Assembly: GCA_963834625.1 (NCBI GenBank)
Contig: CAWICM010000009.1
Coordinates: forward strand, 426,706 to 490,705
Source: an uncultured Solirubrobacterales bacterium
GTDB lineage: Bacteria; Actinomycetota; Thermoleophilia; Solirubrobacterales; Solirubrobacteraceae
DNA: 64,000 nucleotides
Direction of reading: 5' to 3'
In this document: one piece after another, positions 1-64,000 of the stretch
Position numbering within the stretch: position 1 is the stretch's first letter
Layout of the letters: the number at the start of each line of letters is the position of its first letter
Notes under the pieces: model-generated
Seen by the model: only the letters and a program-made list of their open reading frames with translations
Told to the model about the DNA's origin: nothing
The model's database searches: none
Translations under genes and position numbers: made by a program

Positions 1-2
1 CC

Positions 3-551
3 GGTGGAGAGGACCTGGACGCGGGGGCGCGTGGCCACGGTGATCTCGCCGGCGCCGGCGGCGATCGCCGCGCCCAGCTCGGCGGCTCCCAGCACGCTGC
101 CCGCGCGCAGGACGGTGTGGCCGGCGCGCATGTCCTCGCCGGCGTGGCGGACGTTGTCGCTCTCGCGCACGGGGGCGTGCGTGACGATCTCGCCCGCGCG
201 GGCCTCGACGTTCTCCTGAGGGATCACGGCGGTGGCGCCGGCGGGTATCGCCGCGCCGGTCGAGATCCGGATCGCCTGCCCCTCGTGCAGCGGATCCGTC
301 GCGGGCGTGCCGGCTCGCGACTCGCCGACCACCGTGAGCCGGCGGTCGGCGGGACCGGGGAGAACGGCGTAACCGTCCATGGCCGAGCAGGGGAACGGCG
401 GCACCTCGCCCTGGGCCTCCAGGGCGGTGGCCAGCACCCGATCGCGGGCGTCCGCGACCGGGATGGCCTCCGATCCGAGCGGGCGGACGGCCTGGAGAAC
501 GAGTTCTCGCGCTTGGGCGATCGTAAGTAATGGGCCCGCCACAGCGTTCAT
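3..551 (-). CDS. moeA: Molybdopterin molybdotransferase MoeA (gephyrin-like), N-terminal part; truncated at the window edge
   Basis: Not in the ORF track. Manual minus-strand translation gives MNAVAGPLLTIAQARELV...VPPFPCSAMDGYAV...RISTGAAIP...DNVRHAGED...RPRVQVLSTG, with the classic MoeA motifs SAMDGYA, I-x-TGA and STG. Confidence 0.92.
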   Translation of the reverse strand, partial: MNAVAGPLLTIAQARELVLQAVRPLGSEAIPVADARDRVLATALEAQGEVPPFPCSAMDGYAVLPGPADRRLTVVGESRAGTPATDPLHEGQAIRISTGAAIPAGATAVIPQENVEARAGEIVTHAPVRESDNVRHAGEDMRAGHTVLRAGSVLGAAELGAAIAAGAGEITVATRPRVQVLST

Positions 552-622
552 TTTCCCGAACGCGGAGATCGGACTCTCCGGGTCGAGATTGCATGGACGC
601 GATAGGTGGTAAAAGTGGCCCG

Positions 623-1783
623 ATGGAGCGGGGTGTGCCACGCCGTAGGCGGCCGAGGCCGGTCGTAAGCGCGGGCGTGGAGGCGCTGCTGCTCCGGGGC
701 GATGCGCTGGCCAAGGCCTGGCTGCTGGCGCTGGTCGAGGACGCGCCGCTCGACGAGGCGGCGGCGGTCCTGGCCGGGGACGTGGCGCGCGACGGCCCGC
801 GGATCTGCGAAGCGGTGGTGCGCGCGCTCCACGACGAGGCCGATCTGCGCCGGATCGAGGCCGAGGGGGTGCTCGAGCCGCTCGCATCCCGGGTCGGGGA
901 ACTGGCCGGCGCGCGGAGCGCCCAGGCCGCCGCGCACGCGGTCAAGGTGCTCCACGACGTGGTGTGGGCCGCGCTCCGGGGCGAGCTGGCGCACACCGAC
1001 CCCGACCTGCTCGCCGACGCCGCCGAACGGCTGGCGCAGGTGAGCGCGCTGGTTCTGGCGGCCGTTATGCGTCGCCGCGACGCGGGGGAGCCGAGTGCGC
1101 GCGAGCCGGAGCGGACGGCGCCGCTTCGCGTGGCGCGCTCTGCGCCTGGGTTGGGCGATCGGCCCGAGCGCCGCGCCGCGAGGGGTGTGACGCCGGGGCT
1201 TGAGGACACGGCGGGAACGGTGGCTTCGGACGAGGGGGAGGCGCCCGTGACCGGCAGGGTCGGGTGGGCGGGCGAGGAGGGCCGGGACGCACTGTGGGTC
1301 GGAGCGCTGCGCGACGAGATCGTGCGGGCGGCGCGCGCCTCGCTCCCGCTTTCGCTGCTGCTGGTCGAGCTCGACGAGGCCGAGCGTATGGCCGTGGTCG
1401 AGCCGCATGGCGAGGCCAGCGCGACGTTCGGCCGGTTCGCACAGGCGGTCCGCACAGCGGTCCGCCGTCGCGACGTGCTCGCCTGCGAGACCGACAGTCG
1501 GGCATGGATCATCGCCCGGGATACCGGCCGGGCCGGTGCCCATGCCCTCGGGATTCGGATCGCCACCAACGTGCCGGCCGAGGAGATGTGGCGCGGCGCG
1601 CCCCTGACCGTCAGCGTGGGCCTCGCCGTGCTGGGTGAGGACGGCTACAACGCGGCTGCACTGATCGACGCCGCCGAGCAGACGCGGTTCGCGGCCGAGG
1701 CCAGCGGGATCGGGATCGTGCCGGACGGCGATGAGGACGGAGGCGGCGAGCCGCCGGAGCCCGGGCCGAGCCTGGTCAGCTGA
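623..1783 (+). CDS. Helical N-terminal domain plus degenerate GGDEF-like domain protein
   Basis: The C-terminus has the GGDEF-fold pattern (LRDEIVRAAR...LSLLLVELD...LTVSVGLA...LIDAAEQ), but ETDSR sits where GG(D/E)EF is expected. The start at MERG (623) was chosen over the track start at 530. Confidence 0.7.
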   Translation: MERGVPRRRRPRPVVSAGVEALLLRGDALAKAWLLALVEDAPLDEAAAVLAGDVARDGPRICEAVVRALHDEADLRRIEAEGVLEPLASRVGELAGARSAQAAAHAVKVLHDVVWAALRGELAHTDPDLLADAAERLAQVSALVLAAVMRRRDAGEPSAREPERTAPLRVARSAPGLGDRPERRAARGVTPGLEDTAGTVASDEGEAPVTGRVGWAGEEGRDALWVGALRDEIVRAARASLPLSLLLVELDEAERMAVVEPHGEASATFGRFAQAVRTAVRRRDVLACETDSRAWIIARDTGRAGAHALGIRIATNVPAEEMWRGAPLTVSVGLAVLGEDGYNAAALIDAAEQTRFAAEASGIGIVPDGDEDGGGEPPEPGPSLVS

Positions 1784-1795
1784 CGGGCGCAGCCG

Positions 1796-2602
1796 CTACT
1801 GGGCTGACGGCGAAGCAGCGCCCGTGCTCGGGGCGGTCGGCGTCGCTGAGGTGGCCGTTGTCGATGCGGCGCCGACCATCTCCGTGCCCCGCATGCCGAG
1901 AGCACGTCCGGTGGCCATCGTCAGGTCCCAGTTGGCGTTGTGCGCGTATGGCCCTCGATCGATGACCGGGACCGTCATCACGTTGCCCTTGTAATAGACC
2001 TGGACCTCGGTGCCGCACCGGAGCGTCCGGTTGGCAACGCCGATGGTGCGCCGGCGGAGGATCACCCCGCAGGCGGTCCGGTGCCCGTAGAACCCCGGGC
2101 CGTAAAGGGTGGCGATCGAGCGGCGGTACACGGTGACCGACAGCGCCGGCGGGGAGGCGGCCGCGCTCGAGCCCTGGCTGCCCCCGAGCACTGCTCGGAT
2201 CATCATCTGCCCGGCGCCCTTGGTGTGCCAGGCGGCGGTGAACGAGCCGTTCGAGGCGGCATGCACGTCGGCCACGGCGACCCAGCTCGCGCCGGGGCTC
2301 GCCGGGAGCTGGTCGATCTCGACGGCGGCGCCGGCGTCGTTGGCCGGCACCGTTCCGCTCACCGACACCCCGCTGCGCACGAATGCCGAGGCGGGTGAGG
2401 AGATCGTGATCCCGTCGCTGGTCGCGCTCACCGTCCCGGCGCCCGAGTGGACGTTGGGGTTCGCGCTCGATCCCGGTCCGGTCCCGGCGCCCCCGGACCC
2501 AGGCCCGGATCCGGCCGAGGCCAGCCCAGGGATGGCCAGCGCGGCGGCGGCGGCGGTCAGCAACGAAACGAAGTAGCGGTTTGCGCGAGCTCTGGAGAGC
2601 AG
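1796..2602 (-). CDS. Secreted RlpA-like (double-psi beta-barrel) lytic transglycosylase family protein
   Basis: C-terminal motifs ATLYGPG, TACG, VPVIDRGPY and WDLT. A GAGGA RBS 8 nt upstream of a CTG at 2602 gives a full signal peptide (MLSRARANRYFVSLLTAAAAALA...); the track start is 2563. Confidence 0.88.
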   Translation of the reverse strand: MLSRARANRYFVSLLTAAAAALAIPGLASAGSGPGSGGAGTGPGSSANPNVHSGAGTVSATSDGITISSPASAFVRSGVSVSGTVPANDAGAAVEIDQLPASPGASWVAVADVHAASNGSFTAAWHTKGAGQMMIRAVLGGSQGSSAAASPPALSVTVYRRSIATLYGPGFYGHRTACGVILRRRTIGVANRTLRCGTEVQVYYKGNVMTVPVIDRGPYAHNANWDLTMATGRALGMRGTEMVGAASTTATSATPTAPSTGAASPSAQ

Positions 2603-2624
2603 CTGGTCGGTCCTCGGTTGTTGG

Positions 2625-2762
2625 TGCCTACGGGGTGAGCTGACGGGCTCGCGCCTTGTGAGCGCTACGGTCCTCGCTGGGACCGATTCGCCCCTGCGGA
2701 TCCGGGGATCCGCAAGTGGTTCCCCCGCCGACCGTCCGCGGACGGACGATCGCTCGGCGTTG
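2625..2762 (-). ncRNA. Cyclic di-AMP (ydaO/yuaA) riboswitch
   Basis: The minus strand reads GCCGA...GGGGGAACC...GGGGCGAATC...TAG...CCCGTCAGCTCACCCCGTAGGC, matching the conserved blocks. It lies directly upstream of a cell-wall hydrolase gene, the usual actinobacterial context. Confidence 0.9.
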
Positions 2763-2824
2763 AACGGGCGGGAATTCTAACCAGCTTGGCCGGCGACTGT
2801 CTCATGTGCCCTGCGCGAGGGGGA

Positions 2825-3373
2825 TCAGGGACGCGGAAGCCGGTCGACCGCGCGACGCAGGGCGCGGGCGCTCACCGACAGGCCGATCTCGGCCAACTCG
2901 GCCGCCGCCTGGGCGGCCGTGCCGAGGATGTGCCGCCCCGTCGGCTGCTCGGGCCGGCGGTCGCGTGGCGTGGGCGGGACGCCCGCGGGCTGAGCCGGCT
3001 GACGAAGGCGGTCGGGGCGCCGGCGCGCGGTGGCTCGGGGCGGACCCGGCGTGGGTGCGGGCGTTGGCGTTGCGCTTGGCGCGGACGTGACCGCGGGTGC
3101 CGAGCTCGCGGCGGGCGCGGGCTTGGACTTGGACTTGGTGGATGCGGCGGCCGGCTTCCGGGTCGCCCGCGCCGGAGACTTGGGTCGGGCGTTTGCTCGA
3201 GCGCCGCGGGCGCGCGTTGCCGGGGTCTCGGCGTCGGTGGCGCCATTGGCGCCTGTGGCGGCGCTCGGGGCCTTCGTCGGCGCGGCGCGCTTGGCGCTCC
3301 GGCGCTGCGGACGGCGGCGCGGCAGGGCACCGAGCACGTCAGAGGGGCGTTGCTCGCTCACCGGGCCAATCAT
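2825..3373 (-). CDS. Hypothetical Ala/Pro/Lys-rich low-complexity protein
   Basis: The ORF fills the gap between the riboswitch and the sigA promoter; it has a basic low-complexity body and a helical C-terminus. Confidence 0.6.
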   Translation of the reverse strand: MIGPVSEQRPSDVLGALPRRRPQRRSAKRAAPTKAPSAATGANGATDAETPATRARGARANARPKSPARATRKPAAASTKSKSKPAPAASSAPAVTSAPSATPTPAPTPGPPRATARRRPDRLRQPAQPAGVPPTPRDRRPEQPTGRHILGTAAQAAAELAEIGLSVSARALRRAVDRLPRP

Positions 3374-3591
3374 GGCGCACTACAGAGCCGGCCGTCGCTC
3401 CAACCTCTTAGGAAAATCCGAGCATTGGTTGAAACCGCCGCTACCGTCGCGCGTATACATTCATCTAGTCGGAGCGTTGCGTGCCACGACGGGCGAATCG
3501 GAGCCGTTGCGACCTGGTCTCCAAATGCCGGCGCCGGCTATGCCAACCGCACCCAGCCCCTCGCGCGCGCCCCCGACGGTTCGGTAATTCG

Positions 3592-3620
3592 TTGACTTCA
3601 AAAAGTATAGCGTCTAGACT
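3592..3620 (+). promoter_or_regulatory. Sigma-70-type promoter upstream of sigA
   Basis: TTGACT(3592-3597)-N17-TAGACT(3615-3620) in an AT-rich patch about 120 nt upstream of the ATG. Confidence 0.75.
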
Positions 3621-3741
3621 TCTTTTGCATGTTTAGATAGCGGGCGTGCGCCCTTGGGGGCCCCCGCCCGTTCGTCATCCTCTCTCCCACTCAAGCCGGC
3701 CGTGTCCAGGCGCCGGCGGGTACGACGAGAAACGGAATCAG

Positions 3742-4842
3742 ATGTCAGTAGCGGATCTGCAGGAACTGGAAGAGATCAAGGGCCTCGTCACCCGCGGCCA
3801 GCAACTCGGCGTCCTGACCTATGCCGAGATCTCCGGCGCGGTCTCTGAGCTCGATCTCGACGAAGCTGATGTCGAGGAGCTTCACGGCTTCCTCGAGCGC
3901 GCTGAGATCGAACTGGTCGAGGAGCTCGACCCTGCCATTGCGGCTGCCGACCTGGAGCGCGCACCCGACAAGCGCGGCCGGCGCAAGCCCAAGACGGCAC
4001 TCGATCTCAAACCGGACATGACCACCGATTCCCTTCAGCTGTTCCTGAAGGACATCGGCAAGGTGCGGCTGCTCACCGCCCAGGAAGAGGTTGATCTCGC
4101 CAAGCGCATCGAGCGCGGCGATCTCGACGCCAAGCAGAAGATGGTCGAGTCGAACCTTCGACTCGTCGTATCCATCGCCAAGAACTACCGCAATCAGGGC
4201 CTGCCGTTCCTGGACCTGATCCAGGAGGGAACGCTCGGGCTGGTGCGCGCGGCCGAGAAGTTCGACTACCGCAAGGGCTTCAAGTTCTCCACCTACGCCA
4301 CCTGGTGGATCCGCCAGGCGATCGCTCGCGCGCTCGCTGACAAGGCGCGGACGATCCGCATCCCGGTGCACGTGGTCGAGAAGCTCAACAAGATCGGGCG
4401 GGCCGAGCGCAAACTGGTCACCGAGCTGGGACGCGAGCCGACCGCCGAGGAGATCGCCGAGGTCACCGGGATCGAGCCCGAGGAGGTCGAGTCGATCAAG
4501 CGCTCGGCGCAGGCCCCGGTGTCGCTCGAGAAGCCGGTGGGCGACGAGGAGGAGTCGGAGTTCGGCCAGTTCATCGCCGACGAGCGGGCCGAGTCGCCCT
4601 ACGAGCGGGCGGCCGAGATCCTCACCAAGGAAGCGCTGCGCGAGGCGCTCGAGAACCTCAGCTACCGGGAGCGGCGCGTGCTCGAGCTGCGTTACGGGCT
4701 CGGCGGCGAGCATCCCCGGACGCTCGACGAGGTTGGGCGCACGTTCAACGTCACGCGCGAGCGGATCCGGCAGATCGAAAATCAGTCCTTGAAGAAGCTT
4801 CAGTCGCTGGCTGAGGCGCAGAAGCTGCGCGACGTCGCTTAG
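3742..4842 (+). CDS. rpoD: RNA polymerase primary sigma factor (RpoD/SigA)
   Basis: Region 1.1 ([12 protein letters not shown]), 1.2 ([11 protein letters not shown]), 2 ([26 protein letters not shown]) and 4 ([18 protein letters not shown]). Confidence 0.96.
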
Positions 4843-4849
4843 CTGTTTC

Positions 4850-4881
4850 GTTGGACGCTCGCCCCGGCGCGCGCGTCCAAC
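4850..4881 (+). terminator. Hairpin downstream of rpoD, putative terminator
   Basis: GTTGGACGC/GCGTCCAAC 9-bp inverted repeat just after the stop; no strong U tract. Confidence 0.5.
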
Positions 4882-4931
4882 CTTCCCCTCTGCGCTCAAG
4901 CCGCGAGCCGTAGCCGTCGATTTCGTAAGGG

Positions 4932-6203
4932 ATGTTCGATCTCCACGAGGCGCTGCGCTACGTCGTTGACAACGAGGGCTCGGACCTTCATGTGAAGGTG
5001 CCCGCGCGTCCGATGGCGCGCTTCCGCGGCCACCTCGAGCCGCTGCCGCAGTACGGCGATCCGCTCACGCCGGCCGATACCGAGCGGGTGCTTCGCCAGA
5101 TGCTCGCCGAGCACTCGGACAAGATGGAGGCGTTCGACTCCGAGAACGAGATCGACTTCTCCTACACCGTGCCCGACCTGGCCCGGTTCCGCGTGAACGC
5201 GTTCCGACAGCGCGGGTCGGTCTCGATCGTGGCTCGCGTGATCCCGTTCAACGTGAAGAGCGTCACCCAGCTCGGGCTGCCCTCGGTGATCGAGACGATC
5301 GCCGAAGAGGAGCGCGGGCTGATCCTGCTCACCGGCACCACGGGCTCCGGCAAGTCGACGACGCTGGCGGCGATCATCAACCACATCAACGAGACCAAGG
5401 CCCGGCACATCGTCACGATCGAGGACCCGATCGAGTATCTGCACCGCGACCGCAACTCGATCATCAACCAGCGCGAGGTCGGGATGGACACCGCGTCGTT
5501 CGGTCGCGCCATGCGCCGTGTCCTGCGTCAGGACCCCGACGTGATCCTGATCGGCGAGATGCGCGACGAGGAGACCGTGCGGACCGCGCTGTCGGCCGCC
5601 GAGACCGGCCACCTCGTGCTCTCCACGGTGCACACTCTGGATGCGGCCGAGAGCGTCAACCGGATCATCGACTTCTTCCAGCCCCATGAGCAGACCCAGG
5701 CGCGCGCGATGCTGGCCGGCACGTTGAAGGCGGTCGTCTCCCAGCGCTTGGTGCCGACCGCCGACGGGTCGGGTCGGGTCGCGGTGTGCGAGATCCTGCG
5801 GATGACCGGCCGGGCGCGCGACATGATCCTCGACCACAACCAGACCGACCGCCTGCGCGAGGTCATCGCCGAGGGCGAGTACTACGGGATGCAGACCTTC
5901 GACCAGGCGCTGTTGCACCACGTAAAGGCCGGTCGCGTCGCGATGGAGGACGCCATCCAGGCCGCCTCCAGCCCGCACGACTTCAAGCTGCTGGTCGCCG
6001 GCGACGGCCGCACGGCGACCTCGATGGACGACCTGGCCCGCGCCGGGTCGGCAGGCGAAGCGCCCACGCCGGCTCGGGGCGGATCCGACCATGAAGGCCC
6101 CGTCCCGGTCCCTGCTTCGCCGGTCCGCGAGCCGAGCCCGTTCGCTGCCGCCGCGCCGACGAACGGCCGGCGCTCGGCGCCGCCCCCCGGCCTGCTCGGC
6201 TAA
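4932..6203 (+). CDS. pilT: PilT/PilU family type IV pilus ATPase with Pro-rich tail
   Basis: SDLH motif, Walker A GTTGSGKST, TIEDPIE, LRQDPDVILIGEMRD, STVHT and GMQTFDQ. Confidence 0.92.
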   Translation: MFDLHEALRYVVDNEGSDLHVKVPARPMARFRGHLEPLPQYGDPLTPADTERVLRQMLAEHSDKMEAFDSENEIDFSYTVPDLARFRVNAFRQRGSVSIVARVIPFNVKSVTQLGLPSVIETIAEEERGLILLTGTTGSGKSTTLAAIINHINETKARHIVTIEDPIEYLHRDRNSIINQREVGMDTASFGRAMRRVLRQDPDVILIGEMRDEETVRTALSAAETGHLVLSTVHTLDAAESVNRIIDFFQPHEQTQARAMLAGTLKAVVSQRLVPTADGSGRVAVCEILRMTGRARDMILDHNQTDRLREVIAEGEYYGMQTFDQALLHHVKAGRVAMEDAIQAASSPHDFKLLVAGDGRTATSMDDLARAGSAGEAPTPARGGSDHEGPVPVPASPVREPSPFAAAAPTNGRRSAPPPGLLG

Positions 6204-6314
6204 ATCGCCGCCGCAGAGTCACCGCGCTGACACGCGCGGCTCTCCCCAGAGGTATAGGCTGCCCGGCTGCAACAAGGCTTGCCGATAGGCGTGGGGAGAG
6301 AAAGAGGAGGTTTG

Positions 6315-9300
6315 ATGGTGCGAAGCACACGTCGAGTGGTGTCCGGATTCGGCCTGCTGGCGGCGGTGATTGCGCTGGGCCAGCTGGCGGGCTCAGCCGC
6401 GGCCACGACGCAGAGCCAGGCCGTGACGCAGCGGGTGATCATCGTCCTGAAGAACCAGGAGAAGAGCCTGCCGCCCAGCAAGGCGCACATCAATCAGCGC
6501 CGGAGCGCGATCGCGGTTTCGCAGGCGCCGATCACCAGTCAGCTCTCCCACTCCGGGGCGCGGGGCGTCCACTCATACGACGTGCTCAACGCGGTGTCCG
6601 CGACGGTCTCCCCGAGCGAGGAGTCCCAGCTCAAGTCGAACCCCGCGGTGAGCCAGGTCGTGCCCGACCAAATCATCCATCTGTCGCCGCCGCAACAGGC
6701 GGCTTCGGGCGCGAGCGCGAGCACGACAACGACCCCGGGGAACATCCCCCTTCCGGGCACGTGCTCGACTAACCCTCAGGCGCCCCAGCTCAACCCCCAG
6801 GCGCTCGAGACGATCAACGCCGACTCGGACGCTGCCCATGCCAAGACGGCCCGCTCGCTCGGGTTGACCGGCGCCGGCGTCACCGTCGGGTTCATCGCCG
6901 ACGGTCTCGACCCCAACAATCCGGACTTCATCCGCCCCAACGGCAAGCACGTGATCGTCGACTACAAGGACTTCACCGGCGAGGGCCTGAACGTCCCCAC
7001 CGGTGGCGAGGAGGAGTTCGGCGACGGTAGCTCGATCGCCGCCCAGGGCCGCGAGGTCTACAACGTCAAGGGCTACAGCGCGCTCGGACCGAAGTCCAAT
7101 TGCTACATCCGCGTTGAGGGCGTTGCCCCCGGCGCGAACCTCGTCGCCCTCGACGTAGCCGGACGCGAAGACGCGTTCTTCAACTCCGAGATCATGCAGG
7201 CGATCGACTACGCGGTCACGACCGATCACGTCAACGTGCTCAACGAGTCGTTCGGCAACAACTTCTATCCCGACGACCAAGCCAACCTCGACCTGATCAA
7301 GCAGGCCAACGACGAAGCGGTCGCGGCCGGCACGACGGTCGCCGTCTCCAGCGGCGACGCCGGCGTGACCAGCACGATCGGCACGCCGTCCACCGACCCG
7401 GAGGTGATCTCCGCGGGCGCGACCACGACGTACCGGATCGACGGCCAGGACGGCTACGGCGGCGCGGCGTTCCCAGGCGTCACCGGTTTCCTGAACAACA
7501 ACATCAGCTCGTTCAGCTCGGGCGGCTTCGAGCAGAGCGGCAGGACGGTCGACGTGGTCGCTCCGGGCGAGCTCAACTGGGCGCTGTGCTCGACCAACAC
7601 GGCGATGTTCGACGAATGCGTCAGCCTGGCCGGGAATCCGACCCCGGTCGACGCCTTCGGCGGCACCAGCGAGTCGGCGCCGCTGACCGCGGGCGTGGCA
7701 GCCCTGGTGATCCAGGCCTACCGCCAGACCCACGGCGGCGCCACGCCGACGCCGGCGATCGTCAAGCAGATCATCACCAGCACGACCGACGACATCGGCG
7801 CGCCGGCCGAGCAGCAGGGCACCGGCCTGATCGACGCCTACAAGGCGAGTCTCGCGGCCGAGTCCTACAACAAGCCCAAGTCGGCAGCCAGTGGGAACAC
7901 CCTCCTGACCAGCGCCGATCAGCTGAACGGCTCCGGGTTGCCCGGCAAGCGCGAGACGCTGACCGACACGGTTACCAACAACGGCAGCAAGGCCGAGACG
8001 CTGTCGCTGTCGACCCGGGCGATCGGGAGCTACCGGTCGCTGAAGAGCGGGACGGTAACGCTCAGCGATACCGCCAGCCCGCACATCCTCGACTGGAATG
8101 GCGTCAACGACAACTACGAGCCGTTCAAGTTCAACGTCCCGGCGGGACAGGACCGGCTCAATGTGTCGGCGGCGTTCCAGAACGCCGGCAACGGCCTGAC
8201 CGACCCAGCCCTTCATGCCCGCGTGCGGATCACGCTGATCGACCCGCAGGGGCGGCTGGCCGAGTACTCGGTACCGCAGGGCGACGGCAACTACGGCAAC
8301 GTCCAGGTCACCGAGCCCATCGCGGGCCAGTGGACGGCGTACATCTACAGCCGCGATTCCGCGGACGGCGGCACGACTGGTCCGGTGGTGGTCGGCGCAA
8401 GCTCGGCCAAGTACACGACGTTCGGCACGGTGTCGCCGTCGAAGGTGACGCTGGCGCCGGGGCAGTCGTTCCCGGTCAACCTGACGGTGTCGACGCCCAG
8501 CTCGCCTGGCGACGCCGCGGGCTCGATCCTGCTCTCTAACGGTTCTCAGACGCTGAGCACGATCGCGGTCACCCTCCGCAGCCTGATCCCGACCGGCCAC
8601 TCCGTGTTCAACGGCGTGCTGACCGGCGGCAATGGCCGGGGGTTCCAGACCGGGGAGATGTTCACCTACCAGATCAACCTCCCGGCCAATCGACCCGAGC
8701 TGAGCGCGACGGTCACGCTGGCCGACAACCCGAACAACGTGTTCGACGCGTGGCTGGTCAATCCGTCCGGGGAGGCGCAGGCATTCGCCGAGAACACGAT
8801 CCCGTTCTCGAGCGGGTCGCAGAATGTGCTCGGGACGCAGTTGCACGTGCCCTCGCCGGCGGGAGGGACGTGGACGCTGATCGTCCTGTTCGCGCCGCAG
8901 GTGTCCGGGATGGCCCTGTCGGAGCCGTTCACGGTGACGACCAACCAGGACGCGATCCCGGTGCAGTCGACTCTGCCGAGTTCGCGGTCGACGAAGCTGA
9001 CGGGCGGCAAGGCCCAGACGTTCAACGTCACGGTCCAGAACAACGGGCCCGACCCCGAGGTGTACTTCCTCGACGCTCGGCTCCCCGAGAGCACGACGGA
9101 GACGTTGGCGACCACGGCCGGGACCACGAACACGGTCAAGGAGCCCAACAGCCAGTTCAATGCCAACCCGTTCGCGGTGTACCTGGTCCCGACGCATACG
9201 ACGTCGCTGGCCGAGTCCGCCACGACCACGGGCCCGCAGCCGATCGAGTTCGACAGCGCCGGACCGGCTGGCGACCCCGATCTCTCGTCGACCGCGGGTA

Positions 9301-9698
9301 GCACCGCTTCGTTGGCGTTCTCGGCCAACCCGGTCGACCAGGGGCTGTGGGACATCGCGCCGACGGAGGTTGGACCGTTCGGAGCGAACCCCGGTCCGAC
9401 CGAGACCGCGACCACGTCGATGTCGGTCACGACCGCCGCGTTCGATACGGACGTCAGCTCGCCCACGGGCGACCTGTGGCAGACGAGCGCCAACCCGTCG
9501 GCGCCGTTCGACCCGGTGGTGGTCCAGCCCGGTCAGAGCGCGACCATCCCGGTCACGATCAAGCCGAGCGCACCGGCGGGCTCGACGGTCAGCGGCACGC
9601 TGTACGTGGATGACACGTCGTTCCTGCTCTACGAGTTCTTCAATGGACTCAACGGCAACGACGTGACGTCCGTGCCGTACACGTACACGGTGAAGTAG
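6315..9698 (+). CDS. Large secreted subtilase-clan peptidase with sedolisin-type catalytic residues and C-terminal beta-sandwich domains
   Basis: RBS GGAGG, signal peptide, I9-like propeptide, EEFGD (E-x3-D), SSGDAG and GGTSESAP. Confidence 0.88.
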   Translation: MVRSTRRVVSGFGLLAAVIALGQLAGSAAATTQSQAVTQRVIIVLKNQEKSLPPSKAHINQRRSAIAVSQAPITSQLSHSGARGVHSYDVLNAVSATVSPSEESQLKSNPAVSQVVPDQIIHLSPPQQAASGASASTTTTPGNIPLPGTCSTNPQAPQLNPQALETINADSDAAHAKTARSLGLTGAGVTVGFIADGLDPNNPDFIRPNGKHVIVDYKDFTGEGLNVPTGGEEEFGDGSSIAAQGREVYNVKGYSALGPKSNCYIRVEGVAPGANLVALDVAGREDAFFNSEIMQAIDYAVTTDHVNVLNESFGNNFYPDDQANLDLIKQANDEAVAAGTTVAVSSGDAGVTSTIGTPSTDPEVISAGATTTYRIDGQDGYGGAAFPGVTGFLNNNISSFSSGGFEQSGRTVDVVAPGELNWALCSTNTAMFDECVSLAGNPTPVDAFGGTSESAPLTAGVAALVIQAYRQTHGGATPTPAIVKQIITSTTDDIGAPAEQQGTGLIDAYKASLAAESYNKPKSAASGNTLLTSADQLNGSGLPGKRETLTDTVTNNGSKAETLSLSTRAIGSYRSLKSGTVTLSDTASPHILDWNGVNDNYEPFKFNVPAGQDRLNVSAAFQNAGNGLTDPALHARVRITLIDPQGRLAEYSVPQGDGNYGNVQVTEPIAGQWTAYIYSRDSADGGTTGPVVVGASSAKYTTFGTVSPSKVTLAPGQSFPVNLTVSTPSSPGDAAGSILLSNGSQTLSTIAVTLRSLIPTGHSVFNGVLTGGNGRGFQTGEMFTYQINLPANRPELSATVTLADNPNNVFDAWLVNPSGEAQAFAENTIPFSSGSQNVLGTQLHVPSPAGGTWTLIVLFAPQVSGMALSEPFTVTTNQDAIPVQSTLPSSRSTKLTGGKAQTFNVTVQNNGPDPEVYFLDARLPESTTETLATTAGTTNTVKEPNSQFNANPFAVYLVPTHTTSLAESATTTGPQPIEFDSAGPAGDPDLSSTAGSTASLAFSANPVDQGLWDIAPTEVGPFGANPGPTETATTSMSVTTAAFDTDVSSPTGDLWQTSANPSAPFDPVVVQPGQSATIPVTIKPSAPAGSTVSGTLYVDDTSFLLYEFFNGLNGNDVTSVPYTYTVK

Positions 9699-9706
9699 CC
9701 GAGTTT

Positions 9707-9738
9707 GGCTGCCGCCCTGCCCGCGCAGGGCGGCAGCC
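9707..9738 (+). terminator. Strong hairpin after the peptidase gene
   Basis: Perfect 14-bp stem GGCTGCCGCCCTGC/GCAGGGCGGCAGCC with a 4-nt loop. Confidence 0.7.
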
Positions 9739-9820
9739 AGTCGCGCGTCGAACAAATGACGCGGACCGGATGCGCCCGCTCACTTCAGTTCGTGAAGCAT
9801 TGCGCTAACATAGGCGTTGG

Positions 9821-10207
9821 ATGGCTATTTCGAATGACACCTGCCCGGTGTGCCGCACGGCCGACATCGTCTGCGGCAAGTGGACGCTGCTGGTGATCCG
9901 CGACCTGGCCGAAGGTCGATCGCGGTTCTGCGAGCTCGAGCGTTCCCTGCACGGCATCAGCCCGCGCACGCTGTCGCTGCGGCTGCGCGCGCTGGAGGAG
10001 GAGGGCGTCGTCGAGCGCCAGACCTTCCCCGAGGTCCCGCCGCGAGTCGAGTACGCCCTGACCGACAAGGGCCGGGCGCTCGTCCCGCTGATCGAGGACA
10101 TGCGGGCGTACGGCCTCAAGTGGCTGTTCGAGGAGGACTGCGATGAACCGGCCGCCGGCGAGAGCGCCGCGGTCGATGATCGCGAGCCGGCGATCGCCGC
10201 GGTCTGA
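9821..10207 (+). CDS. HxlR-family winged-helix transcriptional regulator
   Basis: CPV...GKWTLLVIRDL...RFCELERSLHGISPRTLSLRLRALE...PPRVEYALT. Confidence 0.92.
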   Translation: MAISNDTCPVCRTADIVCGKWTLLVIRDLAEGRSRFCELERSLHGISPRTLSLRLRALEEEGVVERQTFPEVPPRVEYALTDKGRALVPLIEDMRAYGLKWLFEEDCDEPAAGESAAVDDREPAIAAV

Positions 10208-10218
10208 CCGCTGCGACG

Positions 10219-10668
10219 ATGCGGATCGCGCTGTCCGCCGATGAGCTGACGGGGATCGCCTCGGCGATACCCGAGGAGCTGCGGCGACGCGGCCACGAGC
10301 CGGTGCTGCACGGTGCCTACTCTCCGGATCGCGAACGTCCAGACTGGGCGTGGGCGAGCGAGATGGCGGCTCGCGACGTGGCCGAGGGGCGGGCCGAGCA
10401 GGCCATCGTCGCGTGCTGGACGGGAACCGGCGCCTCGATCGCGGCCAACAAGGTCGCGGGCATCCGCGCGGCCCTGTGCGCCGACGCGGCCACCGCCTCC
10501 GGGGCGCGCCGCTGGAACGACGCCAACGTGCTCGCGCTGAGCCTGCGTGCGACCTCGCAGGCCGAGCTCGAGGAGATCCTCGACGCCTGGTTCGCGGGTG
10601 GCGCCAGCGACGAGGCCGACGACGTCGAGAACATCGCGCACCTGGCGGTCATCGAGAGCGCCCGCTAG
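10219..10668 (+). CDS. rpiB: RpiB/LacA/LacB family sugar-phosphate isomerase
   Basis: CWTGTGASIAANKVAGIRAA and WNDANVLAL motifs. Confidence 0.9.
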   Translation: MRIALSADELTGIASAIPEELRRRGHEPVLHGAYSPDRERPDWAWASEMAARDVAEGRAEQAIVACWTGTGASIAANKVAGIRAALCADAATASGARRWNDANVLALSLRATSQAELEEILDAWFAGGASDEADDVENIAHLAVIESAR

Positions 10669-10716
10669 GCGCGGACTCGGGAAGAAACTTCAGCATGGTG
10701 GGGGTTTCTTCCCAAG
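10665..10716. repeat. REP-like palindrome, copy A of the GGGAAGAAAC/GTTTCTTCCC family
   Basis: 10-bp perfect stem (10679-10688/10704-10713) after the rpiB stop. It shares GTTTCTTCCCAAG with 35447-35459. Confidence 0.6.
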
Positions 10717-10753
10717 GGGAGGAAACGCCGTACGAGATCGCGAACCGGCGGAC

Positions 10754-11998
10754 GTGCGCAACACCACGCTCCACGGGGTCATCGAGGCCTTCGCCACCGA
10801 GGCGGCGATGCAGCTCACGGCCGAGACGTCCTCGGGGGCGGAGATCCCGTTCGAGCTGGTCGAGACGACGGGCGGACCACGGGGCCGCGTTCCGCTGTAT
10901 TGCTATCGCCCGCTCACCGGGTCGTTCATCCGCGAGCGGCTGGGACTGCTCGCCGCCATGCCCACCTATGCGCCGGCGCTGCGCGCGCTGAGCGCGCTGG
11001 ACGGGGTCGAGGCGTACCTGCACCAGCGCGGGGAGCGGCGGATCCCGGACGAGCCGCGCGAGTGCGCCGACGCCGCGTTGCGCGTCTTCCTGTCCGAGGT
11101 GTTCGCCGAGCGGACCGAGTTCGGGTTCGATCCCGACCGGTTCGAGGACGCTTACGAGGAGCTCGAGCGGGCCCTGTACGAGGGGCGGGCGGTGACCACG
11201 GTGGTGGCACCCGTGCTGGGCGTGGTGCTGGACCCGGACACCCGCGAGCTGGCCCTCGGTGACGGCCTCTCATTGATCGCCGGCGACGCGCTCGAGGACG
11301 CGCCGTCCGAGGCGGTGTGGGGGGACGGGGAGGAGCCGCACGTGCTGATCGTCCTGACCGCGGCCCAGGACCGGACCGCGCCGGCTCCCGTGTCGGTGGC
11401 GCGGGCCCGCTTTCGCCGCACCCTGACCGCGCTGCGGCTGTTCGAGCGCGGCGGCTATGCCCTCGGCCCGGTGGCGTGGACGCGGATCGACGACGGCGCC
11501 TGGCGCTCGGTGGCGCTGGGCGGCAGCGGGCGTCCCGGCCTGCCCCGGCGGATCGCGGCCGAACAGGAGGACGAGCTGCGGGCCTTCTGCAACCTCGTGG
11601 CGCGCCGGACGCCGCGCAGCGGGGAGATCGCCTGGGCGCTGGCCCGGTTCGAGATGGGCTGTGAGCGCCTCGCGCCGTTCGAGGCGCTGACCGACTACCT
11701 GCTGGCCCTGAGAGCCCTGCTCGAGCCCGAGGGCACGGCCAGCGGGCGGCTGGCCGGCCGCCTGGCGGCGATCTGCGCAGGGCCGGAGGATCGCGCCGCG
11801 GTGGCCGAGCGCACCGCCCACGCGATCTCGCTGGAGCGGGCGGTGATCGGGGGCCTCGCGCCGGCCCATCCCGGCGTCGACTCACTCGTCGACGAGCTCA
11901 CCGAGTACCTGCGGGCCCTGCTCAGGGACGTGCTCTGCGGCCATCTCCACGCGGACCTTTGTGCGGTCGCGGACGAGCTGCTCGCCCAGGCGGTCTGA
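10754..11998 (+). CDS. Hypothetical protein with a possible degenerate ApeA-like HEPN C-terminal domain
   Basis: The C-terminal helical pattern ALARFE...EALTDYLLALRALLEP...LAGRLAAI resembles ApeA-type HEPN, but there is no R-x4-H motif. GTG start at 10754. Confidence 0.6.
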   Translation: MRNTTLHGVIEAFATEAAMQLTAETSSGAEIPFELVETTGGPRGRVPLYCYRPLTGSFIRERLGLLAAMPTYAPALRALSALDGVEAYLHQRGERRIPDEPRECADAALRVFLSEVFAERTEFGFDPDRFEDAYEELERALYEGRAVTTVVAPVLGVVLDPDTRELALGDGLSLIAGDALEDAPSEAVWGDGEEPHVLIVLTAAQDRTAPAPVSVARARFRRTLTALRLFERGGYALGPVAWTRIDDGAWRSVALGGSGRPGLPRRIAAEQEDELRAFCNLVARRTPRSGEIAWALARFEMGCERLAPFEALTDYLLALRALLEPEGTASGRLAGRLAAICAGPEDRAAVAERTAHAISLERAVIGGLAPAHPGVDSLVDELTEYLRALLRDVLCGHLHADLCAVADELLAQAV

Positions 11999-12030
11999 TG
12001 ACGACGCTCGCCCAGGCGGTCTGATGACGA
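11980..12030 (+). repeat. 26-nt tandem duplication spanning a stop codon
   Basis: GCTCGCCCAGGCGGTCTGATGACGA occurs at 11980 and at 12006. Confidence 0.9.
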
Positions 12031-12227
12031 TGCTCGCGCGGGTGGTTCGGTGGCGTCGTCGTCGACGTCGCCGCTTCGTGGTCGAGGGCCTCTGGGTGGG
12101 TCATAACCGCGCATTCGGCGCGGTCGCGGGCTCCAGTGCGCGGTCGTGACCCATATACGTGCCTGGATCCACACTCGAGCGGCGGGGCGGGGCGAGTGTG
12201 GGGCTGTGACCCAGCGCGCATGACCAG

Positions 12228-12424
12228 CCCTACCGGCACCCGCTAGGCTTGAATACCAGGCCGCTCCCCACTCGGTCTCGCGTGCGGGGCCGGGATTGTC
12301 TTGCCTGCCAGGCCTGACATGTAAGTCCTGGGGCTCCTATGAAGGAAAGGGGAGCGCGACCTGCAGTTTCGAGCGGGCCACAGCGCCCGCTCGTCCTGTT
12401 AACGGCCTCCGAGCCATGGGTAGG
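12228..12424. ncRNA. Candidate structured non-coding RNA with 6S-like architecture; strand unresolved
   Basis: Hand-folded pairings: CCTACC/GGTAGG, GGC/GCC, AGGC/GCCT, CAGG-CC-GCTCCCC/GGGGAGC-GA-CCTG, plus an 8-bp side hairpin at 12371-12392. About 197 nt, with no credible ORF. Confidence 0.4.
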
Positions 12425-12538
12425 AAACCCAGCGTGAATGCTCGTGATCGGCGGGTCGCGGCGAGTTATGCTGCGGCCGTGCCACCGACCGCCGCGCGTC
12501 CCGCCGTGCTTCCCAACGTGCATCCGGACTGCCGGAAC

Positions 12539-12703
12539 ATGCCGCGGACGGGCGACGACGGCTTTGAGGAACTGTGCCACCTCGTCACCGAGCAGGATCC
12601 CGATACCGCCCTGTGCGGCAAGGACGTGTCCGGCTACCCGTGGGATCCGCCGTGGCCTCGCTGCGAGGCCTGCCTGTCGGTGGCCCGCGGAGAGATGAAC
12701 TAG
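12539..12703 (+). CDS. Small putative metal-binding protein (DUF3039-like)
   Basis: CH...ALCGK...PWPRCEAC resembles the ALCG...CxxC pattern. The start codon is uncertain. Confidence 0.55.
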   Translation: MPRTGDDGFEELCHLVTEQDPDTALCGKDVSGYPWDPPWPRCEACLSVARGEMN

Positions 12704-12704
12704 T

Positions 12705-12737
12705 GGTGCGACCGTACTTACGGGGACGACCACTAGT
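12705..12737 (+). repeat. 33-bp dispersed repeat, copy 1
   Basis: GGTGCGACCGTACTTACGGGGACGACCACTAGT, 30/33 identical to 31715-31747. Confidence 0.85.
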
Positions 12738-12764
12738 CGGCCCCGCGGGCGTCGGGATCAGACC

Positions 12765-13265
12765 GTGAGCGACTACGAGCTGACCTGCATCGTCGAGATC
12801 CCCAAGGGCAGCCGCAACAAATACGAGTACGACCCGGAGCTTGGGGGGATCAAGCTCGATCGGTTCATCTCGGCCTCGGTCGTCTATCCGACCGACTACG
12901 GGTACGTGCCCGAGACGCTCGCCCCCGACGGCGATCCGCTCGACGTGCTGGTGTGCGTGTCGGAGCCCACGTTCCCCGGCTGCTTCGTGCTGGCGAAGGT
13001 GGTGGGGCTGTTCAAGATGTCCGACGAGAAAGGCCCCGACGATCACGTGGTGTGCGTGCCGTTCGAGGACCCCGGTTGGAACTACTACGAGGACGTCGAC
13101 GACCTGCCCGGGCAGCTGCGGGCAGAGATCGGCCACTTCTTTGATGTCTACAAGGACCTCGACCCCGAACGGCACTCCGAGGTCAAGGGCTGGGACGGCC
13201 GCGACGCCGCGGTCGAGGCGATCGAGAAGGCGCGCCAGGCGTTCCGTGACGGCAAAGCGGAGTAG
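12765..13265 (+). CDS. ppa: Inorganic pyrophosphatase (family I)
   Basis: EIPKGSRNKYEYD, YPTDYG and DGDPLDVLV. Confidence 0.96.
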   Translation: MSDYELTCIVEIPKGSRNKYEYDPELGGIKLDRFISASVVYPTDYGYVPETLAPDGDPLDVLVCVSEPTFPGCFVLAKVVGLFKMSDEKGPDDHVVCVPFEDPGWNYYEDVDDLPGQLRAEIGHFFDVYKDLDPERHSEVKGWDGRDAAVEAIEKARQAFRDGKAE

Positions 13266-13271
13266 CCGGAC

Positions 13272-14129
13272 TCAGTCGGTCCTGGACTCTCGTTCCCCGG
13301 GCTCGGATTCCCGTTCCCCGGGCTCGGATTCCTGTTCCGCGCGCTCGGATTCCTGTTCCCGCGGCTCGGATTCCTGTTCCGCGGGCTCGGATTCCCGTTC
13401 CGCGCGCTCGGATTCCTGTTCCCCGGGCTCGGATTCCCGTTCCGCGCGCTCGGCCTTCCTTTTTCGCCACCGCCACACCCGCCGCCCGATGAAGAAGACG
13501 ATCACCAGCCCCACGGCGATCGCGAAATACGCCTCGTAGCGCGTCGCCGTGTTGTAGATGCTGTCGATGTGGTCGCCCGAGAAGTAGCCGATCGACACCC
13601 ACACCCCAACCCAGAGCGCGGCGCCGAGTGCGTTGAACGGGATGAACCGCGTCCAGTGCATTCCGGTGATCCCGGCGATGATCCCGTTGGCCTGTCGCAG
13701 GCCCTCGACGAACCGGGCGATCACGATCACCTTCCCGCCATGCTGGTCGAAGAAGGCCGCGGCCTTGTCCAGGCGCTCGGGGGTCAGGAAGATGTACTTG
13801 CCGAACCGCTCGGCCAGCGGCCGGCCGCCGAAATGCCCGATCGCGAAGCCGACGTTGTCGCCGAGGAGGGCGGCCAGGAAGCCGAAGAGCGCCACGAGCC
13901 AGATGTTCAGTCGCCCGGTGCCCGCATAGATCGCCGAGACGATGAGCACGGTCTCGCCGGGCACCGGAATCCCGAAGTCCTCCAGGAACACCAGACCGAG
14001 CGCGAGATAGCCGAAGCGGTCGAGCGTCGGCTCGAGGCTGTGCAGGACGCCCGGAAGATGCGCGGGCGCAGCGGCGGCCGTTAGGAGGGGGTCGAACACG
14101 GTGCAGACCCTACCCGCGGGCTCTGCCAT
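13272..14129 (-). CDS. DedA family membrane protein with an acidic heptad-repeat tail
   Basis: GIPVPGET, GDNVGFAIG and ARFVEGLR. The start may be the GTG near 14099. Confidence 0.92.
   Translation of the reverse strand: MAEPAGRVCTVFDPLLTAAAAPAHLPGVLHSLEPTLDRFGYLALGLVFLEDFGIPVPGETVLIVSAIYAGTGRLNIWLVALFGFLAALLGDNVGFAIGHFGGRPLAERFGKYIFLTPERLDKAAAFFDQHGGKVIVIARFVEGLRQANGIIAGITGMHWTRFIPFNALGAALWVGVWVSIGYFSGDHIDSIYNTATRYEAYFAIAVGLVIVFFIGRRVWRWRKRKAERAERESEPGEQESERAERESEPAEQESEPREQESERAEQESEPGERESEPGERESRTD
13290..13453 (-). repeat. In-frame 21-nt tandem repeat (about 7.5 copies) encoding ESE(P/R)x(E)(Q/R)
   Basis: Units of G(G/C)GCTCGGATTCC(C/T)GTTCC(C/G)(C/G) on the plus strand. Confidence 0.9.
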
Positions 14130-14138
14130 GATCGCGAC

Positions 14139-15152
14139 ATGACCGCCGTCAGGCTGACCTCGCTATCGCACGGCGCCGGCTGTGCGTGCAAGGTGCCCGC
14201 GGCGCTGCTCGCGCCCCTTATCCAGGATCTACCGCGCTCGGCCGATCCGGACCTGCTGGTGGGCACCGAGACGAGCGACGACGCGGGCGTCTACCGCCTG
14301 CGCGAGGACCTGGCGCTGGTGCAGACCGCCGACTTCTTCACCCCGATCGTCGACGATCCCTACGACTTCGGGCGGATCGCCGCCACCAACGCCCTGTCCG
14401 ACGTGTACGCGATGGGAGGCCGGCCGGTCAGCGCCCTGAACCTGGTGGCGTGGTCGATTGCCGACCTCGGCGCGGAGATGCTCGGAGAGGTGCTGCGCGG
14501 TGGCTACGACGTGGTCAGCGCGGCCGGGGCGGTGATCGTGGGCGGCCACACGATCGACGACCCCGAGCCCAAGTACGGCCTGGCGGTCACCGGCGTGCTC
14601 GACCCGGCCGACCTGATCACGAACGCCGGCGGACGCGCCGGGGACGCGCTGGTCCTGACCAAGCCCGTCGGGGCGGGCGCGATCACTACATCGTTGAAGA
14701 AGGGATTGGTCGGCGACGAGACACTGGCGGCTGCGGTCGAGGTCATGACCGAGCTCAACGAGACCGCGGCGCAGGCGGCGCGGGCAGCGGGCGCCCGCGC
14801 GATGACCGACGTGACCGGCTTCGGGCTGCTCGGTCATCTGCACGAGCTGACCCTGGCCAGCGGCGTGGCCGCTGAGATCGAGGCCCGGGCAGTGCCCGCG
14901 ATCGACGGCGCGCTCGAGCTTCTGGCCGACGACCGGGCGGTCGCCGGCGGGAGCCGCAACAACCGCCGCTATGCCGAGGAGTTCGCCGTGTTCGAGGACG
15001 ACGTCGACGAGGTGCGCAGGAGGCTCGTGACCGACGCGATGACCTCGGGTGGGCTGCTCGTGGCGGTTGATCCGGCGCGGGCCGACGAGATCCCGGGCGC
15101 GCTGATCGGGCGGCTCACCACCGGCGAGCCGGGCACGATCAGCGTCATTTGA
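14139..15152 (+). CDS. selD: Selenide, water dikinase (Cys-type active site)
   Basis: HGAGCACK, DDAGVY, DFFTPIVDDPYDFGRIAATNALSDVYAMGG, DVTGFGLLGH and TSGGLL. Confidence 0.96.
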   Translation: MTAVRLTSLSHGAGCACKVPAALLAPLIQDLPRSADPDLLVGTETSDDAGVYRLREDLALVQTADFFTPIVDDPYDFGRIAATNALSDVYAMGGRPVSALNLVAWSIADLGAEMLGEVLRGGYDVVSAAGAVIVGGHTIDDPEPKYGLAVTGVLDPADLITNAGGRAGDALVLTKPVGAGAITTSLKKGLVGDETLAAAVEVMTELNETAAQAARAAGARAMTDVTGFGLLGHLHELTLASGVAAEIEARAVPAIDGALELLADDRAVAGGSRNNRRYAEEFAVFEDDVDEVRRRLVTDAMTSGGLLVAVDPARADEIPGALIGRLTTGEPGTISVI

Positions 15153-15822
15153 GGCGTTCCAGGTCCTCGCGCGCCGCGACGCCCAGGTATCGCCCCTCGG
15201 GCGTGGTGACGATCGCCCAGCGATAGCCCCTGTCGGCCAGGAAGCCGGCGACCTTACCTGCGGATGCGTGCGGGCGAAATGTTTTCGGGCCAGGCTCCGC
15301 GACGTCCCAGACCGGCCCCGCTGAGGCGGGATCCAGGACGGTGGACGGAGCTCGCCCGAGCAACGTGCGGTCGTCGCTCGTGACCAGCGCGAACGGGTAG
15401 GGCGAACGCTCGATCGACTCGCACACCTCGGCGATGCGATCGGTAGGACGGCACAGCGCGGCGTCGTCGCGCATCGCGCGTCCAGCGGTCGGCGCGTAGG
15501 TCTCGTCGCCTTCAAGCGGCAGGTTGTGTGCCAGCCAGTCGACCTTCCCGGGCACGTAGTCGTAGACGTCGGTGAACCCGAGCGTGTCGAGCCGGCACGC
15601 GGCTCGTGGACTGAGGTCTCAGAGGGAGTCCCAGCAGTACACGACCACCGGTCGGGTGCGATCGAGTACAGCCGCGTGCTGCTCGTCGAGCTCGCGCAAC
15701 GGCAGGTTGACCGCGCCCGGAAGGTGCGCCGGGGCGTAGTCGTCGCTGGGCAGCACCTCGACCAGCTGCGATCCCCGGTCGATCAGCTCCTGGAGTTGCT
15801 CTAGGCAGATCGGCGTGGCCAT
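15145..15822 (-). CDS. Rhodanese-CBS domain protein, probable selenoprotein (in-frame UGA at 15621-15619)
   Basis: Track ORFs 15619..15822 and 15145..15555 share a frame. Read-through gives VVVYCWDSL-U-DLSPRAACRLDTLGFTDVYDYVPGKVDW, which completes the rhodanese domain, followed by a CBS pair. Confidence 0.8.
15588..15606 (-). promoter_or_regulatory. Candidate bacterial SECIS hairpin
   Basis: CGAGCCG-CGTGC-CGGCTCG; the loop starts 20 nt after the UGA and has G at loop position 2. Confidence 0.6.
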
Positions 15823-15834
15823 GGTGCCGGGTGG

Positions 15835-16335
15835 CTACCCGATGCCGAGCTCGCCCAGCGCCTGCACCAGCACGTCGCGGGTGGCTTCGAGCGCCTGCGG
15901 GATCACGTTCGTGGCGGCCAGCACCGGCATGAAGTTGTTATCGCCGCTCCATCTCGGCACCACGTGCAGGTGCACGTGGTCGACGATCCCGGCGCCGGCC
16001 ACCTTGCCGAGGTTGTAGCCCACGTTGAAGCCGTCGGGCGTCATCGCGTGGCGGATGGCCAGGATCGACCGGCGGGTGAGCTGCATGGTCTCGAGCATTT
16101 CGTCTGGGGTCAGGTCCTCGAGCGCCCCGACGTGGCGGACCGGCGCGACCATCATGTGGCCCGGGGCGTACGGGAACGCGTTCAGGATGGTCAGGCAGTG
16201 CTCGGTGCGGTCGATCGGCTGATGGGCGGGATCCTCGTTGCGACCGGTCGCGGCCGCGCAGAAGATGCAATCCCCATCCTTGGGTCCGGTGATGTACTCG
16301 ATGCGCCAGGGCGCCCAAAGTGGCCGGTCGGTCAT
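15835..16335 (-). CDS. HIT family hydrolase (Ap4A phosphorylase/hydrolase-like)
   Basis: CIFC, LNAFPYAPGHMMVAP and HVHLHVVPRW. Confidence 0.93.
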   Translation of the reverse strand: MTDRPLWAPWRIEYITGPKDGDCIFCAAATGRNEDPAHQPIDRTEHCLTILNAFPYAPGHMMVAPVRHVGALEDLTPDEMLETMQLTRRSILAIRHAMTPDGFNVGYNLGKVAGAGIVDHVHLHVVPRWSGDNNFMPVLAATNVIPQALEATRDVLVQALGELGIG

Positions 16336-16355
16336 GGGCGTGGGAATCTACCCAT

Positions 16356-16910
16356 GTGTTCCACATCGAGCTTCGCCAGTTTCCCCACCAGACACGGGTG
16401 TTCAACCTCACGCCCGAGCAGCTCGAGGCGCGGATCGTCGGCCCATGGGTGGCCGGTCGTACGATCGAGCTCGACGAACGCCGCTGGGACTCGGACCGGG
16501 CCAGGCTGACGATCTACGAGGGACCGGAACTCTCGCCCGACCAGCTCGGGATGGGACGGGGATGGGCCAACGTGACCCGTTCCGGAAAGGAGGTGACCGC
16601 GCGCGTGCTGGCCAACCGAGCGCAGCCCGCGCCGGTCGCCGAGCTCAAGCGCGATCTGATCGAGAGCTGCGCCTACGGAGCCGTCCCGCTACGGCGGCTC
16701 GTCGAGCTCACCGGCGAGCGCTATCCGCAGTCGCGGGTGAGCGAGCGGATCGCCCTGTGCGAGCAGGTGGCGTGGGAGCTGCTGCACGAGGGGACGGTGC
16801 GGCTCGTGCGGGCGGGGATGACGGTCGAGCGCTCCGACTGGCAGGACGCGCTGCTGCGCTGGGAGGCGTGGAGCGGCGAGGCCGTGACCCTTGCGACGGC
16901 CCAGCCCTAG
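16356..16910 (+). CDS. Hypothetical protein
   Basis: Normal composition, GTG start, divergent from the HIT gene; no family recognised. Confidence 0.6.
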   Translation: MFHIELRQFPHQTRVFNLTPEQLEARIVGPWVAGRTIELDERRWDSDRARLTIYEGPELSPDQLGMGRGWANVTRSGKEVTARVLANRAQPAPVAELKRDLIESCAYGAVPLRRLVELTGERYPQSRVSERIALCEQVAWELLHEGTVRLVRAGMTVERSDWQDALLRWEAWSGEAVTLATAQP

Positions 16911-18052
16911 GCGACCAGGTCGTCGATCAGCTGCTCCCTTTCGGCCTGAGAGCCGAACAGGTAGCGGTGGATGCGTACGAGGCCCTCGATGTCGTGCACG
17001 TCGTCGTCCAGCTGGGGCACGAGCAGCAGCCGGCGCTCGTCGAGCTCACTAGCCAGGCGAACCAAGTTCTGCTCGTCGCGGCGCGCCAGCACGTGGTAAT
17101 CGCGGAAGTTCTCGGCCACGCGGGTGGCCAGCCCCGGCGGGAGCACCCGGGCCAAGGACCGCCTGACCTCGCGCGGCGGGCGATCGCCCAGGAGGTCGTG
17201 GTGGACGCGGTTCACGACCACGCCGGCGAACGGGAGCCCGTCGGCCTCGAGCCGCTGCCCGAACCAGATGGCCTCGTCGATCGGCTCGCGAGCGGCCGAG
17301 GTGACGAGTAGGAACGCCGTGCTCTCAGCCCGCAGCAACTGCTCGACCTGGGCCGCGCGCTGGCTGAAGTCGTTGGTCATGTCGCCGAGGAGCTGAAAGA
17401 ACGTGGTCAGGTCGCTGATCAGGTCGATCCCGGTGATCCGTCGCAGGCCGCCCAGCAGCGGGAGCGCACCGCGCCCCAGGGCGCGGAAGCCGAGCCCCGT
17501 GGGCTTCATGAACGCCTTCAAGGCGCGCCCTTCCAGGAACGCATTGAGCCGGCCCGGCGCGTCGAGGAACTCGAGCGCGTTGCGCGAGGGCGGCGTGTCG
17601 AGCACCAGCAGATCGAAGTCCCCGTCCTGGTCGAGCTCGTAGAGCTTGGCGATCGCGGTCAGCTCCTGGGAACCCGACACCGCGGTGGACAGCTCCCGGT
17701 ACACGCGGTTGGCCTTGATCTCCTCCGCGCGCCCAGGCTCCGGCGCGATCCGGTCGATCAGCTCGTCGAACGTCCGCTTGGGATCGAGCATCATGGCCCA
17801 CAGCTCGCCCTGGACGTCCAGCGCGCCGCCGGCCAGGCGTTCCGGCTTCACCCGGCGCGGCTCGTTCTCGAGCTCCTCGAGACCCAGCGCGTCGGCCAGC
17901 CGGTTGGCCGGGTCGATCGTCACCACGGCCACCTTGGCGCCGGTGGCGGCCATGCCGAGCGCGATCGCGGCCGAGCTCGTGGTCTTGCCCACGCCCCCAG
18001 ACCCGGCGCACACGCACACCCGCTTGCCTTCGAGCATCTCGGCGACGTTCAC
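16907..18052 (-). CDS. ArsA/Get3-like ATPase
   Basis: GSGGVGKTT, TIDPA and DTPP. Confidence 0.92.
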   Translation of the reverse strand: MNVAEMLEGKRVCVCAGSGGVGKTTSSAAIALGMAATGAKVAVVTIDPANRLADALGLEELENEPRRVKPERLAGGALDVQGELWAMMLDPKRTFDELIDRIAPEPGRAEEIKANRVYRELSTAVSGSQELTAIAKLYELDQDGDFDLLVLDTPPSRNALEFLDAPGRLNAFLEGRALKAFMKPTGLGFRALGRGALPLLGGLRRITGIDLISDLTTFFQLLGDMTNDFSQRAAQVEQLLRAESTAFLLVTSAAREPIDEAIWFGQRLEADGLPFAGVVVNRVHHDLLGDRPPREVRRSLARVLPPGLATRVAENFRDYHVLARRDEQNLVRLASELDERRLLLVPQLDDDVHDIEGLVRIHRYLFGSQAEREQLIDDLVA

Positions 18053-18975
18053 AGCGCGTCCTCCAGGGCGCCGGCCAGGAGCTCGAGCTGTGGGAGTCCG
18101 ACCGCTTCGGCGAACAGGTAGGGAAGCTCGACGAGCCGGCCGTCCACCCGCTCGCGAAGCCGGTCGCGCTGCTCGCGCTGGGTGGCCGCCCGGGCGTGCT
18201 CGGACAGCGCGGCGCGCAGCGCGGAGCGGGCCAGCGCCGAGCGGGTCTTCGCGAGCGCGTCGTTCAGCTCGCCGATCTCGGCCGCGTCGAAGCGAGCCGG
18301 ATAGACGGCGTTGACGATCACGAGGTCGAGCGGAAGCTCATCACGGGCCAGCTCGTCGGCCAGCGTCATCGTCTCGTTGACCGGCATCTCCTCGGGCGTG
18401 GCCACCGCGACCACGCCGGTGAACTCGGAGTCGGCGATCGTGTCGGCGATCGTGCGCCCCTGATGGGCGATCGGGCCGACCCGGGCGATGCCGGCGAACG
18501 TCCGCGGCGTGCGCAGAAGGCCCATGCCGTGACCGGTGGCCGGCGCATCGACGATCACGAGGTCATAGGGCGCGGCGCCGCGGGTCCGGCGATGCAGCTG
18601 AGCGAGCTCCCACACCTTGCCGATACTGAGGAGCTCGCGCATCCCGGGGGTGGCCATCGCGAAGGCCTGGAACAGCCGGCTCGACCCCAGAGCCTGGCCG
18701 ATCGTTCCGGCCTTGACGCGCAGGTACTCCTCCATGGCGCGCTGGGGATCGATCGAGATCGTGAACAGCCCGGGCGCCAGCTCGATCTCGCGGAACTGCT
18801 CGCGCTCATCGTCGGAGAAGACGCCCTGCATACGCTCCTGGCTGGCCATCTCGGCGACGATCGTACGCAGCCCCCGCCGGGCCGCGAGCAGCCCGAGGGC
18901 GATGGCGACCGTGGACTTGCCGACGCCACCCTTGCCCGTGACGAACAGCAGACGCTTGTCCAGGAGGGAGGCCAC
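18049..18975 (-). CDS. ArsA/Get3-like ATPase (upstream partner)
   Basis: GKGGVGKST, DAPATGH and PEEMPVNET; overlaps the second ArsA gene. Confidence 0.92.
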   Translation of the reverse strand: MASLLDKRLLFVTGKGGVGKSTVAIALGLLAARRGLRTIVAEMASQERMQGVFSDDEREQFREIELAPGLFTISIDPQRAMEEYLRVKAGTIGQALGSSRLFQAFAMATPGMRELLSIGKVWELAQLHRRTRGAAPYDLVIVDAPATGHGMGLLRTPRTFAGIARVGPIAHQGRTIADTIADSEFTGVVAVATPEEMPVNETMTLADELARDELPLDLVIVNAVYPARFDAAEIGELNDALAKTRSALARSALRAALSEHARAATQREQRDRLRERVDGRLVELPYLFAEAVGLPQLELLAGALEDAL

Positions 18976-19061
18976 CGCACTCGAAAATAGCGGGGGGGTG
19001 GGGGCGGAGGATCCCGTCCGGCGGAGGATTCCGGTTGCGCGCTGCGAATAGTGCCCTCGAT

Positions 19062-19820
19062 ATGAGCCACGTGATCGCGTTCGCCAACCAGAAGGGTGGG
19101 GTCGCCAAGACCACCACGACGCTCAACCTCGCGGTGGCGTTCGCCGAGGAGGGACATCGCGTTCTCTGCGTGGACATGGACCCCCAGGGCAACCTGACCA
19201 TGTCCCAGGGCATCGACCCCGACACGCTCGAGAAGTCGATGTACGACGTGCTGGTGCATCACATCTCGATTCGCGAGGTGATCCGCAAGCGCGAGGTCGA
19301 TGTGGCCTGCTCCTCGATCGACCTGGCCGGCGCCGAGATCGCGATGTCGACGATGATCGGCCGTGAGCGCTCGTTGCAGAAGGCGCTGAAGCCGGTCGAG
19401 GACGACTACGACTACGTCTTCATCGACACTCCGCCGAGCCTGGGCCTGCTCACGATCAACGCTCTGACCTCCGCGCACAAGGTGATCGTCCCCGTGCAAT
19501 GCGAATATCTATCGATGCGCGGCCTGATCCAGCTGCAGAACACGCTCGCCATGATTCGCGAGAACCTCAACCCGGACGTCGAGATCGAGGGCATCCTGCC
19601 CACGCTGGTCGACATCCGGACGCTGCACGCCAAGGAGGCGATCGAGTTGCTGGAGGAGAACTTCGGCGACCGGGTGTTCGCCTCCCGGATCCGCAAGACG
19701 ATCCGCTTCGCCGAGGCGCCCGTGAAGGGCATGTCGGTCCTGAAGTACGATCCGGACGGCGTGGCCGCACACGCCTATCGGCAGCTCGCGAAGGAGGTCC
19801 TCTCGAATGCCCACCGGTAA
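19062..19820 (+). CDS. ParA/Soj family ATPase
   Basis: NQKGGVAKTTT, DMDPQGN, IDTPPSLG and PVQCEY. Confidence 0.95.
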   Translation: MSHVIAFANQKGGVAKTTTTLNLAVAFAEEGHRVLCVDMDPQGNLTMSQGIDPDTLEKSMYDVLVHHISIREVIRKREVDVACSSIDLAGAEIAMSTMIGRERSLQKALKPVEDDYDYVFIDTPPSLGLLTINALTSAHKVIVPVQCEYLSMRGLIQLQNTLAMIRENLNPDVEIEGILPTLVDIRTLHAKEAIELLEENFGDRVFASRIRKTIRFAEAPVKGMSVLKYDPDGVAAHAYRQLAKEVLSNAHR

Positions 19821-21231
19821 GCGCGCAAGCATGCGTGAGGGACCGCTCGCAGCGCTGTTCCGCAAGACCGCCGAGGACGTCGAACACAAGCCTGAGCCGG
19901 AGCCGCCGGCGCGACCTGCCGCGCCGGTGAACGAGGAGCCGGCCGCGCCACCGGAGCCCGAGGTCGAAGAGCCGCGCATTCCGCTGCCGCACGAGCGCCT
20001 GCGCCACGCCTTCTCCGCCGACATCCCCGAGAACATGCTCGAGCGGCCAGCCGGCTCCGCCGCAGGGCCGCCGGCAGAGCCCGAGCCCGATGTCTACGCG
20101 CGAGCCGGCCGGGCCGGCGATGCACCGACACGCTCCACCAAGCTCGGTCCGGTATTGCGCGTGGTCGGCGTCGGCGGCGCCGGGGTCAACGCGATCAATC
20201 GGATGGTCGAGGCCGAGATCGCGGGGGTCGAGTTCCTGGCCGTCAACACCGACCTGCAATCGCTTCAGCTGTCGGCCGCGCACGAGACGCTCCACATCGG
20301 CGACGCGATCACGCATGGGCTCGGCTCGGGCTCCAACCCGGAGCTCGGGCGGGCTGCCGCGCGCGACGAGTACGACCGGATCAAGGCCATGCTGCGCGGC
20401 TCGGACATGGTGTTCATCGCCGCCGGCGCGGGCGGCGGGACGGGCACCGGCGCGGCGCCGATCGTGGCCCAGATCGCCCGCGAGCTCGGCGCGCTGACCG
20501 TCGGCATAGTCACGCGGCCCTTCCAGTTCGAGGGCACCCGCCGGCGCGATCAGGCCGAGGTGGGCATCGCCGCGCTGGCCGCCGAGGTCGACACGCTGAT
20601 CGTGGTCCCCAACAACCGGTTGCTGTCGGTGCTCGACCGCAACGTCTCGATGGTCGAGGCGTTCCGCGTGGCGGACGACGTGCTCCGCCAGGGCGTGCAG
20701 GGCATCTCCGACCTGGTCACGCTCCCCGGGCTGATCAACCTCGATTTCGCCGACGTGCGCACGATCATGTCCGGCGCAGGCAACGCCCTGCTCGGGATCG
20801 GCATGGGCACCGGGGAGCGCCGGGCGGTCGAAGCTGCCGAGCACGCGGTGGCCTCGCCGCTGCTCGAGACGAGCATGGAGGGTGCGCGCTCGATCCTGCT
20901 CTCGATCACCGGGGGTCCCGACCTGTCGCTGTGGGAGGTCAACGAGTCGGCCAAGGCAGTGGCCGAGGCCGCCCATCCTGACGCCAACATCATCTTCGGC
21001 GCGATGGTCGACGAGAAACTCATCGACAACGTCTGGGTGACGGTGATCGCCACCGGCTACGGCGACGGCCGGTCGCAGCGCCGGCAGCCCATCAGGACGG
21101 AGGTCGGGGAGGCCGGTCGCGACGACCGCTCGAGGCTGCGCGAGCCGGCCGGCGAGCCGCGCGTGAGCCGCGTGCGCCAGCGCCCGAGTACGCTCGATCT
21201 CGACGTACCGGAATTCATTCCTCGTAGATAG
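19807..21231 (+). CDS. ftsZ: Cell division protein FtsZ with an approximately 115-aa N-terminal extension
   Basis: VGVGGAGVNA, GAGGGTGTG, INLDFADV and C-terminal LDVPEFIP. The start overlaps the parA stop region. Confidence 0.95.
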   Translation: MPTGKRASMREGPLAALFRKTAEDVEHKPEPEPPARPAAPVNEEPAAPPEPEVEEPRIPLPHERLRHAFSADIPENMLERPAGSAAGPPAEPEPDVYARAGRAGDAPTRSTKLGPVLRVVGVGGAGVNAINRMVEAEIAGVEFLAVNTDLQSLQLSAAHETLHIGDAITHGLGSGSNPELGRAAARDEYDRIKAMLRGSDMVFIAAGAGGGTGTGAAPIVAQIARELGALTVGIVTRPFQFEGTRRRDQAEVGIAALAAEVDTLIVVPNNRLLSVLDRNVSMVEAFRVADDVLRQGVQGISDLVTLPGLINLDFADVRTIMSGAGNALLGIGMGTGERRAVEAAEHAVASPLLETSMEGARSILLSITGGPDLSLWEVNESAKAVAEAAHPDANIIFGAMVDEKLIDNVWVTVIATGYGDGRSQRRQPIRTEVGEAGRDDRSRLREPAGEPRVSRVRQRPSTLDLDVPEFIPRR

Positions 21232-21243
21232 GCGGGCTCAGCT

Positions 21244-22752
21244 GTGGTGGCCGAGCCGCTCGGCGTAGTCGCCGCGGGCCATCCGCGGTGTGCCCAGGCC
21301 GGCGCCGACGCGCTGCGTGAGGGCGGCAACGCGGTCGACGCGGCGCTCGCCGCGATGCTGACCGCGTTCAGCTGTGAGCCGCTGCTGACCAGTCTGGGCG
21401 CTGGCGGCTACATGCTGGTGGTCGAGCCGGGCGGCGAGCCCGTGCTGCTCGACTTCTTCGTCGAGGCGGCGGGGCGCGGCGTGGATGCCGGGGCGCGGGC
21501 CGAGCTCGTGCCGGTCAGCGTGTCGTTCGGCGACGCCATCCAGGTGTTCAACATCGGGCCGGCCTCCGTGGGGACCTACGGGATGGCGGCCGGGTTGTGG
21601 GAGGCGTCCAGCCGATTCGGACGGATCCCCCTGGCCGATCTCGTGGTGCCGGCGGCGCGGTTGGCGCGCGACGGCGTCGAGCTCAACGGTCCCCAGGCCT
21701 ACGTGATCGAGATCCTCGCCGGGATCGTGACCTCAACGCCCGAGTGCGCCGCGCTGTTCGCCCCGGCCGGCCGGGTGGTGCGGGCCGGGGACGTGGTCCA
21801 CCAGCCCGAGCTCGCCGACACGCTCGAGCGGCTGGGCGCGGAGGGCCCGGCGCCGTTCTATACCGGGGATATCGCGGCTGCGATCGTCGAGTGGCTGGCC
21901 GCGCGAGGCGGGATCGTGAGCGCCGCCGACCTGGCAGCCTACTCCGTGGTCGACCGGGAGCCGATCCGGGCCGAATATCGGGGACGCGAGGTGGTCACCA
22001 ACCCGCCACCCTCGGCGGGCGGGATCCTGATCGCGCACGCGCTCTCGTTGCTCGACGGTGACACGGACCCCGCGCGCCCGGCTCCGGACCTCGTACACGT
22101 GGTCGCCACCATGGAGCGCACCCAGGCTGAGCGCACGCCCGAGTTCCTCGCGGGGCTCGACGATCCCTCTTTCGTCGAGCGGTTCCTGACCCGGCGCTCA
22201 TCGCTCGGATCGACCACCCACGTGGCCGTGCTCGACCGCGAAGGCTGGGCGTGCTCGGTGACCTCGTCCAACGGGTCGTGCTCGGGCGTCGTGGTGCCTG
22301 GCACGGGGGTTCATCTGAACAACATGCTCGGCGAACAGGACCTTAACCCCCTGGGCTTCCACCGCCACTCGCCGGGGCGGAGGATGCCGAGCATGATGTC
22401 TCCCACCGTCGTGCTGCGCGACGGCGCCCCCGAGCTGGTGCTCGGCAGCGCCGGCTCGAACCGCATCCGTTCGGCCATCCTGCAGACGATCATCCGCGTG
22501 GTCGACGACGGGATGCCGGCGGGGGACGCGGTGCGGGCGCCGCGCGTCCACTTCGAGGACGGCGTGGTGTACGCCGAGCCCGGGATCGACACGTCGCCGC
22601 TCGAGCACGCCGGGCGGGCGATCGGGCGCTTCCGGGAGCTCAACCTGTTCTTTGGCGGAGTGCAGGCCGCGGCGCGCGACCGGCAGGGCCGGCTCTCGGG
22701 TGGGGGGGATCCCCGCCGCGGGGGAGCGGCGGTCGTGGTCGACGCCGCATGA
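21244..22752 (+). CDS. ggt: Gamma-glutamyltransferase family protein
   Basis: GGNAVDAA, STTH (nucleophile Thr), NNMLG, SMMSP and GSAGSNRI. Confidence 0.92.
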   Translation: MVAEPLGVVAAGHPRCAQAGADALREGGNAVDAALAAMLTAFSCEPLLTSLGAGGYMLVVEPGGEPVLLDFFVEAAGRGVDAGARAELVPVSVSFGDAIQVFNIGPASVGTYGMAAGLWEASSRFGRIPLADLVVPAARLARDGVELNGPQAYVIEILAGIVTSTPECAALFAPAGRVVRAGDVVHQPELADTLERLGAEGPAPFYTGDIAAAIVEWLAARGGIVSAADLAAYSVVDREPIRAEYRGREVVTNPPPSAGGILIAHALSLLDGDTDPARPAPDLVHVVATMERTQAERTPEFLAGLDDPSFVERFLTRRSSLGSTTHVAVLDREGWACSVTSSNGSCSGVVVPGTGVHLNNMLGEQDLNPLGFHRHSPGRRMPSMMSPTVVLRDGAPELVLGSAGSNRIRSAILQTIIRVVDDGMPAGDAVRAPRVHFEDGVVYAEPGIDTSPLEHAGRAIGRFRELNLFFGGVQAAARDRQGRLSGGGDPRRGGAAVVVDAA

Positions 22753-22789
22753 GGATGGCGGCGCTGCCGGTGGTCGCGGTCGAGCCCGC

Positions 22790-23194
22790 ATGAGGGTCGC
22801 GATCGCGGTTCTCGCGGCGGTCGCGGTGCTGGCCTCCTGCGGCTTCGACGTCCAGTCCCCCGACCTGTTCCAGGTCACCCGGTTCGGCCAGGGCCACAAG
22901 CTGACCCTGCTGGTCAACGACGGCGGCACGATCGCCTGCAATGGAGGCAAGCCGAAGTCCCTGCCCGATCCGCAGTTGCTCCAGGCGCGCGACCTGGCCA
23001 CGAGCCTCAATACGGACGCCAAGGCCAAGCTCAGGTTCTCGCGCACCGCCCGCACCGTGTTCTCCTACTCGGTGAAAGTGCAGAACGGCACGTTCACGTT
23101 CCCGGACACCGCGGCCGACTCGCGCAAGGAACTGTCGCAATTGGAGTTGTTTGTAGTGCAGGCGGCGGCTGACCCGTGCGGGATCAGCGCTTGA
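22790..23194 (+). CDS. Hypothetical lipoprotein
   Basis: Signal peptide ending in the lipobox LASC. Confidence 0.7.
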   Translation: MRVAIAVLAAVAVLASCGFDVQSPDLFQVTRFGQGHKLTLLVNDGGTIACNGGKPKSLPDPQLLQARDLATSLNTDAKAKLRFSRTARTVFSYSVKVQNGTFTFPDTAADSRKELSQLELFVVQAAADPCGISA

Positions 23195-23247
23195 GGATGT
23201 TCTTAGCCTTATCGCCTTCTTAAGACCCCCGCTACGCTGCCCAGCTT

Positions 23248-24153
23248 GTGATTGTCATCGCCTCCAGCCTCATCACGACTTTCCAAGCGGTTGTCCTCGG
23301 CGCCCTGCAGGGCGTCACCGAGCTGTTCCCAATCTCGAGCCTCGGGCACACGGTCATCCTCCCGAATCTGTTCGGGTGGACCAATATCGTCAAGTGGCAG
23401 TCGGAGCCCGAGTCGCCATGGCTCGCCTTCGTCGTGATGCTGCACGTGGGCAGCGCGATCGGCCTGCTGATCTACTTCTGGCGCGAGTGGGTGGAGATCA
23501 TCACGGCGTTCTTCGGGACCCTCGGCAAGCGCCGCATCGAGACCCGCACCGAGAAGCTCGCCTGGCTGATCATCGCGGCGAGCATCCCCACCGGAATCCT
23601 CGGGATCGCGCTCGAGCGCGTCGCGCGGCAGGCCACGGCCAAGCCGCTGATCGCGTCGATCTTCCTCGTGGTCAACGGCTTCGTCCTGCTCGGGGCGGAG
23701 CGCCTGCGTCGGCGCTCGGAGGTGCGGGTGAGAGCCCGCACAGAGGGACGATCGGGGCAGGATCTCGACCGCGAGATCGAGTCGCTCAGTTACAAGGAGG
23801 GCGTTGGGGTCGGCTTCGTGCAGTCCACCGCGCTGATCGCCGGCATCAGCCGCGACGGGGTGGTAATGGCGGGAGGCCTCCAGCGCGGCCTTGACAACGC
23901 CGGCGCGGCCAAGCTCTCGTTCCTGCTCGCGACGCCGATCATCCTGGCCGCCGGAGTCTTCAAGGTGGGTGACCTCCTCGGCGCCAACGGAAACGGCATC
24001 CGCGGCGAGGCCGTGGTCGCGGCGGTGGTCGCTGCGATCTTCGCCGTGATCACCGTGCACTTCCTGACCCGCTGGTTCAAGACGCGCAACCTGATCCCGT
24101 TCGGGATCTACTGCGTGGTTTTCGGGACGGCGATGATCATCTATAACGCCTAA
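23248..24153 (+). CDS. uppP: Undecaprenyl-diphosphate phosphatase (BacA/UppP)
   Basis: QGVTELFPISSLGH, GISRDG and SFLLATP. Confidence 0.94.
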   Translation: MIVIASSLITTFQAVVLGALQGVTELFPISSLGHTVILPNLFGWTNIVKWQSEPESPWLAFVVMLHVGSAIGLLIYFWREWVEIITAFFGTLGKRRIETRTEKLAWLIIAASIPTGILGIALERVARQATAKPLIASIFLVVNGFVLLGAERLRRRSEVRVRARTEGRSGQDLDREIESLSYKEGVGVGFVQSTALIAGISRDGVVMAGGLQRGLDNAGAAKLSFLLATPIILAAGVFKVGDLLGANGNGIRGEAVVAAVVAAIFAVITVHFLTRWFKTRNLIPFGIYCVVFGTAMIIYNA

Positions 24154-24256
24154 AGGGGCCAGGCCGGATGCCTGGCCGTGGCCGCCGGCGGCGCACGCGG
24201 AGCGGTCTCCCGGAAACTCAGAAGCGGAGCGTGCGCCGGCCCGGAGCCGGATGCGG

Positions 24257-24880
24257 CTACGCCGCGCCGAATCTCACTTTGCCGTTCGACTGCGCCCGTT
24301 CCTGGACGCGGTCGACCAGCTCGAGGCGCTTGATCGCGGCGCGGAACAGCCGGGTGACCAGCCGCAGCCGGGCATTCTCGGAGCGCATGTCGAGCAGGCC
24401 CTGCTTGGCATCCAGCCCGAAGTCGACCGTGGCGGCCATCGCGTAGGCGCTCATGTTGGCCAGCTCGTCGGGATCGGGATCGCTGTCGGTGGCCCGCCTG
24501 ACCAGCTCGGCGTAGGCCTCGTGCGCGGCCTTGGCCAGGTCCGGATCGTGCGCGTCCTCTCGATCCTCGACGAACTCGATCACGCCCGCCGGATAGGGAA
24601 GATGGCCCTGACGCTCGAGCACGCGGAACGGCCGGGTGCCGCGCACCAGCAGGTTCATCCGCCCGTCCTCCATGCGCTCGAGCACTTGCTCGATCGAGCA
24701 CGCGCACCCCACCTCGCGCAGCCCGTCGTCGGACAGCCACACGATCCCGAACTCGTGCTCGCGCTCGAGGCACGCGTTGATCATCGTCTTGTAGCGCTCC
24801 TCGAAGATGTGCAGCGGGATCATCTCGCCGGGCAGCGCCACGATCCCCAGCGGGAACAGCGGGTAGTCGCCTTCGGGCAT
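24257..24880 (-). CDS. Stand-alone Lon protease N-terminal (substrate-binding) domain protein
   Basis: PLFPLGIVALPGEMIPLHIFEERY...GCA; no AAA or protease domain. Confidence 0.9.
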   Translation of the reverse strand: MPEGDYPLFPLGIVALPGEMIPLHIFEERYKTMINACLEREHEFGIVWLSDDGLREVGCACSIEQVLERMEDGRMNLLVRGTRPFRVLERQGHLPYPAGVIEFVEDREDAHDPDLAKAAHEAYAELVRRATDSDPDPDELANMSAYAMAATVDFGLDAKQGLLDMRSENARLRLVTRLFRAAIKRLELVDRVQERAQSNGKVRFGAA

Positions 24881-24893
24881 CCGCCCAGCGAGT

Positions 24894-25808
24894 CTACGCC
24901 CGGCCCGCCAGCAGCAGGTTGTAGAAGATGGCCGGCGGGAGCCGGGGCTCGAGCAACCGCTGGTCCACGCGCTGCAGCAGCAGGTAGCCGTGGAACGCGT
25001 ACTGGCGCCAGAGCATGGGCACGTCGGCCGGATCGGCGCTGGCCTCGAGCGCGCGGTTGAACCACCCGAACCAGTTGGCCAGCAGCTCCTCGCCGCGGAC
25101 CCTGATGTCCATGAACCCGGCGGCGCGGGCGAGCTTCGCCAGGTCGCCGGGCGCGAAGGCGTGGATGTCGACCACCCGCTCGAGGTAGTGGTCGTCCCCG
25201 TTCGTCGAGCCGTTGTGGTCGGGGGGTGAGGGCGGTCCGGCCCCGAGGGCACGGCGCCACAGGGGAGCGACTGCGCTCGCGCCCCGCTTGGGCAGGGCGG
25301 CCAGCCGGTCGCCGAAACGCGACGGCTCACCCGCGAACACCACGTAGCCGCCGGGCTTGAGCACCCGGTGAAACTCGCCAAAGGCCCGCTCCAGGTCGGG
25401 CAGGTGATGGAGCACGGCGTGGCCGAGGACCAGGTCGAAGCTGTGCTCGGCGAACGGCAGCGATTCGGCGTCGGCCCGGGCGCTCTTGACCGTCAGGCCG
25501 AGGCGCTCCGCGTTCGCGTTCAGCACGCGCACCATGCCGGGAGAGATGTCCGTGCAGGTTGCCTCGCGCACGATTCCGGCGCGCATCAGGTTGAGGCTGA
25601 AGTAGCCGGTGCCGGCGCCGACCTCCAGCGAGCGCTCGAAACCGCGGTCGAGCGCCGCGCCGAGCACCTTGCGCAGCTTGCCCACTACCTGAGCCTGGCC
25701 GACCTCGCCGAAGTCGATGCCCCACTTGGAGTCGTAGCTCGGAGCGGCCACGTCGTGATAGCGGGTGTTGACATCGCGGATCTCGTCCGCCGTCCGCAGC
25801 GCATCCAT
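24894..25808 (-). CDS. Class I SAM-dependent methyltransferase (resembles mycobacterial Rv3038c)
   Basis: YHD..A..YD.KW.I, LEVGAGTGYF.LNL, DISPGM and GHAVLHH. Confidence 0.88.
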   Translation of the reverse strand: MDALRTADEIRDVNTRYHDVAAPSYDSKWGIDFGEVGQAQVVGKLRKVLGAALDRGFERSLEVGAGTGYFSLNLMRAGIVREATCTDISPGMVRVLNANAERLGLTVKSARADAESLPFAEHSFDLVLGHAVLHHLPDLERAFGEFHRVLKPGGYVVFAGEPSRFGDRLAALPKRGASAVAPLWRRALGAGPPSPPDHNGSTNGDDHYLERVVDIHAFAPGDLAKLARAAGFMDIRVRGEELLANWFGWFNRALEASADPADVPMLWRQYAFHGYLLLQRVDQRLLEPRLPPAIFYNLLLAGRA

Positions 25809-25838
25809 GGCGGCCAGGACATTACCCTCTCGGCCCGG

Positions 25839-26609
25839 ATGAGCGACTCCTACGTCCAGCAGCACCAGCCTCCGGGCGTCCCGCCGCTCGAGCTCACCGG
25901 CGAGCGCACGCTGCCCGACGTGCCAGCCGAGAACTATTGGTACCGGCGGCATCTGGCCGTGTACGAGTGGATCGCCACGCGGGTGGGCGGCTCAGCGGTG
26001 CTCGACATGGCCTGCGGGGAGGGTTACGGGTCCTCGGTGCTGGCGTCCGCCGCGGCCTCTGTCGTGGGCGTGGACGGGAACCCCGAGGCCCACGAGCACG
26101 CCCGGCTGCGCTACACGCGGCCCGGGCTGTCGTTCGAGTGGGGCGCGGTCGAGACGTACGGCGAGCCGGGCACGTTCGACGCCGTGGTGTTCCTGCAGAC
26201 GCTCGAGCACGTCGTCGATCCAGCGGCCGTGCTCGAGCATTTCCGCGCTTTGCTCAGGCCCGGAGGGGTTGCCTACGTCTCGACGCCGAACGTCCTGACG
26301 CTCGCCCCGCCGGGGGCGGAGAAGTCAGACAACCCCTGGCACCTGCGCGAGTACCGCGCGGAGGAGTTCGCTTCGCTGTGCCGCGGCGCGTTCGGGCAGG
26401 TCGAGATGCTGGGGCTGTTCCACGCCCGCAAGCTCCGCGCCCACGAGCTCGCGCTCGGACTCGGCTGGGACCGGGCGCACAGGCGCCTGGGAATCACCAG
26501 GGCGTTCTACGACCGCTTCACGCCGGCCATCTCCAGCCGGGACTTCGCCTTGCGCGGGGGCCGGCTGAGCCACGCCCTCGATTTCCTGGCCGTCTGTCGC
26601 GGGCGCTGA
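25839..26609 (+). CDS. Class I SAM-dependent methyltransferase (resembles mycobacterial Rv3030)
   Basis: LTGERTLPDVPAENYWYRRH, LDMACGEGYG, QTLEH and NPWHLREY. Confidence 0.88.
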   Translation: MSDSYVQQHQPPGVPPLELTGERTLPDVPAENYWYRRHLAVYEWIATRVGGSAVLDMACGEGYGSSVLASAAASVVGVDGNPEAHEHARLRYTRPGLSFEWGAVETYGEPGTFDAVVFLQTLEHVVDPAAVLEHFRALLRPGGVAYVSTPNVLTLAPPGAEKSDNPWHLREYRAEEFASLCRGAFGQVEMLGLFHARKLRAHELALGLGWDRAHRRLGITRAFYDRFTPAISSRDFALRGGRLSHALDFLAVCRGR

Positions 26610-26691
26610 ACCGGCGCGCAAACCGCGCGCCTGCGGGTAGTCTGGCCCGCGACAACCCAGCAAGCTGACATCCGGAAGGGCAGGGTCCGCA

Positions 26692-28731
26692 ATGTCACAT
26701 TCACGCGCCCGCAGGCTGATCGCCTGCGCGTCAGCCATCGCCATGACCGTTCTCGTCCTGGGGGCGCCGGTCGCCAGCGCCCGAACGGGCCAGGGGCGGG
26801 CCGCCAAGACCAGCAAAGCCGCCCGCGTGTGGTTCCCGCGCGACGTGCTGGCGCTTCACTACGGCACCAACCTGGGCGCGGCGAACCCCTCGCAGGTGAT
26901 GCAGATCGGGATCGGTCTGAAGGATCCCCACCCGGCGCGGGAGGCCGCGCTCGAGAACGCCCTGCGCAATCCGGCCAACGCCCAATACCAGCGCTTCCTC
27001 ACCCCGGCCCAGTTCGACTCGCGCTTCGGCGTCTCCAAGGCCACGTACTCGCGCGTGCTGACGTGGCTTCGGAACGGCGGCGCGAAGGTGATCGAGACCG
27101 CCGGTGCCCGGAACTACGTCGAGATCTCGGCCACCGTCAAGCAGGTCGACGGCCTGTTCGGAACCCAGGAGAACCGCTATCGGGCCAAGGGCGTGACGTT
27201 CCTGGCCAACAAGTCGGCGCCGAGCGTGCCTGCGCGCATGGACATCCTGGCCATCGTTGGTCTGAACACGCTCGAGCATCCGACCACGCCGCTCGCGAAT
27301 GCCCACCGGGGCGTGCGGGCACCCGGATCCTCGGTGCTCGGCCTGCCGACCGCGCCCGCCCAGCTTCCGTCGATCCCGGGCGAGAGCACGCTGACCGGCA
27401 CGATCCAGAACGTGCTTGGCTCGCTGCCCGGCCTGCCCGGCGGCAACCCGCTGCACTCGCACCTGAGTGTTCCGGCGGTGTCGGCGCCGACGATCCCGGC
27501 CGAGCTCACCCCGCAGGACATGTGGTCGATCTACGACATGCCGTCGAACAACGAGGGCCAGGGCCAGTCGATCGCGATCATGGGCTCGGGCGACTCGAGC
27601 ACGACCGTCAAGGACCTGGCGATCTTCGAGTCCGAGCACGGCCTGCCCAAGGTGCCGGTCCAGGTCACCGACATTCCCAAGGACGGCGACTTCTCCGACA
27701 CGGGCGGCAACGTCGAGTGGGAGCTCGACACGCAGTCCTCGACCGGCGTGGCTCCCGATGTCAAGAAGGTCCACCTGTACTTCGCCCAGCACCTGGTCGA
27801 CCCCGACGTCGAGTCCGACTTCGTCAAGTGGGTCGACGATCCGAGCGGGCCCAAGCAGGCCAACGCGTCGTTCGGCGAGTGCGAGACCACGCCGGCCAAC
27901 GCGACGCTGGAGAGCACGATCCCGCCGCAGTTCAACAACAACGTGGACCAGAACGCGATGTACGGGACCGGCGCGCCCGACGCGCTCGAGCCGGTCGCCG
28001 AGCAGACGCTCGAGCAGGGCGTGCTCGAGGGCCGGACCCTGTTCGCCGCCACCGGAGACACCGGCTCCTCCTGCCCGGTGCTGGTCCTCGGCCCGGACCT
28101 GGGCGCCGGCAATGGCGTGGCCAACCAGGGCGTGCCGATCGTCAACTACCCAGCTGCCAGCCCGAACGTGGTCGCGGTCGGCGGCACCGTCCTCTACCCC
28201 GACGGCGGCAATCCCCCGCAGCGGGCGGTCGAGTACCCGTGGCCGTACACGGGCGGTGGCCAGAGCTTCTTCATCCCAGAGCCCGCGTTCCAGGCGGGTG
28301 ATTCGGCGGTGAACCGGCCCTGCGTGTCGGATGTGAGCGGCAACCCGAACACCTCGGGGGTCACCTGCCGGGGCATCCCGGACGTGGCCGACGAGTCGGG
28401 CGACATCGCCACCAGCTCCTACGACATCTACAGCGACGAGCTCGGCGGCGCCTCGAGCGAGGGCGGCACGAGCCTCTCCTCGCCGCTGATGGTGGGCATG
28501 TGGACGCGGATCCAGGCGGCCTCGAAGCGTGGAACCGGTTTCGCAGACCCGGACATCTACCGGATCGCCGAGAACGCCACCGACTACGCCCGCGACTTCA
28601 ACGACTACGAGGCGGGGACCAACGGCGCCTACCAGGCCCTACCCGGGTGGGACTACGTCTCGGGCTGGGGCACCCCGGTGCTCGCGCCGTTCATGACCGA
28701 CGTGGACGGCCGCACCGCCCCGGTTCGCTAA
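26692..28731 (+). CDS. Secreted S53 (sedolisin/kumamolisin) peptidase with activation prodomain
   Basis: Prodomain YQRFLTPAQFDSRFG, EWELD (E-x3-D), ATGDTG, PDVA, GGTSLSSP and GWDYVSGWG. Confidence 0.93.
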   Translation: MSHSRARRLIACASAIAMTVLVLGAPVASARTGQGRAAKTSKAARVWFPRDVLALHYGTNLGAANPSQVMQIGIGLKDPHPAREAALENALRNPANAQYQRFLTPAQFDSRFGVSKATYSRVLTWLRNGGAKVIETAGARNYVEISATVKQVDGLFGTQENRYRAKGVTFLANKSAPSVPARMDILAIVGLNTLEHPTTPLANAHRGVRAPGSSVLGLPTAPAQLPSIPGESTLTGTIQNVLGSLPGLPGGNPLHSHLSVPAVSAPTIPAELTPQDMWSIYDMPSNNEGQGQSIAIMGSGDSSTTVKDLAIFESEHGLPKVPVQVTDIPKDGDFSDTGGNVEWELDTQSSTGVAPDVKKVHLYFAQHLVDPDVESDFVKWVDDPSGPKQANASFGECETTPANATLESTIPPQFNNNVDQNAMYGTGAPDALEPVAEQTLEQGVLEGRTLFAATGDTGSSCPVLVLGPDLGAGNGVANQGVPIVNYPAASPNVVAVGGTVLYPDGGNPPQRAVEYPWPYTGGGQSFFIPEPAFQAGDSAVNRPCVSDVSGNPNTSGVTCRGIPDVADESGDIATSSYDIYSDELGGASSEGGTSLSSPLMVGMWTRIQAASKRGTGFADPDIYRIAENATDYARDFNDYEAGTNGAYQALPGWDYVSGWGTPVLAPFMTDVDGRTAPVR

Positions 28732-28736
28732 TCGCC

Positions 28737-28775
28737 GGCTCGAGAAACGTCCCGCATGAGGACGTTTCTCGAGCC
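28737..28775. terminator. Perfect 16-bp hairpin between convergent genes (bidirectional terminator or REP-like element)
   Basis: GGCTCGAGAAACGTCC-CGCATGA-GGACGTTTCTCGAGCC. Confidence 0.7.
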
Positions 28776-28777
28776 CC

Positions 28778-29485
28778 CTATGCCCAGCGGAAGGTTTTCG
28801 GGGCTTTTCGCATGCGGATCAGCCGGGCGGGGATCCCTGCGGCGACGGCGTTCTCGGGGATGTTCGCGGTGACGACCGCGCTCGTGCCGATCACCGAGTT
28901 GTCGCCAACCGACACGCCGCGTAACAGACACACCCCATAGCCGATCCACACGTTGTGGCCGACGTTGACGTCGCGCTTGTAGATCCCCTGATCGCGGATC
29001 GGGCGCTCCACCTCGACCATCCCGTGATCGAAGTCGATCATCATCACCCGGTCGGCGATGATGCACTCGCGCCCGATCGACACGTGCTGGTAGGCCGAGA
29101 TGGTGCACTCCTGGCCCATCACGGACTTCGCGCCGAGCGCGAACTCACCCTCGTGGACGCGGATCTTGCAGCGGTGGCCGATCCACGACCAGCGCCCGAG
29201 CCTCACCCGCGCGTGCGGGCCGATCTCGAACTTGACCCCAGGGCAGACGAAGCACAGCCCGTCGGTCTCCAGGCGCCCTCGCCAGCGGAGCTTCAGCCAG
29301 GCCCAGCGCGCGATCAGCAGCGCATATCCCGGCCTCAGCATGTGATGCTCGCGCGCGAAGCGCAGGAAGGTCAGCGGCCCGCCGTGCAGGGGCGGGGGGC
29401 CGGACCGGACCGCGGGCGGCACGGCGACCGGGACGCTGCGCTGGAGTTGCTGCTCGGTGGCAGAGGGGATCTCGGTGGCCGCCAC
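28778..29485 (-). CDS. Hexapeptide-repeat acyltransferase (resembles mycobacterial Rv3034c)
   Basis: Left-handed beta-helix repeats, DFDH...PIRDQG, VWIG and AAGIPAR. Confidence 0.9.
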   Translation of the reverse strand: MAATEIPSATEQQLQRSVPVAVPPAVRSGPPPLHGGPLTFLRFAREHHMLRPGYALLIARWAWLKLRWRGRLETDGLCFVCPGVKFEIGPHARVRLGRWSWIGHRCKIRVHEGEFALGAKSVMGQECTISAYQHVSIGRECIIADRVMMIDFDHGMVEVERPIRDQGIYKRDVNVGHNVWIGYGVCLLRGVSVGDNSVIGTSAVVTANIPENAVAAGIPARLIRMRKAPKTFRWA

Positions 29486-29505
29486 GGCGGCATCGTACCC
29501 CTGGC

Positions 29506-30486
29506 ATGATGTTCGGCGTAGGGATGCCCGGGGTCGACGAATCGCTTGCTCAACGCCTCCTCGCCGGTGATCGCCGGGCGCTCGCGCGAGGCATCTCGCT
29601 GGTCGAGAATGACGACCCCGAGGGATGGGCGCTGGTCAAGGAGGTCTATCCGCGCACCGGCCGCGCCGCGGTGTTCGGCTTCACCGGGCCGCCCGGGGCG
29701 GGCAAATCCACCCTGCTCGGCGCGCTGATCAAGCTCGAGCGGGCACGCGAGCGGACCGTCGCGGTGCTCTCGATCGACCCCACCTCTCCGTTCACCCAGG
29801 GCGCCCTGCTCGGCGACCGCATTCGCCTGACCGACCACTTCCTGGACCCCGGCGTGTTCATCCGCTCGATGGCCAGCCGGGGCGCCCTGGGCGGGCTGAG
29901 CGAGGCCTCGCTCCAGGCCGCACTGCTGATGGACGCGGCCGGCCGCGATGTGATCATGCTCGAGACCGTGGGGGTGGGCCAGGCCGAGGTTGACATCATC
30001 GACCACGCCGATACGGTCGTTCTCGTGTTGATGCCAGGGTCGGGGGATTCGATCCAGGCCCTCAAGGCCGGCGTGATGGAGATCCCCGACGTGATCGTGG
30101 TCAACAAGGCAGACCACCCGCTGACGGACACGATGGTGCGCGAGATCAAGAACGTGCTGGCGCTGGGACCCCAGGAGGGCTGGAAGGTGCCGATCGTCAA
30201 GACCGAGGCGGTCCGGGCTGAGGGGATCGAGGAACTGGCCGAGAAGCTGGCCGAGCATCACGCCTACGTGGAGGCCGAGGGAACGCTGTCCGAACGCCGG
30301 CGGCGTAACCTCATGAACGAGGTGATCGGGCTGGCCGCCTACCGCATGCGCCGCGAGCTCGAGGCCTCGATCCGGGACGATCCGGAGGTTCAGGCGCTGC
30401 TCGACCGCGTGGTGGCGCGCGAGATCGATCCGGCCAGTGCCGCGACGACCGTGCTCGAGCGCCGGGCGCAGGAGTTGGCGCGGTGA
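29506..30486 (+). CDS. meaB: Acyl-CoA mutase-associated GTPase chaperone MeaB/ArgK
   Basis: GPPGAGKST, GGL, IDPTSPFTQGALLGDRIR, ETVGVGQ and NKAD. Confidence 0.95.
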   Translation: MMFGVGMPGVDESLAQRLLAGDRRALARGISLVENDDPEGWALVKEVYPRTGRAAVFGFTGPPGAGKSTLLGALIKLERARERTVAVLSIDPTSPFTQGALLGDRIRLTDHFLDPGVFIRSMASRGALGGLSEASLQAALLMDAAGRDVIMLETVGVGQAEVDIIDHADTVVLVLMPGSGDSIQALKAGVMEIPDVIVVNKADHPLTDTMVREIKNVLALGPQEGWKVPIVKTEAVRAEGIEELAEKLAEHHAYVEAEGTLSERRRRNLMNEVIGLAAYRMRRELEASIRDDPEVQALLDRVVAREIDPASAATTVLERRAQELAR

Positions 30487-30971
30487 GCGCGGCGCTCGCG
30501 CCCCCGTTCCTGGTGGCCGCGCTGCTCGTGTGCGTCGCCGGTGCACTCAAGCTCCGCTCCCCGGATCGCGCCGCGGCGGCGTTCCGGACGTCTCCCTGGG
30601 CGATCCGTGGGCTGGCCGTCGTCGAGGTGGCGCTCGGAGTCGTATGCGTGCTGGCCCCGACCCGGCCGCTCGCGGTCGCGCTGGCGGTGCTCTACGGCGC
30701 CTTCTCGGTCCTCGCCGTCACCCTCATGCGTCGTGGCGTCCCTTGCGGGTGCTTTGGAGATAACGACTTACCGGTGTCGCTCGCCCACGTCATCGCCAGC
30801 GAGCTACTGGGCGTGCTGGCCCTCGGCGCGGCGCTCACCGGTCCGCGCAGCCTCGGGTGGGCGCTGGACCAGCCGGCGGCGCTCCTCGTCGGGATCGCGG
30901 GGGCGCTGTACGCCACCCTGCTCGTGTACACGCAGATGCCCGCGGCGTGGGCGGCGTGGAGCGGCGAATGA
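30483..30971 (+). CDS. MauE/DoxX family membrane protein
   Basis: Hydrophobic helices, GALK near the N-terminus and the GVPCGCFG motif. Confidence 0.85.
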   Translation: MSAALAPPFLVAALLVCVAGALKLRSPDRAAAAFRTSPWAIRGLAVVEVALGVVCVLAPTRPLAVALAVLYGAFSVLAVTLMRRGVPCGCFGDNDLPVSLAHVIASELLGVLALGAALTGPRSLGWALDQPAALLVGIAGALYATLLVYTQMPAAWAAWSGE

Positions 30972-31579
30972 GCTTCGTTTCTCACGCCGGCGAGCTGCTC
31001 GCGCGGCGTACGTCCCGGCGCGGAGCGCTGGCGCGAGCGGCCGTGGCGGGCGCCGCCTTTGCGGTCGCCCCGGTCCGCTACCTGGTCCGCCCGGGCACGG
31101 CGTGGGCGGTTCTCCAGCCCACTGATTGCCCGCACGGCGCCAAATGCCGCGATGGCTACACCGCTTTTTGCTGCGAGATCGAGGACGGCAACAACGTCTG
31201 CCCGCCGGACACCTACATCGCGGGCTGGTGGAAGTGCACGAGCTACCGGGGCACCGGTCTGTGCGCCGGGCAGGGCGCGCGCTACTACATCGACTGCAAC
31301 CGGGTTCCCGGGACGGTGTTCCCGGGCGGCTGCCAGTGCGCGCATGGCGACTGCCACCACCGCGCTGTCGACTGCAACCACTTCCGCTACGGGCAGTGCA
31401 ACACGCAGATCGCCGGCACCACCGAGGTGGTCTGCCGGCTCGTGCTGTGCCGCAACCCGGCCACCGTCCCCGGCATGAACTGCAACGCAACCGAGATGGT
31501 CGACGACCGCACCTGCACGCACGACAACCCGTGTCTACAGGGTCTGGCCAAGCAGCTGCCCGGAGGAGGGGGCGCCTAG
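30968..31579 (+). CDS. Tat-exported Cys-rich protein resembling an amine dehydrogenase light chain (MauA-like)
   Basis: SRRGAL twin-arginine signal, 18 Cys in the mature part, and the pattern C.DG...CC...CPPDT..AGWWKC...YYIDC. Confidence 0.6.
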   Translation: MSFVSHAGELLARRTSRRGALARAAVAGAAFAVAPVRYLVRPGTAWAVLQPTDCPHGAKCRDGYTAFCCEIEDGNNVCPPDTYIAGWWKCTSYRGTGLCAGQGARYYIDCNRVPGTVFPGGCQCAHGDCHHRAVDCNHFRYGQCNTQIAGTTEVVCRLVLCRNPATVPGMNCNATEMVDDRTCTHDNPCLQGLAKQLPGGGGA

Positions 31580-31628
31580 CTGTGGTCGCCTCCGCAAATA
31601 CGCCCGCATTCGAGGTGCCCCCGGCGGC

Positions 31629-31694
31629 GCTGCGCTTTGTCCTCGGATCCTCACGTAGCTCTGCTACGCATCGGATCCTGCGTCCTCGCGCAGC
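31629..31694. repeat. Nested palindromic intergenic element
   Basis: GCTGCGC/GCGCAGC outer stem, paired GGATCC sites and an inner CGTAGC-TCT-GCTACG hairpin. Confidence 0.65.
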
Positions 31695-31714
31695 ATCCAC
31701 CGGTGACACCTCTC

Positions 31715-31747
31715 GGTGCGACCGTACTTACGGAGGAGACCACTAGT
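31715..31747 (+). repeat. 33-bp dispersed repeat, copy 2 (supplies the RBS and GTG of the mauD-like gene)
   Basis: GGTGCGACCGTACTTACGGAGGAGACCACTAGT. Confidence 0.85.
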
Positions 31748-32369
31748 GGTCGCCGTGGTGTCGGTCGAGACGGTGCTGCTCGTGCTGTTGGTCGTGCTCG
31801 TGGCGGCGCTCCTGCGCAGCCACGCCGAGATCCTCCGCCGGCTCGGCCCCGAGGGCGCTGCCGCGCCACGCCTGCCCGATCCGCCGGCTGGCGCCCGACC
31901 GGACACCGAGGCCCCCGAGATCGCCGGCGTCACCCCCACCGGGGACGCGATCAAGCTGAGCCTGAGCGGAACGCCGACCCTGCTCGCCTTTTTGAGCAGC
32001 GGCTGCACCAGCTGCGCCCGCTTCTGGGAGACGCTCTCCGATCAGCGCCTGCCCGATGGTCTGCAGCCGATGATCGTCACCCGCGGCCCCGATCGCGAGC
32101 AGCGCTCGAAGCTCCGCTCGATGGCCCACCCTGCCGTCCCCGTGGTGATGTCCTCCGAGGCCTGGGCGGACTACGCGGTGCCGGGCTCGCCCTACTTCGT
32201 CATGGTGCAGGACGGCGAGATCCGCGGCGAGGGCGTCGCCACGACGTGGGACGCACTCACCTCGCTGCTCGGCGATGCGGTCGAGGAACAACGCGGGATC
32301 GAGGAGCGGCTGGCCGCGGCGGGAATCGGACCAGACCATCCGAGCCTATTTCCGGGAGGACGCGTCTGA
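31746..32369 (+). CDS. Membrane-anchored thioredoxin-like protein (MauD-like)
   Basis: N-terminal TM helix, FLSSGCTSC (CxxC) and PGSPY (cis-Pro motif). Confidence 0.8.
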   Translation: MVAVVSVETVLLVLLVVLVAALLRSHAEILRRLGPEGAAAPRLPDPPAGARPDTEAPEIAGVTPTGDAIKLSLSGTPTLLAFLSSGCTSCARFWETLSDQRLPDGLQPMIVTRGPDREQRSKLRSMAHPAVPVVMSSEAWADYAVPGSPYFVMVQDGEIRGEGVATTWDALTSLLGDAVEEQRGIEERLAAAGIGPDHPSLFPGGRV

Positions 32370-33019
32370 CCGCGCTGATCGTCCTCGGCTGCTCGGCCTC
32401 GGTCACGGCCGCGGTCGCCGCCGCCTGGTCGCCCTGAGGCGAGTCGATGCTCGCGAGCATCACCCCGCTCGGCGAGCGGGGACGACATTCTCGGTGGGGC
32501 CTCACGGTGGGTGCGTTTCTGGTGAGCGCCACCGCGGCGGGCGTCGGCGCCGGGGCCATGCTCGGGATGCTCGGCTCGGTCGTGGTGCCGCCGCATGGCA
32601 CATTGCCGATGCTGCTCGTGGCGATCGCAGTCGCGGTCATCCTGGACGGCCTACCCCGCGCCGTACCGGGGCCTCGGCGCCAGGTCGATGAGCGCTGGCT
32701 CGACCGGTACCGCGGCTGGGTCTACGGCGTGGGCTACGGGGCCCAGCTGGGTCTTGGCGTGACCACGATCGTGTCGAGCGCGGCGACCTACGTGGCGGGA
32801 CTGGCCGCGTTCCTGACGGCGAACGCCGCGGGCGGCGCGATCGTCCTCGGCTGCTTCGGCGCGGTGCGAGGCCTCACTCCGCTGGCGGCCGCCGGCGTTC
32901 GGAACCAACGTCAGCTGCTCGAGTTCCACCGCGCCCTGGCACGGTGGCGCGTGCCGGCCCGATGGGCCGTCGTGGCCGCCCAGGCTGGGATGCTCGTCCT
33001 CGCGCTGGTGCTCTCGTGA
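32366..33019 (+). CDS. MauF/CcdA-like polytopic membrane protein, probable selenoprotein (in-frame UGA at 32435-32437)
   Basis: The upstream in-frame segment reads LTALIVLG...AAAWSP-U-GESMLASITPLGERG, where WSPC is the expected Cys motif. There is a GGAGG RBS and a CTG start overlapping the upstream TGA. The track calls only 32447..33019. Confidence 0.7.
32446..32461 (+). promoter_or_regulatory. Candidate SECIS hairpin for the MauF-like gene
   Basis: GATGCT-CGCG-AGCATC; the loop starts 15 nt after the UGA and has G at position 2. Confidence 0.5.
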
Positions 33020-33483
33020 CCGCGCTCGAGGCGCACGGGCTGCGGGTCGAGCTGCCGCGGGGCTGGAGCGGCCGGGTGTTCAAGCGCCCGGCGGGCGGCG
33101 CCACCCTCCACGCCGGCGACTTCCAGCTCCCGCTCGAAGACGGCGAGTTCGGCGATCGCAGCACCGCCGCGATGCCCGCCGGCGCCTCGTTCCTCGCGCT
33201 GACCGAGTATCGCCCGGGCAAGGGCCTCGCGCCCGGGCAGGGGCTGTTCGCCTCGCGCCTGGTGCCGACGACGCTCGATCCGACCGCGTTCAGTCCCCGG
33301 GGCCTTGCCCACCCACTCCCGGGCCAGCTGGGCGCGCAGCACTTCTTCACGACCGCCGGCCGGCCGTTCTGCCTGTACGTCGTGGTGTCAGGCCCCCGTT
33401 CGGAGCGCCGGCATCAGCTCGCCGTGCTCGGCCACGTGCTGCGCTCGCTGCGGATTCAGCCCGGGGCGAGCAAACCGGTGTAG
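33016..33483 (+). CDS. Hypothetical protein, last gene of the mau-like operon
   Basis: GTGA overlap with the upstream gene; no family recognised. Confidence 0.7.
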   Translation: MTALEAHGLRVELPRGWSGRVFKRPAGGATLHAGDFQLPLEDGEFGDRSTAAMPAGASFLALTEYRPGKGLAPGQGLFASRLVPTTLDPTAFSPRGLAHPLPGQLGAQHFFTTAGRPFCLYVVVSGPRSERRHQLAVLGHVLRSLRIQPGASKPV

Positions 33484-33983
33484 CGCGCGGCGTCGTGCCC
33501 GAGGACGCCGATGCACGGCGTCAGGTTGGTCCGCGTGCGGTTGACGTAGGTCGCGCTGATCGCGCTGGCCGTGTTCCCGGCGCTCGCCGTCACCCGCACC
33601 GTGATCCGGAACGGGATCTCCTGGCCGCGTGGATAGATCCGCCCCGAGCAGCGCAGCGGGGCGTAGAAGAGCCCGTTGCCGGCGTAGGTTCCCGGTCGGG
33701 TGAGGCCAAGTGTGAGCGTGTCGGAGCCCGTCGCCCGGCCGCGCACCAGCCGCACGGTGGCGCAGGGAGCGCTCACGCACTGCGGGGTGAACGTCCAGGT
33801 GCGCTCCACGAGGAGACCGGCGCGCTCGCCACGGACGTGGTCGGCCACGGTCACGGTGCCGCTCATCTGAAAGGTGCCCTTGGGTTGCGCCGGCGGATTG
33901 GGCGGCTGGGCTTGGGCCGAGGCGGCGATGACTCCGCCCGGGACGGCGATCGCGAGCACCGCGGCGAGGACGTGCCGGCTCAT
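33456..33983 (-). CDS. Secreted hypothetical protein
   Basis: C-terminal part of the track ORF 33456..34979; signal peptide MSRHVLAAVLAIAVPGGVIAASAQA; four Cys. Confidence 0.7.
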   Translation of the reverse strand: MSRHVLAAVLAIAVPGGVIAASAQAQPPNPPAQPKGTFQMSGTVTVADHVRGERAGLLVERTWTFTPQCVSAPCATVRLVRGRATGSDTLTLGLTRPGTYAGNGLFYAPLRCSGRIYPRGQEIPFRITVRVTASAGNTASAISATYVNRTRTNLTPCIGVLGHDAARYTGLLAPG

Positions 33984-34086
33984 CCCCCGAGGGCGCGGGC
34001 GAGGGCTCATGCCCCGAGGGCGCGGGCGAGGGCTCATGCCCCGAGGGCGCGGGCGAGGGCTCATGCCCCCAGCGCGCGGGCGATCA
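33979..34086 (-). repeat. 27-nt tandem repeat duplicating a stop/start (ATGA) junction
   Basis: CTCAT(G/C)CCCCGAGGGCGCGGGCGAGGG x3 at 33979, 34006 and 34033, plus the native junction at 34060. Confidence 0.9.
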
Positions 34087-35239
34087 CCATCTCCTGCACC
34101 TCGTCGGTGCCCTCCCCGATGGTGAGGATCTTGGCGTCGCGGTAGAAGCGGCACACCGGGTACTCCTCGATGTAGCCGTAGCCGCCGTGGATCTGCACCG
34201 CCTCGTCGGCGGCGCGGACGGCCAGTCGCCCACTCTTGAGCTTGGCCTGGGCCGCGGTCAGGCTGAAGTTGCGGCCCTGATCCTTGAGATAGGCGGACTT
34301 GTACACGAGCAACCGCGTCGCCTCGATCTCGGTCGCCATGTTGGCCAGCTTGCTCTGGATCGCCTGGTACTTGGAGATCGGCCGTCCGAAGGCGCGGCGC
34401 TCCTTGGCGTAGGCGAGCGCCTGGTCGAGCGCGCCCTGGGCCAGGCCGACGCCCATCGCGGCCACCCCGATCCGGCCGATGTCGAGCACGTGCAGGAACT
34501 GGCGGAACCCGGCCCCGCGGTTGCCCAGGAGGTTCTCCTCCGGCACGCGGCAGTCGTCGAAGCGTCAGCGGCCGGGTGTCCGAGGCGTTCCAGCCCATCT
34601 TTCGGTACGGCTCGCCCTGCTCGTAGCCGGGAGTGCCGTTGGGGACGATCAGGTTGGAGATCTCGCGCTCGCCGGCCGCGCGCTCGCCGCCCCGGCCGTC
34701 GCTCCCGCGCCCCGTGCCGGTGACCGCGGTGATCGCACGATCCCCGAGATGTCCGTCCCGGCGTTGGTGATGAACTGCTTGGAGCCGTTGATCACCCACT
34801 CTCCGTCCTCGAGGGAGGCCCGGGTACGCGTGTTCCCGGCGTCCGAGCCGGCCTCGGGCTCGGTCAGGCCGAAGGCACCGAGGACCTCGCCGCGGCACAG
34901 CCGGGGGAGCCACTCCTGCTTCTGCGCCTCCGAGCCGAACAGGTAGATCGGCTGGGTGCCGAGCGAGGTGTGGGCGCACAGCGTGATCGCCACCGAGGAA
35001 TCGACGCGGGTCAGCTCCTCCACCGCCAGCGCGTAGGCCAGCGAGTCGCTGCCGGCGCCGCCGTACTCCTCGGGGAAGGGGATGCCCATGAGGTCGAGCT
35101 CGGCCAGGCGGCGCACGATGTCGTAGGGGAACGAGTGCGTCCGGTCGAGCTCCTCGGCCACCGGCGCGATCTCCTGCTCGGCGAACTCGCGGACGGTTTG
35201 CTGCAGCAGGCGGTGCTGGTCGGGTAGATCGAATTCCAT
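34061..35239 (-). pseudogene. Acyl-CoA dehydrogenase with two compensating frameshifts (pseudogene or sequence error)
   Basis: The N-terminus (GAFGLTEPEAGSD, KQFITN) and C-terminus (YRDAKILTIGEGT) share a frame, while the middle (EISNLIVP...KMGWNAS) is in another. There is a 1-nt loss near 34738 and a 1-nt gain near 34562, and a stop at 34649 in the main frame. Confidence 0.85.
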
Positions 35240-35441
35240 GACTTCCGGATTCTCACACCCTCACGCCCCCGAGGTCCGGCTCGGTGAGCTGGCCGACGGC
35301 GGACTGGCGCCGGCGATCATGGCCATCGTCGAGCGCGGGGTGAACCGTCGCCCCGACCGGGCGCGCGCGCTCGAGATCGAGGTCGAGCTCCGGATGGAGG
35401 AGAGGGCTCTAGGGGTGCTTGGGATATTTCTGGGTCCATAG
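35238..35441 (+). pseudogene. Possible truncated ORF remnant running into a palindromic element
   Basis: Coding-like GC-rich sequence (LGELADGGLAPAIMAIVERG...LRMEE) switches abruptly near 35403 to an AT-richer hairpin. Confidence 0.4.
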
Positions 35442-35465
35442 ACCCAGTTTCTTCCCAAGCGCCTA
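35409..35465. repeat. REP-like palindrome, copy B of the GGGAAGAAAC family
   Basis: GCTTGGGA/TCCCAAGC and CTGGGTC-CATA-GACCCAG nested stems abutting the pepA stop. Confidence 0.65.
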
Positions 35466-36932
35466 CGCGGTTGCCGGCTGAGCCGCCCCGCGCGCCAGGT
35501 CGACCAGGAGCCGAACCCCGAACCCGGTGGCGCCCTTGTGGGCGTAGTAGGGCCGGCGCACGTCGTATGCGGTGCCGGCGATGTCGAGATGCGCCCAGGG
35601 AACCTCGCCGGCGAAGTGGTGCAGGAACTCGCCGGCGGTGAGCGCGGTCGCCTCGCGCTTGGTCGTCGAGTTGATGATCTGGCCGTAGCGGCCCTTGATC
35701 ATGTCGGCGTACTCGTGGTGCAGGGGCAGCCGCCATACGATCTCGCCGGTACGCTGCGCGGCGGCCTGCACGTCGGACGCCCACGCCTCGTCGTTGCTCA
35801 TCAGTCCGGCGTAGGTGGACCCGAGCGCCACCACCACGCCACCGGTCAGCGTGGCCACGTCGACCAGCCGCTCCGCCCCCTCGCGGCGGGCATGGGCCAG
35901 GCAGTCCGCCAGCACCAGCCTGCCTTCCGCGTCGGTGTTGTTCACCTCGATCGTGGTGCCGTCGAGCGCCTTGACGATGTCGCCCGGCTTGACCGCGGTG
36001 CCGCTGGGCAGGTTCTCGGTGGCGCCGACCAGGCCGAGCACCCGCACCGGCGCGCGCAGCTCGGCCAGCGCGCCGATCGCCTCGATCACCGCGGCGCCGC
36101 CGCACATGTCGAACTTCATCTCGTGCATGGTCCCGGCGGGCTTCAGCGAGATCCCGCCCGAGTCGAACGTCACCGCCTTGCCGATCAGCCCGATGAGCGG
36201 GCCCTCGCCGGCGACGGTGCCGTCGTAGTCGAGGCGGATCAGCTGGGCCGACTGGACCGATCCCTGCGCCACCGCCGCGAACGCGCCCATGCCGGCCTCG
36301 CGGATCGCGGTCCCGTCGCGCGCCGCGAAGCCGAGGCCGTGCCGCCCGGCGAGCTCCTCGGCATAGGCGGCCAGAGCCGTCGGCGACAGATGGTTGCTGG
36401 GCGTATTGCCGAGGTCGCGAGCGCGGTTCTGCGCCTGCGCGAGCACGGTCGCGAGGCGCACCGGCTCGGACACGTCATGGTGGGCGCTCACCAACAGGCG
36501 GTCCACCCGGCGTGAGTTCTCGCTGGGCTTGTAGCGCTCGAACCGGTAGTCGTGCAGCAGCGTGCCGTGCACGAGGCCCTCGACGACGTCGTCGCCAACG
36601 TGATGGGGCACCTCCCAGCACAGCGTGGCCGCGCCGATGTCGCGCGCTCGGCCGTGCGCCACCGCGGCCGCCACCCGCGCCCGCTCGCCGTCGAACTTCG
36701 TCCGGTCGCCCAGACCGACTAAGACCGCCCGGACACCGCCCTCGGCATGGGTGACCGCTAGCCGCTTGAACTCGCGGCGCGCCTCACCCGACTCGAGCAG
36801 CGCTCCGAGCGCGCCGCCGGGCAGGTCGTGAGCGACCTCCTCACCCTCGAACACCCCCACGACCACGGTGTCCGCGCCGGTGGCGAGCGGACTGTCGGTC
36901 GTCGCCTCGACGTACACCGGGCGAGCATACAA
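35463..36932 (-). CDS. pepA: Leucyl aminopeptidase (M17)
   Basis: GKAVTFDSGG, MKFDMCG, NNTDAEGRL, ATLTG and HLDIAG. Confidence 0.95.
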   Translation of the reverse strand: MYARPVYVEATTDSPLATGADTVVVGVFEGEEVAHDLPGGALGALLESGEARREFKRLAVTHAEGGVRAVLVGLGDRTKFDGERARVAAAVAHGRARDIGAATLCWEVPHHVGDDVVEGLVHGTLLHDYRFERYKPSENSRRVDRLLVSAHHDVSEPVRLATVLAQAQNRARDLGNTPSNHLSPTALAAYAEELAGRHGLGFAARDGTAIREAGMGAFAAVAQGSVQSAQLIRLDYDGTVAGEGPLIGLIGKAVTFDSGGISLKPAGTMHEMKFDMCGGAAVIEAIGALAELRAPVRVLGLVGATENLPSGTAVKPGDIVKALDGTTIEVNNTDAEGRLVLADCLAHARREGAERLVDVATLTGGVVVALGSTYAGLMSNDEAWASDVQAAAQRTGEIVWRLPLHHEYADMIKGRYGQIINSTTKREATALTAGEFLHHFAGEVPWAHLDIAGTAYDVRRPYYAHKGATGFGVRLLVDLARGAAQPATA

Positions 36933-36984
36933 GTGCCTCTAACATCGGGGTTCTGACCCTGGTTCCCGAGGAGAGAGAGACGAC

Positions 36985-38169
36985 ATGCCCAACACCGTGA
37001 TCCTGTCGGCCGCCCGCACGCCGATCGGTAAGCTCGGAGGCGGGCTGGCCGGCGTCGACGCCACCGAGCTCGGCGGCACCGCGATTCGCGCCGCGCTCGA
37101 GCGCGCCGAGGTCGCTCCCGATCAGATCCAGCACGTCGTGATGGGCCAGGTGCTCCAGGCCGGGCAGGGGCAGATCCCCTCGCGGCAGGCCCAGATCAAG
37201 GGCGGGATCCCCAAGGAGATCTCGTCGGAGACGATCAACAAGGTTTGCGCCTCGGGCATCCGCTCGGCCTGCCTGCTCGACAACGCGATCCGCGTGGGTG
37301 ATCTCGAGGTCGGCCTCGCCGGCGGCATGGAGTCCATGTCGAAGTCGCCCTACCTGCTCAAGGAGGCGCGCTTCGGCTTCCGCATGGGCGACGGCAAGGC
37401 GATCGACGCGATGATCAACGACGGACTGACCAACCCGTTCAGTGGCAAGCACATGGCCGCCGAGGCAAGCGAGGTCGCGGCCGAGCTCGAGTTGACCCGG
37501 CCGGACCTCGACCGGTGGGCGCTGCGCTCGCACCAGCTTGCGGTCAAGGCCACCGACGAGGGCCGCCTGCCCGAGGAGATCGTCCCGGTCACGATCAAGG
37601 GCAAGAAGGGCGACACCGTGGTCGAGATCGACGAGGCGCCGCGGCGCGACGCCAGCCTCGAGAGCCTGGCCAAGCTGCCGCCGATCTTCATGAAGGAAGG
37701 CACTCACACCGCCGGCAACTCGCCGGGCGTCAACGACGGCGCCGGCGCGCTGGTGGTGGCCTCGGATGAGTGGGCCAAGCGCAACGGGAAGACCGCGCTG
37801 GCCCGAATCGTGGCCCACGCCCAGGTGGCCGACGACTTCCCCTATCTGGCCCGCACCCCGGCCAATGCATCAAAGAATGCGCTCGAGAAGGCCGGCCTCA
37901 AGGTCGACGACATCGACCTGTGGGAGATCAACGAGGCGTTCGCGTCGGTGACCCTGAACTCGATCCGGATGCTCGGCATCGACGAGGACAAGGTCAACGT
38001 CAACGGCGGCGCGGTGGCGCTCGGCCACCCGATCGGTGCCTCTGGCGCCCGCATCCTCGGCTCGCTGGTGCTCGAGTTGCGCCGGCGCGGCGGCGGGCTG
38101 GGCTGCGCCGCGATCTGCTCCGGCGGCGGCCAGGGCGACGCGGTGATCGTGGAGGTCAATGGCGGCTGA
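36985..38169 (+). CDS. Acetyl-CoA C-acyltransferase (thiolase)
   Basis: NKVCASG, NEAF, GHPIGASG and CSGGG. Confidence 0.95.
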   Translation: MPNTVILSAARTPIGKLGGGLAGVDATELGGTAIRAALERAEVAPDQIQHVVMGQVLQAGQGQIPSRQAQIKGGIPKEISSETINKVCASGIRSACLLDNAIRVGDLEVGLAGGMESMSKSPYLLKEARFGFRMGDGKAIDAMINDGLTNPFSGKHMAAEASEVAAELELTRPDLDRWALRSHQLAVKATDEGRLPEEIVPVTIKGKKGDTVVEIDEAPRRDASLESLAKLPPIFMKEGTHTAGNSPGVNDGAGALVVASDEWAKRNGKTALARIVAHAQVADDFPYLARTPANASKNALEKAGLKVDDIDLWEINEAFASVTLNSIRMLGIDEDKVNVNGGAVALGHPIGASGARILGSLVLELRRRGGGLGCAAICSGGGQGDAVIVEVNGG

Positions 38170-38959
38170 CAGCGGCACGCCAGCCGCTTTCTTCGACCTC
38201 GATCGAACGCTCATGGAGGGCTCCTCGGCCTTCCAGTTCGGCCGTGCCGCATATCGCGCGGGTTTGCTCAGCCGCCGGCAGCTCATCGCCGACGGCTGGG
38301 CCAACCTGATGTTCCGGCTGCGCGGGGCCAGCGACGAGGCCTCGCACGAGCTGCGTGCCCGCATCTCGCAGTCGCTCGCCGGCACGAGGGTGCGCGACCT
38401 GGAGCGCCTCGGCGCCGACGTGCTGGCCGGCGTCCTACCCCGCATCTATCCCCAGGTCCTGGCCCTGGCTCACGAGCACCAGGACGCGGGACGGCGGGTG
38501 TACATCGTGACCGCCGCCTCGCAGGAGCTGGCCAACACTCTCGCCCACGTGCTCGCCCTCGACGGCGCGGTCGGCTCGCGGTTCTCCGAGGTCGTGGACG
38601 GGGTCTACACCGGCCGGCCCGCCGGGCTGTTCGTGTACGGCAACGAGAAGGCGCTCGCCATCGAGCGCCTCGCCGAACGAGAAGGGCTCGACCTCGCGCA
38701 GTCCTACGCCTACTCGGATTCGGCGTCGGATCTCCCGATGCTGCGCCTGGTCGGTCACCCGGTCGCGGTCAATCCCGACTCCACGCTGGCCAAGGCTGCG
38801 CGGGACGAGCGCTGGGAGGTGCTCCGCTTCGATCGCCTCGGACGTCGGCTGAAGGCGGGGGTGGGGCTGATCGGGGCGGCCGTGGCGGGCGGTGTCGGCT
38901 CGGCCGCCATCGCCTCGCGGGGCCGGCGCCGGCGCGGCCTGGTGGCCAAGGTCCGCTGA
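38159..38959 (+). CDS. HAD-IB family hydrolase (SerB-like)
   Basis: FFDLDRTL, IVTA and YSDSASDLPML. Confidence 0.9.
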   Translation: MAADSGTPAAFFDLDRTLMEGSSAFQFGRAAYRAGLLSRRQLIADGWANLMFRLRGASDEASHELRARISQSLAGTRVRDLERLGADVLAGVLPRIYPQVLALAHEHQDAGRRVYIVTAASQELANTLAHVLALDGAVGSRFSEVVDGVYTGRPAGLFVYGNEKALAIERLAEREGLDLAQSYAYSDSASDLPMLRLVGHPVAVNPDSTLAKAARDERWEVLRFDRLGRRLKAGVGLIGAAVAGGVGSAAIASRGRRRRGLVAKVR

Positions 38960-38979
38960 AACGGACTTAGACTCTGGAT

Positions 38980-40638
<1,659 letters not shown>

Positions 40639-40710
40639 GTTCGCTCGATGGCGCCCGCGGCCGGGGCGACGCGAGCTGAACCCAGATCCATAAAATCCCC
40701 GCCCCCTCCG

Positions 40711-41118
40711 ATGCCCGCCGCCACCGAGAAGAAGATCCGCGTCGTGGTCGCCAAGCCCGGCCTGGACGGGCACGACCGCGGGGCCAAGATCATCGCCCGT
40801 GCCCTGCGCGACGCCGGCATGGAGGTGATCTACACGGGCCTTCACCAGACGCCCGAGCAGATTGTCGAGACCGTGATCCAGGAGGACGCCGACGCCGTCG
40901 GCCTGTCGATCCTGTCCGGCGCGCACATGACGCTCGTGCCCCGCGTGATGGAGTTGCTCAAGGAGCAGGGCGCCGACGATGTGGTGGTCACGCTCGGGGG
41001 CACGATCCCCTCGGATGACGTCAAGGAGCTCAAGCAGCTCGGAGTCGCCGAGGTGTTCACGCCGGGGGCGTCGACGCAGGAAGCGGTCGACTTCATCCGC
41101 GGCGCGGTCCGAGCGTGA
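40711..41118 (+). CDS. icmB: Cobalamin-binding small subunit of the acyl-CoA mutase
   Basis: [21 protein letters not shown] and FTPG. Confidence 0.85.
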
Positions 41119-41170
41119 GCTTCCTCACACGGCGCTGCAGGGCCGAACTTACTCCCGGGTAGCGGGCCGA

Positions 41171-41186
41171 TTGACTCGTCAGTCAA
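41171..41186. promoter_or_regulatory. Palindromic operator candidate upstream of etfBA
   Basis: TTGACT-CGTC-AGTCAA; the left arm is also a -35-like hexamer, and TAATAT lies at 41192-41197. Confidence 0.55.
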
Positions 41187-41230
41187 CCGGGTAATATGCG
41201 ACACCGTCTTGAACTGCTAGGAGGCCTCAC

Positions 41231-42022
41231 TTGAAGATTTGCGTCCTCGTCAAAGAGGTTCCGGACGCCGCCGTCGAGAAGCGGATCGATGCCTCGACGG
41301 GCCGCCTGGACCGCTCAGGCGAGAAGAACCTCAACCCGTATGACACGCACGCCATCGAGGCGGCCATGCAGATCCGCGAGGGCGGCACCGTCGAAGTCGA
41401 CGAGATCATCGCGGTGACCATGGGCCCCGACTCGGCCCAGCGTGCCCTGCACAAGGCGGTCTCGCTGGGAGCCGATCGGTCGGTGCACCTGTCAGACGAT
41501 GCGCTGGCCGGCTCCGACGTGGCGTCCACCGGCTACGCGCTGGCCAAGGCGGTCGAGAAGGAGCAGCCGGACCTGGTCCTGCTCGGCCAGCAGTCCGACG
41601 ACGGCGAGTGCTACACGATCGGCGCGGTGGTGGCCGACCACCTGAAGATGCCCTCGCTCACCCAGGTGATCAAGATGGACGTCGAGGAGGGCGCGCTCCG
41701 CTGCGAGCGCCAGGCCGAGTACGGATACGACACCGTCCAGGTCAAGCTGCCCGCGGTCATCTCGGTCGGCGACGCGATCAACGAGCCGCGCTACCCGTCG
41801 CTCAAGGCGATCATGGGGGCGCGCAAGAAGCCGCTCGAGAAGGTGGGCATGGGCGACGTCGGAATCGACGCCTCGCTGGTCGGCGAGGAGGGCTCCCGCG
41901 TCCAGTGCGGCGACTTCCACGCCCCCGAGGCCAAGCCCCCGGGCAAGATCATCGAGGACGAGGACACGAACGAGACCGTCGAGCAGATCGTGGCTTGGCT
42001 GGCGGAAAGGAAGCTGATCTGA
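41231..42022 (+). CDS. etfB: Electron transfer flavoprotein beta subunit
   Basis: CVLVKEVPD, LNPYDTHAIE, GQQSDD and NEPRYPS. Confidence 0.95.
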   Translation: MKICVLVKEVPDAAVEKRIDASTGRLDRSGEKNLNPYDTHAIEAAMQIREGGTVEVDEIIAVTMGPDSAQRALHKAVSLGADRSVHLSDDALAGSDVASTGYALAKAVEKEQPDLVLLGQQSDDGECYTIGAVVADHLKMPSLTQVIKMDVEEGALRCERQAEYGYDTVQVKLPAVISVGDAINEPRYPSLKAIMGARKKPLEKVGMGDVGIDASLVGEEGSRVQCGDFHAPEAKPPGKIIEDEDTNETVEQIVAWLAERKLI

Positions 42023-42023
42023 C

Positions 42024-43007
42024 ATGCCCGACGTCCTGACATACGTCCTTCATTACGAGGGCGAGTTCAACAAGAACTCGCTGGGAGCTGTTTCCGAGGG
42101 CGCGGCGCGGGCCAAAGAGATCGGCGGCGAGTGCCACGCGGTCGTGGTCGGCGGGGACGACCTGACCGACGAGTTGTGCCAGTCGCTGGGCGCGTCCGGC
42201 GCCACGAAGGTGTTCCGGGCGAAGGGTCCGGAAGGTCTCGCCCAGCCCGTCATCGACGCGATGGCCAAAGTGATCGATGAGCACGGTCACTCCTACGCGC
42301 TGTTCGGCGGCGGTCTGCTCGGGTTCGAGATCGGCGCCGGCCTGGCCGCGCGCAAGCACGCCGGGGTCACCATGGAGGTGATCGCGGTCCGGGCCGAAGA
42401 CGGCAAGCTGGTCGCCGAGCGTCCGATCCTCCAGGACTCGCAGATCTCGGTCTCCCGGTACCAGGGCGATCTGGGGATCATCATCGGGCGGATCAACGCG
42501 TTCGAGATCGTCAGCCAGGACGGCGCCTCGGCCGAGGTGGTCGACGTCGACGTCGAGTACTCGCCGTGGTCGACCCAGGCCGAGATGGTCCAGCGCGGCG
42601 AGCAGCGCGGCGCGGACGTCGACATCGAGGGCGCCGACATCCTCGTGGCCGGGGGCCGCGGTCTGGGCAAGCCCGAGGGCTTCCAGCTGGCGGAGGACCT
42701 CGCCGCGGCGTTCGGCGGAAACAGCGCGGTGGCGGCGACCCGAGCGGTGGTCGACGCAGGCTGGTACCCGTACGCGGCTCAGATCGGGCAGACCGGCAAG
42801 ACCGTGTCGCCCAAGCTGTACCTGGCGGCCGGCATCTCGGGCGCGATCCAGCACAAGGTCGGGATGCAGTCCTCGGAGAACATCGTGGCGATCAACAAGG
42901 ACGCCAACGCGCCGATCTTCGAGTTCTCCGATCTGGGGGTCGTGGGTGACCTGAACAAGATCCTGCCCAAGCTGACCGAGGCGATCAAGGCGAAGCGGGG
43001 AGGCTGA
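42024..43007 (+). CDS. etfA: Electron transfer flavoprotein alpha subunit
   Basis: [30 protein letters not shown] and AINKD. Confidence 0.95.
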
Positions 43008-43011
43008 TCGC

Positions 43012-44727
43012 TTGGCTTCCAGGAACGGCCGGGCGGCTGTCGCGCCGAGCGAGTTCCCGCCCCCCGTCGACTCGGTGGGCGAGTTCGTCAAGCGCGAGCT
43101 CGACCCCGAGGAGGACCGGATCGACGTCGGCGTGGTGATCGTCGGCGGCGGGCCAGCCGGCCTGGCGTGCGCTAACCGGCTGCTCCAGCTGCTCGCCGAC
43201 GACCCCGACCTGATGGAGCGCCTGGGCGAGGTCCCGGTCGCCGTGATCGAGAAGGGCAAGGCGTGCGGCGCGCACAACCTGAGCGGCGCGATGATGCGGC
43301 CGTCCGGGCTGAAGGAGCTGTTCCCCGACGTCCCCGAGTCCGAGTGGCCCACGCACGGCACCGTCGAAAAGGACAGCGTCTACTGGATGCTCTCCGAGAA
43401 CGCCAAGCTGCCACTCAAGCCCACCCCGCCGCCGTTTCGCAATCACGGCAACCACATGGTCAGCGTGGCCGAGCTGTCGCGCTGGCTGGCGGCCCGGGCC
43501 GAGGAGGCCGGCGCCTACATCCTGACCGAGACCGCGGCCAGCCAGCTTCTGGTCACCGACGGAGTCGTGCGCGGGATCCGCTCGGGTGACAAGGGACGTG
43601 GCAAGGACGGCGAGGAACTCGGGAACTTCGAGCCCGGCTCGGACGTGACCGCGAAGGCGACCGTGCTCGCCGAGGGCACCTGGGGCCACCTGACCGGCGC
43701 GGCCATCCGCGAGTTCAAGCTCGCCGAGGGCCGCGAGCCGCAGGTGTGGGCGCTCGGCGTCAAGGAGGTCTGGCAGGTCGAGAAGCCGCTCGATCGGGTG
43801 ATCCACACGCTGGGCTGGCCGCTTCGCTACGGCGCCAAGTGGCACGAGTTCGGCGGCTCGTGGATCTATCCGATGGGCTCGGACCGGGTCTCGATCGGGT
43901 TCGTGGTCGGCCTCGACTACACGGACGCCACCGTCTCGCCCCACGATCTGCTCCAGCAGTTCAAGACCTCGAAGCTGGTGCGAGGGATCCTCGAGGGCGG
44001 CAAACGGGTGGCCTGGGGGGCCAAGGCGATTCCCGAGGGCGGCTACTGGGCGATGCCCAAGCCGTCGGCGCCCGGCATGGTGATCTGCGGCGACAGCGCC
44101 GGCATGGTCAACGTGCCGATCCTCAAGGGGATCCACTACGCGATCCACGCGGGGATCTACGCGGCCGAGACGATCTACAAGGCGTTGAAGGCCGGCGGGA
44201 CGGACCTGTCCGGGTACGACCAGCGCGTCGAGGATTCGCTGATCGGCAAGGAGCTCTACCAGTCGCGCAACATGAAGCAGCCGTTCGCGCGGGGGTTCTT
44301 CGTCGGCGGCGCGATCACCAACGCGATGGTCGTGTCGAAAGGCCGATTCCCGGGCGGCCGCTGGGCCAACCATCGGGACGCGGACTCGGCGATGACCGTC
44401 GACGGCGCCCGCGATAGCTATCCCAAGCCCGATGGCAAGTACATCTTCGACAAGCTCTCCTCGGTGTACGTGTCGGGCAACGCGACGCGCGACGACGCCC
44501 CGAACCACATCCGCGTGCGCAAGAACGTGCCGCGCGAGATCGCCGAGACCTGGCGCTGGATGTGCCCGGCGGGCGTGTACGAGATCCCCGACGACGCGCC
44601 CGAGTCCGGACCCGTCGACGTGATCGTCAACTACACCAACTGCGTGCAGTGCGGGGCGATCACCGCCAAGGGCGGGCGGCTGACGCCGCCCGAGGGCGGC
44701 GACGGACCGCTTTACACGGTCACCTGA
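43012..44727 (+). CDS. ETF:quinone oxidoreductase (FixC/FixX-like, with C-terminal Fe-S domain)
   Basis: GGGPAG, LSGA, GDSAG, KGIH, CPAGVY, CVQC and PEGG.GP.Y. Confidence 0.92.
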
Positions 44728-44733
44728 CCTCGT

Positions 44734-45540
44734 TCACATCCCTGCGTCGCGTGCGTCGGTGACGAGTACCCGGCCGGAGGCGTCGAGCGTCTGGAGCTGG
44801 AACCAGGCGAACGGGGCCGGTCGGTTGCAACTGCGTCCCTGGCAGTACGGGATCACGATCGCGAAGTAGCGCCCGTCTCCGATCGGGGCCGTCACGCCGC
44901 TGATCCGGTCGCGGACCTCGACGGGATGGCCGGTCGTTGGTGCGTAGCCGTACACGAGGCGCCATAGCCGGTGGCGGGGAGCGGGAACGTAGGTCGGGTA
45001 GTAGTCGAATCCGTGTACGTCCTGCAGTTCCATGGCTCCGCAGCCCGGGACCGGCCCGCCGATCTGGTACTTGTCGTTCGCGAGGGCGGCCCAGGTTCCG
45101 TCCGGCTGACGGATCGCGTCGCACAGCCAGCCCTTGGGCCGGCTGAGCGCGATCCAGTACTGGAACCGGCCCACGCCGGGCACCCTGAACGTGGTGGCGC
45201 GACGCACCGTGCTCGGGATCACGGTCTGGCCGGTCCCGCCGAAGTGACCCGGGCGCCGGGAGAACTGCCCCTGGGGGTCCGCCTCGAACAGCGCCTTCGG
45301 GCCGTCATGCGAGAGCAACTGGACGGCGCCGACCGTGCCTCCCGCCCCACACAGCACGACGGCGGCGGCGAGCAAGGCCAGCCCGCGAGTACCGATCCGA
45401 CGCCGGCGGCGGGGGCGCGCTACGAGACGCGGGTCGCCGGGGCTCGCGATGATCCGGGCGAAAAGCTCGTCATCGGCGATCGGCGTCGTCGGCGCCGGAT
45501 TGGCCGCGCGAACGCGCTCGATCAGGCGGTCGGTGCTCAT
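44734..45540 (-). CDS. Putative membrane-anchored anti-sigma factor
   Basis: Overlaps the stop of the ECF sigma gene; N-terminal L.AANP segment, one TM helix after a basic stretch, and an extracytoplasmic domain. Confidence 0.6.
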   Translation of the reverse strand: MSTDRLIERVRAANPAPTTPIADDELFARIIASPGDPRLVARPRRRRRIGTRGLALLAAAVVLCGAGGTVGAVQLLSHDGPKALFEADPQGQFSRRPGHFGGTGQTVIPSTVRRATTFRVPGVGRFQYWIALSRPKGWLCDAIRQPDGTWAALANDKYQIGGPVPGCGAMELQDVHGFDYYPTYVPAPRHRLWRLVYGYAPTTGHPVEVRDRISGVTAPIGDGRYFAIVIPYCQGRSCNRPAPFAWFQLQTLDASGRVLVTDARDAGM

Positions 45541-46079
45541 AGCTGCTCCAGACTGGGTTCGCAGTTCTCGGGTTGCCGGCGAGTCGTGGCGGGTCCGAGC
45601 TCGTATAGGAGCCGGCGCCGGGCGCGGTGCAGGCGGACGCGGAAGGCCGACGGTGAGATGCCCAAACTGGCTGCCGCGGCGCTCGGCGTGAGGTCCTCCC
45701 AGGCCACGAGCAGCAGCGCCTCGCGGTCGGTCTCGGAGAGAGTCCCGAGCGCGACCTCGAGTTCGGGATCCAATTCGAGGGTCGGATGCTCTGGTGCCGC
45801 CGCGGGCTCGATGCCCTCCTGCAGATCGCGCAGCGCCGGCCCGTGGCGCCGCCAGTCGGCGAGCACGAGGTTTCGTGCCGTCGCGATCAGCCACGGACGC
45901 GGATCGTCCCGGGGCACGTCGGCGAGCCGCCGCCAGGCGATCGCCATCGCCTCGGCGGCGACCGCGTCGGGGTCGCGAGCTCCTCGGCGGCGGGCGTACG
46001 CGGTGAGCACGCCGAGGTGAGCGAAGACCTCGGCGAACCGCGCCTCGACGGCCGCTCTGTCGTAGTGTTCAGTGCCCAT
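45537..46079 (-). CDS. ECF-type RNA polymerase sigma factor
   Basis: AWRR, PWLIATARN, DREALLLVAWEDL and FRVRLHRAR. Confidence 0.92.
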   Translation of the reverse strand: MGTEHYDRAAVEARFAEVFAHLGVLTAYARRRGARDPDAVAAEAMAIAWRRLADVPRDDPRPWLIATARNLVLADWRRHGPALRDLQEGIEPAAAPEHPTLELDPELEVALGTLSETDREALLLVAWEDLTPSAAAASLGISPSAFRVRLHRARRRLLYELGPATTRRQPENCEPSLEQL

Positions 46080-46165
46080 ATCCGCAACTGTCCGCTGCGC
46101 CCGAAAGCGTTACAGCCCGAGGAGCGCGCGGAACTTTTCGGGGCATGGATTGTTGGTATTTGGGC

Positions 46166-46954
46166 ATGTCTCGCCTGGGATTCGCTCTATCCGTCATTGC
46201 CGCCGGCCTGGCCGCGGCGGTCATCGGCTCGGCCCCGGCGTCCGGCGCCAGCGCGCCGGCGCCGCGAGACCAGCTGCGCTCGTTCGTCTGCCAGAAGGCA
46301 CTCGACCCACCGGCGCGGGCCGTGTCGGTCCAGGCCGTGATGCGGCCGGTGAGCGGAACGGCGAAGATGCAGATGCGCTTTGAGCTGATGCGCCAGACCA
46401 GAGTGGGAGGTCCGTTCAAGCAGGTGCGCGGCCGGCTGCTCGGGAGCTGGATAACCCCCCAGAACCCGACACTGGGCCAGCGGTCCGCTGACGTGTGGAT
46501 CGTCAACCATCCGGTCGTAGATCTCGCTGCGCCGGCCACCTACCGCTTCCGGGTCGCCTTTCGGTGGTCCGACGCCAAGGGCGCGGTGCTCAGCACCGCC
46601 GTGCAGTCGAGCCCCAACTGCTGGGAGCCCGAGTTACGGGCCGACCTGGTCGTGCGTTCGTTGACGGTCACGCCGTTAGCCTCGGGCAACGATGCCTATG
46701 TTGCGGCGGTCGGCAATCGGGGGCAGACGGCGGCCGGTCCGGTCGAGGTCGATCTGGCCGGAGCGGGGGCGACTCAGACCGGATCGGTGGCGTCAGTCGC
46801 GGCACGCTCCTCGACCCACCACCGGTTCGTGGCCCCGGCCTGCACGCCCGGCGCGACCCTGACCGTCACCGTCGATCCGTCGCACACGATCGACGAGTCG
46901 AGCTTCGCCAACAACGTGCTGAGCATGCCCTGTCCGGCCGCGAGCTCCAGCTAG
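46166..46954 (+). CDS. Secreted protein with a C-terminal CARDB/Ig-like domain
   Basis: Signal peptide, ADLVV..L, V.N.G and VDP...IDES..ANN. Confidence 0.8.
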   Translation: MSRLGFALSVIAAGLAAAVIGSAPASGASAPAPRDQLRSFVCQKALDPPARAVSVQAVMRPVSGTAKMQMRFELMRQTRVGGPFKQVRGRLLGSWITPQNPTLGQRSADVWIVNHPVVDLAAPATYRFRVAFRWSDAKGAVLSTAVQSSPNCWEPELRADLVVRSLTVTPLASGNDAYVAAVGNRGQTAAGPVEVDLAGAGATQTGSVASVAARSSTHHRFVAPACTPGATLTVTVDPSHTIDESSFANNVLSMPCPAASSS

Positions 46955-47014
46955 CGCTGGACCCCCTCGAGCCCTCCCAGCGCTCAAGCTCCGGACGCTA
47001 CACTCGATAACACT

Positions 47015-47245
47015 ATGAAGACCGGTGTACATCCTGAATACGTCGAGGCTCACGTCCGCTGCACCTGCGGCAACGAGTTCACGACCCGCTCGACCAAGCC
47101 CGAAATCCACGTTGAGATCTGCTCCGCCTGCCACCCCTTCTACACCGGCCGGCAGAAGCTGGTCGACACGGGAGGCCGAGTCGAGCGCTTCCAGCGGCGA
47201 GTGGCCAAGGGCCGGCGCGCCGCTCGCGCCACGACGGGCACTTAG
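47015..47245 (+). CDS. rpmE: 50S ribosomal protein L31 (Zn-binding form)
   Basis: [22 protein letters not shown] and GGRVERF. Confidence 0.97.
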
Positions 47246-47260
47246 TCCGGAGCGGAGACG

Positions 47261-48229
47261 ATGAGCGCGGCGGTCGTGGAAGGACGCCTGACCGCATCGC
47301 GCGACGCTCCCGTGGGCGGCCAGGCCGTGCTCGAGGGCGTGATGATGCGCGGCGTCAACAGCTGGGCGCTGGCCGTGCGCAAGCCGCCCGAGTCCGAGAC
47401 CTCGCAGGGGGAGATCGACGTGCAGGCGTTCCCGCTGCAGTCGTGGGCGCGGCGCCGTCGGGTCTACCGGCTGCCGGTGATCCGCGGGGTCGTCGCGCTG
47501 GTCGAGTCGCTCGCCATCGGCATGCGAGCGCTGGGGCTGTCCGCCAACGCCCAGCTCCCCGAGGAGGATCAGGAGATCTCGAGCGGGGCCTGGATCGGGA
47601 CGGTGGCGGTGGCCTCGCTGTTCGCGATCGGGCTGTTCTTCGTCGTGCCGGTCGGGCTGACCAGCCTGATCAAGCATCAACTCGGCTCCTCAGTGGCGTT
47701 CTGGGCGGTCGAAGGAGTGCTCCGGACGTCGATCTTCCTCGGCTACCTGGTGCTGCTCTCGCGCGTGCGCGACCTGCGGCGGGTGTTCGAGTACCACGGC
47801 GCCGAGCACAAGGCGATCTCCTGCTACGAGGCCTCGGACGAACTGACCCCGCAGCGCGCCGCCTTGTATTCGCGCCTGCACCCCCGCTGCGGCACCAGCT
47901 TCCTGCTGATCGTGATGATCATGGCGATCTTCGTGTTCGCCCCGGTCGGCCTGCCGGCGTGGTGGATCCTTGTCATCACCCGGATCGTCGGCGTGCCGCT
48001 GATCGCGGGTCTGTCCTTTGAGGTGATCAAGTGGGCGGGGCGCAACCGCCGCCACGGCTGGGTCCGTGCGGTCATGTATCCCGGGTTGCAGCTCCAGCGG
48101 CTGACCACCCGGGAGCCCGACCTCGATCAGCTGGCGGTGTCGATCGCCGCTCTCAAGGCGGTGCTGGCCCGCCAGGAAGGCTCCGGCGTCTCAGCCGAGG
48201 ATCTGGTCGGGCTCGAAGTGGTCGCCTGA
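47261..48229 (+). CDS. DUF1385 family membrane protein
   Basis: GGQAVLEGVMMRG, FEYHGAEHK, HPRCGTSF and Q.LTTREP. Confidence 0.92.
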   Translation: MSAAVVEGRLTASRDAPVGGQAVLEGVMMRGVNSWALAVRKPPESETSQGEIDVQAFPLQSWARRRRVYRLPVIRGVVALVESLAIGMRALGLSANAQLPEEDQEISSGAWIGTVAVASLFAIGLFFVVPVGLTSLIKHQLGSSVAFWAVEGVLRTSIFLGYLVLLSRVRDLRRVFEYHGAEHKAISCYEASDELTPQRAALYSRLHPRCGTSFLLIVMIMAIFVFAPVGLPAWWILVITRIVGVPLIAGLSFEVIKWAGRNRRHGWVRAVMYPGLQLQRLTTREPDLDQLAVSIAALKAVLARQEGSGVSAEDLVGLEVVA

Positions 48230-48283
48230 GCCGGCGGGTCGCCTGACCCGGCCGCCCCGGCCGGGCCTACACTCGGCTAGGAC

Positions 48284-49336
48284 ATGATCGATGAGTTGGT
48301 CTCGCAGATCGAGGCGCGGTTCGGAGAGCTCCAGGGGGAGCTGTCTGACCCCGCGGTGATCGGCGACCGGCAACGGTTCGCCGCGGGCAGCCGTGCCTAT
48401 CGCGAGCTCGAGCCCGCTGCCCGTCTGGCCTCCGAGTACCGGCGGGCTCTGGACGATGCCGAGGGCGCGCGCGAGCTGCTGGCCGAGGACGGCGACGACG
48501 CCGAGCTGCGCGCGATGCTCGAGTCCGCGCGGGAGCGGATGGCCGAGCTCGAGGAGGAGATCCGCCTCGCGATGGTCGAGCGCGACCCCAACGACGACAA
48601 GAACGTGATCGTCGAGATCCGGCCCGGCGCCGGTGGCGAGGAGGCCGGCCTGTGGGCGGGCGACCTGTACCGGATGTTCACGCGCTACGCCGAGCGGCGG
48701 GGCTTCACGGTCGAGCCGCTGTCGATCGGCGATGGGACGTACACGTTCGCGGTAAAGGGCGATGGGGCGTACTCGGTGTTCAAGTTCGAGGGCGGGACGC
48801 ACCGCGTCCAACGCGTCCCCGAGACGGAGTCCCAGGGCAGGATCCACACCTCGACGGCCACCGTCGCGGTGCTCCCCGAGGCCGAGGACGTCGAGGTCGA
48901 GATCGATCCCGGGGACCTGCAGATCGACGTGTACCGGAGCTCGGGGCCGGGCGGGCAGTCGGTCAACACCACCGATTCCGCGGTCCGGATCACGCACAAG
49001 CCCTCGGGCATCGTGGTCTCGATGCAGGACGAGAAGTCCCAGCTGCAGAACCGCGAGCGCGCCATGCGGGTGCTGCGGGCGCGTTTGTATGAACGCGCAC
49101 TGGCCGAGCAGCAGGCCGCCGTGGCCGCCTCGCGCGCGGCGCAGGTCGGCACCGGCGAGCGGGCCGAGAAGATCCGCACCTACAACTTTCCCGAGCGCCG
49201 CGTGACCGACCACCGCATCGGCCTCCGCCTTCACAACCTCGACGGGATCCTGATGGGTGAGCTAGACGAGCTCACAGCGGCGCTCCAGGACGACGAGAAG
49301 CGCCGACGTCTCGAAGAGAAGGCCTCGGTTGCCTGA
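48284..49336 (+). CDS. prfA: Peptide chain release factor 1
   Basis: GGEEA, HRVQRVPETE, GGQ and IRTYNFP. Confidence 0.96.
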   Translation: MIDELVSQIEARFGELQGELSDPAVIGDRQRFAAGSRAYRELEPAARLASEYRRALDDAEGARELLAEDGDDAELRAMLESARERMAELEEEIRLAMVERDPNDDKNVIVEIRPGAGGEEAGLWAGDLYRMFTRYAERRGFTVEPLSIGDGTYTFAVKGDGAYSVFKFEGGTHRVQRVPETESQGRIHTSTATVAVLPEAEDVEVEIDPGDLQIDVYRSSGPGGQSVNTTDSAVRITHKPSGIVVSMQDEKSQLQNRERAMRVLRARLYERALAEQQAAVAASRAAQVGTGERAEKIRTYNFPERRVTDHRIGLRLHNLDGILMGELDELTAALQDDEKRRRLEEKASVA

Positions 49337-50144
49337 GCTCGGAGCGGTGCCCTCAGTCGCAGACGCCCTACGCGACGCGACGTCCCGCCTGGACGCGTCC
49401 GACACTCCCCGGCTCGACGCCGAGCTGCTCCTGGCGCATGCGTTAGGCGTCGGGCGGGAGCGACTCGTGCTCGATGCGAGTGAGGAGCTCTCCGGCGAGT
49501 CCTTGGCGCGGTTCGACGCGCTGGTGGAGCGGCGCGAGGCGTGCGAGCCCGTGGCCTACATCCTGGGACGCAAGGAATTTCGGCGGATCACGCTGTCCGT
49601 GGATCGCCGCGTGCTCATCCCTCGGCCGGAGACCGAGCTGCTGGTCGAGATCGGGCTGGGGTTGGCGCCCGGGGCGTCGGTGGTCGACGTGGGGACCGGG
49701 AGCGGGTCGGTCGCGCTGGCTTTGAAGGACGAGCGCCCCGACCTCGACGTGTGGGCGACCGAGGTGGATGCCGATGCGCTGGCCGTCGCGCGCGAGAACG
49801 GCCGCCGGCTGGGGATCGCGGTTGAGTTCGTCCAGGCGGATCTGCTGGAAGGCGTCTCGCGCCCGTTCGACGCGGTGCTGGCCAATCTGCCCTACGTCGC
49901 CGAGGGCTCGCAGCTCCCACCCGACATCGCCGGCTATGAGCCCGGCGTGGCCCTGTTCGGTGGCCCCGACGGGCTCGACCCGGTCCGGCGATTGCTGCCG
50001 ATGGTGACCGAAGTCCCGCTGATCGCGCTCGAGGTGTGGCTGGCCGAGGCGGCGGCGTCGCTGCTCCGCGACGCGGGTTTCCGCTCGGTTGAACGCCTGC
50101 GCGACCTGGCCGGATATGAGCGAGTTGTCCTCGGGCGGCGTTGA
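49329..50144 (+). CDS. prmC: Release factor glutamine methyltransferase
   Basis: EPVAYILG, LIPRPETE, DVGTGSG and ANLPY. Confidence 0.94.
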   Translation: MPELGAVPSVADALRDATSRLDASDTPRLDAELLLAHALGVGRERLVLDASEELSGESLARFDALVERREACEPVAYILGRKEFRRITLSVDRRVLIPRPETELLVEIGLGLAPGASVVDVGTGSGSVALALKDERPDLDVWATEVDADALAVARENGRRLGIAVEFVQADLLEGVSRPFDAVLANLPYVAEGSQLPPDIAGYEPGVALFGGPDGLDPVRRLLPMVTEVPLIALEVWLAEAAASLLRDAGFRSVERLRDLAGYERVVLGRR

Positions 50145-51316
50145 GTAGCGACCGGGACGCGTTCGAGGAGTGCATCGGGGCGGGGGGGCTCGTCCTGTTC
50201 CCCGCCGACACCGTCTACGGGCTGGCCTGCGATCCCGAGAACCGGTTCGCGGTCGAGCGGCTATACCTGCTGAAGCGGCGCAGTCTGGACAAGCCCTCGG
50301 CCGTGATGTTCTGGGGCGTTGAAGACGCTTTTGGCGCGGTGCCCGAGTTGGGCGAGCGCACGCGGGCGGCGATGGCGCGGGTGCTGCCGGGGCCGGTGAG
50401 CGTGCTCGTGCCCAACCCGGGCGGGCGATTTTCCTTGGCGTGCGGCGGGGATCTGTCGACGCTGGGGGTGCGGGTCCCGTCGCTGCCGTGGCTGGAGGGC
50501 GTGCGTCAGCCGGTATTGCAATCGAGCGCCAACCGCGCCGGCGGGCCCGACCCACGTCGCCTGGAGGACGTGCCGGCGCTGCTGCGGGCGGCGGTGGACC
50601 TGGTGATCGACGGTGGCGAGTTACCGGGCACGCCGTCGACGGTGATCGATCTGCGGCGCTACGAGGAGGACGGCGAGTGGGCGGTCGTGCGGGCCGGCGC
50701 GGTCGGTGAGCGCGAGCTGACCGAGGCGCTTCACTGGCAGTACCACTTCGACGCGGTCACGTATACGGACGAGATCCGCGGCGACATTCCGGCCTACGAC
50801 GAGTTCCAGGATTCAGTGGCTTGCGCCAGCGGGGACGGCGCCCGGCGGATTCTGGACCTCGGCACCGGGACCGGCGAGACCGCGCGCCGGATGCTGGTTC
50901 GTCATCCCGAGGCGTTTTTGGTGGGCGTCGACGAGAACGAGGGGATGCTGGCGGTGGCTGGGGCTCAGCTGCCGTCCTTGCGGGTCGAGCTGCGCGTGGG
51001 GCGGATCGAGGAGCCGCTGCCCGAGGGCTCGTTCGATGTGGTGACGAGCGCGTTGTGCGTGCATCACCTGGACGCGGGTGGGAAGGCCGATCTGTTCTCT
51101 CGCGTGCACTCGGTGCTCGTGCCGGGCGGGCTGTTCGTGCTGGGTGACGTGGTGGTACCGGTCGATCCGGCTTTGGCGGTTACGCCCCTCACGCCTGGGT
51201 ATGATCGGCCGAGCCCGCTGGCCGATCAATTGGACTGGCTCTCGGCGGCCGGTTTCGAGCCTCGCGTGGTGTGGGAGCAGGGCGATCTGGCGGTCGTCGC
51301 GGCACGGCGAAAGTAA
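50141..51316 (+). CDS. tsaC: TsaC/Sua5 threonylcarbamoyl-AMP synthase fused to a class I SAM methyltransferase
   Basis: N-terminal half: DTVYGL, KR...KP, PGP, SSAN, PSTV. C-terminal half: LDLGTGTG, SALCVHHL, GGLFVLGD. Confidence 0.85.
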   Translation: MSSDRDAFEECIGAGGLVLFPADTVYGLACDPENRFAVERLYLLKRRSLDKPSAVMFWGVEDAFGAVPELGERTRAAMARVLPGPVSVLVPNPGGRFSLACGGDLSTLGVRVPSLPWLEGVRQPVLQSSANRAGGPDPRRLEDVPALLRAAVDLVIDGGELPGTPSTVIDLRRYEEDGEWAVVRAGAVGERELTEALHWQYHFDAVTYTDEIRGDIPAYDEFQDSVACASGDGARRILDLGTGTGETARRMLVRHPEAFLVGVDENEGMLAVAGAQLPSLRVELRVGRIEEPLPEGSFDVVTSALCVHHLDAGGKADLFSRVHSVLVPGGLFVLGDVVVPVDPALAVTPLTPGYDRPSPLADQLDWLSAAGFEPRVVWEQGDLAVVAARRK

Positions 51317-51378
51317 CCCTCGAATGGTCGCCGGCCGATAACTACGGTGACCGATTCCGTTGCTAAGGTCGTACTCGA

Positions 51379-52677
51379 GTGAGCGCTGTCGATCTGCCGT
51401 CCGATTTCTTCAATCGGCCTCTGTCCGAGGTCGATCCGGAGATCTCCGAGGTGCTGGCGCTGGAGCTCGAGCGTCAGCAGCGAACGCTCGAGATGATCGC
51501 GTCGGAGAACTTCGTCCCGATGGCGGTGCTCGAGTGCCAGGGGTCGGTGCTCACCAACAAGTACGCCGAGGGCTATCCGGGCAAGCGCTACTACGGCGGG
51601 TGCGAGCACGTCGACTCGGCCGAGCGACTGGCGATCAAGCGTGCGCTGGAGCTGTTCGGCGCCGAGCACGCCAACGTCCAGCCCCATTCGGGCGCGCAGG
51701 CCAACATCGCCGTCTACCACGCGCTGTTGGAGCCCGGCGACACCGTGATGGGCCTGGAGCTCTCCCACGGCGGCCACTTGACCCACGGCATGCGGATCAA
51801 CGTCTCGGGCCGGCTGTACGACATCGCTCCCTACCACGTCGACCGCGAGACCGGGCTGATCGACATGGACGAGGTGCAGCGGATCGCGCAGGAGCGACAG
51901 CCCAAGATGATCCTCGCCGGCTGGTCGGCCTACCCACGGTTCCTTGACTTCGAGCGCTTCCGGGCGATCGCCGACGAGGTCGGCGCCTATCTCGTCGTCG
52001 ACATGGCGCACTTCGCCGGCCTGGTCGCGGCGGGGCTCCATCCTTCGCCGATCCCATACGCGGACGTCGTGACCACGACCATCCACAAGACGATCGGCGG
52101 CGGGCGCGGCGGGCTGATCCTGTGCCGCGAGGAGTACGCCAAGCGGATCGACTCCGGGGTGTTCCCGGGCCAGCAGGGCGGGCCGCTGGAGCACATCATC
52201 GCCGGCAAGGCGGTGGCGCTGCGGATCGCCCAGTCCGAGGCCTTCCGCGAGCGCCAGGAGCGCACCGTGGTCGGCGCCCGGGCGGTGGCGGCCGAGCTTT
52301 TGCGCGCCGGCGGAGGCGTGAGCGTGCTGACGGGCGGCACCGACGTGCATCTGGTTTTGTGCGATCTGCGGGAGTCCTCGCTGGACGGCCAGCAGGCCGA
52401 GGACCGGCTGCACTCGATCGGAATCACCGTGAACCGCAACGCCGTGCCGTTCGACCCGCGCCCACCGGCGGTGTCCAGCGGGCTGCGGATCGGCACACCG
52501 GCGCTGGCCACGCGTGGCCTGCAGCTGGATGACTTCGTCGAGGTCGGCATGATCATCGCCGAGGCTCTCGGCCAGGACGACTTCGATTCTCGTCGCGGGG
52601 ATCTTGGGGACCGTGCGTCGGCCATCGCCGAGCGCTATCCGCTGTACCCGCGCGTCGGCGCCGCGGCGATCGTCTAG
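51379..52677 (+). CDS. glyA: Serine hydroxymethyltransferase
   Basis: [36 protein letters not shown] and SGLRIGT. Confidence 0.97.
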
Positions 52678-52774
52678 GGATCGTCAAAACTTCGTTCCAA
52701 CTCGGTTCCGTTTGGGGCTGGGGCGGGTCGGCGGGACGATTCCGGGTTGATACTGGCCATCGTGAGCCAGAGAC

Positions 52775-52945
52775 GACGCGTAAAACACGTCACGCCGACC
52801 CGGCTCCCGGAGGCGTGACGAATTGTCCGCCTGGGGGATGGCTGAGTCGTCACGCCCGGCGAGCGGCGGGAGGCGTGACGAATTGTCCGCCTGGGGGACG
52901 GCTGATTCGTCACGCCTAGCGAGCAGCGGGAGGCGTGACGCGTAA
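52775..52945. repeat. 60-bp-period array of three hairpins, flanked by a 9-bp direct repeat
   Basis: CGTCACGCC-N15-GGCGTGACG at 52788, 52848 and 52908, with near-identical 27-nt linkers; GACGCGTAA at 52775 and 52937. Confidence 0.9.
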
Positions 52946-53826
52946 TGCGTGCCGTGGAGAGCGGGATCGCCCGGATCGCCGCGCGTCAGGACAACGTGAT
53001 CACGCTGGGGCAGCTGCTCGCGGCGGGCCTTGGCCCCGACGCGGTGGCGTACCGCGTCAAGGCTCGCATCATGCAACGGCTCCACCGCGGCGTCTTCCTG
53101 CTCGGCGCTGCGCCACCGACACGGATGGCGCGTGCCCGGGCCGCGGTGATGGCATGCGGTGACGGTGCGGTGCTCAGCCATCGCTCAGCCGCAGAGTTGT
53201 TCGCTTTGCTGGTGGAGAGCGATCGAGAGGTCGACGTTACGGTGGTGGGGCGCAACCCGGGCGTCCACTCGGGGGTTCGGCTTCATCGCCCACGGGCGCT
53301 GGCCCGCGCGGATCTGACGAATGTGCGTGGCGTCGCCGTCACCTCGATCGCGCGGACGATCTGCGACATGGCCGCCACTGAGCCAGCCAAGCACGTCGAG
53401 CATGCCTACCAGGAGGCGCTGTATCGGCGGATCGTGACCGAGCGACACATGGCGGCGGTCCTCAAGCGCGAGCCGAGCCGGCGGGGCGCGTCGGTGATCC
53501 GTGCCCTACTCGAAGACCCGGGGATGACGCGGTCGGAGAAGGAGCGGGCGCTGCTGAAGCTCCTCAGGCAGGCCCAGCTGCCCAAGCCGCTCACCAACGT
53601 ACGCCTGCATGGGTATCTGGTCGACGCGTACTGGCCGGACCACGGCCTCGTCCTGGAGTTCGACGGCTGGCAGGCCCACGGCCACCGGTCGGCGTTCGAA
53701 AAGGACCGCAAACGCGACCAGGTGCTGCTCGCCAACGGCTTGCGGGTCATCCGGGTGACCGACCGGCAACTGAAGTACGAGCCGGTTGCGGTGGCCGCTC
53801 GGATCGCGATGGCCCTCAGGGGGTGA
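52945..53826 (+). CDS. AbiEi-like N-terminal domain plus DUF559 (Vsr-like) endonuclease domain protein
   Basis: AARQ..VIT..QL..AG...RLHRGVF at the N-terminus; RS..E, VD.YW, LEFDG...H, DR.RD..L...G.RVIRVT at the C-terminus. Confidence 0.9.
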   Translation: MRAVESGIARIAARQDNVITLGQLLAAGLGPDAVAYRVKARIMQRLHRGVFLLGAAPPTRMARARAAVMACGDGAVLSHRSAAELFALLVESDREVDVTVVGRNPGVHSGVRLHRPRALARADLTNVRGVAVTSIARTICDMAATEPAKHVEHAYQEALYRRIVTERHMAAVLKREPSRRGASVIRALLEDPGMTRSEKERALLKLLRQAQLPKPLTNVRLHGYLVDAYWPDHGLVLEFDGWQAHGHRSAFEKDRKRDQVLLANGLRVIRVTDRQLKYEPVAVAARIAMALRG

Positions 53827-54918
53827 CTACTCGAACGCCGCCACGGTCGCGAGGATCACGAACGCGGCCATCAGCGCCGCGCCCTCGAACACGGTGGCCT
53901 CGCCGTCGCCGGTGATCTGCCACATGATGATCGCGGTCCCGATCAGCGCGCCGATGTACACCGGCGCGAGGGCGAACGTCAGCGTGGTGGGGGTGAGCAG
54001 CGAGACGAGCACCAGCACCGGGTACAGGAACGCGGCGATCTGCGAGACGGAGTTCTTGACCACCGCGATCGCGAGGTCGGGGTGGCCCTTAGCGGCGAGC
54101 ACCACGCCGACCGCGTGCTCGACCGCGTTGCCGGCGATGGCCACGATGACCAGGCCGGCGAACGCCTTGGAGATGTGCAGGGTGTGGATCGTCGGCTCGA
54201 GCGCGTTGACGAACCAATCGGAGACGAAGGCCGAGGCGGCTCCGGCCCCGATGAGCAGGACGATGCTCGCCACGAACCCCAACCGGGCGTGGCCGCGCCC
54301 TTCCCCGATGTTGGCGTCCGCAGCGGTGAGGTATTGGCGCAGCCAGGTCACGTACACGAACAGGATCGCCACCGCCCCGACGATCGAGATCGTCTTGACG
54401 TGATGGCTGGCCGCATCGCCGGCCGAGTTGGTCAGCCCGATCAGCACGATGATGAACGAGGCGACCAGCATCAATGTGGCGGTGTCGTTGGGGAGCCGGG
54501 CATTGAAGCGCATCACGCCGTCGTTCTCGCGCCGGGCGCCGACCACGATCACCAGCCCGAGCACGAGCAGCGCATTGACCAGGATCGAACCGAGGATCGC
54601 CGTCTCGGCGACCACCTTCTCCCCGGCCTGGAGCGCGAACAGCACGACGAAGAACTCGGGCAGATTCCCGACCGTCGCCTGCATGACACCCGTCACCGCG
54701 GGGCCCAGCCGCTCCCCGACCTGCTCGGTGGCAAAGGCCACGATCCAGGCCATGCCGGCGAGTGCGAGGGTCGCCAGCACGAAGGCCACGATGCGGGACA
54801 CACCGTGGGCGTAACGGGTGACGCCCGCCAGCACGGCGACCAGCGTGACCGCCGCCAGGAGTCCCTTCTCGCTTCGGGTCAGCCCGCTCGGCCGCGTGTC
54901 GGCCGCAGCAGCTCCCAC
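53827..54918 (-). CDS. Ca2+/H+ antiporter (CAX/ChaA family)
   Basis: GNLPE and GNAVEH alpha-repeat motifs in a polytopic membrane protein. Confidence 0.9.
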   Translation of the reverse strand: MGAAAADTRPSGLTRSEKGLLAAVTLVAVLAGVTRYAHGVSRIVAFVLATLALAGMAWIVAFATEQVGERLGPAVTGVMQATVGNLPEFFVVLFALQAGEKVVAETAILGSILVNALLVLGLVIVVGARRENDGVMRFNARLPNDTATLMLVASFIIVLIGLTNSAGDAASHHVKTISIVGAVAILFVYVTWLRQYLTAADANIGEGRGHARLGFVASIVLLIGAGAASAFVSDWFVNALEPTIHTLHISKAFAGLVIVAIAGNAVEHAVGVVLAAKGHPDLAIAVVKNSVSQIAAFLYPVLVLVSLLTPTTLTFALAPVYIGALIGTAIIMWQITGDGEATVFEGAALMAAFVILATVAAFE

Positions 54919-54938
54919 CTAGTGCCCCTCCGGCGGCA

Positions 54939-56147
54939 CTAGCCCACCCGCTCGAACTCGCCGGTCTCGACCTCGCGCTGTACGCGCTCGTCGATCTCGT
55001 GCTCGCTGCTGGCGGGTTCGGTCGTGCGCAGCTCCCGGATTCGCCGGTTCTTGAACTTGAGGATCTCGAGCAGGTAGATCAGATACACGCTGGCGGCCAG
55101 GGCGATCACGCCGATGGCCGCCATCACCAGCAGCCACCCCAAGTGGTAGGTCCCGTCGTGGTTGGAGTAGGGGATGAAGCGAAGCGCGACGGCCACGCAG
55201 GCCAGCATCAAGGTCCACCCGTACAGGTAGGCGACCGTGCGGCGCTGGCTGTAGCCCATGCGCGCCATCCGATGGTGGAAGTGGTTCGTGTCGGCCGACC
55301 AGGGCTTGCGCCTGTACTTCAGGCGCTTGGCCACGACGAACCCGGTGTCCAGGAACGGCACCGCGAGCAGGATCAGCGGCACGACGAGGGTGACCACCGC
55401 GCCGGTCTTGATCGAGCCGACCACGGCCACTACGCCGAGCAGGTAGCCGAGCAGATTCGCGCCGCAGTCGCCCATCAACGACGAGGCGGGGTAGAAGTTG
55501 TGGAACAGGAAGCCGAGCGAGGCTCCGGCGGTGAGGGCGGCCAGCACTCCCGCCCCCGGCACGTTGAGGTCGAACGCGATGATCGCGAACGCGACCCCCT
55601 CGATCGTGCACAAACCGGCGGCCAGCCCGTCGATCCCGTCGGAGAGGTTGACGACGTTCATCATCCCGACCAGCCAGATCACGGTCAGCACGCCGCCGGC
55701 GTTGGGGAGCTGGAGCGTGCCGGCGAACGGGATCGTCACGTCGGTCACCACCACGCCACCCTTCACGGCGATCAACGCCGCCGCGATCTGGCCCAGGAGC
55801 TTCGCCAGCGGCTTGAGCGGACGGGCGTCGTCGATCGCGCCGACCAGCGCGATCAGGCACGCGCCGGCCACGATCGTCCAGGTGTGCACGATTCCTCCGG
55901 CGCCGGGGGCGGTTCCGGCCGTGTGGCGCAGGCTGATCGTTTCCGGCAGCCAGATCAGCGCCCCGAGCAGGACGCCGGCCAGGATGGCCAGGCCACCCAG
56001 CGCGGGCGTGGCGCGCTCGGCCAGTCCGCGCTCGGAGGGCATGACGACCGCGCCGACCCGTCGCGCAAGGCGGGAGGTCAACGGCGTCAGGATGGTGGCG
56101 ACCGCGGTCGCGACCAGGAATGCGAAGAAGGCGTCCCAGTACCGCAT
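54939..56147 (-). CDS. MraY/WecA family (GT4) polyprenyl-phosphate sugar-1-phosphate transferase
   Basis: GAIDD, NVVNLSDGIDGLA, FHNFYPA..LMGD.G and D.NHFHH. Confidence 0.93.
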   Translation of the reverse strand: MRYWDAFFAFLVATAVATILTPLTSRLARRVGAVVMPSERGLAERATPALGGLAILAGVLLGALIWLPETISLRHTAGTAPGAGGIVHTWTIVAGACLIALVGAIDDARPLKPLAKLLGQIAAALIAVKGGVVVTDVTIPFAGTLQLPNAGGVLTVIWLVGMMNVVNLSDGIDGLAAGLCTIEGVAFAIIAFDLNVPGAGVLAALTAGASLGFLFHNFYPASSLMGDCGANLLGYLLGVVAVVGSIKTGAVVTLVVPLILLAVPFLDTGFVVAKRLKYRRKPWSADTNHFHHRMARMGYSQRRTVAYLYGWTLMLACVAVALRFIPYSNHDGTYHLGWLLVMAAIGVIALAASVYLIYLLEILKFKNRRIRELRTTEPASSEHEIDERVQREVETGEFERVG

Positions 56148-56244
56148 GCCGTCAGGGAAGCATGCCAGCAGCGCAGGACTGGTGCGCGAACCGGCCGGAC
56201 CGCCCACCGTACGCGCGCGAGTCCGGACCTCGCGAGCGGGACAA

Positions 56245-56279
56245 AATCTGCTATCTTACGTTTACGTAAGCTTCAGATT
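56245..56279. promoter_or_regulatory. MerR-type palindromic operator candidate upstream of the MFS-MerR operon
   Basis: CTTACGT-TT-ACGTAAG (56255-56270) nested in AATCTG/CAGATT. Confidence 0.65.
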
Positions 56280-56296
56280 CAGAGATTCGGAGGATC

Positions 56297-57811
56297 ATGT
56301 CAGCAGTACCAGCGGACCGGGCTCGGAGAATCGGCGTCCACGCCGAGCACGACTCCTACAAGTGGTGGGCGCTCTCGTGCACGAGCCTCGGAATGCTGCT
56401 GGCGACGATCAACTCGGGCACGCTGATCATCGCCCTACCCGACCTCGAGCGCAGTCTCCACACGAGCCTGCTCGAGCTCGTGTGGGTGATCCTCGTCTAC
56501 ATGATCGCCTCGACCGTGCTCGTGCTGAGCGCGGGCCGTCTGTCTGATCAGTTCGGTCGTAAGCAGGCCTACATCGGCGGTTTCGTGCTGTTCGCCGTCG
56601 CCTCGCTTGGCGCCGGGTTCGCCGCCAATGGAACTCAGTTGATCCTGTGGCGGATCGCCCAGGGCGTAGGCGGTTCATTCCTGTTCGCCAACGCCGCGGC
56701 GATCGTGACCGACGCCTTCCCGCGCGAGCAGCTCGGGCTGGCCATGGGCACGAACACGATGGTGGCCGCCGTCGGGCTGGTCATCGGTCCGGTGCTCGGT
56801 GGCGCGCTGGTGGCGATCTCCTGGCACTGGGTGTTCTGGTTCAACGTGCCCTTCGCCCTCGGCGGGAGCCTGTGGGCCGCGCTCATCCTTCACGAGGTCA
56901 CCGGGCGCTCTGAGGACACGAGCTTCGACGCCCTGGGGACGATCACGTTGCTGATCGGGCTGACCGGCCTCGTGTACGGCATCTCCAAGGGCGGGCTCTC
57001 GGGTTGGGACAACACCGCCGTGATCGCGAGCCTGATCGCCGCGGCCGTTCTGCTCCCCGGGTTCGTCCTGATCGAGAGCCACGTCAAGTCCCCCATGCTC
57101 GATCTCTCGATCTTCAAGAGCCGGCTGTTCTCGGCCGCCTCCCTGGCCGCCTTCACGAACGGCCTGGCCCGGTTCGCGCTGATGTTCGTTTTCGTCTTCT
57201 ACTTCCAGGGCGTCCAGGGCGACTCGCCGATCCTGGCCGGCATCAAGCTGGCGCCGCTGGCGATCGGGATGCTGATCGCCTCGCCGCTCGCCGGGATCTG
57301 GGCCGACCGCCGCGGATCGCGCGGGATGGCCGTGGCCGGAATGCTCGTGCAGGCAATCGGGCTCGCTCTGATGACCACGCTGGAGCGCGATACGACCTAC
57401 GTTGCCAGCTGCGTCTACATGCTGATCGTCGGCATCGGGTCGGGGATGTTCAACTCGCCCAACACGGCCGCGATGATGGGCACGGTTCCCGCCCACCGGC
57501 GCGGCATCGCCGCCGGCGCCCGGGTGCTCGTCCAGAACACCGGGGCGGTCATCTCGATCGCGTTCGTGCTCGCGGTCGTCACCTCGAGCGTGCCCAAGCA
57601 CGTCCTGCTCGCGGTGTTCTCCGGCGTGGCCAAGCACATCTCGAACGCCCAACTGGTCCCGTTCATGTCGAACATGCACACGGCCCTGTGGTGCCTGGCC
57701 GCGATCTCGCTCGTCGGCGCCTTCATCTCGGCCGCCCGGCCGGCCCACGTCAAGAACGAGGCCGAGACTGCGGCGCCGCCGGAGCCGGCGCGGGAGAGGG
57801 TGGCAGCGTGA
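56297..57811 (+). CDS. MFS transporter, DHA2/EmrB family (14 TM)
   Basis: GRLSDQFGRK, WRIAQG, IGPVLGG and WHWVFWFNVP. Confidence 0.93.
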   Translation: MSAVPADRARRIGVHAEHDSYKWWALSCTSLGMLLATINSGTLIIALPDLERSLHTSLLELVWVILVYMIASTVLVLSAGRLSDQFGRKQAYIGGFVLFAVASLGAGFAANGTQLILWRIAQGVGGSFLFANAAAIVTDAFPREQLGLAMGTNTMVAAVGLVIGPVLGGALVAISWHWVFWFNVPFALGGSLWAALILHEVTGRSEDTSFDALGTITLLIGLTGLVYGISKGGLSGWDNTAVIASLIAAAVLLPGFVLIESHVKSPMLDLSIFKSRLFSAASLAAFTNGLARFALMFVFVFYFQGVQGDSPILAGIKLAPLAIGMLIASPLAGIWADRRGSRGMAVAGMLVQAIGLALMTTLERDTTYVASCVYMLIVGIGSGMFNSPNTAAMMGTVPAHRRGIAAGARVLVQNTGAVISIAFVLAVVTSSVPKHVLLAVFSGVAKHISNAQLVPFMSNMHTALWCLAAISLVGAFISAARPAHVKNEAETAAPPEPARERVAA

Positions 57812-58317
57812 GCAGCACTCAGACCAAGCCGCTGCGGATCGGTGAGGTGGCCGAGTTGCTCGGCACCACCCCGCGCACGATCCGCTACTACGAGGAGATC
57901 GGGCTACTGCCCGACGCGGGCGACCGCGAGCAGGGCAAGCACCGCTGCTACACCGACGCCGACGTCGAACGGGCGCGCGAGATCATGCGTCTGCGCGACC
58001 TGCTCGGGTTGACCCTCGAGGAGATCTCGGCGCTGCTCGAGGCCGAGGACGCCCGCGCCCAGCTCCGGCGCGAGATCCGGGAGACCGAGGATCCCGTGGA
58101 GATCAGGCGCATCCTGGAGGAGGCGCTCGGGCACATCGCCAACCAGCTGGAGCTGGTACGCCACCGCCGCAGCGAGCTCGAGCAGCTCGAGTCCGAGCTG
58201 GTGACCAAGCGGCGCACGATCCACAAGCGCCTGGGGGAGCTGGAAGGGGTGAGGGTGGCGGCTCCGGCGGAGCTGGAAGGGGTGAGGGTGGCGGCTCCGG
58301 CGGAGCTGGAAGGGTGA
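57808..58317 (+). CDS. MerR family transcriptional regulator
   Basis: RIGEVAELLG...RTIRYYEEIGLL...RCY and LGLTLEEI; GTGA overlap with the MFS gene. Confidence 0.93.
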   Translation: MSSTQTKPLRIGEVAELLGTTPRTIRYYEEIGLLPDAGDREQGKHRCYTDADVERAREIMRLRDLLGLTLEEISALLEAEDARAQLRREIRETEDPVEIRRILEEALGHIANQLELVRHRRSELEQLESELVTKRRTIHKRLGELEGVRVAAPAELEGVRVAAPAELEG

Positions 58318-58333
58318 GGGTGGCGGCTCCCGC
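58236..58333 (+). repeat. 33-nt tandem repeat x3 at the merR 3' end; the third copy lacks one G
   Basis: GGAGCTGGAAGGGGTGAGGGTGGCGGCTCCGGC at 58236 and 58269; the copy at 58302 has GGG instead of GGGG. Confidence 0.9.
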
Positions 58334-58345
58334 GGAGCCGGAGCA

Positions 58346-59566
58346 GTGAACGTCGCCGGCGTGGACCGGCGGGCCATGGCCGTGCTCTCGACCGGCCATA
58401 TGTTCACGGACATCGCGCAGGGGTCGATCCCCGCGCTCCTGCCCTTCCTGATCACGCGCGACCACCTGAGCTACGCCGCGGCCTCGGCGCTGGTGCTGGC
58501 CGCCACGATCTCCTCTTCGGTGATCCAGCCGTTGTTCGGATACGTCTCCGATCGCGTATCGCTGCCCTGGCTGATGCCGCTCGGGCCGGCCCTCGGCGGC
58601 TTGGGGGTGGCGCTCGCCGGCCTGGCCCCGAACTACGGGCTCACCTTTGCCGCTGTCGTGGTCAGCGGCCTCGGCGTGGCGGCCTTCCATCCCGAGGGAT
58701 CCCGGTTCGCCAACTACGTCTCGGGCGCGCGGCGGGCAAGCGGGATGAGCCTGTTCAGCGTCGGCGGCAACGTCGGCTTCGCGCTCGGCCCGGTGCTGGT
58801 GACGCCGCTGCTGCTGGTCTTCGGCCTGCACGGGACGGTGTTCGTGATCATCCCCACGTGGCTGATGTCGGCTGTGCTCCTGCACGAGCTGCCCAGGTTG
58901 AAGACGTTCCGCCGCGACCTGGTCGGTGGCCGCGTGCAGCCGGGCGAGCACCACGAGGCGTGGAGGCCGTTCTTCCTCCTGGCCGGCGTGATCGCGCTGC
59001 GGTCGTTCGTGTACTTCGGGATGGTCACGTTCATCCCGCTCTACTACATCCACGACCTGCACGCGAGCAAGGCGCTCGGCAACGCCGCCCTCACCGCGAT
59101 GCTGCTGGGGGGCGCGGTCGGCACGTTGACCGGCGGCCCGCTGGCCGATCGCTTCGGCCGGCGGACCGTGCTCGCCGGGTCGATGTGCCTGACCCCGCCG
59201 CTCGTAGTGGGCTTCCTTCTGTCGGGACCGGTCCTGGCGCTGGTGTTCGCGGCGCTGGCCGGCGCGGTCACGATCGCCACGTTCGCTGTGACCATCGTGA
59301 TGGGGCAGGAGTACCTCCCGGGCCGGCTGGGGATCTCGGCCGGGGTGACGATCGGCCTCTCGATCGGCCTGGGCGGCGTGGGCGCGCCGCTGCTCGGCGT
59401 GCTGGGCGACGCGGCCGGGCTTCGGGCGGTGTTCGAGACGGTGGCGGTGCTGCCGCTCGCCGCATTGGCCCTGACGCTGGCGCTACCGCGGCAGACGCCG
59501 CGGGAGAGCGTCGCTGCGCCGAGCCAGGCGCCGGCTCGAGCAGGATCGCGGCCCGCGACGACGTAA
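58346..59566 (+). CDS. MFS transporter, Fsr (fosmidomycin-resistance-like) family
   Basis: QPLFG..SDR, FHPEG, GGNVGFALGP and G.LADRFGRR. Confidence 0.9.
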   Translation: MNVAGVDRRAMAVLSTGHMFTDIAQGSIPALLPFLITRDHLSYAAASALVLAATISSSVIQPLFGYVSDRVSLPWLMPLGPALGGLGVALAGLAPNYGLTFAAVVVSGLGVAAFHPEGSRFANYVSGARRASGMSLFSVGGNVGFALGPVLVTPLLLVFGLHGTVFVIIPTWLMSAVLLHELPRLKTFRRDLVGGRVQPGEHHEAWRPFFLLAGVIALRSFVYFGMVTFIPLYYIHDLHASKALGNAALTAMLLGGAVGTLTGGPLADRFGRRTVLAGSMCLTPPLVVGFLLSGPVLALVFAALAGAVTIATFAVTIVMGQEYLPGRLGISAGVTIGLSIGLGGVGAPLLGVLGDAAGLRAVFETVAVLPLAALALTLALPRQTPRESVAAPSQAPARAGSRPATT

Positions 59567-59681
59567 CAAACCACCGCAGGCGGGTATTTGGCAGTGGGAG
59601 GCGTGTCCGCGGCGCGCCGTCAGGTGGTGAGCGTTTTCTCACCCCAGAACGGGCAGGCAAGGGCCCCGCGTTTCTACTCGA

Positions 59682-61355
59682 ATGAGCTCTTCGTTACAAG
59701 CAGCTACTCGACGACTGCCCGTGCTCGCGGCCGTCGCTGCAGCCATGGTCGGTGTGGTCAACATCGCCTCGACGCTGACCCCCAACATCCGGTGGCGCGG
59801 GCACTTGCTGCTCGAGTTTGAGCCGGTTGAGGCGATCCGCGTGTTCCACGCACTCGCCTTCCCGGCCGGCGTCGCGCTCCTCCTGGTCGCTCCGTACCTG
59901 GCCAAGCGCCGCCGGCGGGCCTGGCAGGCCGCGATCGTCCTGATGGTCGCGCTCGGCCTGTTCGACCTGCTCAAGGGCCTCGACTTCGAGGAGACCATCA
60001 TCACGTGGGCCGCAGCGATGGTTCTCGTCCTGGGGCGCAGCGCCTTCAACGTGCGCCACGACCCGATCACGCTGCGCTCGGCCATGTGGCGGGTGCCGCT
60101 ACTCGGCGTGGCCGGCCTGGCCGGCGCCGCCCTGGCCACCTGGGCCGCCCAGGGCCATCCATCGCCCAGGACGGTGGTCGTCGAGACCGTCGATCTGCTC
60201 CGCTGGCAGCAGGGGCCGATCCACTACCACCACCATCTCGCGTGGATCCCGCTCGGGGTGCACCTGCTCGCGCTGATGACCCTGATCACGATCGCCTACG
60301 TGATCTTCCGGCCGCTGACCGCTCCCCGCTCGCTTCCGAGCCCGGTGGCGCGCGAGGTGGCCTCGAATCTGGTTCGGGAGCACGGCGCCGACACACTGGC
60401 CTTCTTCAAGCTGCGCAGCGACAAGCAATACCTGTTCAGCGAGGACCGACGGGCCTTCGTCGGGTACACGATCGAGAACGGGGTGTTGCTGCTCTCGGGC
60501 GACCCGGTCGGACCTCAAGATGCCTTTGCGGATCTGCTCGGCCACGTGCGGGAGTTCGCCGAGGCCCGCGGGCTCAAGCTCGGCGCGCTGGGGGCCAGCG
60601 AGAGTCTGTGCCCGCTCTACGAGCAGCTCGGGCTGCGCACGATCTACCTCGGCGACGAGGCGATCGTCGAGCTCGGGCGCTTCTCGCTCGAGGGGCGCCC
60701 GATCCGAAAGGTGCGCCAGTCGGTCACCCGCCTGAGCAAGGCCGGCTACCGGGCCGAGCTGTGCGAGCTGCGCTCGCTCGATCCGGCCACGCTAGAGGAG
60801 GTCGAGGAGGTGGTCGAACGCGGCCGCCAGGGTGCGCCCGAGCGGGGTTTCTCGATGGCGATGGACTCACTGCAGGGCGAGCACGACCACGACACGCTCG
60901 TCGTGATCACGCGCGACGGGGAGGGTCAGGTACGCGGAGTGCTCCATTTCGTGCCGTGCTACGGCCGCCCCGCGGTGTCGTTGTCGTTCATGCGCCGAGA
61001 TCCCTCCACGCCGAACGGCCTCACCGAGTTCCTGGTCGTGCGGGCGATCGAGCTGCTGCGCGACCGCGGCCTGGAGGAGCTGTCGCTCAACTTCGCGGCG
61101 TTCGCCAAGTGGATGCACAGTCCGGCCCGGGCCCACGAGCGGCTGCTCGGGAAGCTGATCACGCTGGGCAATCCGTTCTTCCAGATCGAGAGCCTGTATC
61201 GCTTCAACGCCAAGTTCTTCCCCCGCTGGGAGCCTCGCTTCCTCGTCTACGAGGGCACATTCGGGCTGCCGCGCGCCGGGATCGCGGCGCTCTGGGCCGA
61301 GGGTCAGCTGCCCAAGCCGTCGATGCGCATGCGCGAAAGCGCACCAAGTCGCTAA
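59682..61355 (+). CDS. MprF/LysX-like aminoacyl-phosphatidylglycerol synthase domain protein (DUF2156)
   Basis: N-terminal TM helices, DTLAFFKLRSDK, SGDPVG, ERGFSM, LNFA and SLYRFNAKF.P.WEPR. Confidence 0.9.
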   Translation: MSSSLQAATRRLPVLAAVAAAMVGVVNIASTLTPNIRWRGHLLLEFEPVEAIRVFHALAFPAGVALLLVAPYLAKRRRRAWQAAIVLMVALGLFDLLKGLDFEETIITWAAAMVLVLGRSAFNVRHDPITLRSAMWRVPLLGVAGLAGAALATWAAQGHPSPRTVVVETVDLLRWQQGPIHYHHHLAWIPLGVHLLALMTLITIAYVIFRPLTAPRSLPSPVAREVASNLVREHGADTLAFFKLRSDKQYLFSEDRRAFVGYTIENGVLLLSGDPVGPQDAFADLLGHVREFAEARGLKLGALGASESLCPLYEQLGLRTIYLGDEAIVELGRFSLEGRPIRKVRQSVTRLSKAGYRAELCELRSLDPATLEEVEEVVERGRQGAPERGFSMAMDSLQGEHDHDTLVVITRDGEGQVRGVLHFVPCYGRPAVSLSFMRRDPSTPNGLTEFLVVRAIELLRDRGLEELSLNFAAFAKWMHSPARAHERLLGKLITLGNPFFQIESLYRFNAKFFPRWEPRFLVYEGTFGLPRAGIAALWAEGQLPKPSMRMRESAPSR

Positions 61356-61533
61356 GCAAGCGCCTACCACGCTACCCTTCAGGCCCCCACGGCCCCGAAT
61401 TTCTGGGTGGGCCGCAATCGTCGACGGGGTAACTACCCCGTTGATTCTCCCTCGGTGTCTGACCGGGGGCCCCTCGACCTCCGGACACAAGCTTGAACAG
61501 CAATCCGATTCCCGTTCCCGATCTTGCCGCCCA

Positions 61534-61920
61534 ATGTCCGTAAGCACGCCGGCCTCGAGTGAGGGCGCCTTGACCGCGCTCTCCTATCTTGACGTGGTCG
61601 TGCTCGTGGTGGCGACCCCGATCATGCTGCTGATCGGGGTGCCCGCCGTCGGGTACCTGGTGGGCGCGGGAGCCTGGATCGTGCTGCGCGCGGCCGGCAT
61701 CGGCGTCGAGCGTGCCGTCGTCGCGATCGACGACCCGAGACGCGAGGTCACTCTCCGTCTCGCCTATTTGCTCGGACGGCTGTTCACGCTCGCGATCGCG
61801 GTGATCCTGGTGCGAAACGGGTCCGGGCGCGACGCCGGGCTGACGGCGTTGCTCGTGATCGTGTTCGCCTTCACGCTGCAGCTGGCCCTTTCCTTCCTGA
61901 ACCGCCCGGGGGCTCGATGA
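61534..61920 (+). CDS. ATP synthase protein I-like membrane protein
   Basis: Four hydrophobic helices immediately upstream of atpB, with an ATGA overlap. Confidence 0.7.
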   Translation: MSVSTPASSEGALTALSYLDVVVLVVATPIMLLIGVPAVGYLVGAGAWIVLRAAGIGVERAVVAIDDPRREVTLRLAYLLGRLFTLAIAVILVRNGSGRDAGLTALLVIVFAFTLQLALSFLNRPGAR

Positions 61921-62807
61921 GCAGGACCCGGAAAGTTCTGCTGGCCAGCGTCGGGATCTACCTGGGCCTCTTCGTCCTGCTGATCGCGATCTACGGCTTC
62001 ACCCAGCACAAGAACAACGAGTTCCAGATCCAGAACGAGTTCAAGCTCGTCAACTGGGTGAGTCTCGGGGTATTCAGCATCAACCGGGCGGTGCTCTACC
62101 TGTTCATCGCCGCCGTGCTGACGGTATTCACGATGGTGTGGATCGCCGGGCGGATGCATGCGCGGCCGAACAAGGTCCAGACGGCTGTCGAGGTGATCTT
62201 CTCGCTGATGCGCGACAACATCACCCGCGGGAACATGTCGGACTCGATGGCGGCCAAGTGGTTCCCCTTCCTGGGGACGCTGTTCCTGTTCATCTGGTTC
62301 TGCAACCTGATCGGCTACCTGCCGTTACCGACGAACAGCCAGGAGAAGTTCACCGTGTTCGGCGCCCACATCCCGGCGTTCGCGCTCTACGCGGCGACCG
62401 CGAACATCTCGGTGCCACTCGTGCTGGCGCTGGTCGTGTTCATCGCGTTCAACTGGGTGGGTGTCCGTGCCCAGGGGCCGATCGGATACTTGAAGAGCCT
62501 GGTACCGGCGGGTGTGCACGGGCCGATGCTGCTCTTGATCTTCCCCATCGAGGTGATCTCGACCCTGATGCGGCTGCTGTCGCTGACCATCCGATTGTGG
62601 GCCAACATCTTCGCCGGGCACATCATCATCCTGTTCATGGCCGGCGGGCTCGCGGTGATCCTCGGGCTCCAGGCGCTCGGGTGGTTCGCGCTCCCGGCCG
62701 GGATCATCATCTACCTGTTCGAGCTGGGCCTGGTGGCGACGCTCCAGGCGTTCATATTCGCGACCCTGGCCGCCATCTATATCGGCGGCGCGGTCAGTCA
62801 CCACTAA
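61917..62807 (+). CDS. atpB: F0F1 ATP synthase subunit a
   Basis: N..Q..VE, NLIGYLP, ATAN and SLTIRLWANIFAGH. Confidence 0.95.
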   Translation: MSRTRKVLLASVGIYLGLFVLLIAIYGFTQHKNNEFQIQNEFKLVNWVSLGVFSINRAVLYLFIAAVLTVFTMVWIAGRMHARPNKVQTAVEVIFSLMRDNITRGNMSDSMAAKWFPFLGTLFLFIWFCNLIGYLPLPTNSQEKFTVFGAHIPAFALYAATANISVPLVLALVVFIAFNWVGVRAQGPIGYLKSLVPAGVHGPMLLLIFPIEVISTLMRLLSLTIRLWANIFAGHIIILFMAGGLAVILGLQALGWFALPAGIIIYLFELGLVATLQAFIFATLAAIYIGGAVSHH

Positions 62808-62824
62808 CACGAGAAGGAGCCCTG

Positions 62825-63088
62825 ATGCTTGCTGTTTTCCATTTCATCCCCATCGCGGCCTCGTCCGGGATCACAGCCGGGTTCGGCATCGCGGTCGGAG
62901 GCGGTTTGGGCGCGGTCGGCGCCGGCGTCGGCATCGGCATCATCTTCGGCAAGGTGATCGAGGCGGTGACCCGCCAGCCCGAGATGCGCGACGAGATCAC
63001 CAGCATCCAGTGGTTGGGCTTCGCCCTGACCGAAGCCGTGTTCTTCTACGGCCTGGTCGCCGGCCTGCTCTCGTTCGTGCTCAAGTAA
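62825..63088 (+). CDS. atpE: F0F1 ATP synthase subunit c
   Basis: GxGxGxG helix, RQPE loop and ALTEA; RBS AAGGAG. Confidence 0.95.
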   Translation: MLAVFHFIPIAASSGITAGFGIAVGGGLGAVGAGVGIGIIFGKVIEAVTRQPEMRDEITSIQWLGFALTEAVFFYGLVAGLLSFVLK

Positions 63089-63649
63089 ATGGCCGTCGTC
63101 TCGCATCTCCCGGTCGCCGCTTCCAGCGGCTCGTTCCTGATCACGCCCAGCGTCGGGCTGATGATCTGGACCCTGCTCCTGTTCGGGATCTCGATGTACA
63201 TCCTGTGGAAGCTCGCCTTCCCGCGGATCTCCGAGGCACTCGACCGGCGCCAGCACGCGATCGAGGAGTCGATCGACCACGCAGAACGGGTGCGCCGCGA
63301 GGCCGACGATCTGCTCGACGAGTACCGAGGGCGTCTGCGCGAGGCGCGCGACCAGGCCGAGCAGATCATCGAACGGGCGCGCAAGTCAGGTGAGGCGCAC
63401 GAGCGGGAGGCCACCGAGCACGCCCAGCAGCGCCGCGATCAGCTGATGGAGCAGACGAAGCGCGACATCGAGTCCGAGACCCGCCGGGCCATCCAGGAGA
63501 TCCGCCGCGAGGTGGCCGACCTGACCGTGCTGGCCACCGAGAAGGTGACCCGCAAGGTGCTCGACGAGGAGGACCAGCGCCGGCTCGTCGAGGACGCCCT
63601 GAGCGATCTCGATTTCAGCGCGCTCGCCCCCGACGGAGACCGCAACTAA
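63089..63649 (+). CDS. atpF: F0F1 ATP synthase subunit b
   Basis: Single TM helix, P.I..ALD.R and a long coiled coil. Confidence 0.95.
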   Translation: MAVVSHLPVAASSGSFLITPSVGLMIWTLLLFGISMYILWKLAFPRISEALDRRQHAIEESIDHAERVRREADDLLDEYRGRLREARDQAEQIIERARKSGEAHEREATEHAQQRRDQLMEQTKRDIESETRRAIQEIRREVADLTVLATEKVTRKVLDEEDQRRLVEDALSDLDFSALAPDGDRN

Positions 63650-63650
63650 C

Positions 63651-64000
63651 GTGGAAGAGATCGCTCAGGTCTGGGCGCGGGCCCTGTTCGAGGTGGCGAT
63701 GGAGCAGGACCTCCTCGACCAGATCCGCAAGGACCTCGCCGCGTTCGTGGACGCTCTGAACGAGAGCCGCGACCTGATGGTGTTCTTCTTCTCGCCCTAC
63801 TTCTCGACCCAGGAGAAGAAGGACGGGCTGCAGCGCGCGGTGACGGGTGCCGAGCCCGCGTTCATGAACTTCCTGGAGGCGCTGATCGAGCGCCACCGGA
63901 TGCCGGCGATCTTCCGGATCAAGGCGCGCTACGAGATCCTTTGGGAGGATGAGCGCGACCTGTTGCCGGTGGAGGTGACGAGCGCGGTCGAGCTCGACAA
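63651..64000 (+). CDS. atpH: F0F1 ATP synthase subunit delta; truncated at the window edge
   Basis: Manual translation MEEIAQVWARALFEVA...FFSPYFS..EK...NFL..LIE.HR...VEVTSAVEL. Confidence 0.93.
   Translation, partial: MEEIAQVWARALFEVAMEQDLLDQIRKDLAAFVDALNESRDLMVFFFSPYFSTQEKKDGLQRAVTGAEPAFMNFLEALIERHRMPAIFRIKARYEILWEDERDLLPVEVTSAVELD

Follow-up and report, generated by a model that had tools for sequence, protein, structure and literature searches.

Within the 64-kb stretch of DNA analyzed here (the window) lies a gene that is very probably an unannotated selenoprotein gene, its single in-frame UGA encoding selenocysteine (Sec). We think it likely that the product is a cytoplasmic protein in which a rhodanese domain with a C63-W-D-S-L-U68 loop is joined to a CBS pair, that Sec is inserted by means of a SECIS-like hairpin, and that Cys63 and Sec68 form a redox or chelating couple. 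The features of the locus are collected in Table 1.

Table 1. Features of the rhodanese-CBS gene and its neighbors (positions in the window).
Feature	Position	Strand	Details
selD (selenide, water dikinase; Cys form GAGCACK)	14139..15152	+	TIGR00476, 385.5 bits vs cut-off 125
Rhodanese-CBS gene (very probable selenoprotein gene)	15145..15822	-	225 residues; ATG 15822-15820; terminal TGA 15147-15145
CBS pair (Bateman module), about residues 110-225	15148..15495	-	PF00571, 26.4 bits vs 24, second repeat, residues 173-221
Rhodanese homology domain, residues 8-98	15529..15801	-	PF00581, 50.8 bits vs cut-off 22.2
Possible extended lower stem including the UGA	15573..15621	-	RNAalifold consensus and MFE fold; tentative
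SECIS-like hairpin	15588..15606	-	stem CGAGCCG/CGGCUCG, apical loop CGUGC (15599-15595)
In-frame UGA, codon 68, very probably read as Sec	15619..15621	-	TGA/Cys census and contigs from other public runs
Codon 63 (TGC), canonical rhodanese catalytic Cys	15634..15636	-	five residues before Sec68
HIT-family gene (related to Ap4A phosphorylase / ATP adenylyltransferase)	15835..16335	-	PF01230, 58.8 bits

The reading frame and its internal UGA

Read on the minus strand, 15822-15145 translates into 225 codons and a terminal stop, interrupted exactly once, by a TGA within the sequence VVVYCWDSL*DLSPRAACRL. The list of open reading frames breaks the gene into two halves (15619-15822, 67 aa; 15145-15555, 136 aa), which a first-pass annotation of this DNA had taken for a single frame split by one UGA – a view that the translation bears out. 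RefSeq and gene callers also annotate the gene as two CDS, and every close relative in the database is a truncated 'CBS' fragment of 136-159 aa. A scan of the whole window for coding frames split by TGA left the rhodanese-CBS gene as the only plausible case.

At codon 68 the window has TGA, as do 78 of 81 fetched related loci, the other three having TGC or TGT; TGA was also found in L082, L083, L085, L086 and L091. The loci with TGC or TGT are L045, L055, L065 and L089. The TGA form occurs in Solirubrobacterales, Thermoleophilia, Micromonospora, Pseudonocardia and Actinomycetospora, as well as on Rubrobacter and Pseudonocardia plasmids, and spans at least three actinobacterial classes. Its carriers include Pseudonocardia autotrophica NBRC 12743, Actinomycetospora cinnamomea DSM 45771, Micromonospora sp. 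CB01531 and Rubrobacter marinus SCSIO 52915. The first-pass annotation had proposed a check of homologues for Cys at the UGA position: among 64 full-length database homologues, residue 68 is Cys in 60, 'W' in three and Ser in one, and the two 'W' homologues that were checked both prove to have a TGA translated with code 4. Over about 145 homologues the codon-68 column holds TGA or Cys codons with the single exception of TCA (Ser), in a homologue that keeps the hairpin described below. A misread TGC, TGT or TGG had been a further concern; assembled contigs from three other public soil-metagenome runs match the TGA without differences. Conservation of the UGA at codon 68 exceeds chance by far and, judged from these alignments, the codon behaves as a Sec codon.

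If the UGA were instead a true stop, then the locus would be a pseudogene, an assembly error, or two genes, one for a rhodanese stub of 67 aa and the other for a CBS protein. The two CDS called by RefSeq and the gene callers would suit the last of these, as would an ATG found two codons past the UGA in 23 loci, but the position of the first start codon shifts: no conserved internal start follows the UGA, and the distance to the first in-frame start ranges among loci between 2 and 62 codons. Purifying selection at the protein level acts, in the same frame, on the 22 codons that separate the UGA from the window's first start codon, and codons +1 to +33 after the UGA vary at third positions only (for example, H3 = 1.57 bit at Gly +14 and 1.43 bit at Gly +24). 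A stub, moreover, would end within the active-site loop, whereas the Cys homologues (222-236 aa at full length) are continuous and align end to end with the 225-residue frame. Given also that the TGA is kept in genomes diverged to about 50% identity, and recurs in the contigs from the three other runs, a true stop is hardly credible.

The downstream hairpin and the selenocysteine machinery

Twelve nucleotides separate the UGA from the stem of a hairpin, which begins 13 nt after the UGA and spans +16 to +34. The first-pass annotation had described this element as a 7-bp hairpin with a G in its loop at SECIS distance, and the sequence at 15606-15588 (CGAGCCG/CGUGC/CGGCUCG) agrees. Its 6-bp core is paired in 76 of 76 distinct sequences, the variants being G-U wobbles only; none of the 76 carries a fully compensatory double substitution. 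Synonymous entropy of the hairpin codons (R-A-A-C-R-L) is 0-0.39 bit, compared with 1.0-1.9 elsewhere: GCC, GCG and CGG are each used in 78 of 78 sequences, and the rare CGA in 72 of 78. Cys76, which is encoded by the loop, is present in all 78 Sec forms vs 8 of 60 Cys forms, and the hairpin itself is lost in two of three Cys-form loci and is missing from most Cys-form homologues. Rubrobacter has a structure-preserving variant consisting of an 8-bp stem with a GUG loop. Held constant beyond coding needs, the hairpin is by these measures of conservation under selection at the RNA level. Its folding energy is not exceptional in DNA of 70% G+C (z = -0.5 relative to shuffles) and was therefore dropped as evidence: significance rests on conservation. 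A longer lower stem, in which UGAG would pair with positions 46-49, is weakly supported because its pairs are mostly invariant or constrained by coding.

The minimal upper stem of E. coli fdhF is set off from the UGA by a spacer of 11 nt, against 12 nt here. As in the fdhF-type bacterial SECIS, the element closely follows the UGA on its 3' side, as an intra-ORF stem-loop whose small apical loop has G(U) (PMC1088965); unlike that SECIS, its sequence is unrelated and shows no evident bulged U. Rfam gave no SECIS-type match to the hairpin, either at the gathering threshold or at E <= 10.

Hairpins that stimulate read-through of stop codons exist in other systems, and the UGA could on that precedent be read as a standard amino acid (Trp or Cys by a near-cognate tRNA, or through a reassigned code), with the hairpin doing no more than stimulating read-through. 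UGA is, however, the commonest ordinary stop in the window, where it ends 19 of 39 coding ORFs, and the genetic code is therefore not reassigned. The residue that alternates with it at codon 68 is Cys, as in Sec/Cys pairs, and never Trp (with one Ser exception); the geometry of the hairpin, with a small loop and a GU starting 19 nt past the UGA, fits a bacterial SECIS (PMC1088965); and the carrier genera are documented as positive for SelA and SelB. Decoding as a standard amino acid is accordingly highly improbable.

As to the machinery for Sec insertion, SelD is encoded in the window (TIGR00476). A tRNA scan found no tRNA in the 64 kb and no tRNA-Sec near the gene in the window or in 60 loci; Pfam detected no SelA or SelB domain in the ten largest ORFs of the window; and a regex search returned no translational-GTPase (SelB-type) motif from the window or any fetched locus. 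A SelB search with a Miltoncostaea oceani query produced many matches among related MAGs, one of which has selA and selB as a pair on a contig of 1.47 Mb (L088); none of the matches listed could be assigned to a contig that bears the rhodanese-CBS gene. A selD-selA-selB-tRNA-SeC cluster is present in Miltoncostaea, a member of the Thermoleophilia. Solirubrobacter, Patulibacter, Micromonospora, Pseudonocardia and Actinomycetospora possess SelD, SelA and SelB without YbbB, YqeB or YqeC (Peng 2016, Table S1); Actinomycetospora chiangmaiensis shows selenium-dependent removal of formate and has SelA, SelB and SelD in its proteome (PMC7176365). Nonomuraea gerenzanensis has selD and a tRNA-SeC, and its homologue is of the Cys form. 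We propose that SelB, carrying Sec-tRNA(Sec), would bind the hairpin and insert Sec at the UGA (15621-15619), the selenophosphate being supplied by the SelD encoded alongside.

Domain structure and relation to known rhodaneses

The first-pass annotation had placed the UGA in the active-site loop of a rhodanese followed by a CBS pair, and both assignments stand. The PF00581 match takes in the loop from Cys63 to residue 68, and codon 63 is invariant (TGC in 78 of 78). In an AF2 model made on a Cys homologue (P0011; pLDDT 94), strand 59-62 ends at Cys63 and helix 70-80 begins after residue 68. The C-terminal half of the model folds as two beta-alpha-beta-beta-alpha repeats, both of which are covered by Foldseek matches to MgtE, CBSX, AcuB and other CBS pairs (TM 0.7-0.83).

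Canonical rhodaneses carry the loop C-R-x-G-x-[R/T], built of cationic or polar residues, in which the Arg or Thr at the last position contacts the persulfide. The loop found here, C-W-D-S-L-U, departs from that of the canonical thiosulfate sulfurtransferases and has Sec where Arg or Thr is expected; the named NCBIfam rhodanese enzymes all score far below their cut-offs on this protein. Both Foldseek and phmmer give BH2092 of Bacillus halodurans as the best match of the rhodanese domain (PDB 3NHV/3O3W, from structural genomics; E = 2e-10, TM 0.73, rmsd 1.7 A). Cys63 aligns with the loop Cys of BH2092, whose loop, YCW-x3-C (C-x4-C), has the same pattern; BH2092 differs in being all-Cys, in lacking a CBS pair and in coming from a Firmicute.

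The catalogued motifs of rhodanese selenoproteins are UxxS, UxxG, CxU and UxxxxU; CxxxxU is not among them. TsoB (NF045694, rhodanese/DsbD fusion-like; 'form 5', UxxxxU, PMC13188914) is also a rhodanese selenoprotein with two chalcogen residues spaced x4, and its profile is the best partial NCBIfam selenoprotein match (residues 20-110), but 22 bits against a cut-off of 805 means that the rhodanese-CBS gene is not a TsoB member. Compared by profile score and motif description, TsoB contains Sec at both positions and includes a membrane part resembling DsbD, whereas the rhodanese-CBS protein invariably has Cys at the first position, joins its rhodanese domain to a CBS pair and seems to be soluble. 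The LYCAU rhodanese (NF041203, 'form 3', CxU) and forms 1, 2 and 4 (UxxS/UxxG) are likewise rhodanese selenoproteins with Sec/Cys pairs and a SECIS within the ORF, but they are single-domain proteins without a CBS pair. In form 3 the Sec stands at +2 from the catalytic Cys (NF041203 scores 18.4 bits vs a cut-off of 115), and in forms 1, 2 and 4 it replaces the catalytic Cys, whereas here that Cys is kept and Sec lies at +5. Going by profile scores and motifs, the gene falls outside the known rhodanese selenoprotein families. A rhodanese-CBS selenoprotein is represented by no NCBIfam model that we could find, is missing from the 2026 selenoprotein catalogue and turned up in no paper, and a literature search recovered no rhodanese fused to a CBS pair.

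Since Sec68 holds the last position of the loop (Arg or Thr in canonical rhodaneses), it should be within bonding distance of Cys63, and the modeled fold makes it likely that the two constitute a redox or chelating pair. Two modes of action can be envisaged. Sec68 could resolve a persulfide or perselenide on Cys63, with release of HS- or HSe-; the resulting Cys-Sec selenenylsulfide would then be re-reduced by a thioredoxin-like partner. Alternatively, the pair could chelate Hg(II) or a similar soft metal. This chemistry may be gated by the CBS pair through a putative ligand. The CBS pairs of MgtE, CBSX1/2 and AcuB share its fold and bind adenine nucleotides, and AcuB structures with AMP, ADP, ATP and Ap4A are among the matches, but here the canonical G-h-h-S/T-x-x-D ribose motifs are degenerate. 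Adenylate regulation through the CBS pair is plausible.

Genomic context: selD and metal-resistance genes

The rhodanese-CBS gene and selD are convergent, with 3' ends that overlap by the 8 nt (15145-15152) given in the first-pass annotation. On the other side is the HIT-family gene (153 bits against NF052622, below the cut-off of 290), whose stop precedes the selenoprotein ATG by 12 nt, which probably puts the two on the same transcript; ArsA-like ATPases are also neighbors of the window copy. A HIT-family gene is found upstream in 28 of 82 loci, always in the selD-linked clade. A neighboring selD is found in 26 of the 82 (the window and 25 relatives), convergent in every case and belonging to one HIT-rhodanese/CBS-selD synteny block of one Solirubrobacterales clade; the linkage is absent from Micromonospora, Pseudonocardia, Actinomycetospora and other Solirubrobacterales copies. 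The remaining 56 loci have no selD within 10 kb, among them L003, L005 and L007, at 80-84% identity. As a single synteny block in one clade, the linkage counts as a single evolutionary event, and the convergent orientation means that the pair is neither co-transcribed nor operonic. The adjacency is, to judge from gene order, a lineage-specific, vertically inherited synteny, and provides no evidence of dedicated SelD feeding.

The suggestion in the first-pass annotation that the protein possibly feeds SelD is not supported. According to such a model the protein would be a dedicated selenium carrier which, loaded as a perselenide, hands selenium to SelD while its CBS pair senses adenylate. Rhodanese can bind selenium; in vitro it has served SelD as a selenium donor, and its candidacy as a delivery protein for selenophosphate synthetase has been discussed, with its physiological relevance called unclear (Ogasawara, Lacourciere and Stadtman 2001, as related in PMC8538045). 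The parallel is a rhodanese fold paired with selenophosphate synthetase, here through gene adjacency; the difference is that the donor of that work is an ordinary Cys rhodanese, whereas here the selD linkage is confined to one lineage. That SelD serves only the Sec trait in these taxa (Peng 2016) would favor a carrier, as would the tail-to-tail overlap with selD in the window and 25 related loci, were it not that these loci all belong to the one HIT-gene-selD block and that the genes are convergent. A check across genomes yielded no independent recurrence of the linkage, even close relatives such as L003, L005 and L007 do without it, and the plasmid copies are located in metal-resistance islands; there is, in addition, a bootstrapping problem in a selenium chaperone that itself requires Sec. 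We consider a dedicated carrier improbable. More doubtful still is an extended version in which Sec synthesis depends on a selenoprotein: the C-x4-U rhodanese, as the physiological selenium chaperone, would take up selenium as Cys-S-Se(-Se-Sec) and pass it on to SelD, with gating by a CBS pair that senses an adenylate (for example Ap4A, which the co-transcribed HIT enzyme would make or degrade), and the mer-linked paralogues would use the same chemistry for Hg-Se detoxification. Were it true, it would amount to an autocatalytic, energy-gated selenium economy.

A second context is met in 23 of the 82 loci, where the gene lies co-directionally behind MerA or MerB, ArsR/SmtB or MerR-family regulators, or a DF family (seleno)protein, which is thioredoxin-like. 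These loci belong to Pseudonocardia, Micromonospora, Actinomycetospora, Thermoleophilia and Solirubrobacterales, and the neighbors score above their cut-offs (MerA TIGR02053, 504 bits vs 454; MerB NF033555, 218 vs 200; DF NF049942, 104 vs 70). On a P. autotrophica plasmid the order is MerR, an alkylmercury-lyase-family gene, DF, the rhodanese-CBS gene and an MFS transporter, adjoining arsenic-resistance genes and IS elements. It is tentatively possible that the protein is an accessory of soft-metal or organomercurial detoxification, with Cys63/Sec68 binding Hg(II) or another thiophile and passing it to MerA/MerB, and DF acting as the thioredoxin-like partner. The position directly downstream of MerA, MerB, ArsR/SmtB or MerR-family genes, the spread over five taxa once DF genes are counted and the plasmid metal island all agree with such a role, and selenoproteins of mercury metabolism have been catalogued: a MerB-like organometallic lyase (SaoL) and a putative mercuric transport protein in a 2026 review (PMC13188914), MerB2 and MerP in Peng 2016 (Table S3). 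The window copy, however, and the 27 relatives that share its synteny lack mer, ArsR and DF neighbors, the gene context is unrelated in about 30 loci, rhodanese domains are not known mercury carriers, and shared regulation by thiol stress, rather than a shared pathway, could explain the association.

Counts for aerobic soil actinobacteria put the majority of the strains listed at 1-2 selenoproteins per genome, with one Pseudonocardia reaching 5; among bacterial selenoprotein families, formate dehydrogenase is by far the commonest (Peng 2016). The rhodanese-CBS protein would add a second widespread selenoprotein for Solirubrobacterales, Micromonospora, Pseudonocardia, Actinomycetospora and Rubrobacter. 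At present the annotation shows two small genes without relation to each other, which a curated model would put right in many genomes, and because several carriers are cultured strains, the predictions are directly testable. With Sec beside the rhodanese catalytic Cys, and not replacing it, the protein would offer a natural thiol/selenol pair in a well-understood loop, and its occurrence adjacent to selD as well as in mobile mercury/arsenic islands may give a handle on selenium-sulfur-mercury cross-talk.

A single reading frame interrupted by UGA

Translation of the rhodanese-CBS gene gives one frame whose sole internal stop is the TGA at codon 68 (...RPVVVYCWDSL*DLSPRAACRLDTLGF...). The gene is convergent with selD, and their 3' ends share 8 nt. 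All elements of the first-pass annotation's sequence description – single frame, UGA, hairpin and selD overlap – were found in the window. The TGA is covered, with no differences, by assembled contigs from three further public soil-metagenome runs, and is thus not an assembly error.

Features of the window and of comparison loci (L numbers) from other genomes
Feature	Position	Strand	Remarks
Rhodanese-CBS gene	window 15822-15145	-	225 codons
Internal TGA	window 15621-15619	-	codon 68
Rhodanese domain	residues 8-98		Pfam
CBS motif	residues 173-221		Pfam
Hairpin CGAGCCG-CGUGC-CGGCUCG	window 15606-15588	-	begins 13 nt after UGA
selD	window 14139-15152	+	TIGR00476, 385 bits
HIT-family gene	window 15835-16335	-	ends 12 nt upstream of rhodanese-CBS ATG
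VTT/DedA-domain gene	window 13272-14129	-	abuts selD
C-terminal tail of VTT/DedA-domain gene	window 13272-13450	-	imperfect acidic repeats (ERESEPGEQESERA...)
ArsA-like P-loop ATPase genes	window 16907-18052; 18049-18975	-	overlapping
ParA/MinD-like ATPase gene	window 19035-19820	+	divergent from ArsA-like pair
FtsZ-family gene	window 19807-21231	+	N-terminal extension of ~117 residues
c-di-AMP (ydaO-type) riboswitch	window 2610-2769	-	52.6 bits vs 38
ORF downstream of riboswitch	window 1796-2563	-	DPBB_1 (RlpA-like lytic transglycosylase) domain
TCA (Ser) at UGA site	L084 8199-8201		metagenomic homologue P0061
Cys-form gene, Nonomuraea gerenzanensis	L089 6001-6597		CHDWLCDLSPRAAH
tRNA-SeC, N. 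gerenzanensis	L090 13026-13119
selD-selA-selB-tRNA-SeC with convergent neighbours, Miltoncostaea oceani	L087 20001-24247 and 24296-26052		sel genes consecutive, one cluster
selA-selB pair	L088 8691-11560		1.47-Mb soil MAG contig
Arsenic cluster, P. autotrophica plasmid	L085 1-3542		within ~5 kb of selenoprotein operon
DF genes	L029 9664-10017; L085 8583-8933

The tail of the VTT/DedA-domain membrane protein is encoded by a low-complexity tandem repeat whose opposite strand reads as repeated 'GTGIRAR' ORFs. The block of ArsA-like, ParA/MinD-like and FtsZ-family genes is also conserved in the homologous locus L001.

A protein search with the read-through sequence as query returned close relatives (74-83% identity), all of them "CBS domain" fragments of 136-159 residues, and more distant relatives (50-61% identity) that are full-length (222-236 residues). 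When aligned, the full-length relatives have Cys in the UGA column (motif YCWDALCDxSPRAA); among the best 120 matches Cys occupies the site in 60 of 64 full-length proteins. The codon was then read directly in 80 loci fetched from species-representative genomes (two, L001 and L013, are on the same contig): codon 68 is TGA in 78 of 81 loci and TGT or TGC in three. Carriers of the TGA form are mostly Solirubrobacterales MAGs, together with Thermoleophilia and Miltoncostaeaceae MAGs, cultured Micromonospora, Actinomycetospora and Pseudonocardia, two Pseudonocardia plasmids and one Rubrobacter marinus plasmid. In three database homologues the site is given as "W"; P0002 and P0021, the two examined at codon level, have TGA there, the gene caller having used genetic code 4. 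The single Ser codon, in L084, is followed by the full hairpin and reflects a sequencing error or else a Sec lost very recently. No residue beyond the Sec codon, Cys, "W" and this Ser was seen among the homologues examined. A reassigned genetic code is ruled out, because UGA is an ordinary stop and the commonest in the window (19 of 39 coding ORFs, selD and the rhodanese-CBS gene included).

The N. gerenzanensis gene is of the Cys form and has no hairpin, in a genome with selD and tRNA-SeC: Sec-competent genomes can therefore hold the Cys form. (The record with this gene, labelled 'plasmid I', is 11.85 Mb long and evidently a chromosome.)

A 67-residue product would terminate within the active-site loop. 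In 78 distinct TGA-form sequences, codons 3' of the UGA differ almost solely at third positions while the amino acids are fixed (for example Gly +14, Gly +24, Asp +27 and Ala +30), which is same-frame purifying selection downstream of the UGA. Its signature is present well ahead of the first possible start, which lies 22 codons past the UGA in the window and 2 to 62 codons past it depending on locus.

The hairpin 3' of the UGA

The hairpin is encoded by codons +5 to +10 (R-A-A-C-R-L), where synonymous entropy is 0 to 0.39 bit, as against 1.0-1.9 bit at other four- and six-fold degenerate codons of the same alignment. GCC, GCG and CGG are invariant (78 of 78 sequences), and Arg +5 is the rare codon CGA in 72 of 78, whereas the gene's other Arg codons are CGA in just 3-7 cases. 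All 76 distinct hairpin sequences keep the six core base pairs, the sole changes being A18->G and C33->U (both give G-U) and C27->U in the loop; in Rubrobacter, loop change C27->G gains one pair and leaves a GUG loop. The loop sequence GUGC incidentally encodes Cys76: all 78 Sec forms have this residue, against 8 of 60 Cys forms (which mostly read RAATRL or RAAARL). Folding energy is unexceptional for G+C-rich DNA (z = -0.5), no fully compensatory change was seen in the hairpin and no matching Rfam family was found: the basis for a putative SECIS element is conservation.

The geometry agrees with that of the E. coli fdhF element. It likewise matches bacterial SECIS elements (PMC1088965), here with a 12-nt spacer and a small apical loop containing G and U. 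Among the three Cys-form genome loci the hairpin is lost from two and survives in L045 (TGT), a case like the "fossil SECIS" reported after recent Sec-to-Cys conversions (PMC1794560).

Selenocysteine machinery and genomic context

The weak link of the selenoprotein case is the Sec machinery: no tRNA was found in the window, no SelA or SelB domain among its ten largest ORFs, and no translational-GTPase (SelB-type) motif in the whole window or the fetched loci. Evidence at taxon level is good. SelD, SelA and SelB occur together in Solirubrobacter soli, Solirubrobacter sp., Patulibacter americanus and Conexibacter woesei Iso977N, as well as in 5 of 5 Micromonospora, 4 of 5 Pseudonocardia and Actinomycetospora chiangmaiensis; all these strains lack YbbB, YqeB and YqeC (Peng et al. 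2016, Table S1), so that in these taxa SelD works for Sec alone. Selenium supplementation was required for formate removal by A. chiangmaiensis, and its proteome contained SelA, SelB and SelD (PMC7176365). Within Thermoleophilia, M. oceani has selD, selA, selB and tRNA-SeC side by side, and a Miltoncostaeaceae MAG (L075) carries the TGA form of the gene.

The 'plasmid' that bears the M. oceani cluster measures 816 kb. Genes for an FAD oxidoreductase and for an ordinary rhodanese (loop CAEGYQS), the latter unrelated to the rhodanese-CBS family, converge on the cluster. SelB of L088 is short (519 aa vs ~597 aa in Miltoncostaea), and many SelB proteins of 500-530 residues are among the matches listed; selD is not adjacent to this selA-selB pair, as in the window clade.

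A HIT gene lies upstream in 28 of 82 loci, 26 of which have selD convergent downstream (in the other two the sequence ends early). This is one conserved block of one Solirubrobacterales clade. The block is missing around copies at 80-84% identity elsewhere (L003, L005, L007), and linked and unlinked paralogues coexist in one MAG (L002, L029). The selD adjacency, confined to a single-clade, convergent block, is thus a single evolutionary event of non-operonic orientation. In 23 other loci, from five different groups, metal-related genes are nearby, mostly co-directional and directly upstream: the "DF family (seleno)protein" (NF049942) in its Cys form (14 loci), ArsR/SmtB regulators (11), MerR-family regulators (7), MerA (6) and MerB (5). 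This mer/DF association, which does not occur in the window, is recurrent and operon-like; neighbours are unrelated in some 30 loci. The P. autotrophica plasmid has, in this order, MerR, alkylmercury-lyase family, DF, rhodanese-CBS gene, hypothetical, MFS transporter, adjoining arsenic-resistance genes and IS elements, and the region is a mobile metal(loid)-resistance island. Its arsenic cluster comprises an LMW phosphatase, ArsO monooxygenase, arsenic resistance protein and MerR regulator, with IS30/IS5 transposases.

The DF protein is small and thioredoxin-like (NF049942, 104 bits), with motifs FDGCPxH and GSPTVRV and no Pfam match. At least 12 loci, drawn from several orders (L029, L038, L048, L049, L053, L057, L062, L064, L070, L071, L074 and L085), have its gene directly upstream of the rhodanese-CBS gene and co-directional with it, and the protein may be a redox partner of the selenoprotein.

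Family and possible function

The rhodanese-CBS family is not modelled in NCBIfam release 20.0: the gene scores 18 bits against the LYCAU rhodanese selenoprotein model (NF041203; cut-off 115) and 22 bits against TsoB (NF045694; cut-off 805). The 2026 prokaryotic selenoprotein catalogue holds five rhodanese forms (UxxS, UxxG, CxU, UxxG and UxxxxU), without a CxxxxU form or CBS fusion, and a literature search found no paper joining selenoprotein, CBS domain and rhodanese. It thus seems that the family has not been described before. In RefSeq each Pseudonocardia plasmid copy is split into two entries, a 66-residue "rhodanese-like domain-containing protein" and a "CBS domain-containing protein", and in Rubrobacter marinus the CBS part alone is annotated. 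The window gene is very probably a previously unannotated selenoprotein gene. The kind – a Sec/Cys-pair selenoprotein with an in-ORF SECIS – is already known, the nearest analogue being the U-x4-U rhodanese domain of TsoB; the family is new within a well-known class.

An AlphaFold2 model of the Cys homologue P0011 (48 aligned homologues; pLDDT 94, pTM 0.76) places Cys63 first after central strand 59-62, and residue 68 last in the loop ahead of helix 70-80. In the canonical rhodanese loop, C-R-x-G-x-R/T, Arg or Thr contacts the persulfide; by its place at the end of the loop, residue 68 falls at this Arg/Thr position in the model. The best fold and sequence match to the N-terminal domain is BH2092 (PDB 3NHV), a rhodanese without assigned function that has the same YCW-x3-C loop, and matches to the C-terminal half are CBS pairs, among them those of MgtE, CBSX1/2 and AcuB (TM 0.7-0.83).

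The first-pass annotation had suggested that the protein might feed SelD. Comparative genomics gives this no support, the selD linkage being one non-operonic event, and such a function is improbable; a thiol/selenol redox or soft-metal role is more likely. On this reading a sulfur-transfer scaffold would carry, in Cys63 and Sec68, a thiol-selenol couple that is redox-active or chelating; the CBS pair would regulate it, and paralogues may differ in their substrate (sulfane sulfur, selenium or a thiophilic metal).

Follow-up and report, generated by a model that had tools for sequence, protein, structure and literature searches.

A ParA-coupled FtsZ paralogue with a conserved ParB-like N-terminal peptide in Thermoleophilia, a candidate system for division-site choice

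Division-site choice in Actinomycetota is a long-standing question because, to our knowledge, these bacteria have no Min, no Noc and no established system that positions FtsZ. Pairs of FtsZ paralogues occur in archaea (FtsZ1/FtsZ2), in plastids (FtsZ1/FtsZ2) and in alphaproteobacteria that carry an extra FtsZ, and we know of no paralogue of these dual-FtsZ systems that has been reported with a ParA-activator-like peptide or in an overlapping operon with parA. ATPases of the ParA/MinD family commonly inhibit FtsZ, as MipZ and MinCD do (PMC7229837; 10.1101/2025.12.01.691545). PomX—which consists of a charged N-terminal peptide, an Ala/Pro-rich disordered region and a self-assembling domain—activates PomZ and positions the Z ring (PMC7993993). 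The motif with which Myxococcus xanthus ParB interacts with ParA is likewise N-terminal, is partly helical and comprises L11, R13, L15, L18 and I19 (PMC12462528). Orphan ParA-like ATPases are present in Actinomycetota, some of them with division phenotypes (PMC10482377; bioRxiv 10.1101/2025.07.02.662783).

Here, we analyze a Soj-like parA gene and the ftsZ gene that overlaps its end in a 64-kb window (the whole stretch of DNA under study; all features below lie on its + strand), and compare the pair with its homologues across Thermoleophilia. The sequences suggest that a ParA gradient may directly position an FtsZ filament. Our literature search found no paper on FtsZ-ParA in Thermoleophilia, Solirubrobacter or Conexibacter, and no mention of a two-FtsZ division apparatus of Thermoleophilia in the searchable literature.

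The gene of the Soj-like ParA ATPase (19062..19820, with an alternative TTG start at 19035) encodes a protein of 252 aa with an AAA_31 match, and that of the ParA-linked FtsZ paralogue (19807..21231) encodes 474 aa with a match to TIGR00065. The ATG of ftsZ lies at 19807 and the TAA stop of parA at 19818-19820, giving an overlap of 14 nt (19807..19820) that is consistent with translational coupling; the open reading frames and their overlap are as the first-pass annotation had described them. A Shine-Dalgarno site for ftsZ, GAAGGAGG (19790..19797), can be read from the sequence 9 nt ahead of the ATG, within the 3′ end of parA; a promoter and terminator scan yielded nothing useful. From this ATG the ParA-linked FtsZ carries a coding N-terminal extension of 114 aa that is kept in all its homologues. 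Some database gene calls begin instead at M9 (MREGPL...), and one might suppose from these that the extension is a gene-calling artefact and that the true start lies downstream, at M9, at M77 or near the core. We consider this almost certainly wrong, and take the start upstream of the extension, which the earlier reading of the locus had presumed, as the true one: the Shine-Dalgarno site before ATG 19807 is strong, the GC content of codon position 3 over the extension is of the coding type (0.77-0.93 in the ftsZ frame), the residues K5, R6, A7 and S8 upstream of M9 are invariant while their codons vary synonymously, and the frame stays open and its motifs conserved in at least 80 species despite a variable linker length.

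The pair, its overlap and the peptide KRASMREGPLAALFRKT at the start of FtsZ are shared by the loci of 76 Solirubrobacterales species and by four Gaiellaceae loci, so that the survey of Thermoleophilia which the first-pass annotation had proposed extends the arrangement to two orders. All 76 Solirubrobacterales loci in which both genes were recovered have the overlap (14 nt in 72 of them; 8, 11 or 17 nt in the other four), as do four of four Gaiellaceae loci (29 nt in L081), and the synteny of the pair holds across both groups. Every ParA-linked locus with a recovered N-terminus shows the extension or the peptide. The 77 other FtsZ loci are all without an N-terminal extension, an upstream ParA or the peptide, and in the nine of them that were tested the upstream gene is ftsQ or ftsA. 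In a neighbor-joining tree the ParA-linked FtsZ cores form a single clade (85/85). The coupling of parA and ftsZ is obligate. Across 77 species loci ParA is 83-98% identical and the neighboring FtsZ 61-86%, a higher conservation of ParA that is expected of a protein constrained by several interfaces. Neither the window nor any of 81 related loci contains a parB-like ORF or motif. A search for RNA evidence found the sequence in soil DNA metagenomes only.

That this ftsZ lies outside any dcw cluster, as first noted, holds for the whole window, which contains no dcw gene, and the genes neighboring the pair are not division genes. A search for a second ftsZ, as had been advised, was positive: a canonical short ftsZ is present in metagenome-assembled genomes (MAGs) of Solirubrobacteraceae, Thermoleophilaceae and Gaiellaceae. 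Its upstream context was compared in loci labeled Solirubrobacteraceae or Actinomycetota/Solirubrobacterales and in unlabeled metagenome loci. It lies behind ftsQ in the Solirubrobacteraceae loci and in most of the unlabeled ones examined; the full ftsW-murG-murC-ftsQ series precedes it in L163/L164, and one lineage labeled Actinomycetota/Solirubrobacterales (L176) has it without ftsQ upstream. The dcw FtsZ of Solirubrobacteraceae (P0547) shares 58% core identity with the ParA-linked FtsZ and scores 429 bits against the FtsZ equivalog model. As the same families thus possess a canonical dcw ftsZ, the ParA-linked gene is an accessory, class-wide paralogue, and we reject the idea that it is the sole FtsZ, moved out of dcw. 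Among the assemblies looked up, which lie outside the set of ParA-linked loci, none was found with both copies; exact variants of both types co-occur in four metagenomes, and from this co-occurrence and the family labels of the MAGs we infer that both genes reside in one genome. Thermoleophilia thus encode two genuine FtsZ proteins, a short one at the end of dcw and a ParA-coupled one, presumably side by side in the same cells.

The ParA protein matches the families AAA_31 (208 bits) and CbiA, and its best solved relatives are an orphan ParA of M. smegmatis (4PFS, 207 bits), M. xanthus ParA (8RAY, 192) and Thermus thermophilus Soj (1WCV, 169). Its deviant Walker A motif, NQKGGVAKTT, supplies K11 and K16, and together with these the catalytic residues D38, D40 and N44 are kept, the latter three being invariant in 76 species. 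R215, the putative DNA-binding residue, aligns with the DNA-binding arginine R238 of M. xanthus (which corresponds to R189 of B. subtilis) and is also invariant; R186, in a D-x-R-T motif, is invariant as well. The pocket that receives ParB is kept hydrophobic at all six positions (I93, L127, L129, I132, M164 and L169), and of the residues at the arginine site three of four are retained (Y61, D62 and D87), the fourth, E117 in M. xanthus, being an alanine. Across 76 species no change occurs at four of the six pocket positions, at D87, at R215 or at the catalytic residues; the substitutions include I93 to Met in two species, Y61 to Phe in four and D62 to His in one. These residues hold in Gaiellaceae too, with conservative swaps. 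Canonical ParAs broadly conserve the pocket, which could therefore serve the organism's ParB instead. The protein ends in ...YRQLAKEVLSNAHR directly after its last helix, without a membrane-targeting helix, and it scores 56 bits against the bacterial MinD model, for which the cut-off is 213, and 48 bits, a weak match, against the Pfam MipZ model. No minC or minE was found in the window.

The FtsZ partner is complete. Its GTPase and C-terminal domains (aa 115-423; 20149..21075) score 409 bits against TIGR00065 (cut-off 295), 151 bits against PF00091 (Tubulin) and 109 bits against PF12327 (FtsZ_C), and both the GTP-binding signature GGGTGTG (GAGGGTGTGAAP) and the T7 synergy loop NLDFADV (LINLDFADVRTIM) are intact. 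The C-terminal peptide LDLDVPEFIPRR (21193..21228), the tail by which FtsZ normally binds its membrane anchors, is also there, and the intact GTPase and tail of the earlier description therefore stand; DVPEFIPRR in this tail is conserved from locus to locus, and the dcw FtsZ has DIDIPSFL at the aligned position. Only 11 substitutions, mostly conservative, are diagnostic of the ParA-linked clade relative to other FtsZ cores. The Pro/Glu/Ala linker of ~95 aa described between peptide and core does cover aa 22-114, with a composition biased towards Pro, Ala and Glu (20%, 17% and 12%, respectively, behind the peptide in the homologues), but it is not featureless. Its first part (linker 1, aa 23-55; 19873..19971) is Pro/Ala/Glu-rich and hypervariable with no conserved sequence, and is followed by a second conserved motif, PRIPLPHERLRHAFSADIPENMLER (aa 56-80; 19972..20046), which occurs in 71 of 73 Solirubrobacterales loci and is absent in Gaiellaceae. 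Depending on the species, 32 to 139 aa separate the peptide from this second motif.

The ParA-linked FtsZ starts MPTGKRASMREGPLAALFRK, and its N-terminal peptide, MPTGKRASMREGPLAALFRKTA (aa 1-22; 19807..19872), has a conserved core from K5 to T21. In 79 sequences twelve residues are invariant (K5, R6, A7, S8, M9, R10, G12, P13, L14, L17, F18 and R19) while their codons vary freely at synonymous sites; the basic residues among them (K5, R6, R10 and R19), together with the nearly invariant K20, give it the kind of positive charge that is essential in the short N-terminal peptides of ParA/MinD activators such as ParB, PomX, MinE and McdB. The peptide occupies residues 1-22, at the very N-terminus, in every sequence, and is under selection at the protein level. 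A nucleotide-level element or the overlap with parA was rejected as the cause of its conservation, given the free synonymous sites and an overlap that covers codons 1-4 only. When 1.84 billion representative proteins were searched with a profile of the peptide, 958 matches came up, of which 150 were listed; all 150 belong to the ParA-linked clade, either as FtsZ fragments from the N-terminus or as frameshifted calls, and among them no non-FtsZ carrier was found, which led us to discard the notion that other proteins bear the peptide.

The first-pass annotation had likened this peptide to the ParA-activating motif KR..LG.GL.AL. The peptide does have the ingredients of the motif described in M. 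xanthus (PMC12462528), but the match is loose, it has no GLGRGL and its arginine is shifted. The equivalents of the M. xanthus motif are M9, R10, L14, L17 and F18, with a helix predicted from L14; these are four hydrophobic residues and a central arginine, in a hydrophobic register one residue off that of ParB and with the arginine shifted by one or two residues. The LxALF/LxKT stretch lines up, without a register shift, with GLGRGLEALLPKT of T. thermophilus Spo0J and with GINALFNQ of B. subtilis. A search of the peptide against solved structures found no statistically detectable similarity to any chain, ParB included. For a natural frameshift fusion (P0234), AlphaFold2 predicts a low-confidence helix at LAALFRRTEEDGRS (residues 261-274 of the fusion, about aa 14-27 here). 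With a shallow alignment the model is poor (pLDDT 65); with a deeper one ParA reaches pLDDT 83 and the peptide is undocked at pLDDT below 50, which is weak evidence either way because the modeled monomer leaves the peptide only a very short tether. The one signal of covariation, which links residue 185 of ParA to residue 16 of the peptide, comes from a single clade and is phylogenetically confounded.

The first-pass annotation had supposed that a ParA/MinD-like ATPase positions this FtsZ directly, a reading that finds partial support here. From this anatomy, we propose a mechanism in which contact between ParA and the peptide, the stimulation of the ATPase and the positioning output are all inferred. 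A Soj-like ParA and a translationally coupled FtsZ would be made from the same message. The latter consists of an invariant, basic and hydrophobic N-terminal peptide, a disordered Pro/Ala/Glu tether of 100-280 aa, a complete polymerizing GTPase of the FtsZ type and the usual C-terminal peptide that binds anchors. ParA-ATP dimers would coat the nucleoid, and the tip of FtsZ would fold into a short helix and bind ParA in the manner of ParB residues 1-20. A polymer of the ParA-linked FtsZ would then be a multivalent cargo, tethered to nucleoid-bound ParA and stimulating its ATPase, and ParA flux (a diffusion ratchet) would carry it to mid-nucleoid, as for PomXYZ clusters, plasmids and carboxysomes. 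Co-assembly with the canonical FtsZ, or anchors shared through the common C-terminal peptide, would mark the site of the division ring. We hold tentatively, at somewhat less than an even chance, that FtsZ itself would thus be both the activator and the cargo of nucleoid-bound ParA. With the same, somewhat less than even chance, the paralogue would be a self-positioning polymer that replaces adaptors of the Min, PomXY or MipZ type throughout this class of abundant soil Actinomycetota and tells the canonical Z ring where to form.

The same anatomical evidence would serve a reading in which the peptide does bind ParA but the control is negative, either because nucleoid-bound ParA sequesters or inhibits FtsZ over DNA, in the way of nucleoid occlusion or MipZ, or because peptide and ParB compete for one pocket and division has to await chromosome segregation. 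Nothing in the sequence tells positive from negative control, MipZ and MinCD offer precedents of ParA/MinD ATPases as FtsZ inhibitors, and with the canonical ParB pocket still in place the peptide could compete with ParB. The known inhibitory systems, however, touch the FtsZ core or work via MinC rather than through an activator-type tip on FtsZ, and a long flexible tether on a polymer is closer to the cargo adaptors PomX and McdB than to the targets of inhibitors; we regard negative control as unlikely. We are comparably skeptical of the suggestion that the peptide has nothing to do with ParA and is an amphipathic helix that targets the membrane, a degron, or a site at which another partner docks (SMC/ScpAB, a kinase, a protease or a protein of the divisome), with parA and ftsZ simply co-expressed. 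To its credit, aa 13-27 have a hydrophobic moment of 0.5-0.6, a value similar to those of the FtsA membrane helix and of ParB tips and hence not discriminating; KRAS has the form of a site for basophilic kinases; the start of ScpA, GPFDLLL, is a further sequence that GPLxxLF resembles; and no docking on ParA is predicted in the fusion model above. Yet membrane helices usually conserve physical character, whereas here the small or polar residues A7, S8, E11, G12 and P13 are kept across the class, which points to a specific protein interface; the overlapping ParA is the only partner that perfectly tracks the presence of the peptide, and the protein already has a normal C-terminal anchor peptide.

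The paralogue could instead act with ParA outside the divisome, as a separate cytomotive module that moves DNA or other cargo, comparable to TubZ or to diverged archaeal and plastid FtsZ paralogues. The canonical dcw FtsZ in the same families, the non-division genes around the pair and the long stem of the clade (mean distance to other FtsZ cores 0.35, versus 0.24 among the others) are in keeping with such a role. Set against these are a core whose 409 bits against the FtsZ equivalog are near the 429 of the dcw copy, the small number and mostly conservative nature of the 11 clade-diagnostic substitutions, and the retained D-V-P-x-F-I peptide for docking FtsZ anchors, and we judge this role very unlikely.

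The pair is a class-wide candidate for division-site choice, namely a ParA with a conserved FtsZ partner that bears a ParB-like tip. If ParA does position this partner, a cytoskeletal polymer might be a new entry in the list of ParA cargos, and the arrangement hints at a modular activator peptide that evolution can graft onto unrelated proteins.

Compared with what has been described, the pair recalls several systems in part. With the dual-FtsZ systems it shares two complete FtsZ paralogues in one lineage, one of them canonical. With the orphan ParAs (of the C. glutamicum PldP and M. tuberculosis Rv1708 and Rv3213c types) it shares a short, Soj-like ATPase that does not adjoin parB, and the orphan ParA of M. 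smegmatis (4PFS), whose locus we take from M. tuberculosis gene order to be of the Rv3213c type, has the KGGVAKTT variant of the Walker A motif in common with the window ParA. The M. smegmatis protein differs in that its downstream gene encodes a PP2C-like phosphatase without the peptide and in the loss of four residues of the ParB pocket and arginine site, all of them retained in the window ParA. The scpAB genes of Solirubrobacteraceae come after the dcw region and have no parA with them; this, and a best solved relative in an Rv3213c-type locus, led us to set aside a PldP/Rv1708-type position upstream of scpAB, although the window ParA may be an orthologue of these proteins. MipZ of Caulobacter and MinCDE likewise involve ATPases of the ParA/MinD family, which in these systems set the division site via FtsZ; unlike here, MipZ takes its position from ParB and touches the FtsZ core, MinD is bound to the membrane through a C-terminal helix that the window ParA does not have and acts via MinC, and FtsZ is not known to bear an activator-type tip in either system.

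The closest likeness of the peptide is to the tips of ParB and Spo0J (residues 1-20 of M. xanthus ParB and of T. thermophilus Spo0J), which also lie at the extreme N-terminus ahead of a flexible region and span about 20 aa; they are partly helical, as is predicted for the peptide, and set four large hydrophobic residues around a central Arg or Lys, a layout that the peptide approaches with a different spacing. As with parB, the gene lies directly downstream of parA, and the window ParA retains the pocket that receives the motif. The body of ParB, in contrast, is a CTP-dependent clamp that binds parS, whereas here it is FtsZ; the spacing is Phi-R-x3-Phi-x2-Phi-Phi here and Phi-x-R-x-Phi-x2-Phi-Phi in ParB; the peptide is without GLGRGL and without significant sequence similarity; and alanine takes the place of M. 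xanthus E117 in the window ParA. In overall layout the pair resembles PomX/PomY/PomZ. There, a DNA-binding ParA-type ATPase is activated by the short, charged N-terminus of a self-polymerizing protein, which continues into a disordered region rich in Ala and Pro, and the output is a Z ring at mid-nucleoid; here the activation and the output would be the same. The two differ in phylum (Actinomycetota versus Myxococcota), and the FtsZ has no sequence relationship to PomX; the self-polymerizing activator would here be FtsZ itself, so that a separate PomX/PomY scaffold would be unneeded.

The Soj-like ParA gene (19062-19820; 252 aa; AAA_31 match at 208 bits) and the FtsZ gene (19807-21231; 474 aa; TIGR00065 at 409 bits against a cut-off of 295, with the core at residues 115-423) have the final 14 nt of parA in common, and the ATG at 19807 is preceded by GAAGGAGG with a spacer of 9 nt. 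The G+C content of the window is 70% and its closest relatives are MAGs labelled Solirubrobacteraceae; third-position G+C in the 114-codon extension of ftsZ is 0.77-0.93, as in coding sequence. FtsZ begins with MPTGKRASMREGPLAALFRK, keeps the GGGTGTG and NLDFADV motifs and ends in LDLDVPEFIPRR. The 64-kb window holds no dcw genes: a divergent bagA/bagB-like ATPase pair lies upstream of parA, and a gamma-glutamyltranspeptidase gene and uppP lie downstream of ftsZ. The first-pass annotation had described a parA/ftsZ overlap, an ftsZ outside any dcw cluster, an N-terminal extension, an intact GTPase and a C-terminal peptide; as all of these are present in the window, its observation stands.

The ArsA/Get3-like ATPase pair directly upstream of parA (16907-18975, - strand) falls short of the cut-off for the mycobacterial models of BagB and BagA (306 and 136 bits) and keeps its synteny in most related loci. 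Between a HIT-family gene and bagB, and overlapping both with its ends, is a 196-aa ORF (16320-16910, + strand) of coding-type composition with no Pfam match. Elsewhere in the window, an acyl-CoA dehydrogenase (34061-35239, - strand) is split into two ORFs, one with the N-terminal and middle domains (34649-35239) and one with the C-terminal domain (34061-34546); the split reflects a frameshift, a pseudogene or an error in sequencing. At 47261-63649 the genes run prfA-prmC-sua5/methyltransferase fusion-glyA ... wecA-like GT4 ... atpB-atpF, presumably the same order as ahead of the atp operon in other Actinomycetota; the Sua5 and methyltransferase domains are joined in one protein (50141-51316).

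A survey scan with one genome per species gave 577 relatives; the best 80 are all Solirubrobacterales, Conexibacteraceae among them, and here parA lies 5' of ftsZ in every locus extending upstream (77 loci, tblastn). The genes overlap in all 76 loci in which both were recovered; the shared stretch is 14 nt long in 72 of these and measures 8, 11 or 17 nt in the other four. The overlapping parA-ftsZ arrangement recurs in a Gaiellaceae MAG (L081) and in three metagenome contigs (L082-L084). These four loci retain part of the downstream synteny and carry an FtsZ tip that reads MAR[KN]RASMREGPLAELFRAT. Both gene pair and peptide, whose distribution the first-pass annotation had proposed to survey, are conserved in Solirubrobacterales and Gaiellaceae loci, so that two or more orders of Thermoleophilia share the pair as a class-wide, apparently translationally coupled operon. 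Two database ParA proteins from this clade, P0122 (L081 8001-9125; 374 aa) and P0121 (335 aa), each have an internal tandem duplication, some 85-120 residues long, that is probably an assembly artefact; read through, the ParA of L082 and L083 has about 256 aa.

Across Solirubrobacterales species ParA is 83-98% identical and FtsZ only 61-86%. The FtsZ paralogue is complete, and a hypervariable tether joins its N-terminal tip to the core: the peptide is essentially invariant across the surveyed species, the linker behind it ranges from 32 to 139 residues without conserved sequence, and the full extension is 107-281 aa among homologues. At the invariant residues synonymous codons vary freely in codon tables of 79 sequences (for G12, GGA 29, GGG 25, GGC 18, GGT 7), and the parA overlap covers only codons 1-4 of ftsZ, so selection on the peptide acts at the protein level. 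Inside the disordered extension a second motif, PRIPLPHERLRHAFSADIPENMLER (FtsZ aa 56-80; 19972-20046), occurs in 71 of 73 Solirubrobacterales loci but in none of the Gaiellaceae loci L081-L084. Further extension motifs are R(R)xLPHPS[LF] (33/73 species loci) and DVYAR, directly before the GTPase core (68/73).

These families also have a canonical ftsZ. The control set comprised 77 other FtsZ loci from a metagenome scan with a Gaiellaceae protein (core identity 55-64%); none has an upstream ParA or the peptide, their likely starts yield ordinary short N-termini, and in the nine tested the gene directly 5' of ftsZ is ftsQ in eight and ftsA in one. Neighbour-joining on 162 FtsZ cores gathers the 85 ParA-linked proteins into a single clade with no others within, on a long stem (mean distance 0.12 inside, 0.35 to other cores and 0.24 among other cores). 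Exact look-ups place many of these control proteins in the same families: the short MES(S)GSYLAVIKVVG...IDIPSFLK type (357-365 aa) is found in more than 15 NCBI MAG records labelled Solirubrobacteraceae, Solirubrobacterales or Thermoleophilaceae, and the MRDQSGNYLAV...VPSFLRD type in six records with a Gaiellaceae label. Two Solirubrobacteraceae contigs (L163 and L164) read ftsW-murG-murC-murB(-)-ftsQ-ftsZ (362 aa)-gcvT-gcvH-gcvP ... tRNA synthetase-scpA-scpB, and another reads murC-murB-ftsQ-ftsZ, so that the search for a second, dcw ftsZ suggested in the first-pass annotation had a positive outcome. The canonical protein reaches 429 bits with TIGR00065, and its identity to the window FtsZ core is 58%. 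The short ftsZ of one related lineage (L176) does not adjoin ftsQ, and in L163 and L164 no parA-like gene precedes scpA, unlike in mycobacteria.

That the window gene is a displaced dcw ftsZ is ruled out by the canonical ftsZ in the same families, whose presence makes the ParA-linked gene a second, class-wide FtsZ paralogue, the two copies being linked by family labels rather than by a single assembly. Four metagenomes each contain both an exact ParA-linked protein (P0056) and an exact dcw protein (P0635), a co-occurrence at sample level and not within an assembly. Because only 11 substitutions, mostly conservative, are diagnostic of the paralogue core and the anchor-binding C-terminal peptide is retained, the ParA-linked protein looks like a working FtsZ.

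In the ParA that its partner gene encodes, the residues for catalysis, DNA binding and the activator pocket are intact. Window ParA matches the M. smegmatis orphan ParA (4PFS / 5IHP / 5IF9; 207 bits), which has an identical KGGVAKTT Walker A, M. xanthus chromosomal ParA (8RAY; 192 bits) and T. thermophilus Soj (1WCV; 169 bits). The M. smegmatis locus (whiB ... entC-gpm2-parA ... rhlE) we take to be the Rv3213c locus rather than Rv1708/PldP; the gene 3' of its parA encodes a PP2C-like phosphatase with no comparable tip. Residues were mapped from the set defined for M. xanthus ParA (PMC12462528), with numbering anchored on the D60A mutation in 8RAY. The ParB-binding hydrophobic pocket (M. xanthus V116, L150, L152, L155, L187, L192) corresponds to I93, L127, L129, I132, M164 and L169, the arginine site (Y81, E82, D110, E117) to Y61, D62, D87 and A94, and the DNA-binding R238 to R215; the catalytic residues are K11, K16, D38, D40 and N44. 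These positions are mostly invariant in 76 species, with a few substitutions at each of I93, Y61 and D62, and hold in Gaiellaceae ParA (66-68% identical), where replacements are conservative (I93 to Met, for example); the M. smegmatis orphan ParA is without Y81, V116, L187, L192 and N64 (M. xanthus numbering). A MinD-type C-terminal helix is absent from window ParA. Taken together, the mapped residues suggest a DNA-binding ParA whose pocket remains suited to a helix of the ParB type.

The tip has the parts of the ParB motif. The M. xanthus ParA-interaction motif is L11-x-R13-x-L15-x-x-L18-I19, which binds hydrophobically and requires R13 for activation (PMC12462528); the FtsZ tip follows M9-R10-x-x-x-L14-x-x-L17-F18 and so has an additional residue ahead of the helix. 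AlphaFold2 predicts, at low confidence, a helix that starts at L14, and from that residue on PLAALFRKT aligns in register with GLEALLPKT of T. thermophilus Spo0J and with GINALFNQ of B. subtilis. A search with the peptide sequence against all solved chains gave no match, and the likeness to ParB/Spo0J/PomX peptides is qualitative only, the 13-residue match carrying no statistical weight. In MAFFT alignment, the tip stretch EGPLAALFRKTAEDV (19837-19881) also resembles ParA's own C-terminal helix DGVAAHAYRQLAKEV (19740-19817); it further resembles the conserved ScpA start VFSGPFDLLLTLV (L163 16114-16200), and all three share GP[LF]xxL[FL]. These likenesses are probably coincidence, and are a lead to other possible partners.

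On balance we favour some contact between tip and ParA. ParA residue 185 (19614-19616), which adjoins the invariant arginine of the D-x-R-T motif, covaries with FtsZ residue 16 (19852-19854), being Leu in 17 of 21 genomes with D, E or Q at the FtsZ position and in 0 of 55 with Ala, a pattern from a single clade and phylogenetically confounded. A natural frameshift fusion of ParA to the FtsZ tip (P0234) gave a poor model from a shallow alignment (pLDDT 65); with mycobacterial homologues added, ParA was well folded (pLDDT 83, pTM 0.83) and residues 252-271 stayed below 50 and undocked. This model says little for or against binding, since an activator peptide engages its ATPase as an ATP-bound dimer and the tether of the fusion is a mere ten residues or so. 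It seems unlikely that the tip serves a different partner or the membrane; by hydrophobic moment, a membrane helix and a ParB-like tip could not be told apart.

The tip would dock on the ParA dimer and stimulate it, and polymers of the ParA-linked FtsZ would be positioned on, or restrained by, nucleoid-bound ParA. We tentatively regard the ParA-linked FtsZ as a self-positioning cargo, a reading that may well prove wrong. A negative role, by occlusion or by competition with ParB for a pocket that still appears suited to its helix, would call on the same tip and pocket residues, and we think it improbable. That the pair acts outside division is the least plausible reading, the paralogue having kept its anchor-binding peptide and an FtsZ core with few diagnostic substitutions, even with a canonical FtsZ in the same families.

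Full-text literature searches returned nothing on FtsZ with ParA in Thermoleophilia, Solirubrobacter or Conexibacter, and no FtsZ described with an activator-type peptide. The PomX tip of 22 residues activates PomZ to place the Z ring (PMC7993993), and FtsZ matches the PomX layout of a charged N-terminal peptide, an Ala/Pro-rich disordered region and a self-assembling body. ParA/MinD ATPases with N-terminal activator peptides are already known; what would be new here is an FtsZ paralogue that is both activator and cargo.

Follow-up and report, generated by a model that had tools for sequence, protein, structure and literature searches.

A five-gene module in a soil actinobacterium, reading on the plus strand MauE-like protein, 18-Cys Tat protein, MauD-like protein, MauF-like protein, and gene 5, is best read as a dedicated maturation system for a disulfide-rich exported protein, as the first-pass annotation had proposed. 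With moderate confidence we favor a Mau-type thiol/selenol redox cassette whose client is not a canonical amine dehydrogenase and whose MauF homolog would carry selenocysteine. Within the window, the whole 64-kb stretch of DNA that was analyzed, the relevant features are as follows.

29506..30486, plus strand: meaB GTPase (TIGR00750, 325 bits), overlapping mauE by 4 nt
30483..30971, plus strand: mauE-like integral membrane protein, 162 aa (Pfam PF07291 MauE, 39.6 bits, cut-off 27)
30968..31579, plus strand: Tat-signal 18-Cys exported protein, 203 aa (signal about 30968-31108, mature domain 31109-31576), the client
31716..32369, plus strand: mauD-like membrane-anchored thioredoxin-fold protein with CxxC (GCTSC), from a weak MauD profile match and tblastn
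32366..33019, plus strand: mauF homolog, 217 codons, read through TGA; predicted selenoprotein, WSP-U-GESMLASITPLGERG (hhalign, tblastn)
32435..32437, plus strand: in-frame TGA, candidate selenocysteine codon, in every locus containing the region
32447..32481, plus strand: two conserved hairpins, candidate SECIS elements, 32447-32460 and 32463-32481 (RNAalifold consensus)
33016..33483, plus strand: gene 5, 155 aa, no signal peptide, family-less, with a GTGA overlap with mauF

The mau-like genes lie where they had been placed, and they are mostly joined by 4-nt overlaps, as described earlier (meaB/mauE GTGA, mauE/Cys-rich ATGA, mauD/mauF CTGA, mauF/gene 5 GTGA), the exception being a gap of 136 to 166 nt between the Cys-rich and mauD-like genes. 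Operon conservation had been suggested as a check. The five-gene block was syntenic in 74 of 74 Solirubrobacterales loci. These are the loci, among 80 that were fetched, whose sequence extends far enough, and they represent at least 74 Solirubrobacterales genomes. All five genes also co-occur, in different orders, in three distant actinobacterial lineages (L082, L088, and L090). Chance does not account for this arrangement of the five genes. A protein in which MauE is fused to the client also exists (P0123). The meaB neighborhood is lineage specific, being syntenic in Solirubrobacterales and absent from the three distant lineages, and meaB lies outside the module in other lineages. Gene 5 is co-conserved in the Solirubrobacterales loci and in all three distant lineages, and its homolog in L088 is fused to a fasciclin domain; searches of Pfam, NCBIfam, and PDB with gene 5 returned zero matches.

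The gene identities in the first-pass annotation hold, with MauE over the Pfam threshold, MauF firm, and MauD distant. The MauE-like protein retains a CGCF motif, and its gene is upstream of or adjoins the Cys-rich gene in all related loci. The mauD-like gene, whose real start is likely the GTG at 31746 behind a GGAGGAG site, scored 30 bits with NCBIfam TIGR02661 (MauD), well under the cut-off of 188. Its orthologs were nevertheless matched by Paracoccus MauD in tblastn searches with E values down to 2.6e-8, which identifies the gene, at the level of sequence, as a distant MauD homolog with its CxxC kept.

Nothing else at the locus is as unusual as the in-frame TGA of the MauF homolog, which had been overlooked. 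The ATG at 32447 is not the start of the mauF-like gene; the start-codon column of the alignment lies 23 codons upstream of the TGA, at CTG 32366. Homology to MauF is firm on sequence comparison: hhalign aligned the predicted protein with Paracoccus MauF over 161 columns across the TGA (probability 97.3%, E 1.8e-11), and tblastn (E 1e-11) placed the stop symbol opposite the Cys of WSPCG. None of the best 120 database homologs covered more than 88% of the full-length query, a pattern expected of calls that start past the TGA. Neither Pfam nor NCBIfam had a match to the window MauF at E ≤ 10, and NCBIfam had none to Paracoccus MauF at E ≤ 0.001. Some JGI records call MauF homologs CcdA or TauE/SafE.

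The TGA is invariant in every locus with the region, including the three distant actinobacterial lineages and Thermomicrobium roseum, and is retained across two phyla. The codons beside it vary synonymously (TCN CCN before, GGN GAR TCN after). The nine bases that separate the TGA from the next ATG show coding constraint: about 29 variant sequences differ there at third codon positions, 1 at the first position, and 3 at the second, a tally drawn from codon counts and the alignment. The amino acids specified by these three codons are conserved as GES, or as GYS in T. roseum, which is the same as in Paracoccus MauF. Synonymous entropy is 0.64 bits over codons 25 to 41 of mauF and 1.21 bits elsewhere in the gene (p 5.5e-4), and codons in the hairpin stems are frozen while those in the loops are freely variable. 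The RNAalifold consensus of both hairpins had no two-sided covariation in its pairs.

The invariant ATG four codons past the TGA, with GAGG before it, is also compatible with termination and re-initiation. It is possible, but in our judgment quite unlikely, that the TGA is a true stop, yielding a 23-aa TM1 micro-protein that ends in WSP and a 190-aa protein made by coupled re-initiation at the ATG nine bases past the TGA, which the hairpin would mask until the upstream ribosome arrives. Consistent with this possibility, a GAGG Shine-Dalgarno sequence contained in UGAGG precedes the ATG by 7 nt, the ATG lies within the stem of hairpin 1 and is invariant in all TGA forms (Paracoccus MauF has Ser there), and annotations from gene callers and NCBI contain the 190-aa product alone. 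However, the break would have to coincide exactly with the single conserved Cys codon of MauF, and the three spacer codons encode conserved amino acids homologous to MauF residues while varying at third positions. Retention of the TGA across two phyla also argues against a true stop, as do selD and another conserved UGA gene in this organism.

Those two genes both lie in the window.

14139..15152, plus strand: selD, selenophosphate synthetase, Cys form (TIGR00476, 385.5 bits, cut-off 125)
15145..15834, minus strand: rhodanese-CBS gene (Pfam Rhodanese, CBS) with an in-frame TGA at 15621-15619 in the active-site loop YCWDSL-U-DLSPR

The SelD protein is 45% identical to that of E. coli (E 6e-78), which supports selenium use by the organism. 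In the rhodanese-CBS gene the Pfam Rhodanese match (50.8 bits) spans the TGA, and the TGA is present in 72 of 72 metagenomic relatives with identities down to 35%. A 7-bp hairpin with a CGUGC loop and compensatory changes lies 16 to 34 nt after the UGA. This gene is thus a second candidate selenoprotein gene. The mauF hairpin loops have no conserved GU at the spacing of this same-lineage rhodanese hairpin, and genes for selA, selB, and tRNA-Sec were not found in the 64-kb window or in the flanks of related loci. Because synonymous variation flanks the TGA on both sides, the hairpins are frozen, and both selD and a second conserved TGA gene are present, the MauF homolog very probably carries selenocysteine where known MauF has Cys.

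The client fits its earlier description as an 18-Cys Tat substrate. It matched the TIGR01409 TAT signal model at 19.4 bits (cut-off 16.7), and it carries exactly 18 Cys, every one of them invariant in 27 orthologs. The ca. 150-residue domain, with 16 to 24 Cys, stands alone here; elsewhere it occurs in fusions with LGFP, CWB2, PLL-propeller, or DUF4214 domains, and it is often N-terminal in cell-wall-bound proteins of 400 to 740 aa that carry cell-wall-binding or lectin domains. The family comprises 506 clusters at 50% identity, and no Pfam model was found for it. Structure prediction, another check that had been suggested, gave a compact, confident AlphaFold model (pLDDT 93.5), and Foldseek searches with that model matched neither a light-chain fold nor any other PDB fold. 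The client represents a new family of predicted Tat-exported extracytoplasmic domains. Several non-Cys residues (N29, W41, R58, D62, R110, Y94, and H138) are also conserved, which suggests an active or binding site. Therefore, the cassette may do more than form disulfides.

A relationship of the client to the light chains of tryptophan tryptophylquinone (TTQ) amine dehydrogenases, as first thought, is weakly supported, and the likeness is marginal. The DG, CPP.T, and Trp features reported earlier are present (DG, CPPDT, and GWWKC), and client and light chains share the collinear motif C..C.DG...CPPxT...W...Y.DC, with the invariant client Trp opposite TTQ Trp57. The mature-domain profile-profile score of 27.9 only slightly exceeded the maximum of 25.7 in 60 column shuffles. 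The Pfam PF02975 light-chain model matched none of 49 client family members at E ≤ 10, and PDB sequence and profile searches with the client, like Foldseek, gave no match. The earlier statement that no later Trp is available for a cross-link holds for the window and its orthologs, in which W88 (mature W41) is the last Trp of the mature protein and mature position 118 is Ala in this clade. It does not hold for the wider family, in which position 118 is Trp in 84 of 133 members and Tyr in 20 more.

The earlier observation that no heavy chain or MauG is nearby was borne out: tblastn did not find MauB or MauG in the window or in 85 related loci, and neither was among the Pfam matches within 10 kb on either side of one close relative. 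MauJ, MauM, and MauN were likewise not found in the window, the related loci, or the flanks of the close relative. With neither a heavy chain nor MauG at these loci and the second Trp missing from this clade, the module is not a TTQ amine dehydrogenase.

The client might still be a quinoprotein that works without a heavy chain, an explanation we regard as rather doubtful. The invariant W88 would become a quinone derived from Trp, with no cross-link or with one to the Trp or Tyr at position 118 found in most of the family or to Tyr94, and the Mau cassette and gene 5 would contribute to cofactor synthesis. A collinear motif set matches active-site residues of methylamine dehydrogenase (MADH): D15-G16 corresponds to Asp32, CPPxT is shared, W41 (133/133) corresponds to Trp57, and Y-x-D62-C (132/133) corresponds to Asp76; the Tat leader and N-terminal segment also align (hhalign, 96.5%), and many client polar residues are invariant. 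In addition, TTQ light chains are the only other proteins with a known MauE/MauD/MauF context, and the TGA-containing MauF of T. roseum pairs with two-Trp light-chain-like proteins. However, no MauG, flavoprotein hydroxylase, or radical-SAM gene was in or near the module in the loci examined, the mature-domain profile match is marginal, Pfam, PDB, and Foldseek gave no match, and the window's clade has Ala in place of the candidate partner Trp118.

Redox proteins that bear a cofactor typically combine a Tat signal with a Cys-rich sequence. This combination and the 18 invariant Cys could indicate that the client binds a metal or Fe-S cluster and is exported folded, with the Mau homologs protecting or loading its thiols. 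This is very unlikely, as the client has neither ferredoxin-type CxxCxxC...CP spacing nor an Fe-S or metal-binding Pfam match, and the MADH small subunit also has an RR leader (SRRS) but binds no metal. Cys counts across the client family are mostly even, which fits disulfides.

In the decRiPPter study (PMC7794033), Streptomyces clusters with Cys-rich precursors are proposed as MauE/MauD-modified RiPPs, and candidate families have mauE and mauD homologs beside precursors containing 8 or more Cys. It is, however, extremely improbable that the MauE/MauD homologs modify the client as a precursor of RiPP or bacteriocin type, since the client is a Tat-exported domain of about 156 residues that is predicted with confidence to be globular, is strongly conserved over its whole length, and is often the N-terminal domain of the large cell-wall-bound proteins. 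No leader/core architecture, protease, or exporter was seen in the loci examined.

We know of no biochemical role for MauE, MauD, or MauF, and thus the redox cassette that we favor is built by analogy with what these genes do, genetically, for the methylamine dehydrogenase small subunit. The three Mau homologs would form a thiol/selenol-disulfide relay dedicated to the client, in which the membrane protein MauE contributes a CxC motif, the MauD-like protein an outward-facing thioredoxin fold with CxxC, and the membrane protein MauF a lone conserved redox residue where TM1 ends, UGA-encoded and read as selenocysteine. Such a relay might make or proofread the approximately nine disulfides of the client after export. 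A genetic role for MauE and MauD with the methylamine dehydrogenase small subunit is attributed to van der Palen et al. 1997 in PMC7794033.

The mau and aau clusters (Paracoccus denitrificans mauFBEDACJGMN and Pseudomonas aauBEDA) likewise have MauE/MauD/MauF homologs flanking a small Cys-rich protein with a twin-arginine leader, and the window order E-client-D-F resembles E-D-A. Their light chains share the collinear motif, but they are about 131 aa with 12 Cys, compared with about 156 aa and 18 Cys in the client, and have the second TTQ Trp absent from the window's clade; PF02975, PDB profiles, and Foldseek miss the client. Unlike those clusters, the window has no MauB/AauB, MauG, amicyanin, cytochrome, MauJ, MauM, or MauN, its MauF has UGA for Cys, and there is an extra conserved gene 5. 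P. denitrificans MauF (WP_011750949.1) and the window MauF are both polytopic membrane proteins in which a TM helix ends in WSP-[C/U]-G-x-S and an RRQV...W(V)xG..YG..LGL segment is conserved, but the window MauF lacks the ca. 55-aa N-terminal extension of its counterpart and has TGA as the Cys codon. On the T. roseum megaplasmid (NC_011961, L085) a MauE-domain protein and a TGA-containing MauF (WSP*GYSM) adjoin Cys-rich Tat proteins, as in the window. In contrast, those clients are recognizable light-chain homologs with both Trp, annotated "methylamine dehydrogenase light chain," and are accompanied by hypothetical proteins of 390 to 456 aa. DsbD/CcdA proteins similarly have an "SPC"-like motif in a TM helix and an associated periplasmic thioredoxin-fold partner, but MauF has one conserved redox residue rather than two and no Pfam DsbD or DsbD_2 match at E ≤ 10.

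As in known bacterial selenoproteins (119 families; PMC13188914), the UGA is at a conserved-Cys position, a hairpin follows it, selD is present, and the product is a probable thiol-redox protein, but here the selenocysteine would belong to a membrane protein whose own chain lacks a partner Cys. That 2026 inventory includes no MauF or methylamine-utilization family. Thus, if MauF does contain selenocysteine, it would represent a selenoprotein family beyond those cataloged.

The client, a Tat-exported, cysteine-rich protein, is encoded in a cassette that follows meaB:

29506-30486, + strand: meaB (TIGR00750, 325 bits)
30483-30971, + strand: MauE homologue (Pfam MauE, 39.6 bits; cut-off, 27)
30968-31579, + strand: Tat-signal, Cys-rich client, 203 amino acids
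31716-32369 (likely start 31746), + strand: MauD-like thioredoxin-fold protein with an N-terminal transmembrane anchor and a GCTSC motif
32447-33019 as called (end 33019), + strand: polytopic membrane protein, the MauF homologue
33016-33483, + strand: gene 5, 155 amino acids

Judged by homology, the accessory trio MauE, MauD, and MauF is present at the locus. One redox motif is kept per Mau homologue: CGCF in MauE, CxxC in the MauD-like protein, and a putative selenocysteine or a cysteine (U/C) in MauF. The homology of the MauD-like gene is distant (30 bits versus an equivalog cut-off of 188; tblastn E 2.6e-8). The window has a G+C content of about 70%, and the closest relatives of its proteins are found in Solirubrobacterales MAGs (Thermoleophilia, Actinomycetota).

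The 4-nt overlaps between genes described in the first-pass annotation were recovered (GTGA, ATGA, CTGA, and GTGA), with the exception of a 136- to 166-nt gap 3' of the Cys-rich gene. This gap, between the Cys-rich and mauD-like genes, contains an imperfect palindrome (GGATCC-TCA-CGTAGC-TCT-GCTACG-CATC-GGATCC, window 31645-31678) that might control how strongly the client is expressed relative to its helpers. A terminator scan found no T-tract terminator at the gap. Gene 5, which has no signal peptide and matched no Pfam or NCBIfam family, is possibly a cytoplasmic chaperone. Its homologue in the distant actinobacterial locus L088 (6551-7477) has a C-terminal fasciclin (FAS1) fusion, and the client there carries a PLL beta-propeller. 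As most FAS1 domains act outside the cell, this fusion raises the question of the compartment in which gene 5 works. Directly 3' of the cassette, adjoining an acyl-CoA dehydrogenase gene, a 27-nt unit is present in four copies (96% matches; window 33977-34083) and reads as repeated MSPRPRPRG in one frame. Upstream lies a gene for a secreted sedolisin/kumamolisin-type S53 peptidase (26692-28731, + strand) with Pro-kumamolisin activation and subtilase-like domains, which not all syntenic relatives have.

When one genome per GTDB species was scanned, 228 loci were found to encode a client relative, and 80 of them were fetched. The order meaB, mauE, client, mauD-like gene, membrane protein gene, gene 5 was retained in the fetched loci as far as the contigs extended. 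The five cassette genes also travel together across distant lineages, with varying gene order (L082, L088, and L090). The 18 Cys that had been counted in the Tat protein were all invariant among 27 orthologues of 70 to 88% identity. These invariant cysteines and the synteny in relatives confirm the mau-like operon around an 18-Cys Tat substrate and indicate that the arrangement is clearly nonrandom. Weak amicyanin-like (cupredoxin) tblastn matches, with E values down to 4e-7, were detected roughly 6 kb 3' of the cassette in 10 related loci (at 14559-14840 in one of them, L028) and not in the window.

The first-pass annotation had also noted that no heavy chain or MauG was nearby, and wider searches bore this out. 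In tblastn searches of the window and 85 related loci, three heavy chains, Paracoccus MauB among them, gave no match with E below 0.4. Paracoccus MauG had no match in the window, and its best E value in any of the 85 loci was 0.9. Paracoccus MauJ, MauM, and MauN likewise had no tblastn match in the window or these loci, and none of these families, CCP_MauG included, appeared in Pfam annotations of the neighbors of four relatives (one of them at ±10 kb). The locus is a variant Mau accessory system that serves a protein family without a Pfam model.

An exhaustive profile search recovered 506 client-family clusters at 50% identity, 368 of them with E values of 1e-10 or lower. As one cluster is named from an Iamia sp. 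(Acidimicrobiia), the family covers two or more actinobacterial classes. None of 49 members scanned had a Pfam match in the Cys-rich domain, and no client relatives were found in a plasmid collection. Many members are 400 to 740 amino acids long, with a Tat leader and an N-terminal Cys-rich domain followed by LGFP repeats, CWB2 cell-wall-binding regions, DUF4214, or a PLL-type beta-propeller or B-lectin; a single member is fused to MauE. Eight Cys were fully invariant across 133 diverse members, and most other Cys columns were kept in at least 120 of the 133. The client is Tat targeted, and its Cys counts are mostly even. The possibility that the client is a metal-binding protein is considered very slight. 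In addition to the cysteines, GWWKC, RYY.DCNR, and NHFRYGQCN were invariant in the 27 orthologues, and the invariant or near-invariant mature residues of the 133 members included N29, P32, G39, W40 (126 members), W41 (all 133), R58, Y59, D62 (132 members), R85, F92, Y94 (131 members), R110, P117, T135, and H138. Because many of the conserved residues are polar, this pattern suggests a functional site rather than a disulfide scaffold alone.

Structure prediction, which had been proposed as a check on the Cys-rich protein, gave a confident, compact AlphaFold model from the 133 diverse sequences (pLDDT 93.5, pTM 0.86). The 27 close orthologues alone gave a pLDDT of only 34. MauE/MauD clusters of Streptomyces are suggested in the decRiPPter study (PMC7794033) to make RiPPs, and the client could by analogy be a RiPP precursor. 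However, the client is predicted to be a 156-residue globular domain with a Tat signal and is often fused to large cell-wall-binding regions, whereas a RiPP cluster of this kind would be expected to have a short leader/core precursor and a small released product. A RiPP precursor is therefore scarcely credible.

Whether the client is a tryptophan tryptophylquinone (TTQ) light chain was evaluated with several types of comparison. The window client had no Pfam match, and PF02975 (Me-amine-dh_L) matched none of 49 family members at E of 10 or lower. Searches of PDB with phmmer and hmmsearch, with the single sequence and with a profile, returned only noise. Structural likeness to amine dehydrogenase light chains did not emerge: for the pLDDT 93.5 model, Foldseek listed no light chain from PDB (best E 0.7), although the method copes poorly with small folds rich in disulfides. 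The first-pass annotation had found no later Trp for the cross-link. This stands for the window and 26 orthologues, in which no Trp follows W88 (W41 in mature numbering), but not for the wider family, in which mature position 118, an Ala in the window client, is occupied by Trp in 84 of the 133 sequences. With no PF02975, PDB, or Foldseek match and the second Trp missing, the client was rejected as a TTQ light chain.

Support for a remote relationship came from profile-profile comparison, for which authentic light chains were drawn from the annotated records of Paracoccus, Pseudomonas, Novosphingobium, Indioceanicola, Cupriavidus, Chimaeribacter, Burkholderia, and Thermomicrobium. With leaders included, hhalign gave a probability of 96.5%, which was discounted because the Tat leader supplied most of the score. 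With mature domains only, the probability was 33 to 56% with a score of 27.9, a narrow margin over the controls (maximum of 25.7 in 60 column shuffles; 13.9 for the reversed profile). The proposed comparison thus gave a collinear motif and a score above the controls, but a marginal one. The aligned stretch, C..C.DG...C...G..CPPxT....W, places invariant W41 opposite the TTQ residue Trp57, the equivalent of which is kept in 133 of 133 client-family members; Trp108 has no counterpart in the window clade. A permissive alignment additionally pairs client RYY.D62C with light-chain AYRD76CC. In the client model W41 and D62 are on two strands (residues 35 to 43 and 58 to 65) with a 14-residue loop between them. 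In the light chain, Trp57 and Asp76 are on neighboring strands, a placement that the predicted positions of W41 and D62 resemble. Remote homology of the N-terminal half of the client to light chains is plausible. The proposal of a dedicated maturation system for a protein with a different or absent quinone cofactor is thus partly supported: the Mau homologues and the lack of a heavy chain and MauG favor it, but kinship with light chains is marginal. That the client carries a novel, MauG-independent, Trp-derived cofactor is unlikely.

The MauF homologue is longer than called. Upstream of open reading frame 32447-33019 the same frame stays open, apart from one TGA (32435-32437), and encodes a hydrophobic helix (...LGCSASVTAAVAAAWSP*GESMLASITPLGERGR, where the asterisk is the TGA). 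A start-codon column (ATG, GTG, TTG, or CTG) is located exactly 23 codons 5' of the TGA in nearly every sequence, with a few homologues starting about one codon away. The window and its closest relatives have an apparent CTG start at 32366, within the CTGA overlap with the mauD-like stop, and distant relatives have ATG, GTG, or TTG. The TGA was present in the same context in every related Solirubrobacterales locus spanning the region. It was also present in L082, L088, and L090, whose clients are 39 to 48% identical to that of the window and have other fusions, and in the MauF homologue of the Thermomicrobium roseum megaplasmid (WSP*GYSM).

The relationship to MauF is evident across the TGA. 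A tblastn alignment of Paracoccus MauF, which reads ...LLSTWSPCGYSSISLLRPDGRG at the motif, runs through the TGA and places it opposite the Cys of WSPCG (E 1e-11). A 72-sequence family profile with U treated as C matched MauF in hhalign with a probability of 97.3% (E 1.8e-11, 161 columns). The homologue matched no NCBIfam model, and no Pfam or NCBIfam family, DsbD and DsbD_2 included, was found at E of 10 or lower. DsbD/CcdA transporters have two conserved transmembrane cysteines, in contrast to the single conserved redox residue of the MauF homologue; this difference and the lack of a family match speak against a DsbD/CcdA protein.

Coding constraint is apparent on both sides of the TGA. The amino acids are conserved both before it (S22 and P23, encoded by TCN and CCN) and after it (G25, E26, and S27, encoded by GGN, GAR, and TCN). 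The flanking codons vary almost only at third positions: in a tally, about 29 sequences differed there, versus 1 at the first position and 3 at the second. The three codons that follow the TGA in T. roseum encode GYS, the same as in Paracoccus MauF. Synonymous entropy was 0.64 bits in codons 25 to 41, compared with 1.21 elsewhere (Mann-Whitney, P = 5.5e-4). RNAalifold predicted two conserved hairpins 3' of the TGA without compensatory pairs or two-sided covariation. Their stem codons are frozen (AGC, 72/72; ATC, 72/72; CCG, 70/72; GAG, 71/71; CGG, 70/71), and the GGN codon of a hairpin loop uses all four third bases. The fold z-scores of these hairpins were not significant, their loops are unlike the rhodanese hairpin of the lineage (described below), and Rfam reported neither a SECIS element nor any other family at the locus. 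Conserved codons flanking a TGA, together with frozen putative hairpins, form the pattern classically associated with a selenocysteine codon and a structured element 3' of it.

One alternative is that the TGA is a true stop and that mauF is a split gene. With UGAGG at this site and an invariant ATG 7 nt farther on, termination and reinitiation would also fit. However, the constraint on both sides of the TGA and its alignment with the MauF Cys argue against a split gene, which is quite improbable. Reading of the TGA as selenocysteine is likely on this evidence and would give the predicted peptide ...AAWSP-U-GESMLASITPLGER. None of the best 120 database homologues covers more than 88% of the full-length query, a limit that calls starting 3' of the TGA would produce.

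The 119 prokaryotic selenoprotein families inventoried in 2026 (PMC13188914) do not include MauF. Literature searches for selenocysteine with MauF or MauE, and with Conexibacter, Solirubrobacter, or T. roseum, found nothing relevant. The MauF homologue is very probably a selenoprotein family missing from that inventory. T. roseum, a cultured member of the Thermomicrobiota, would offer a tractable organism for examining selenocysteine in MauF. Its megaplasmid locus (L085, from NC_011961; about 2000 to 11400) also encodes several light-chain-like proteins with two Trp, 390- to 456-amino-acid hypothetical proteins between them, and a 596-amino-acid MauE fusion; the MauF homologue there, with its TGA at 10744, is annotated from the downstream ATG only.

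Two further genes of the window bear on selenium use:

14139-15152, + strand: selD (TIGR00476, 385.5 bits; 45% identity to Escherichia coli SelD)
15834-15145, - strand: rhodanese-CBS gene with an in-frame TGA at 15621-15619 (Pfam Rhodanese extends across the TGA)

The rhodanese-CBS gene is divergent from the adjoining selD and has the active-site loop YCWDSL*DLSPRAA. All 72 metagenomic relatives, down to 35% identity, retain its TGA, and many of them adjoin selD. A hairpin at +16 to +34 after the TGA has 7 to 8 bp, a CGUGC or GUG loop, and compensatory changes. No dedicated NCBIfam selenoprotein model matched above its cut-off. From these sequence features the rhodanese-CBS protein is probably a selenoprotein serving selenium delivery, and the pair suggests that Solirubrobacterales use selenium more widely than is annotated. 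E. coli SelA and SelB queries found nothing in the window or related loci, the window has no tRNA genes, tRNA-Sec included, and a T. roseum selD was not among the listed selD matches on plasmids. A GC3 screen of the window gave four more candidates for an in-frame TGA (8548, 11884, 54401, and 56892), which were rejected because they look like antisense frames.

MauE, MauD, and MauF have been known to be genetically required since the 1990s, and their biochemistry is unexplained. Mutants in mauF specifically fail to accumulate the disulfide-rich small subunit. According to the decRiPPter study (PMC7794033), van der Palen et al. (1997) found this specific failure in mauE and mauD mutants. We infer that MauE, the MauD-like protein, and MauF may work at the membrane as a thiol/selenol-disulfide relay specific to the client, which would oxidize or isomerize the approximately nine disulfides of the client. 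Selenocysteine would provide a more reactive exchange center in MauF.

A joint reading, that the client is a heavy-chain-free quinoprotein whose invariant Trp is converted to a quinone without MauG and whose maturation needs selenocysteine-containing MauF, is distinctly unlikely. If the client were such a quinoprotein, the MauE/D/F trio would be a selenol/thiol machine of ancient origin that serves Trp-cofactor proteins in general, with proteobacterial amine dehydrogenases as one specialized offshoot. The client family is large and extracytoplasmic, occurs in abundant soil Actinomycetota, and is often tethered to the cell wall; its candidate roles, binding, catalysis, or a new cofactor, can now be tested together with a dedicated cassette.

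Selenocysteine in MauF, if true, would give the bacterial selenoproteins a further family, one embedded in the membrane, and would mean that current gene calling shortens the mauF homologue in thousands of records (2535 matches). MauF has a single conserved Cys, and its natural replacement with selenocysteine would mark that residue as redox active and thus provide a handle on the role of MauF.
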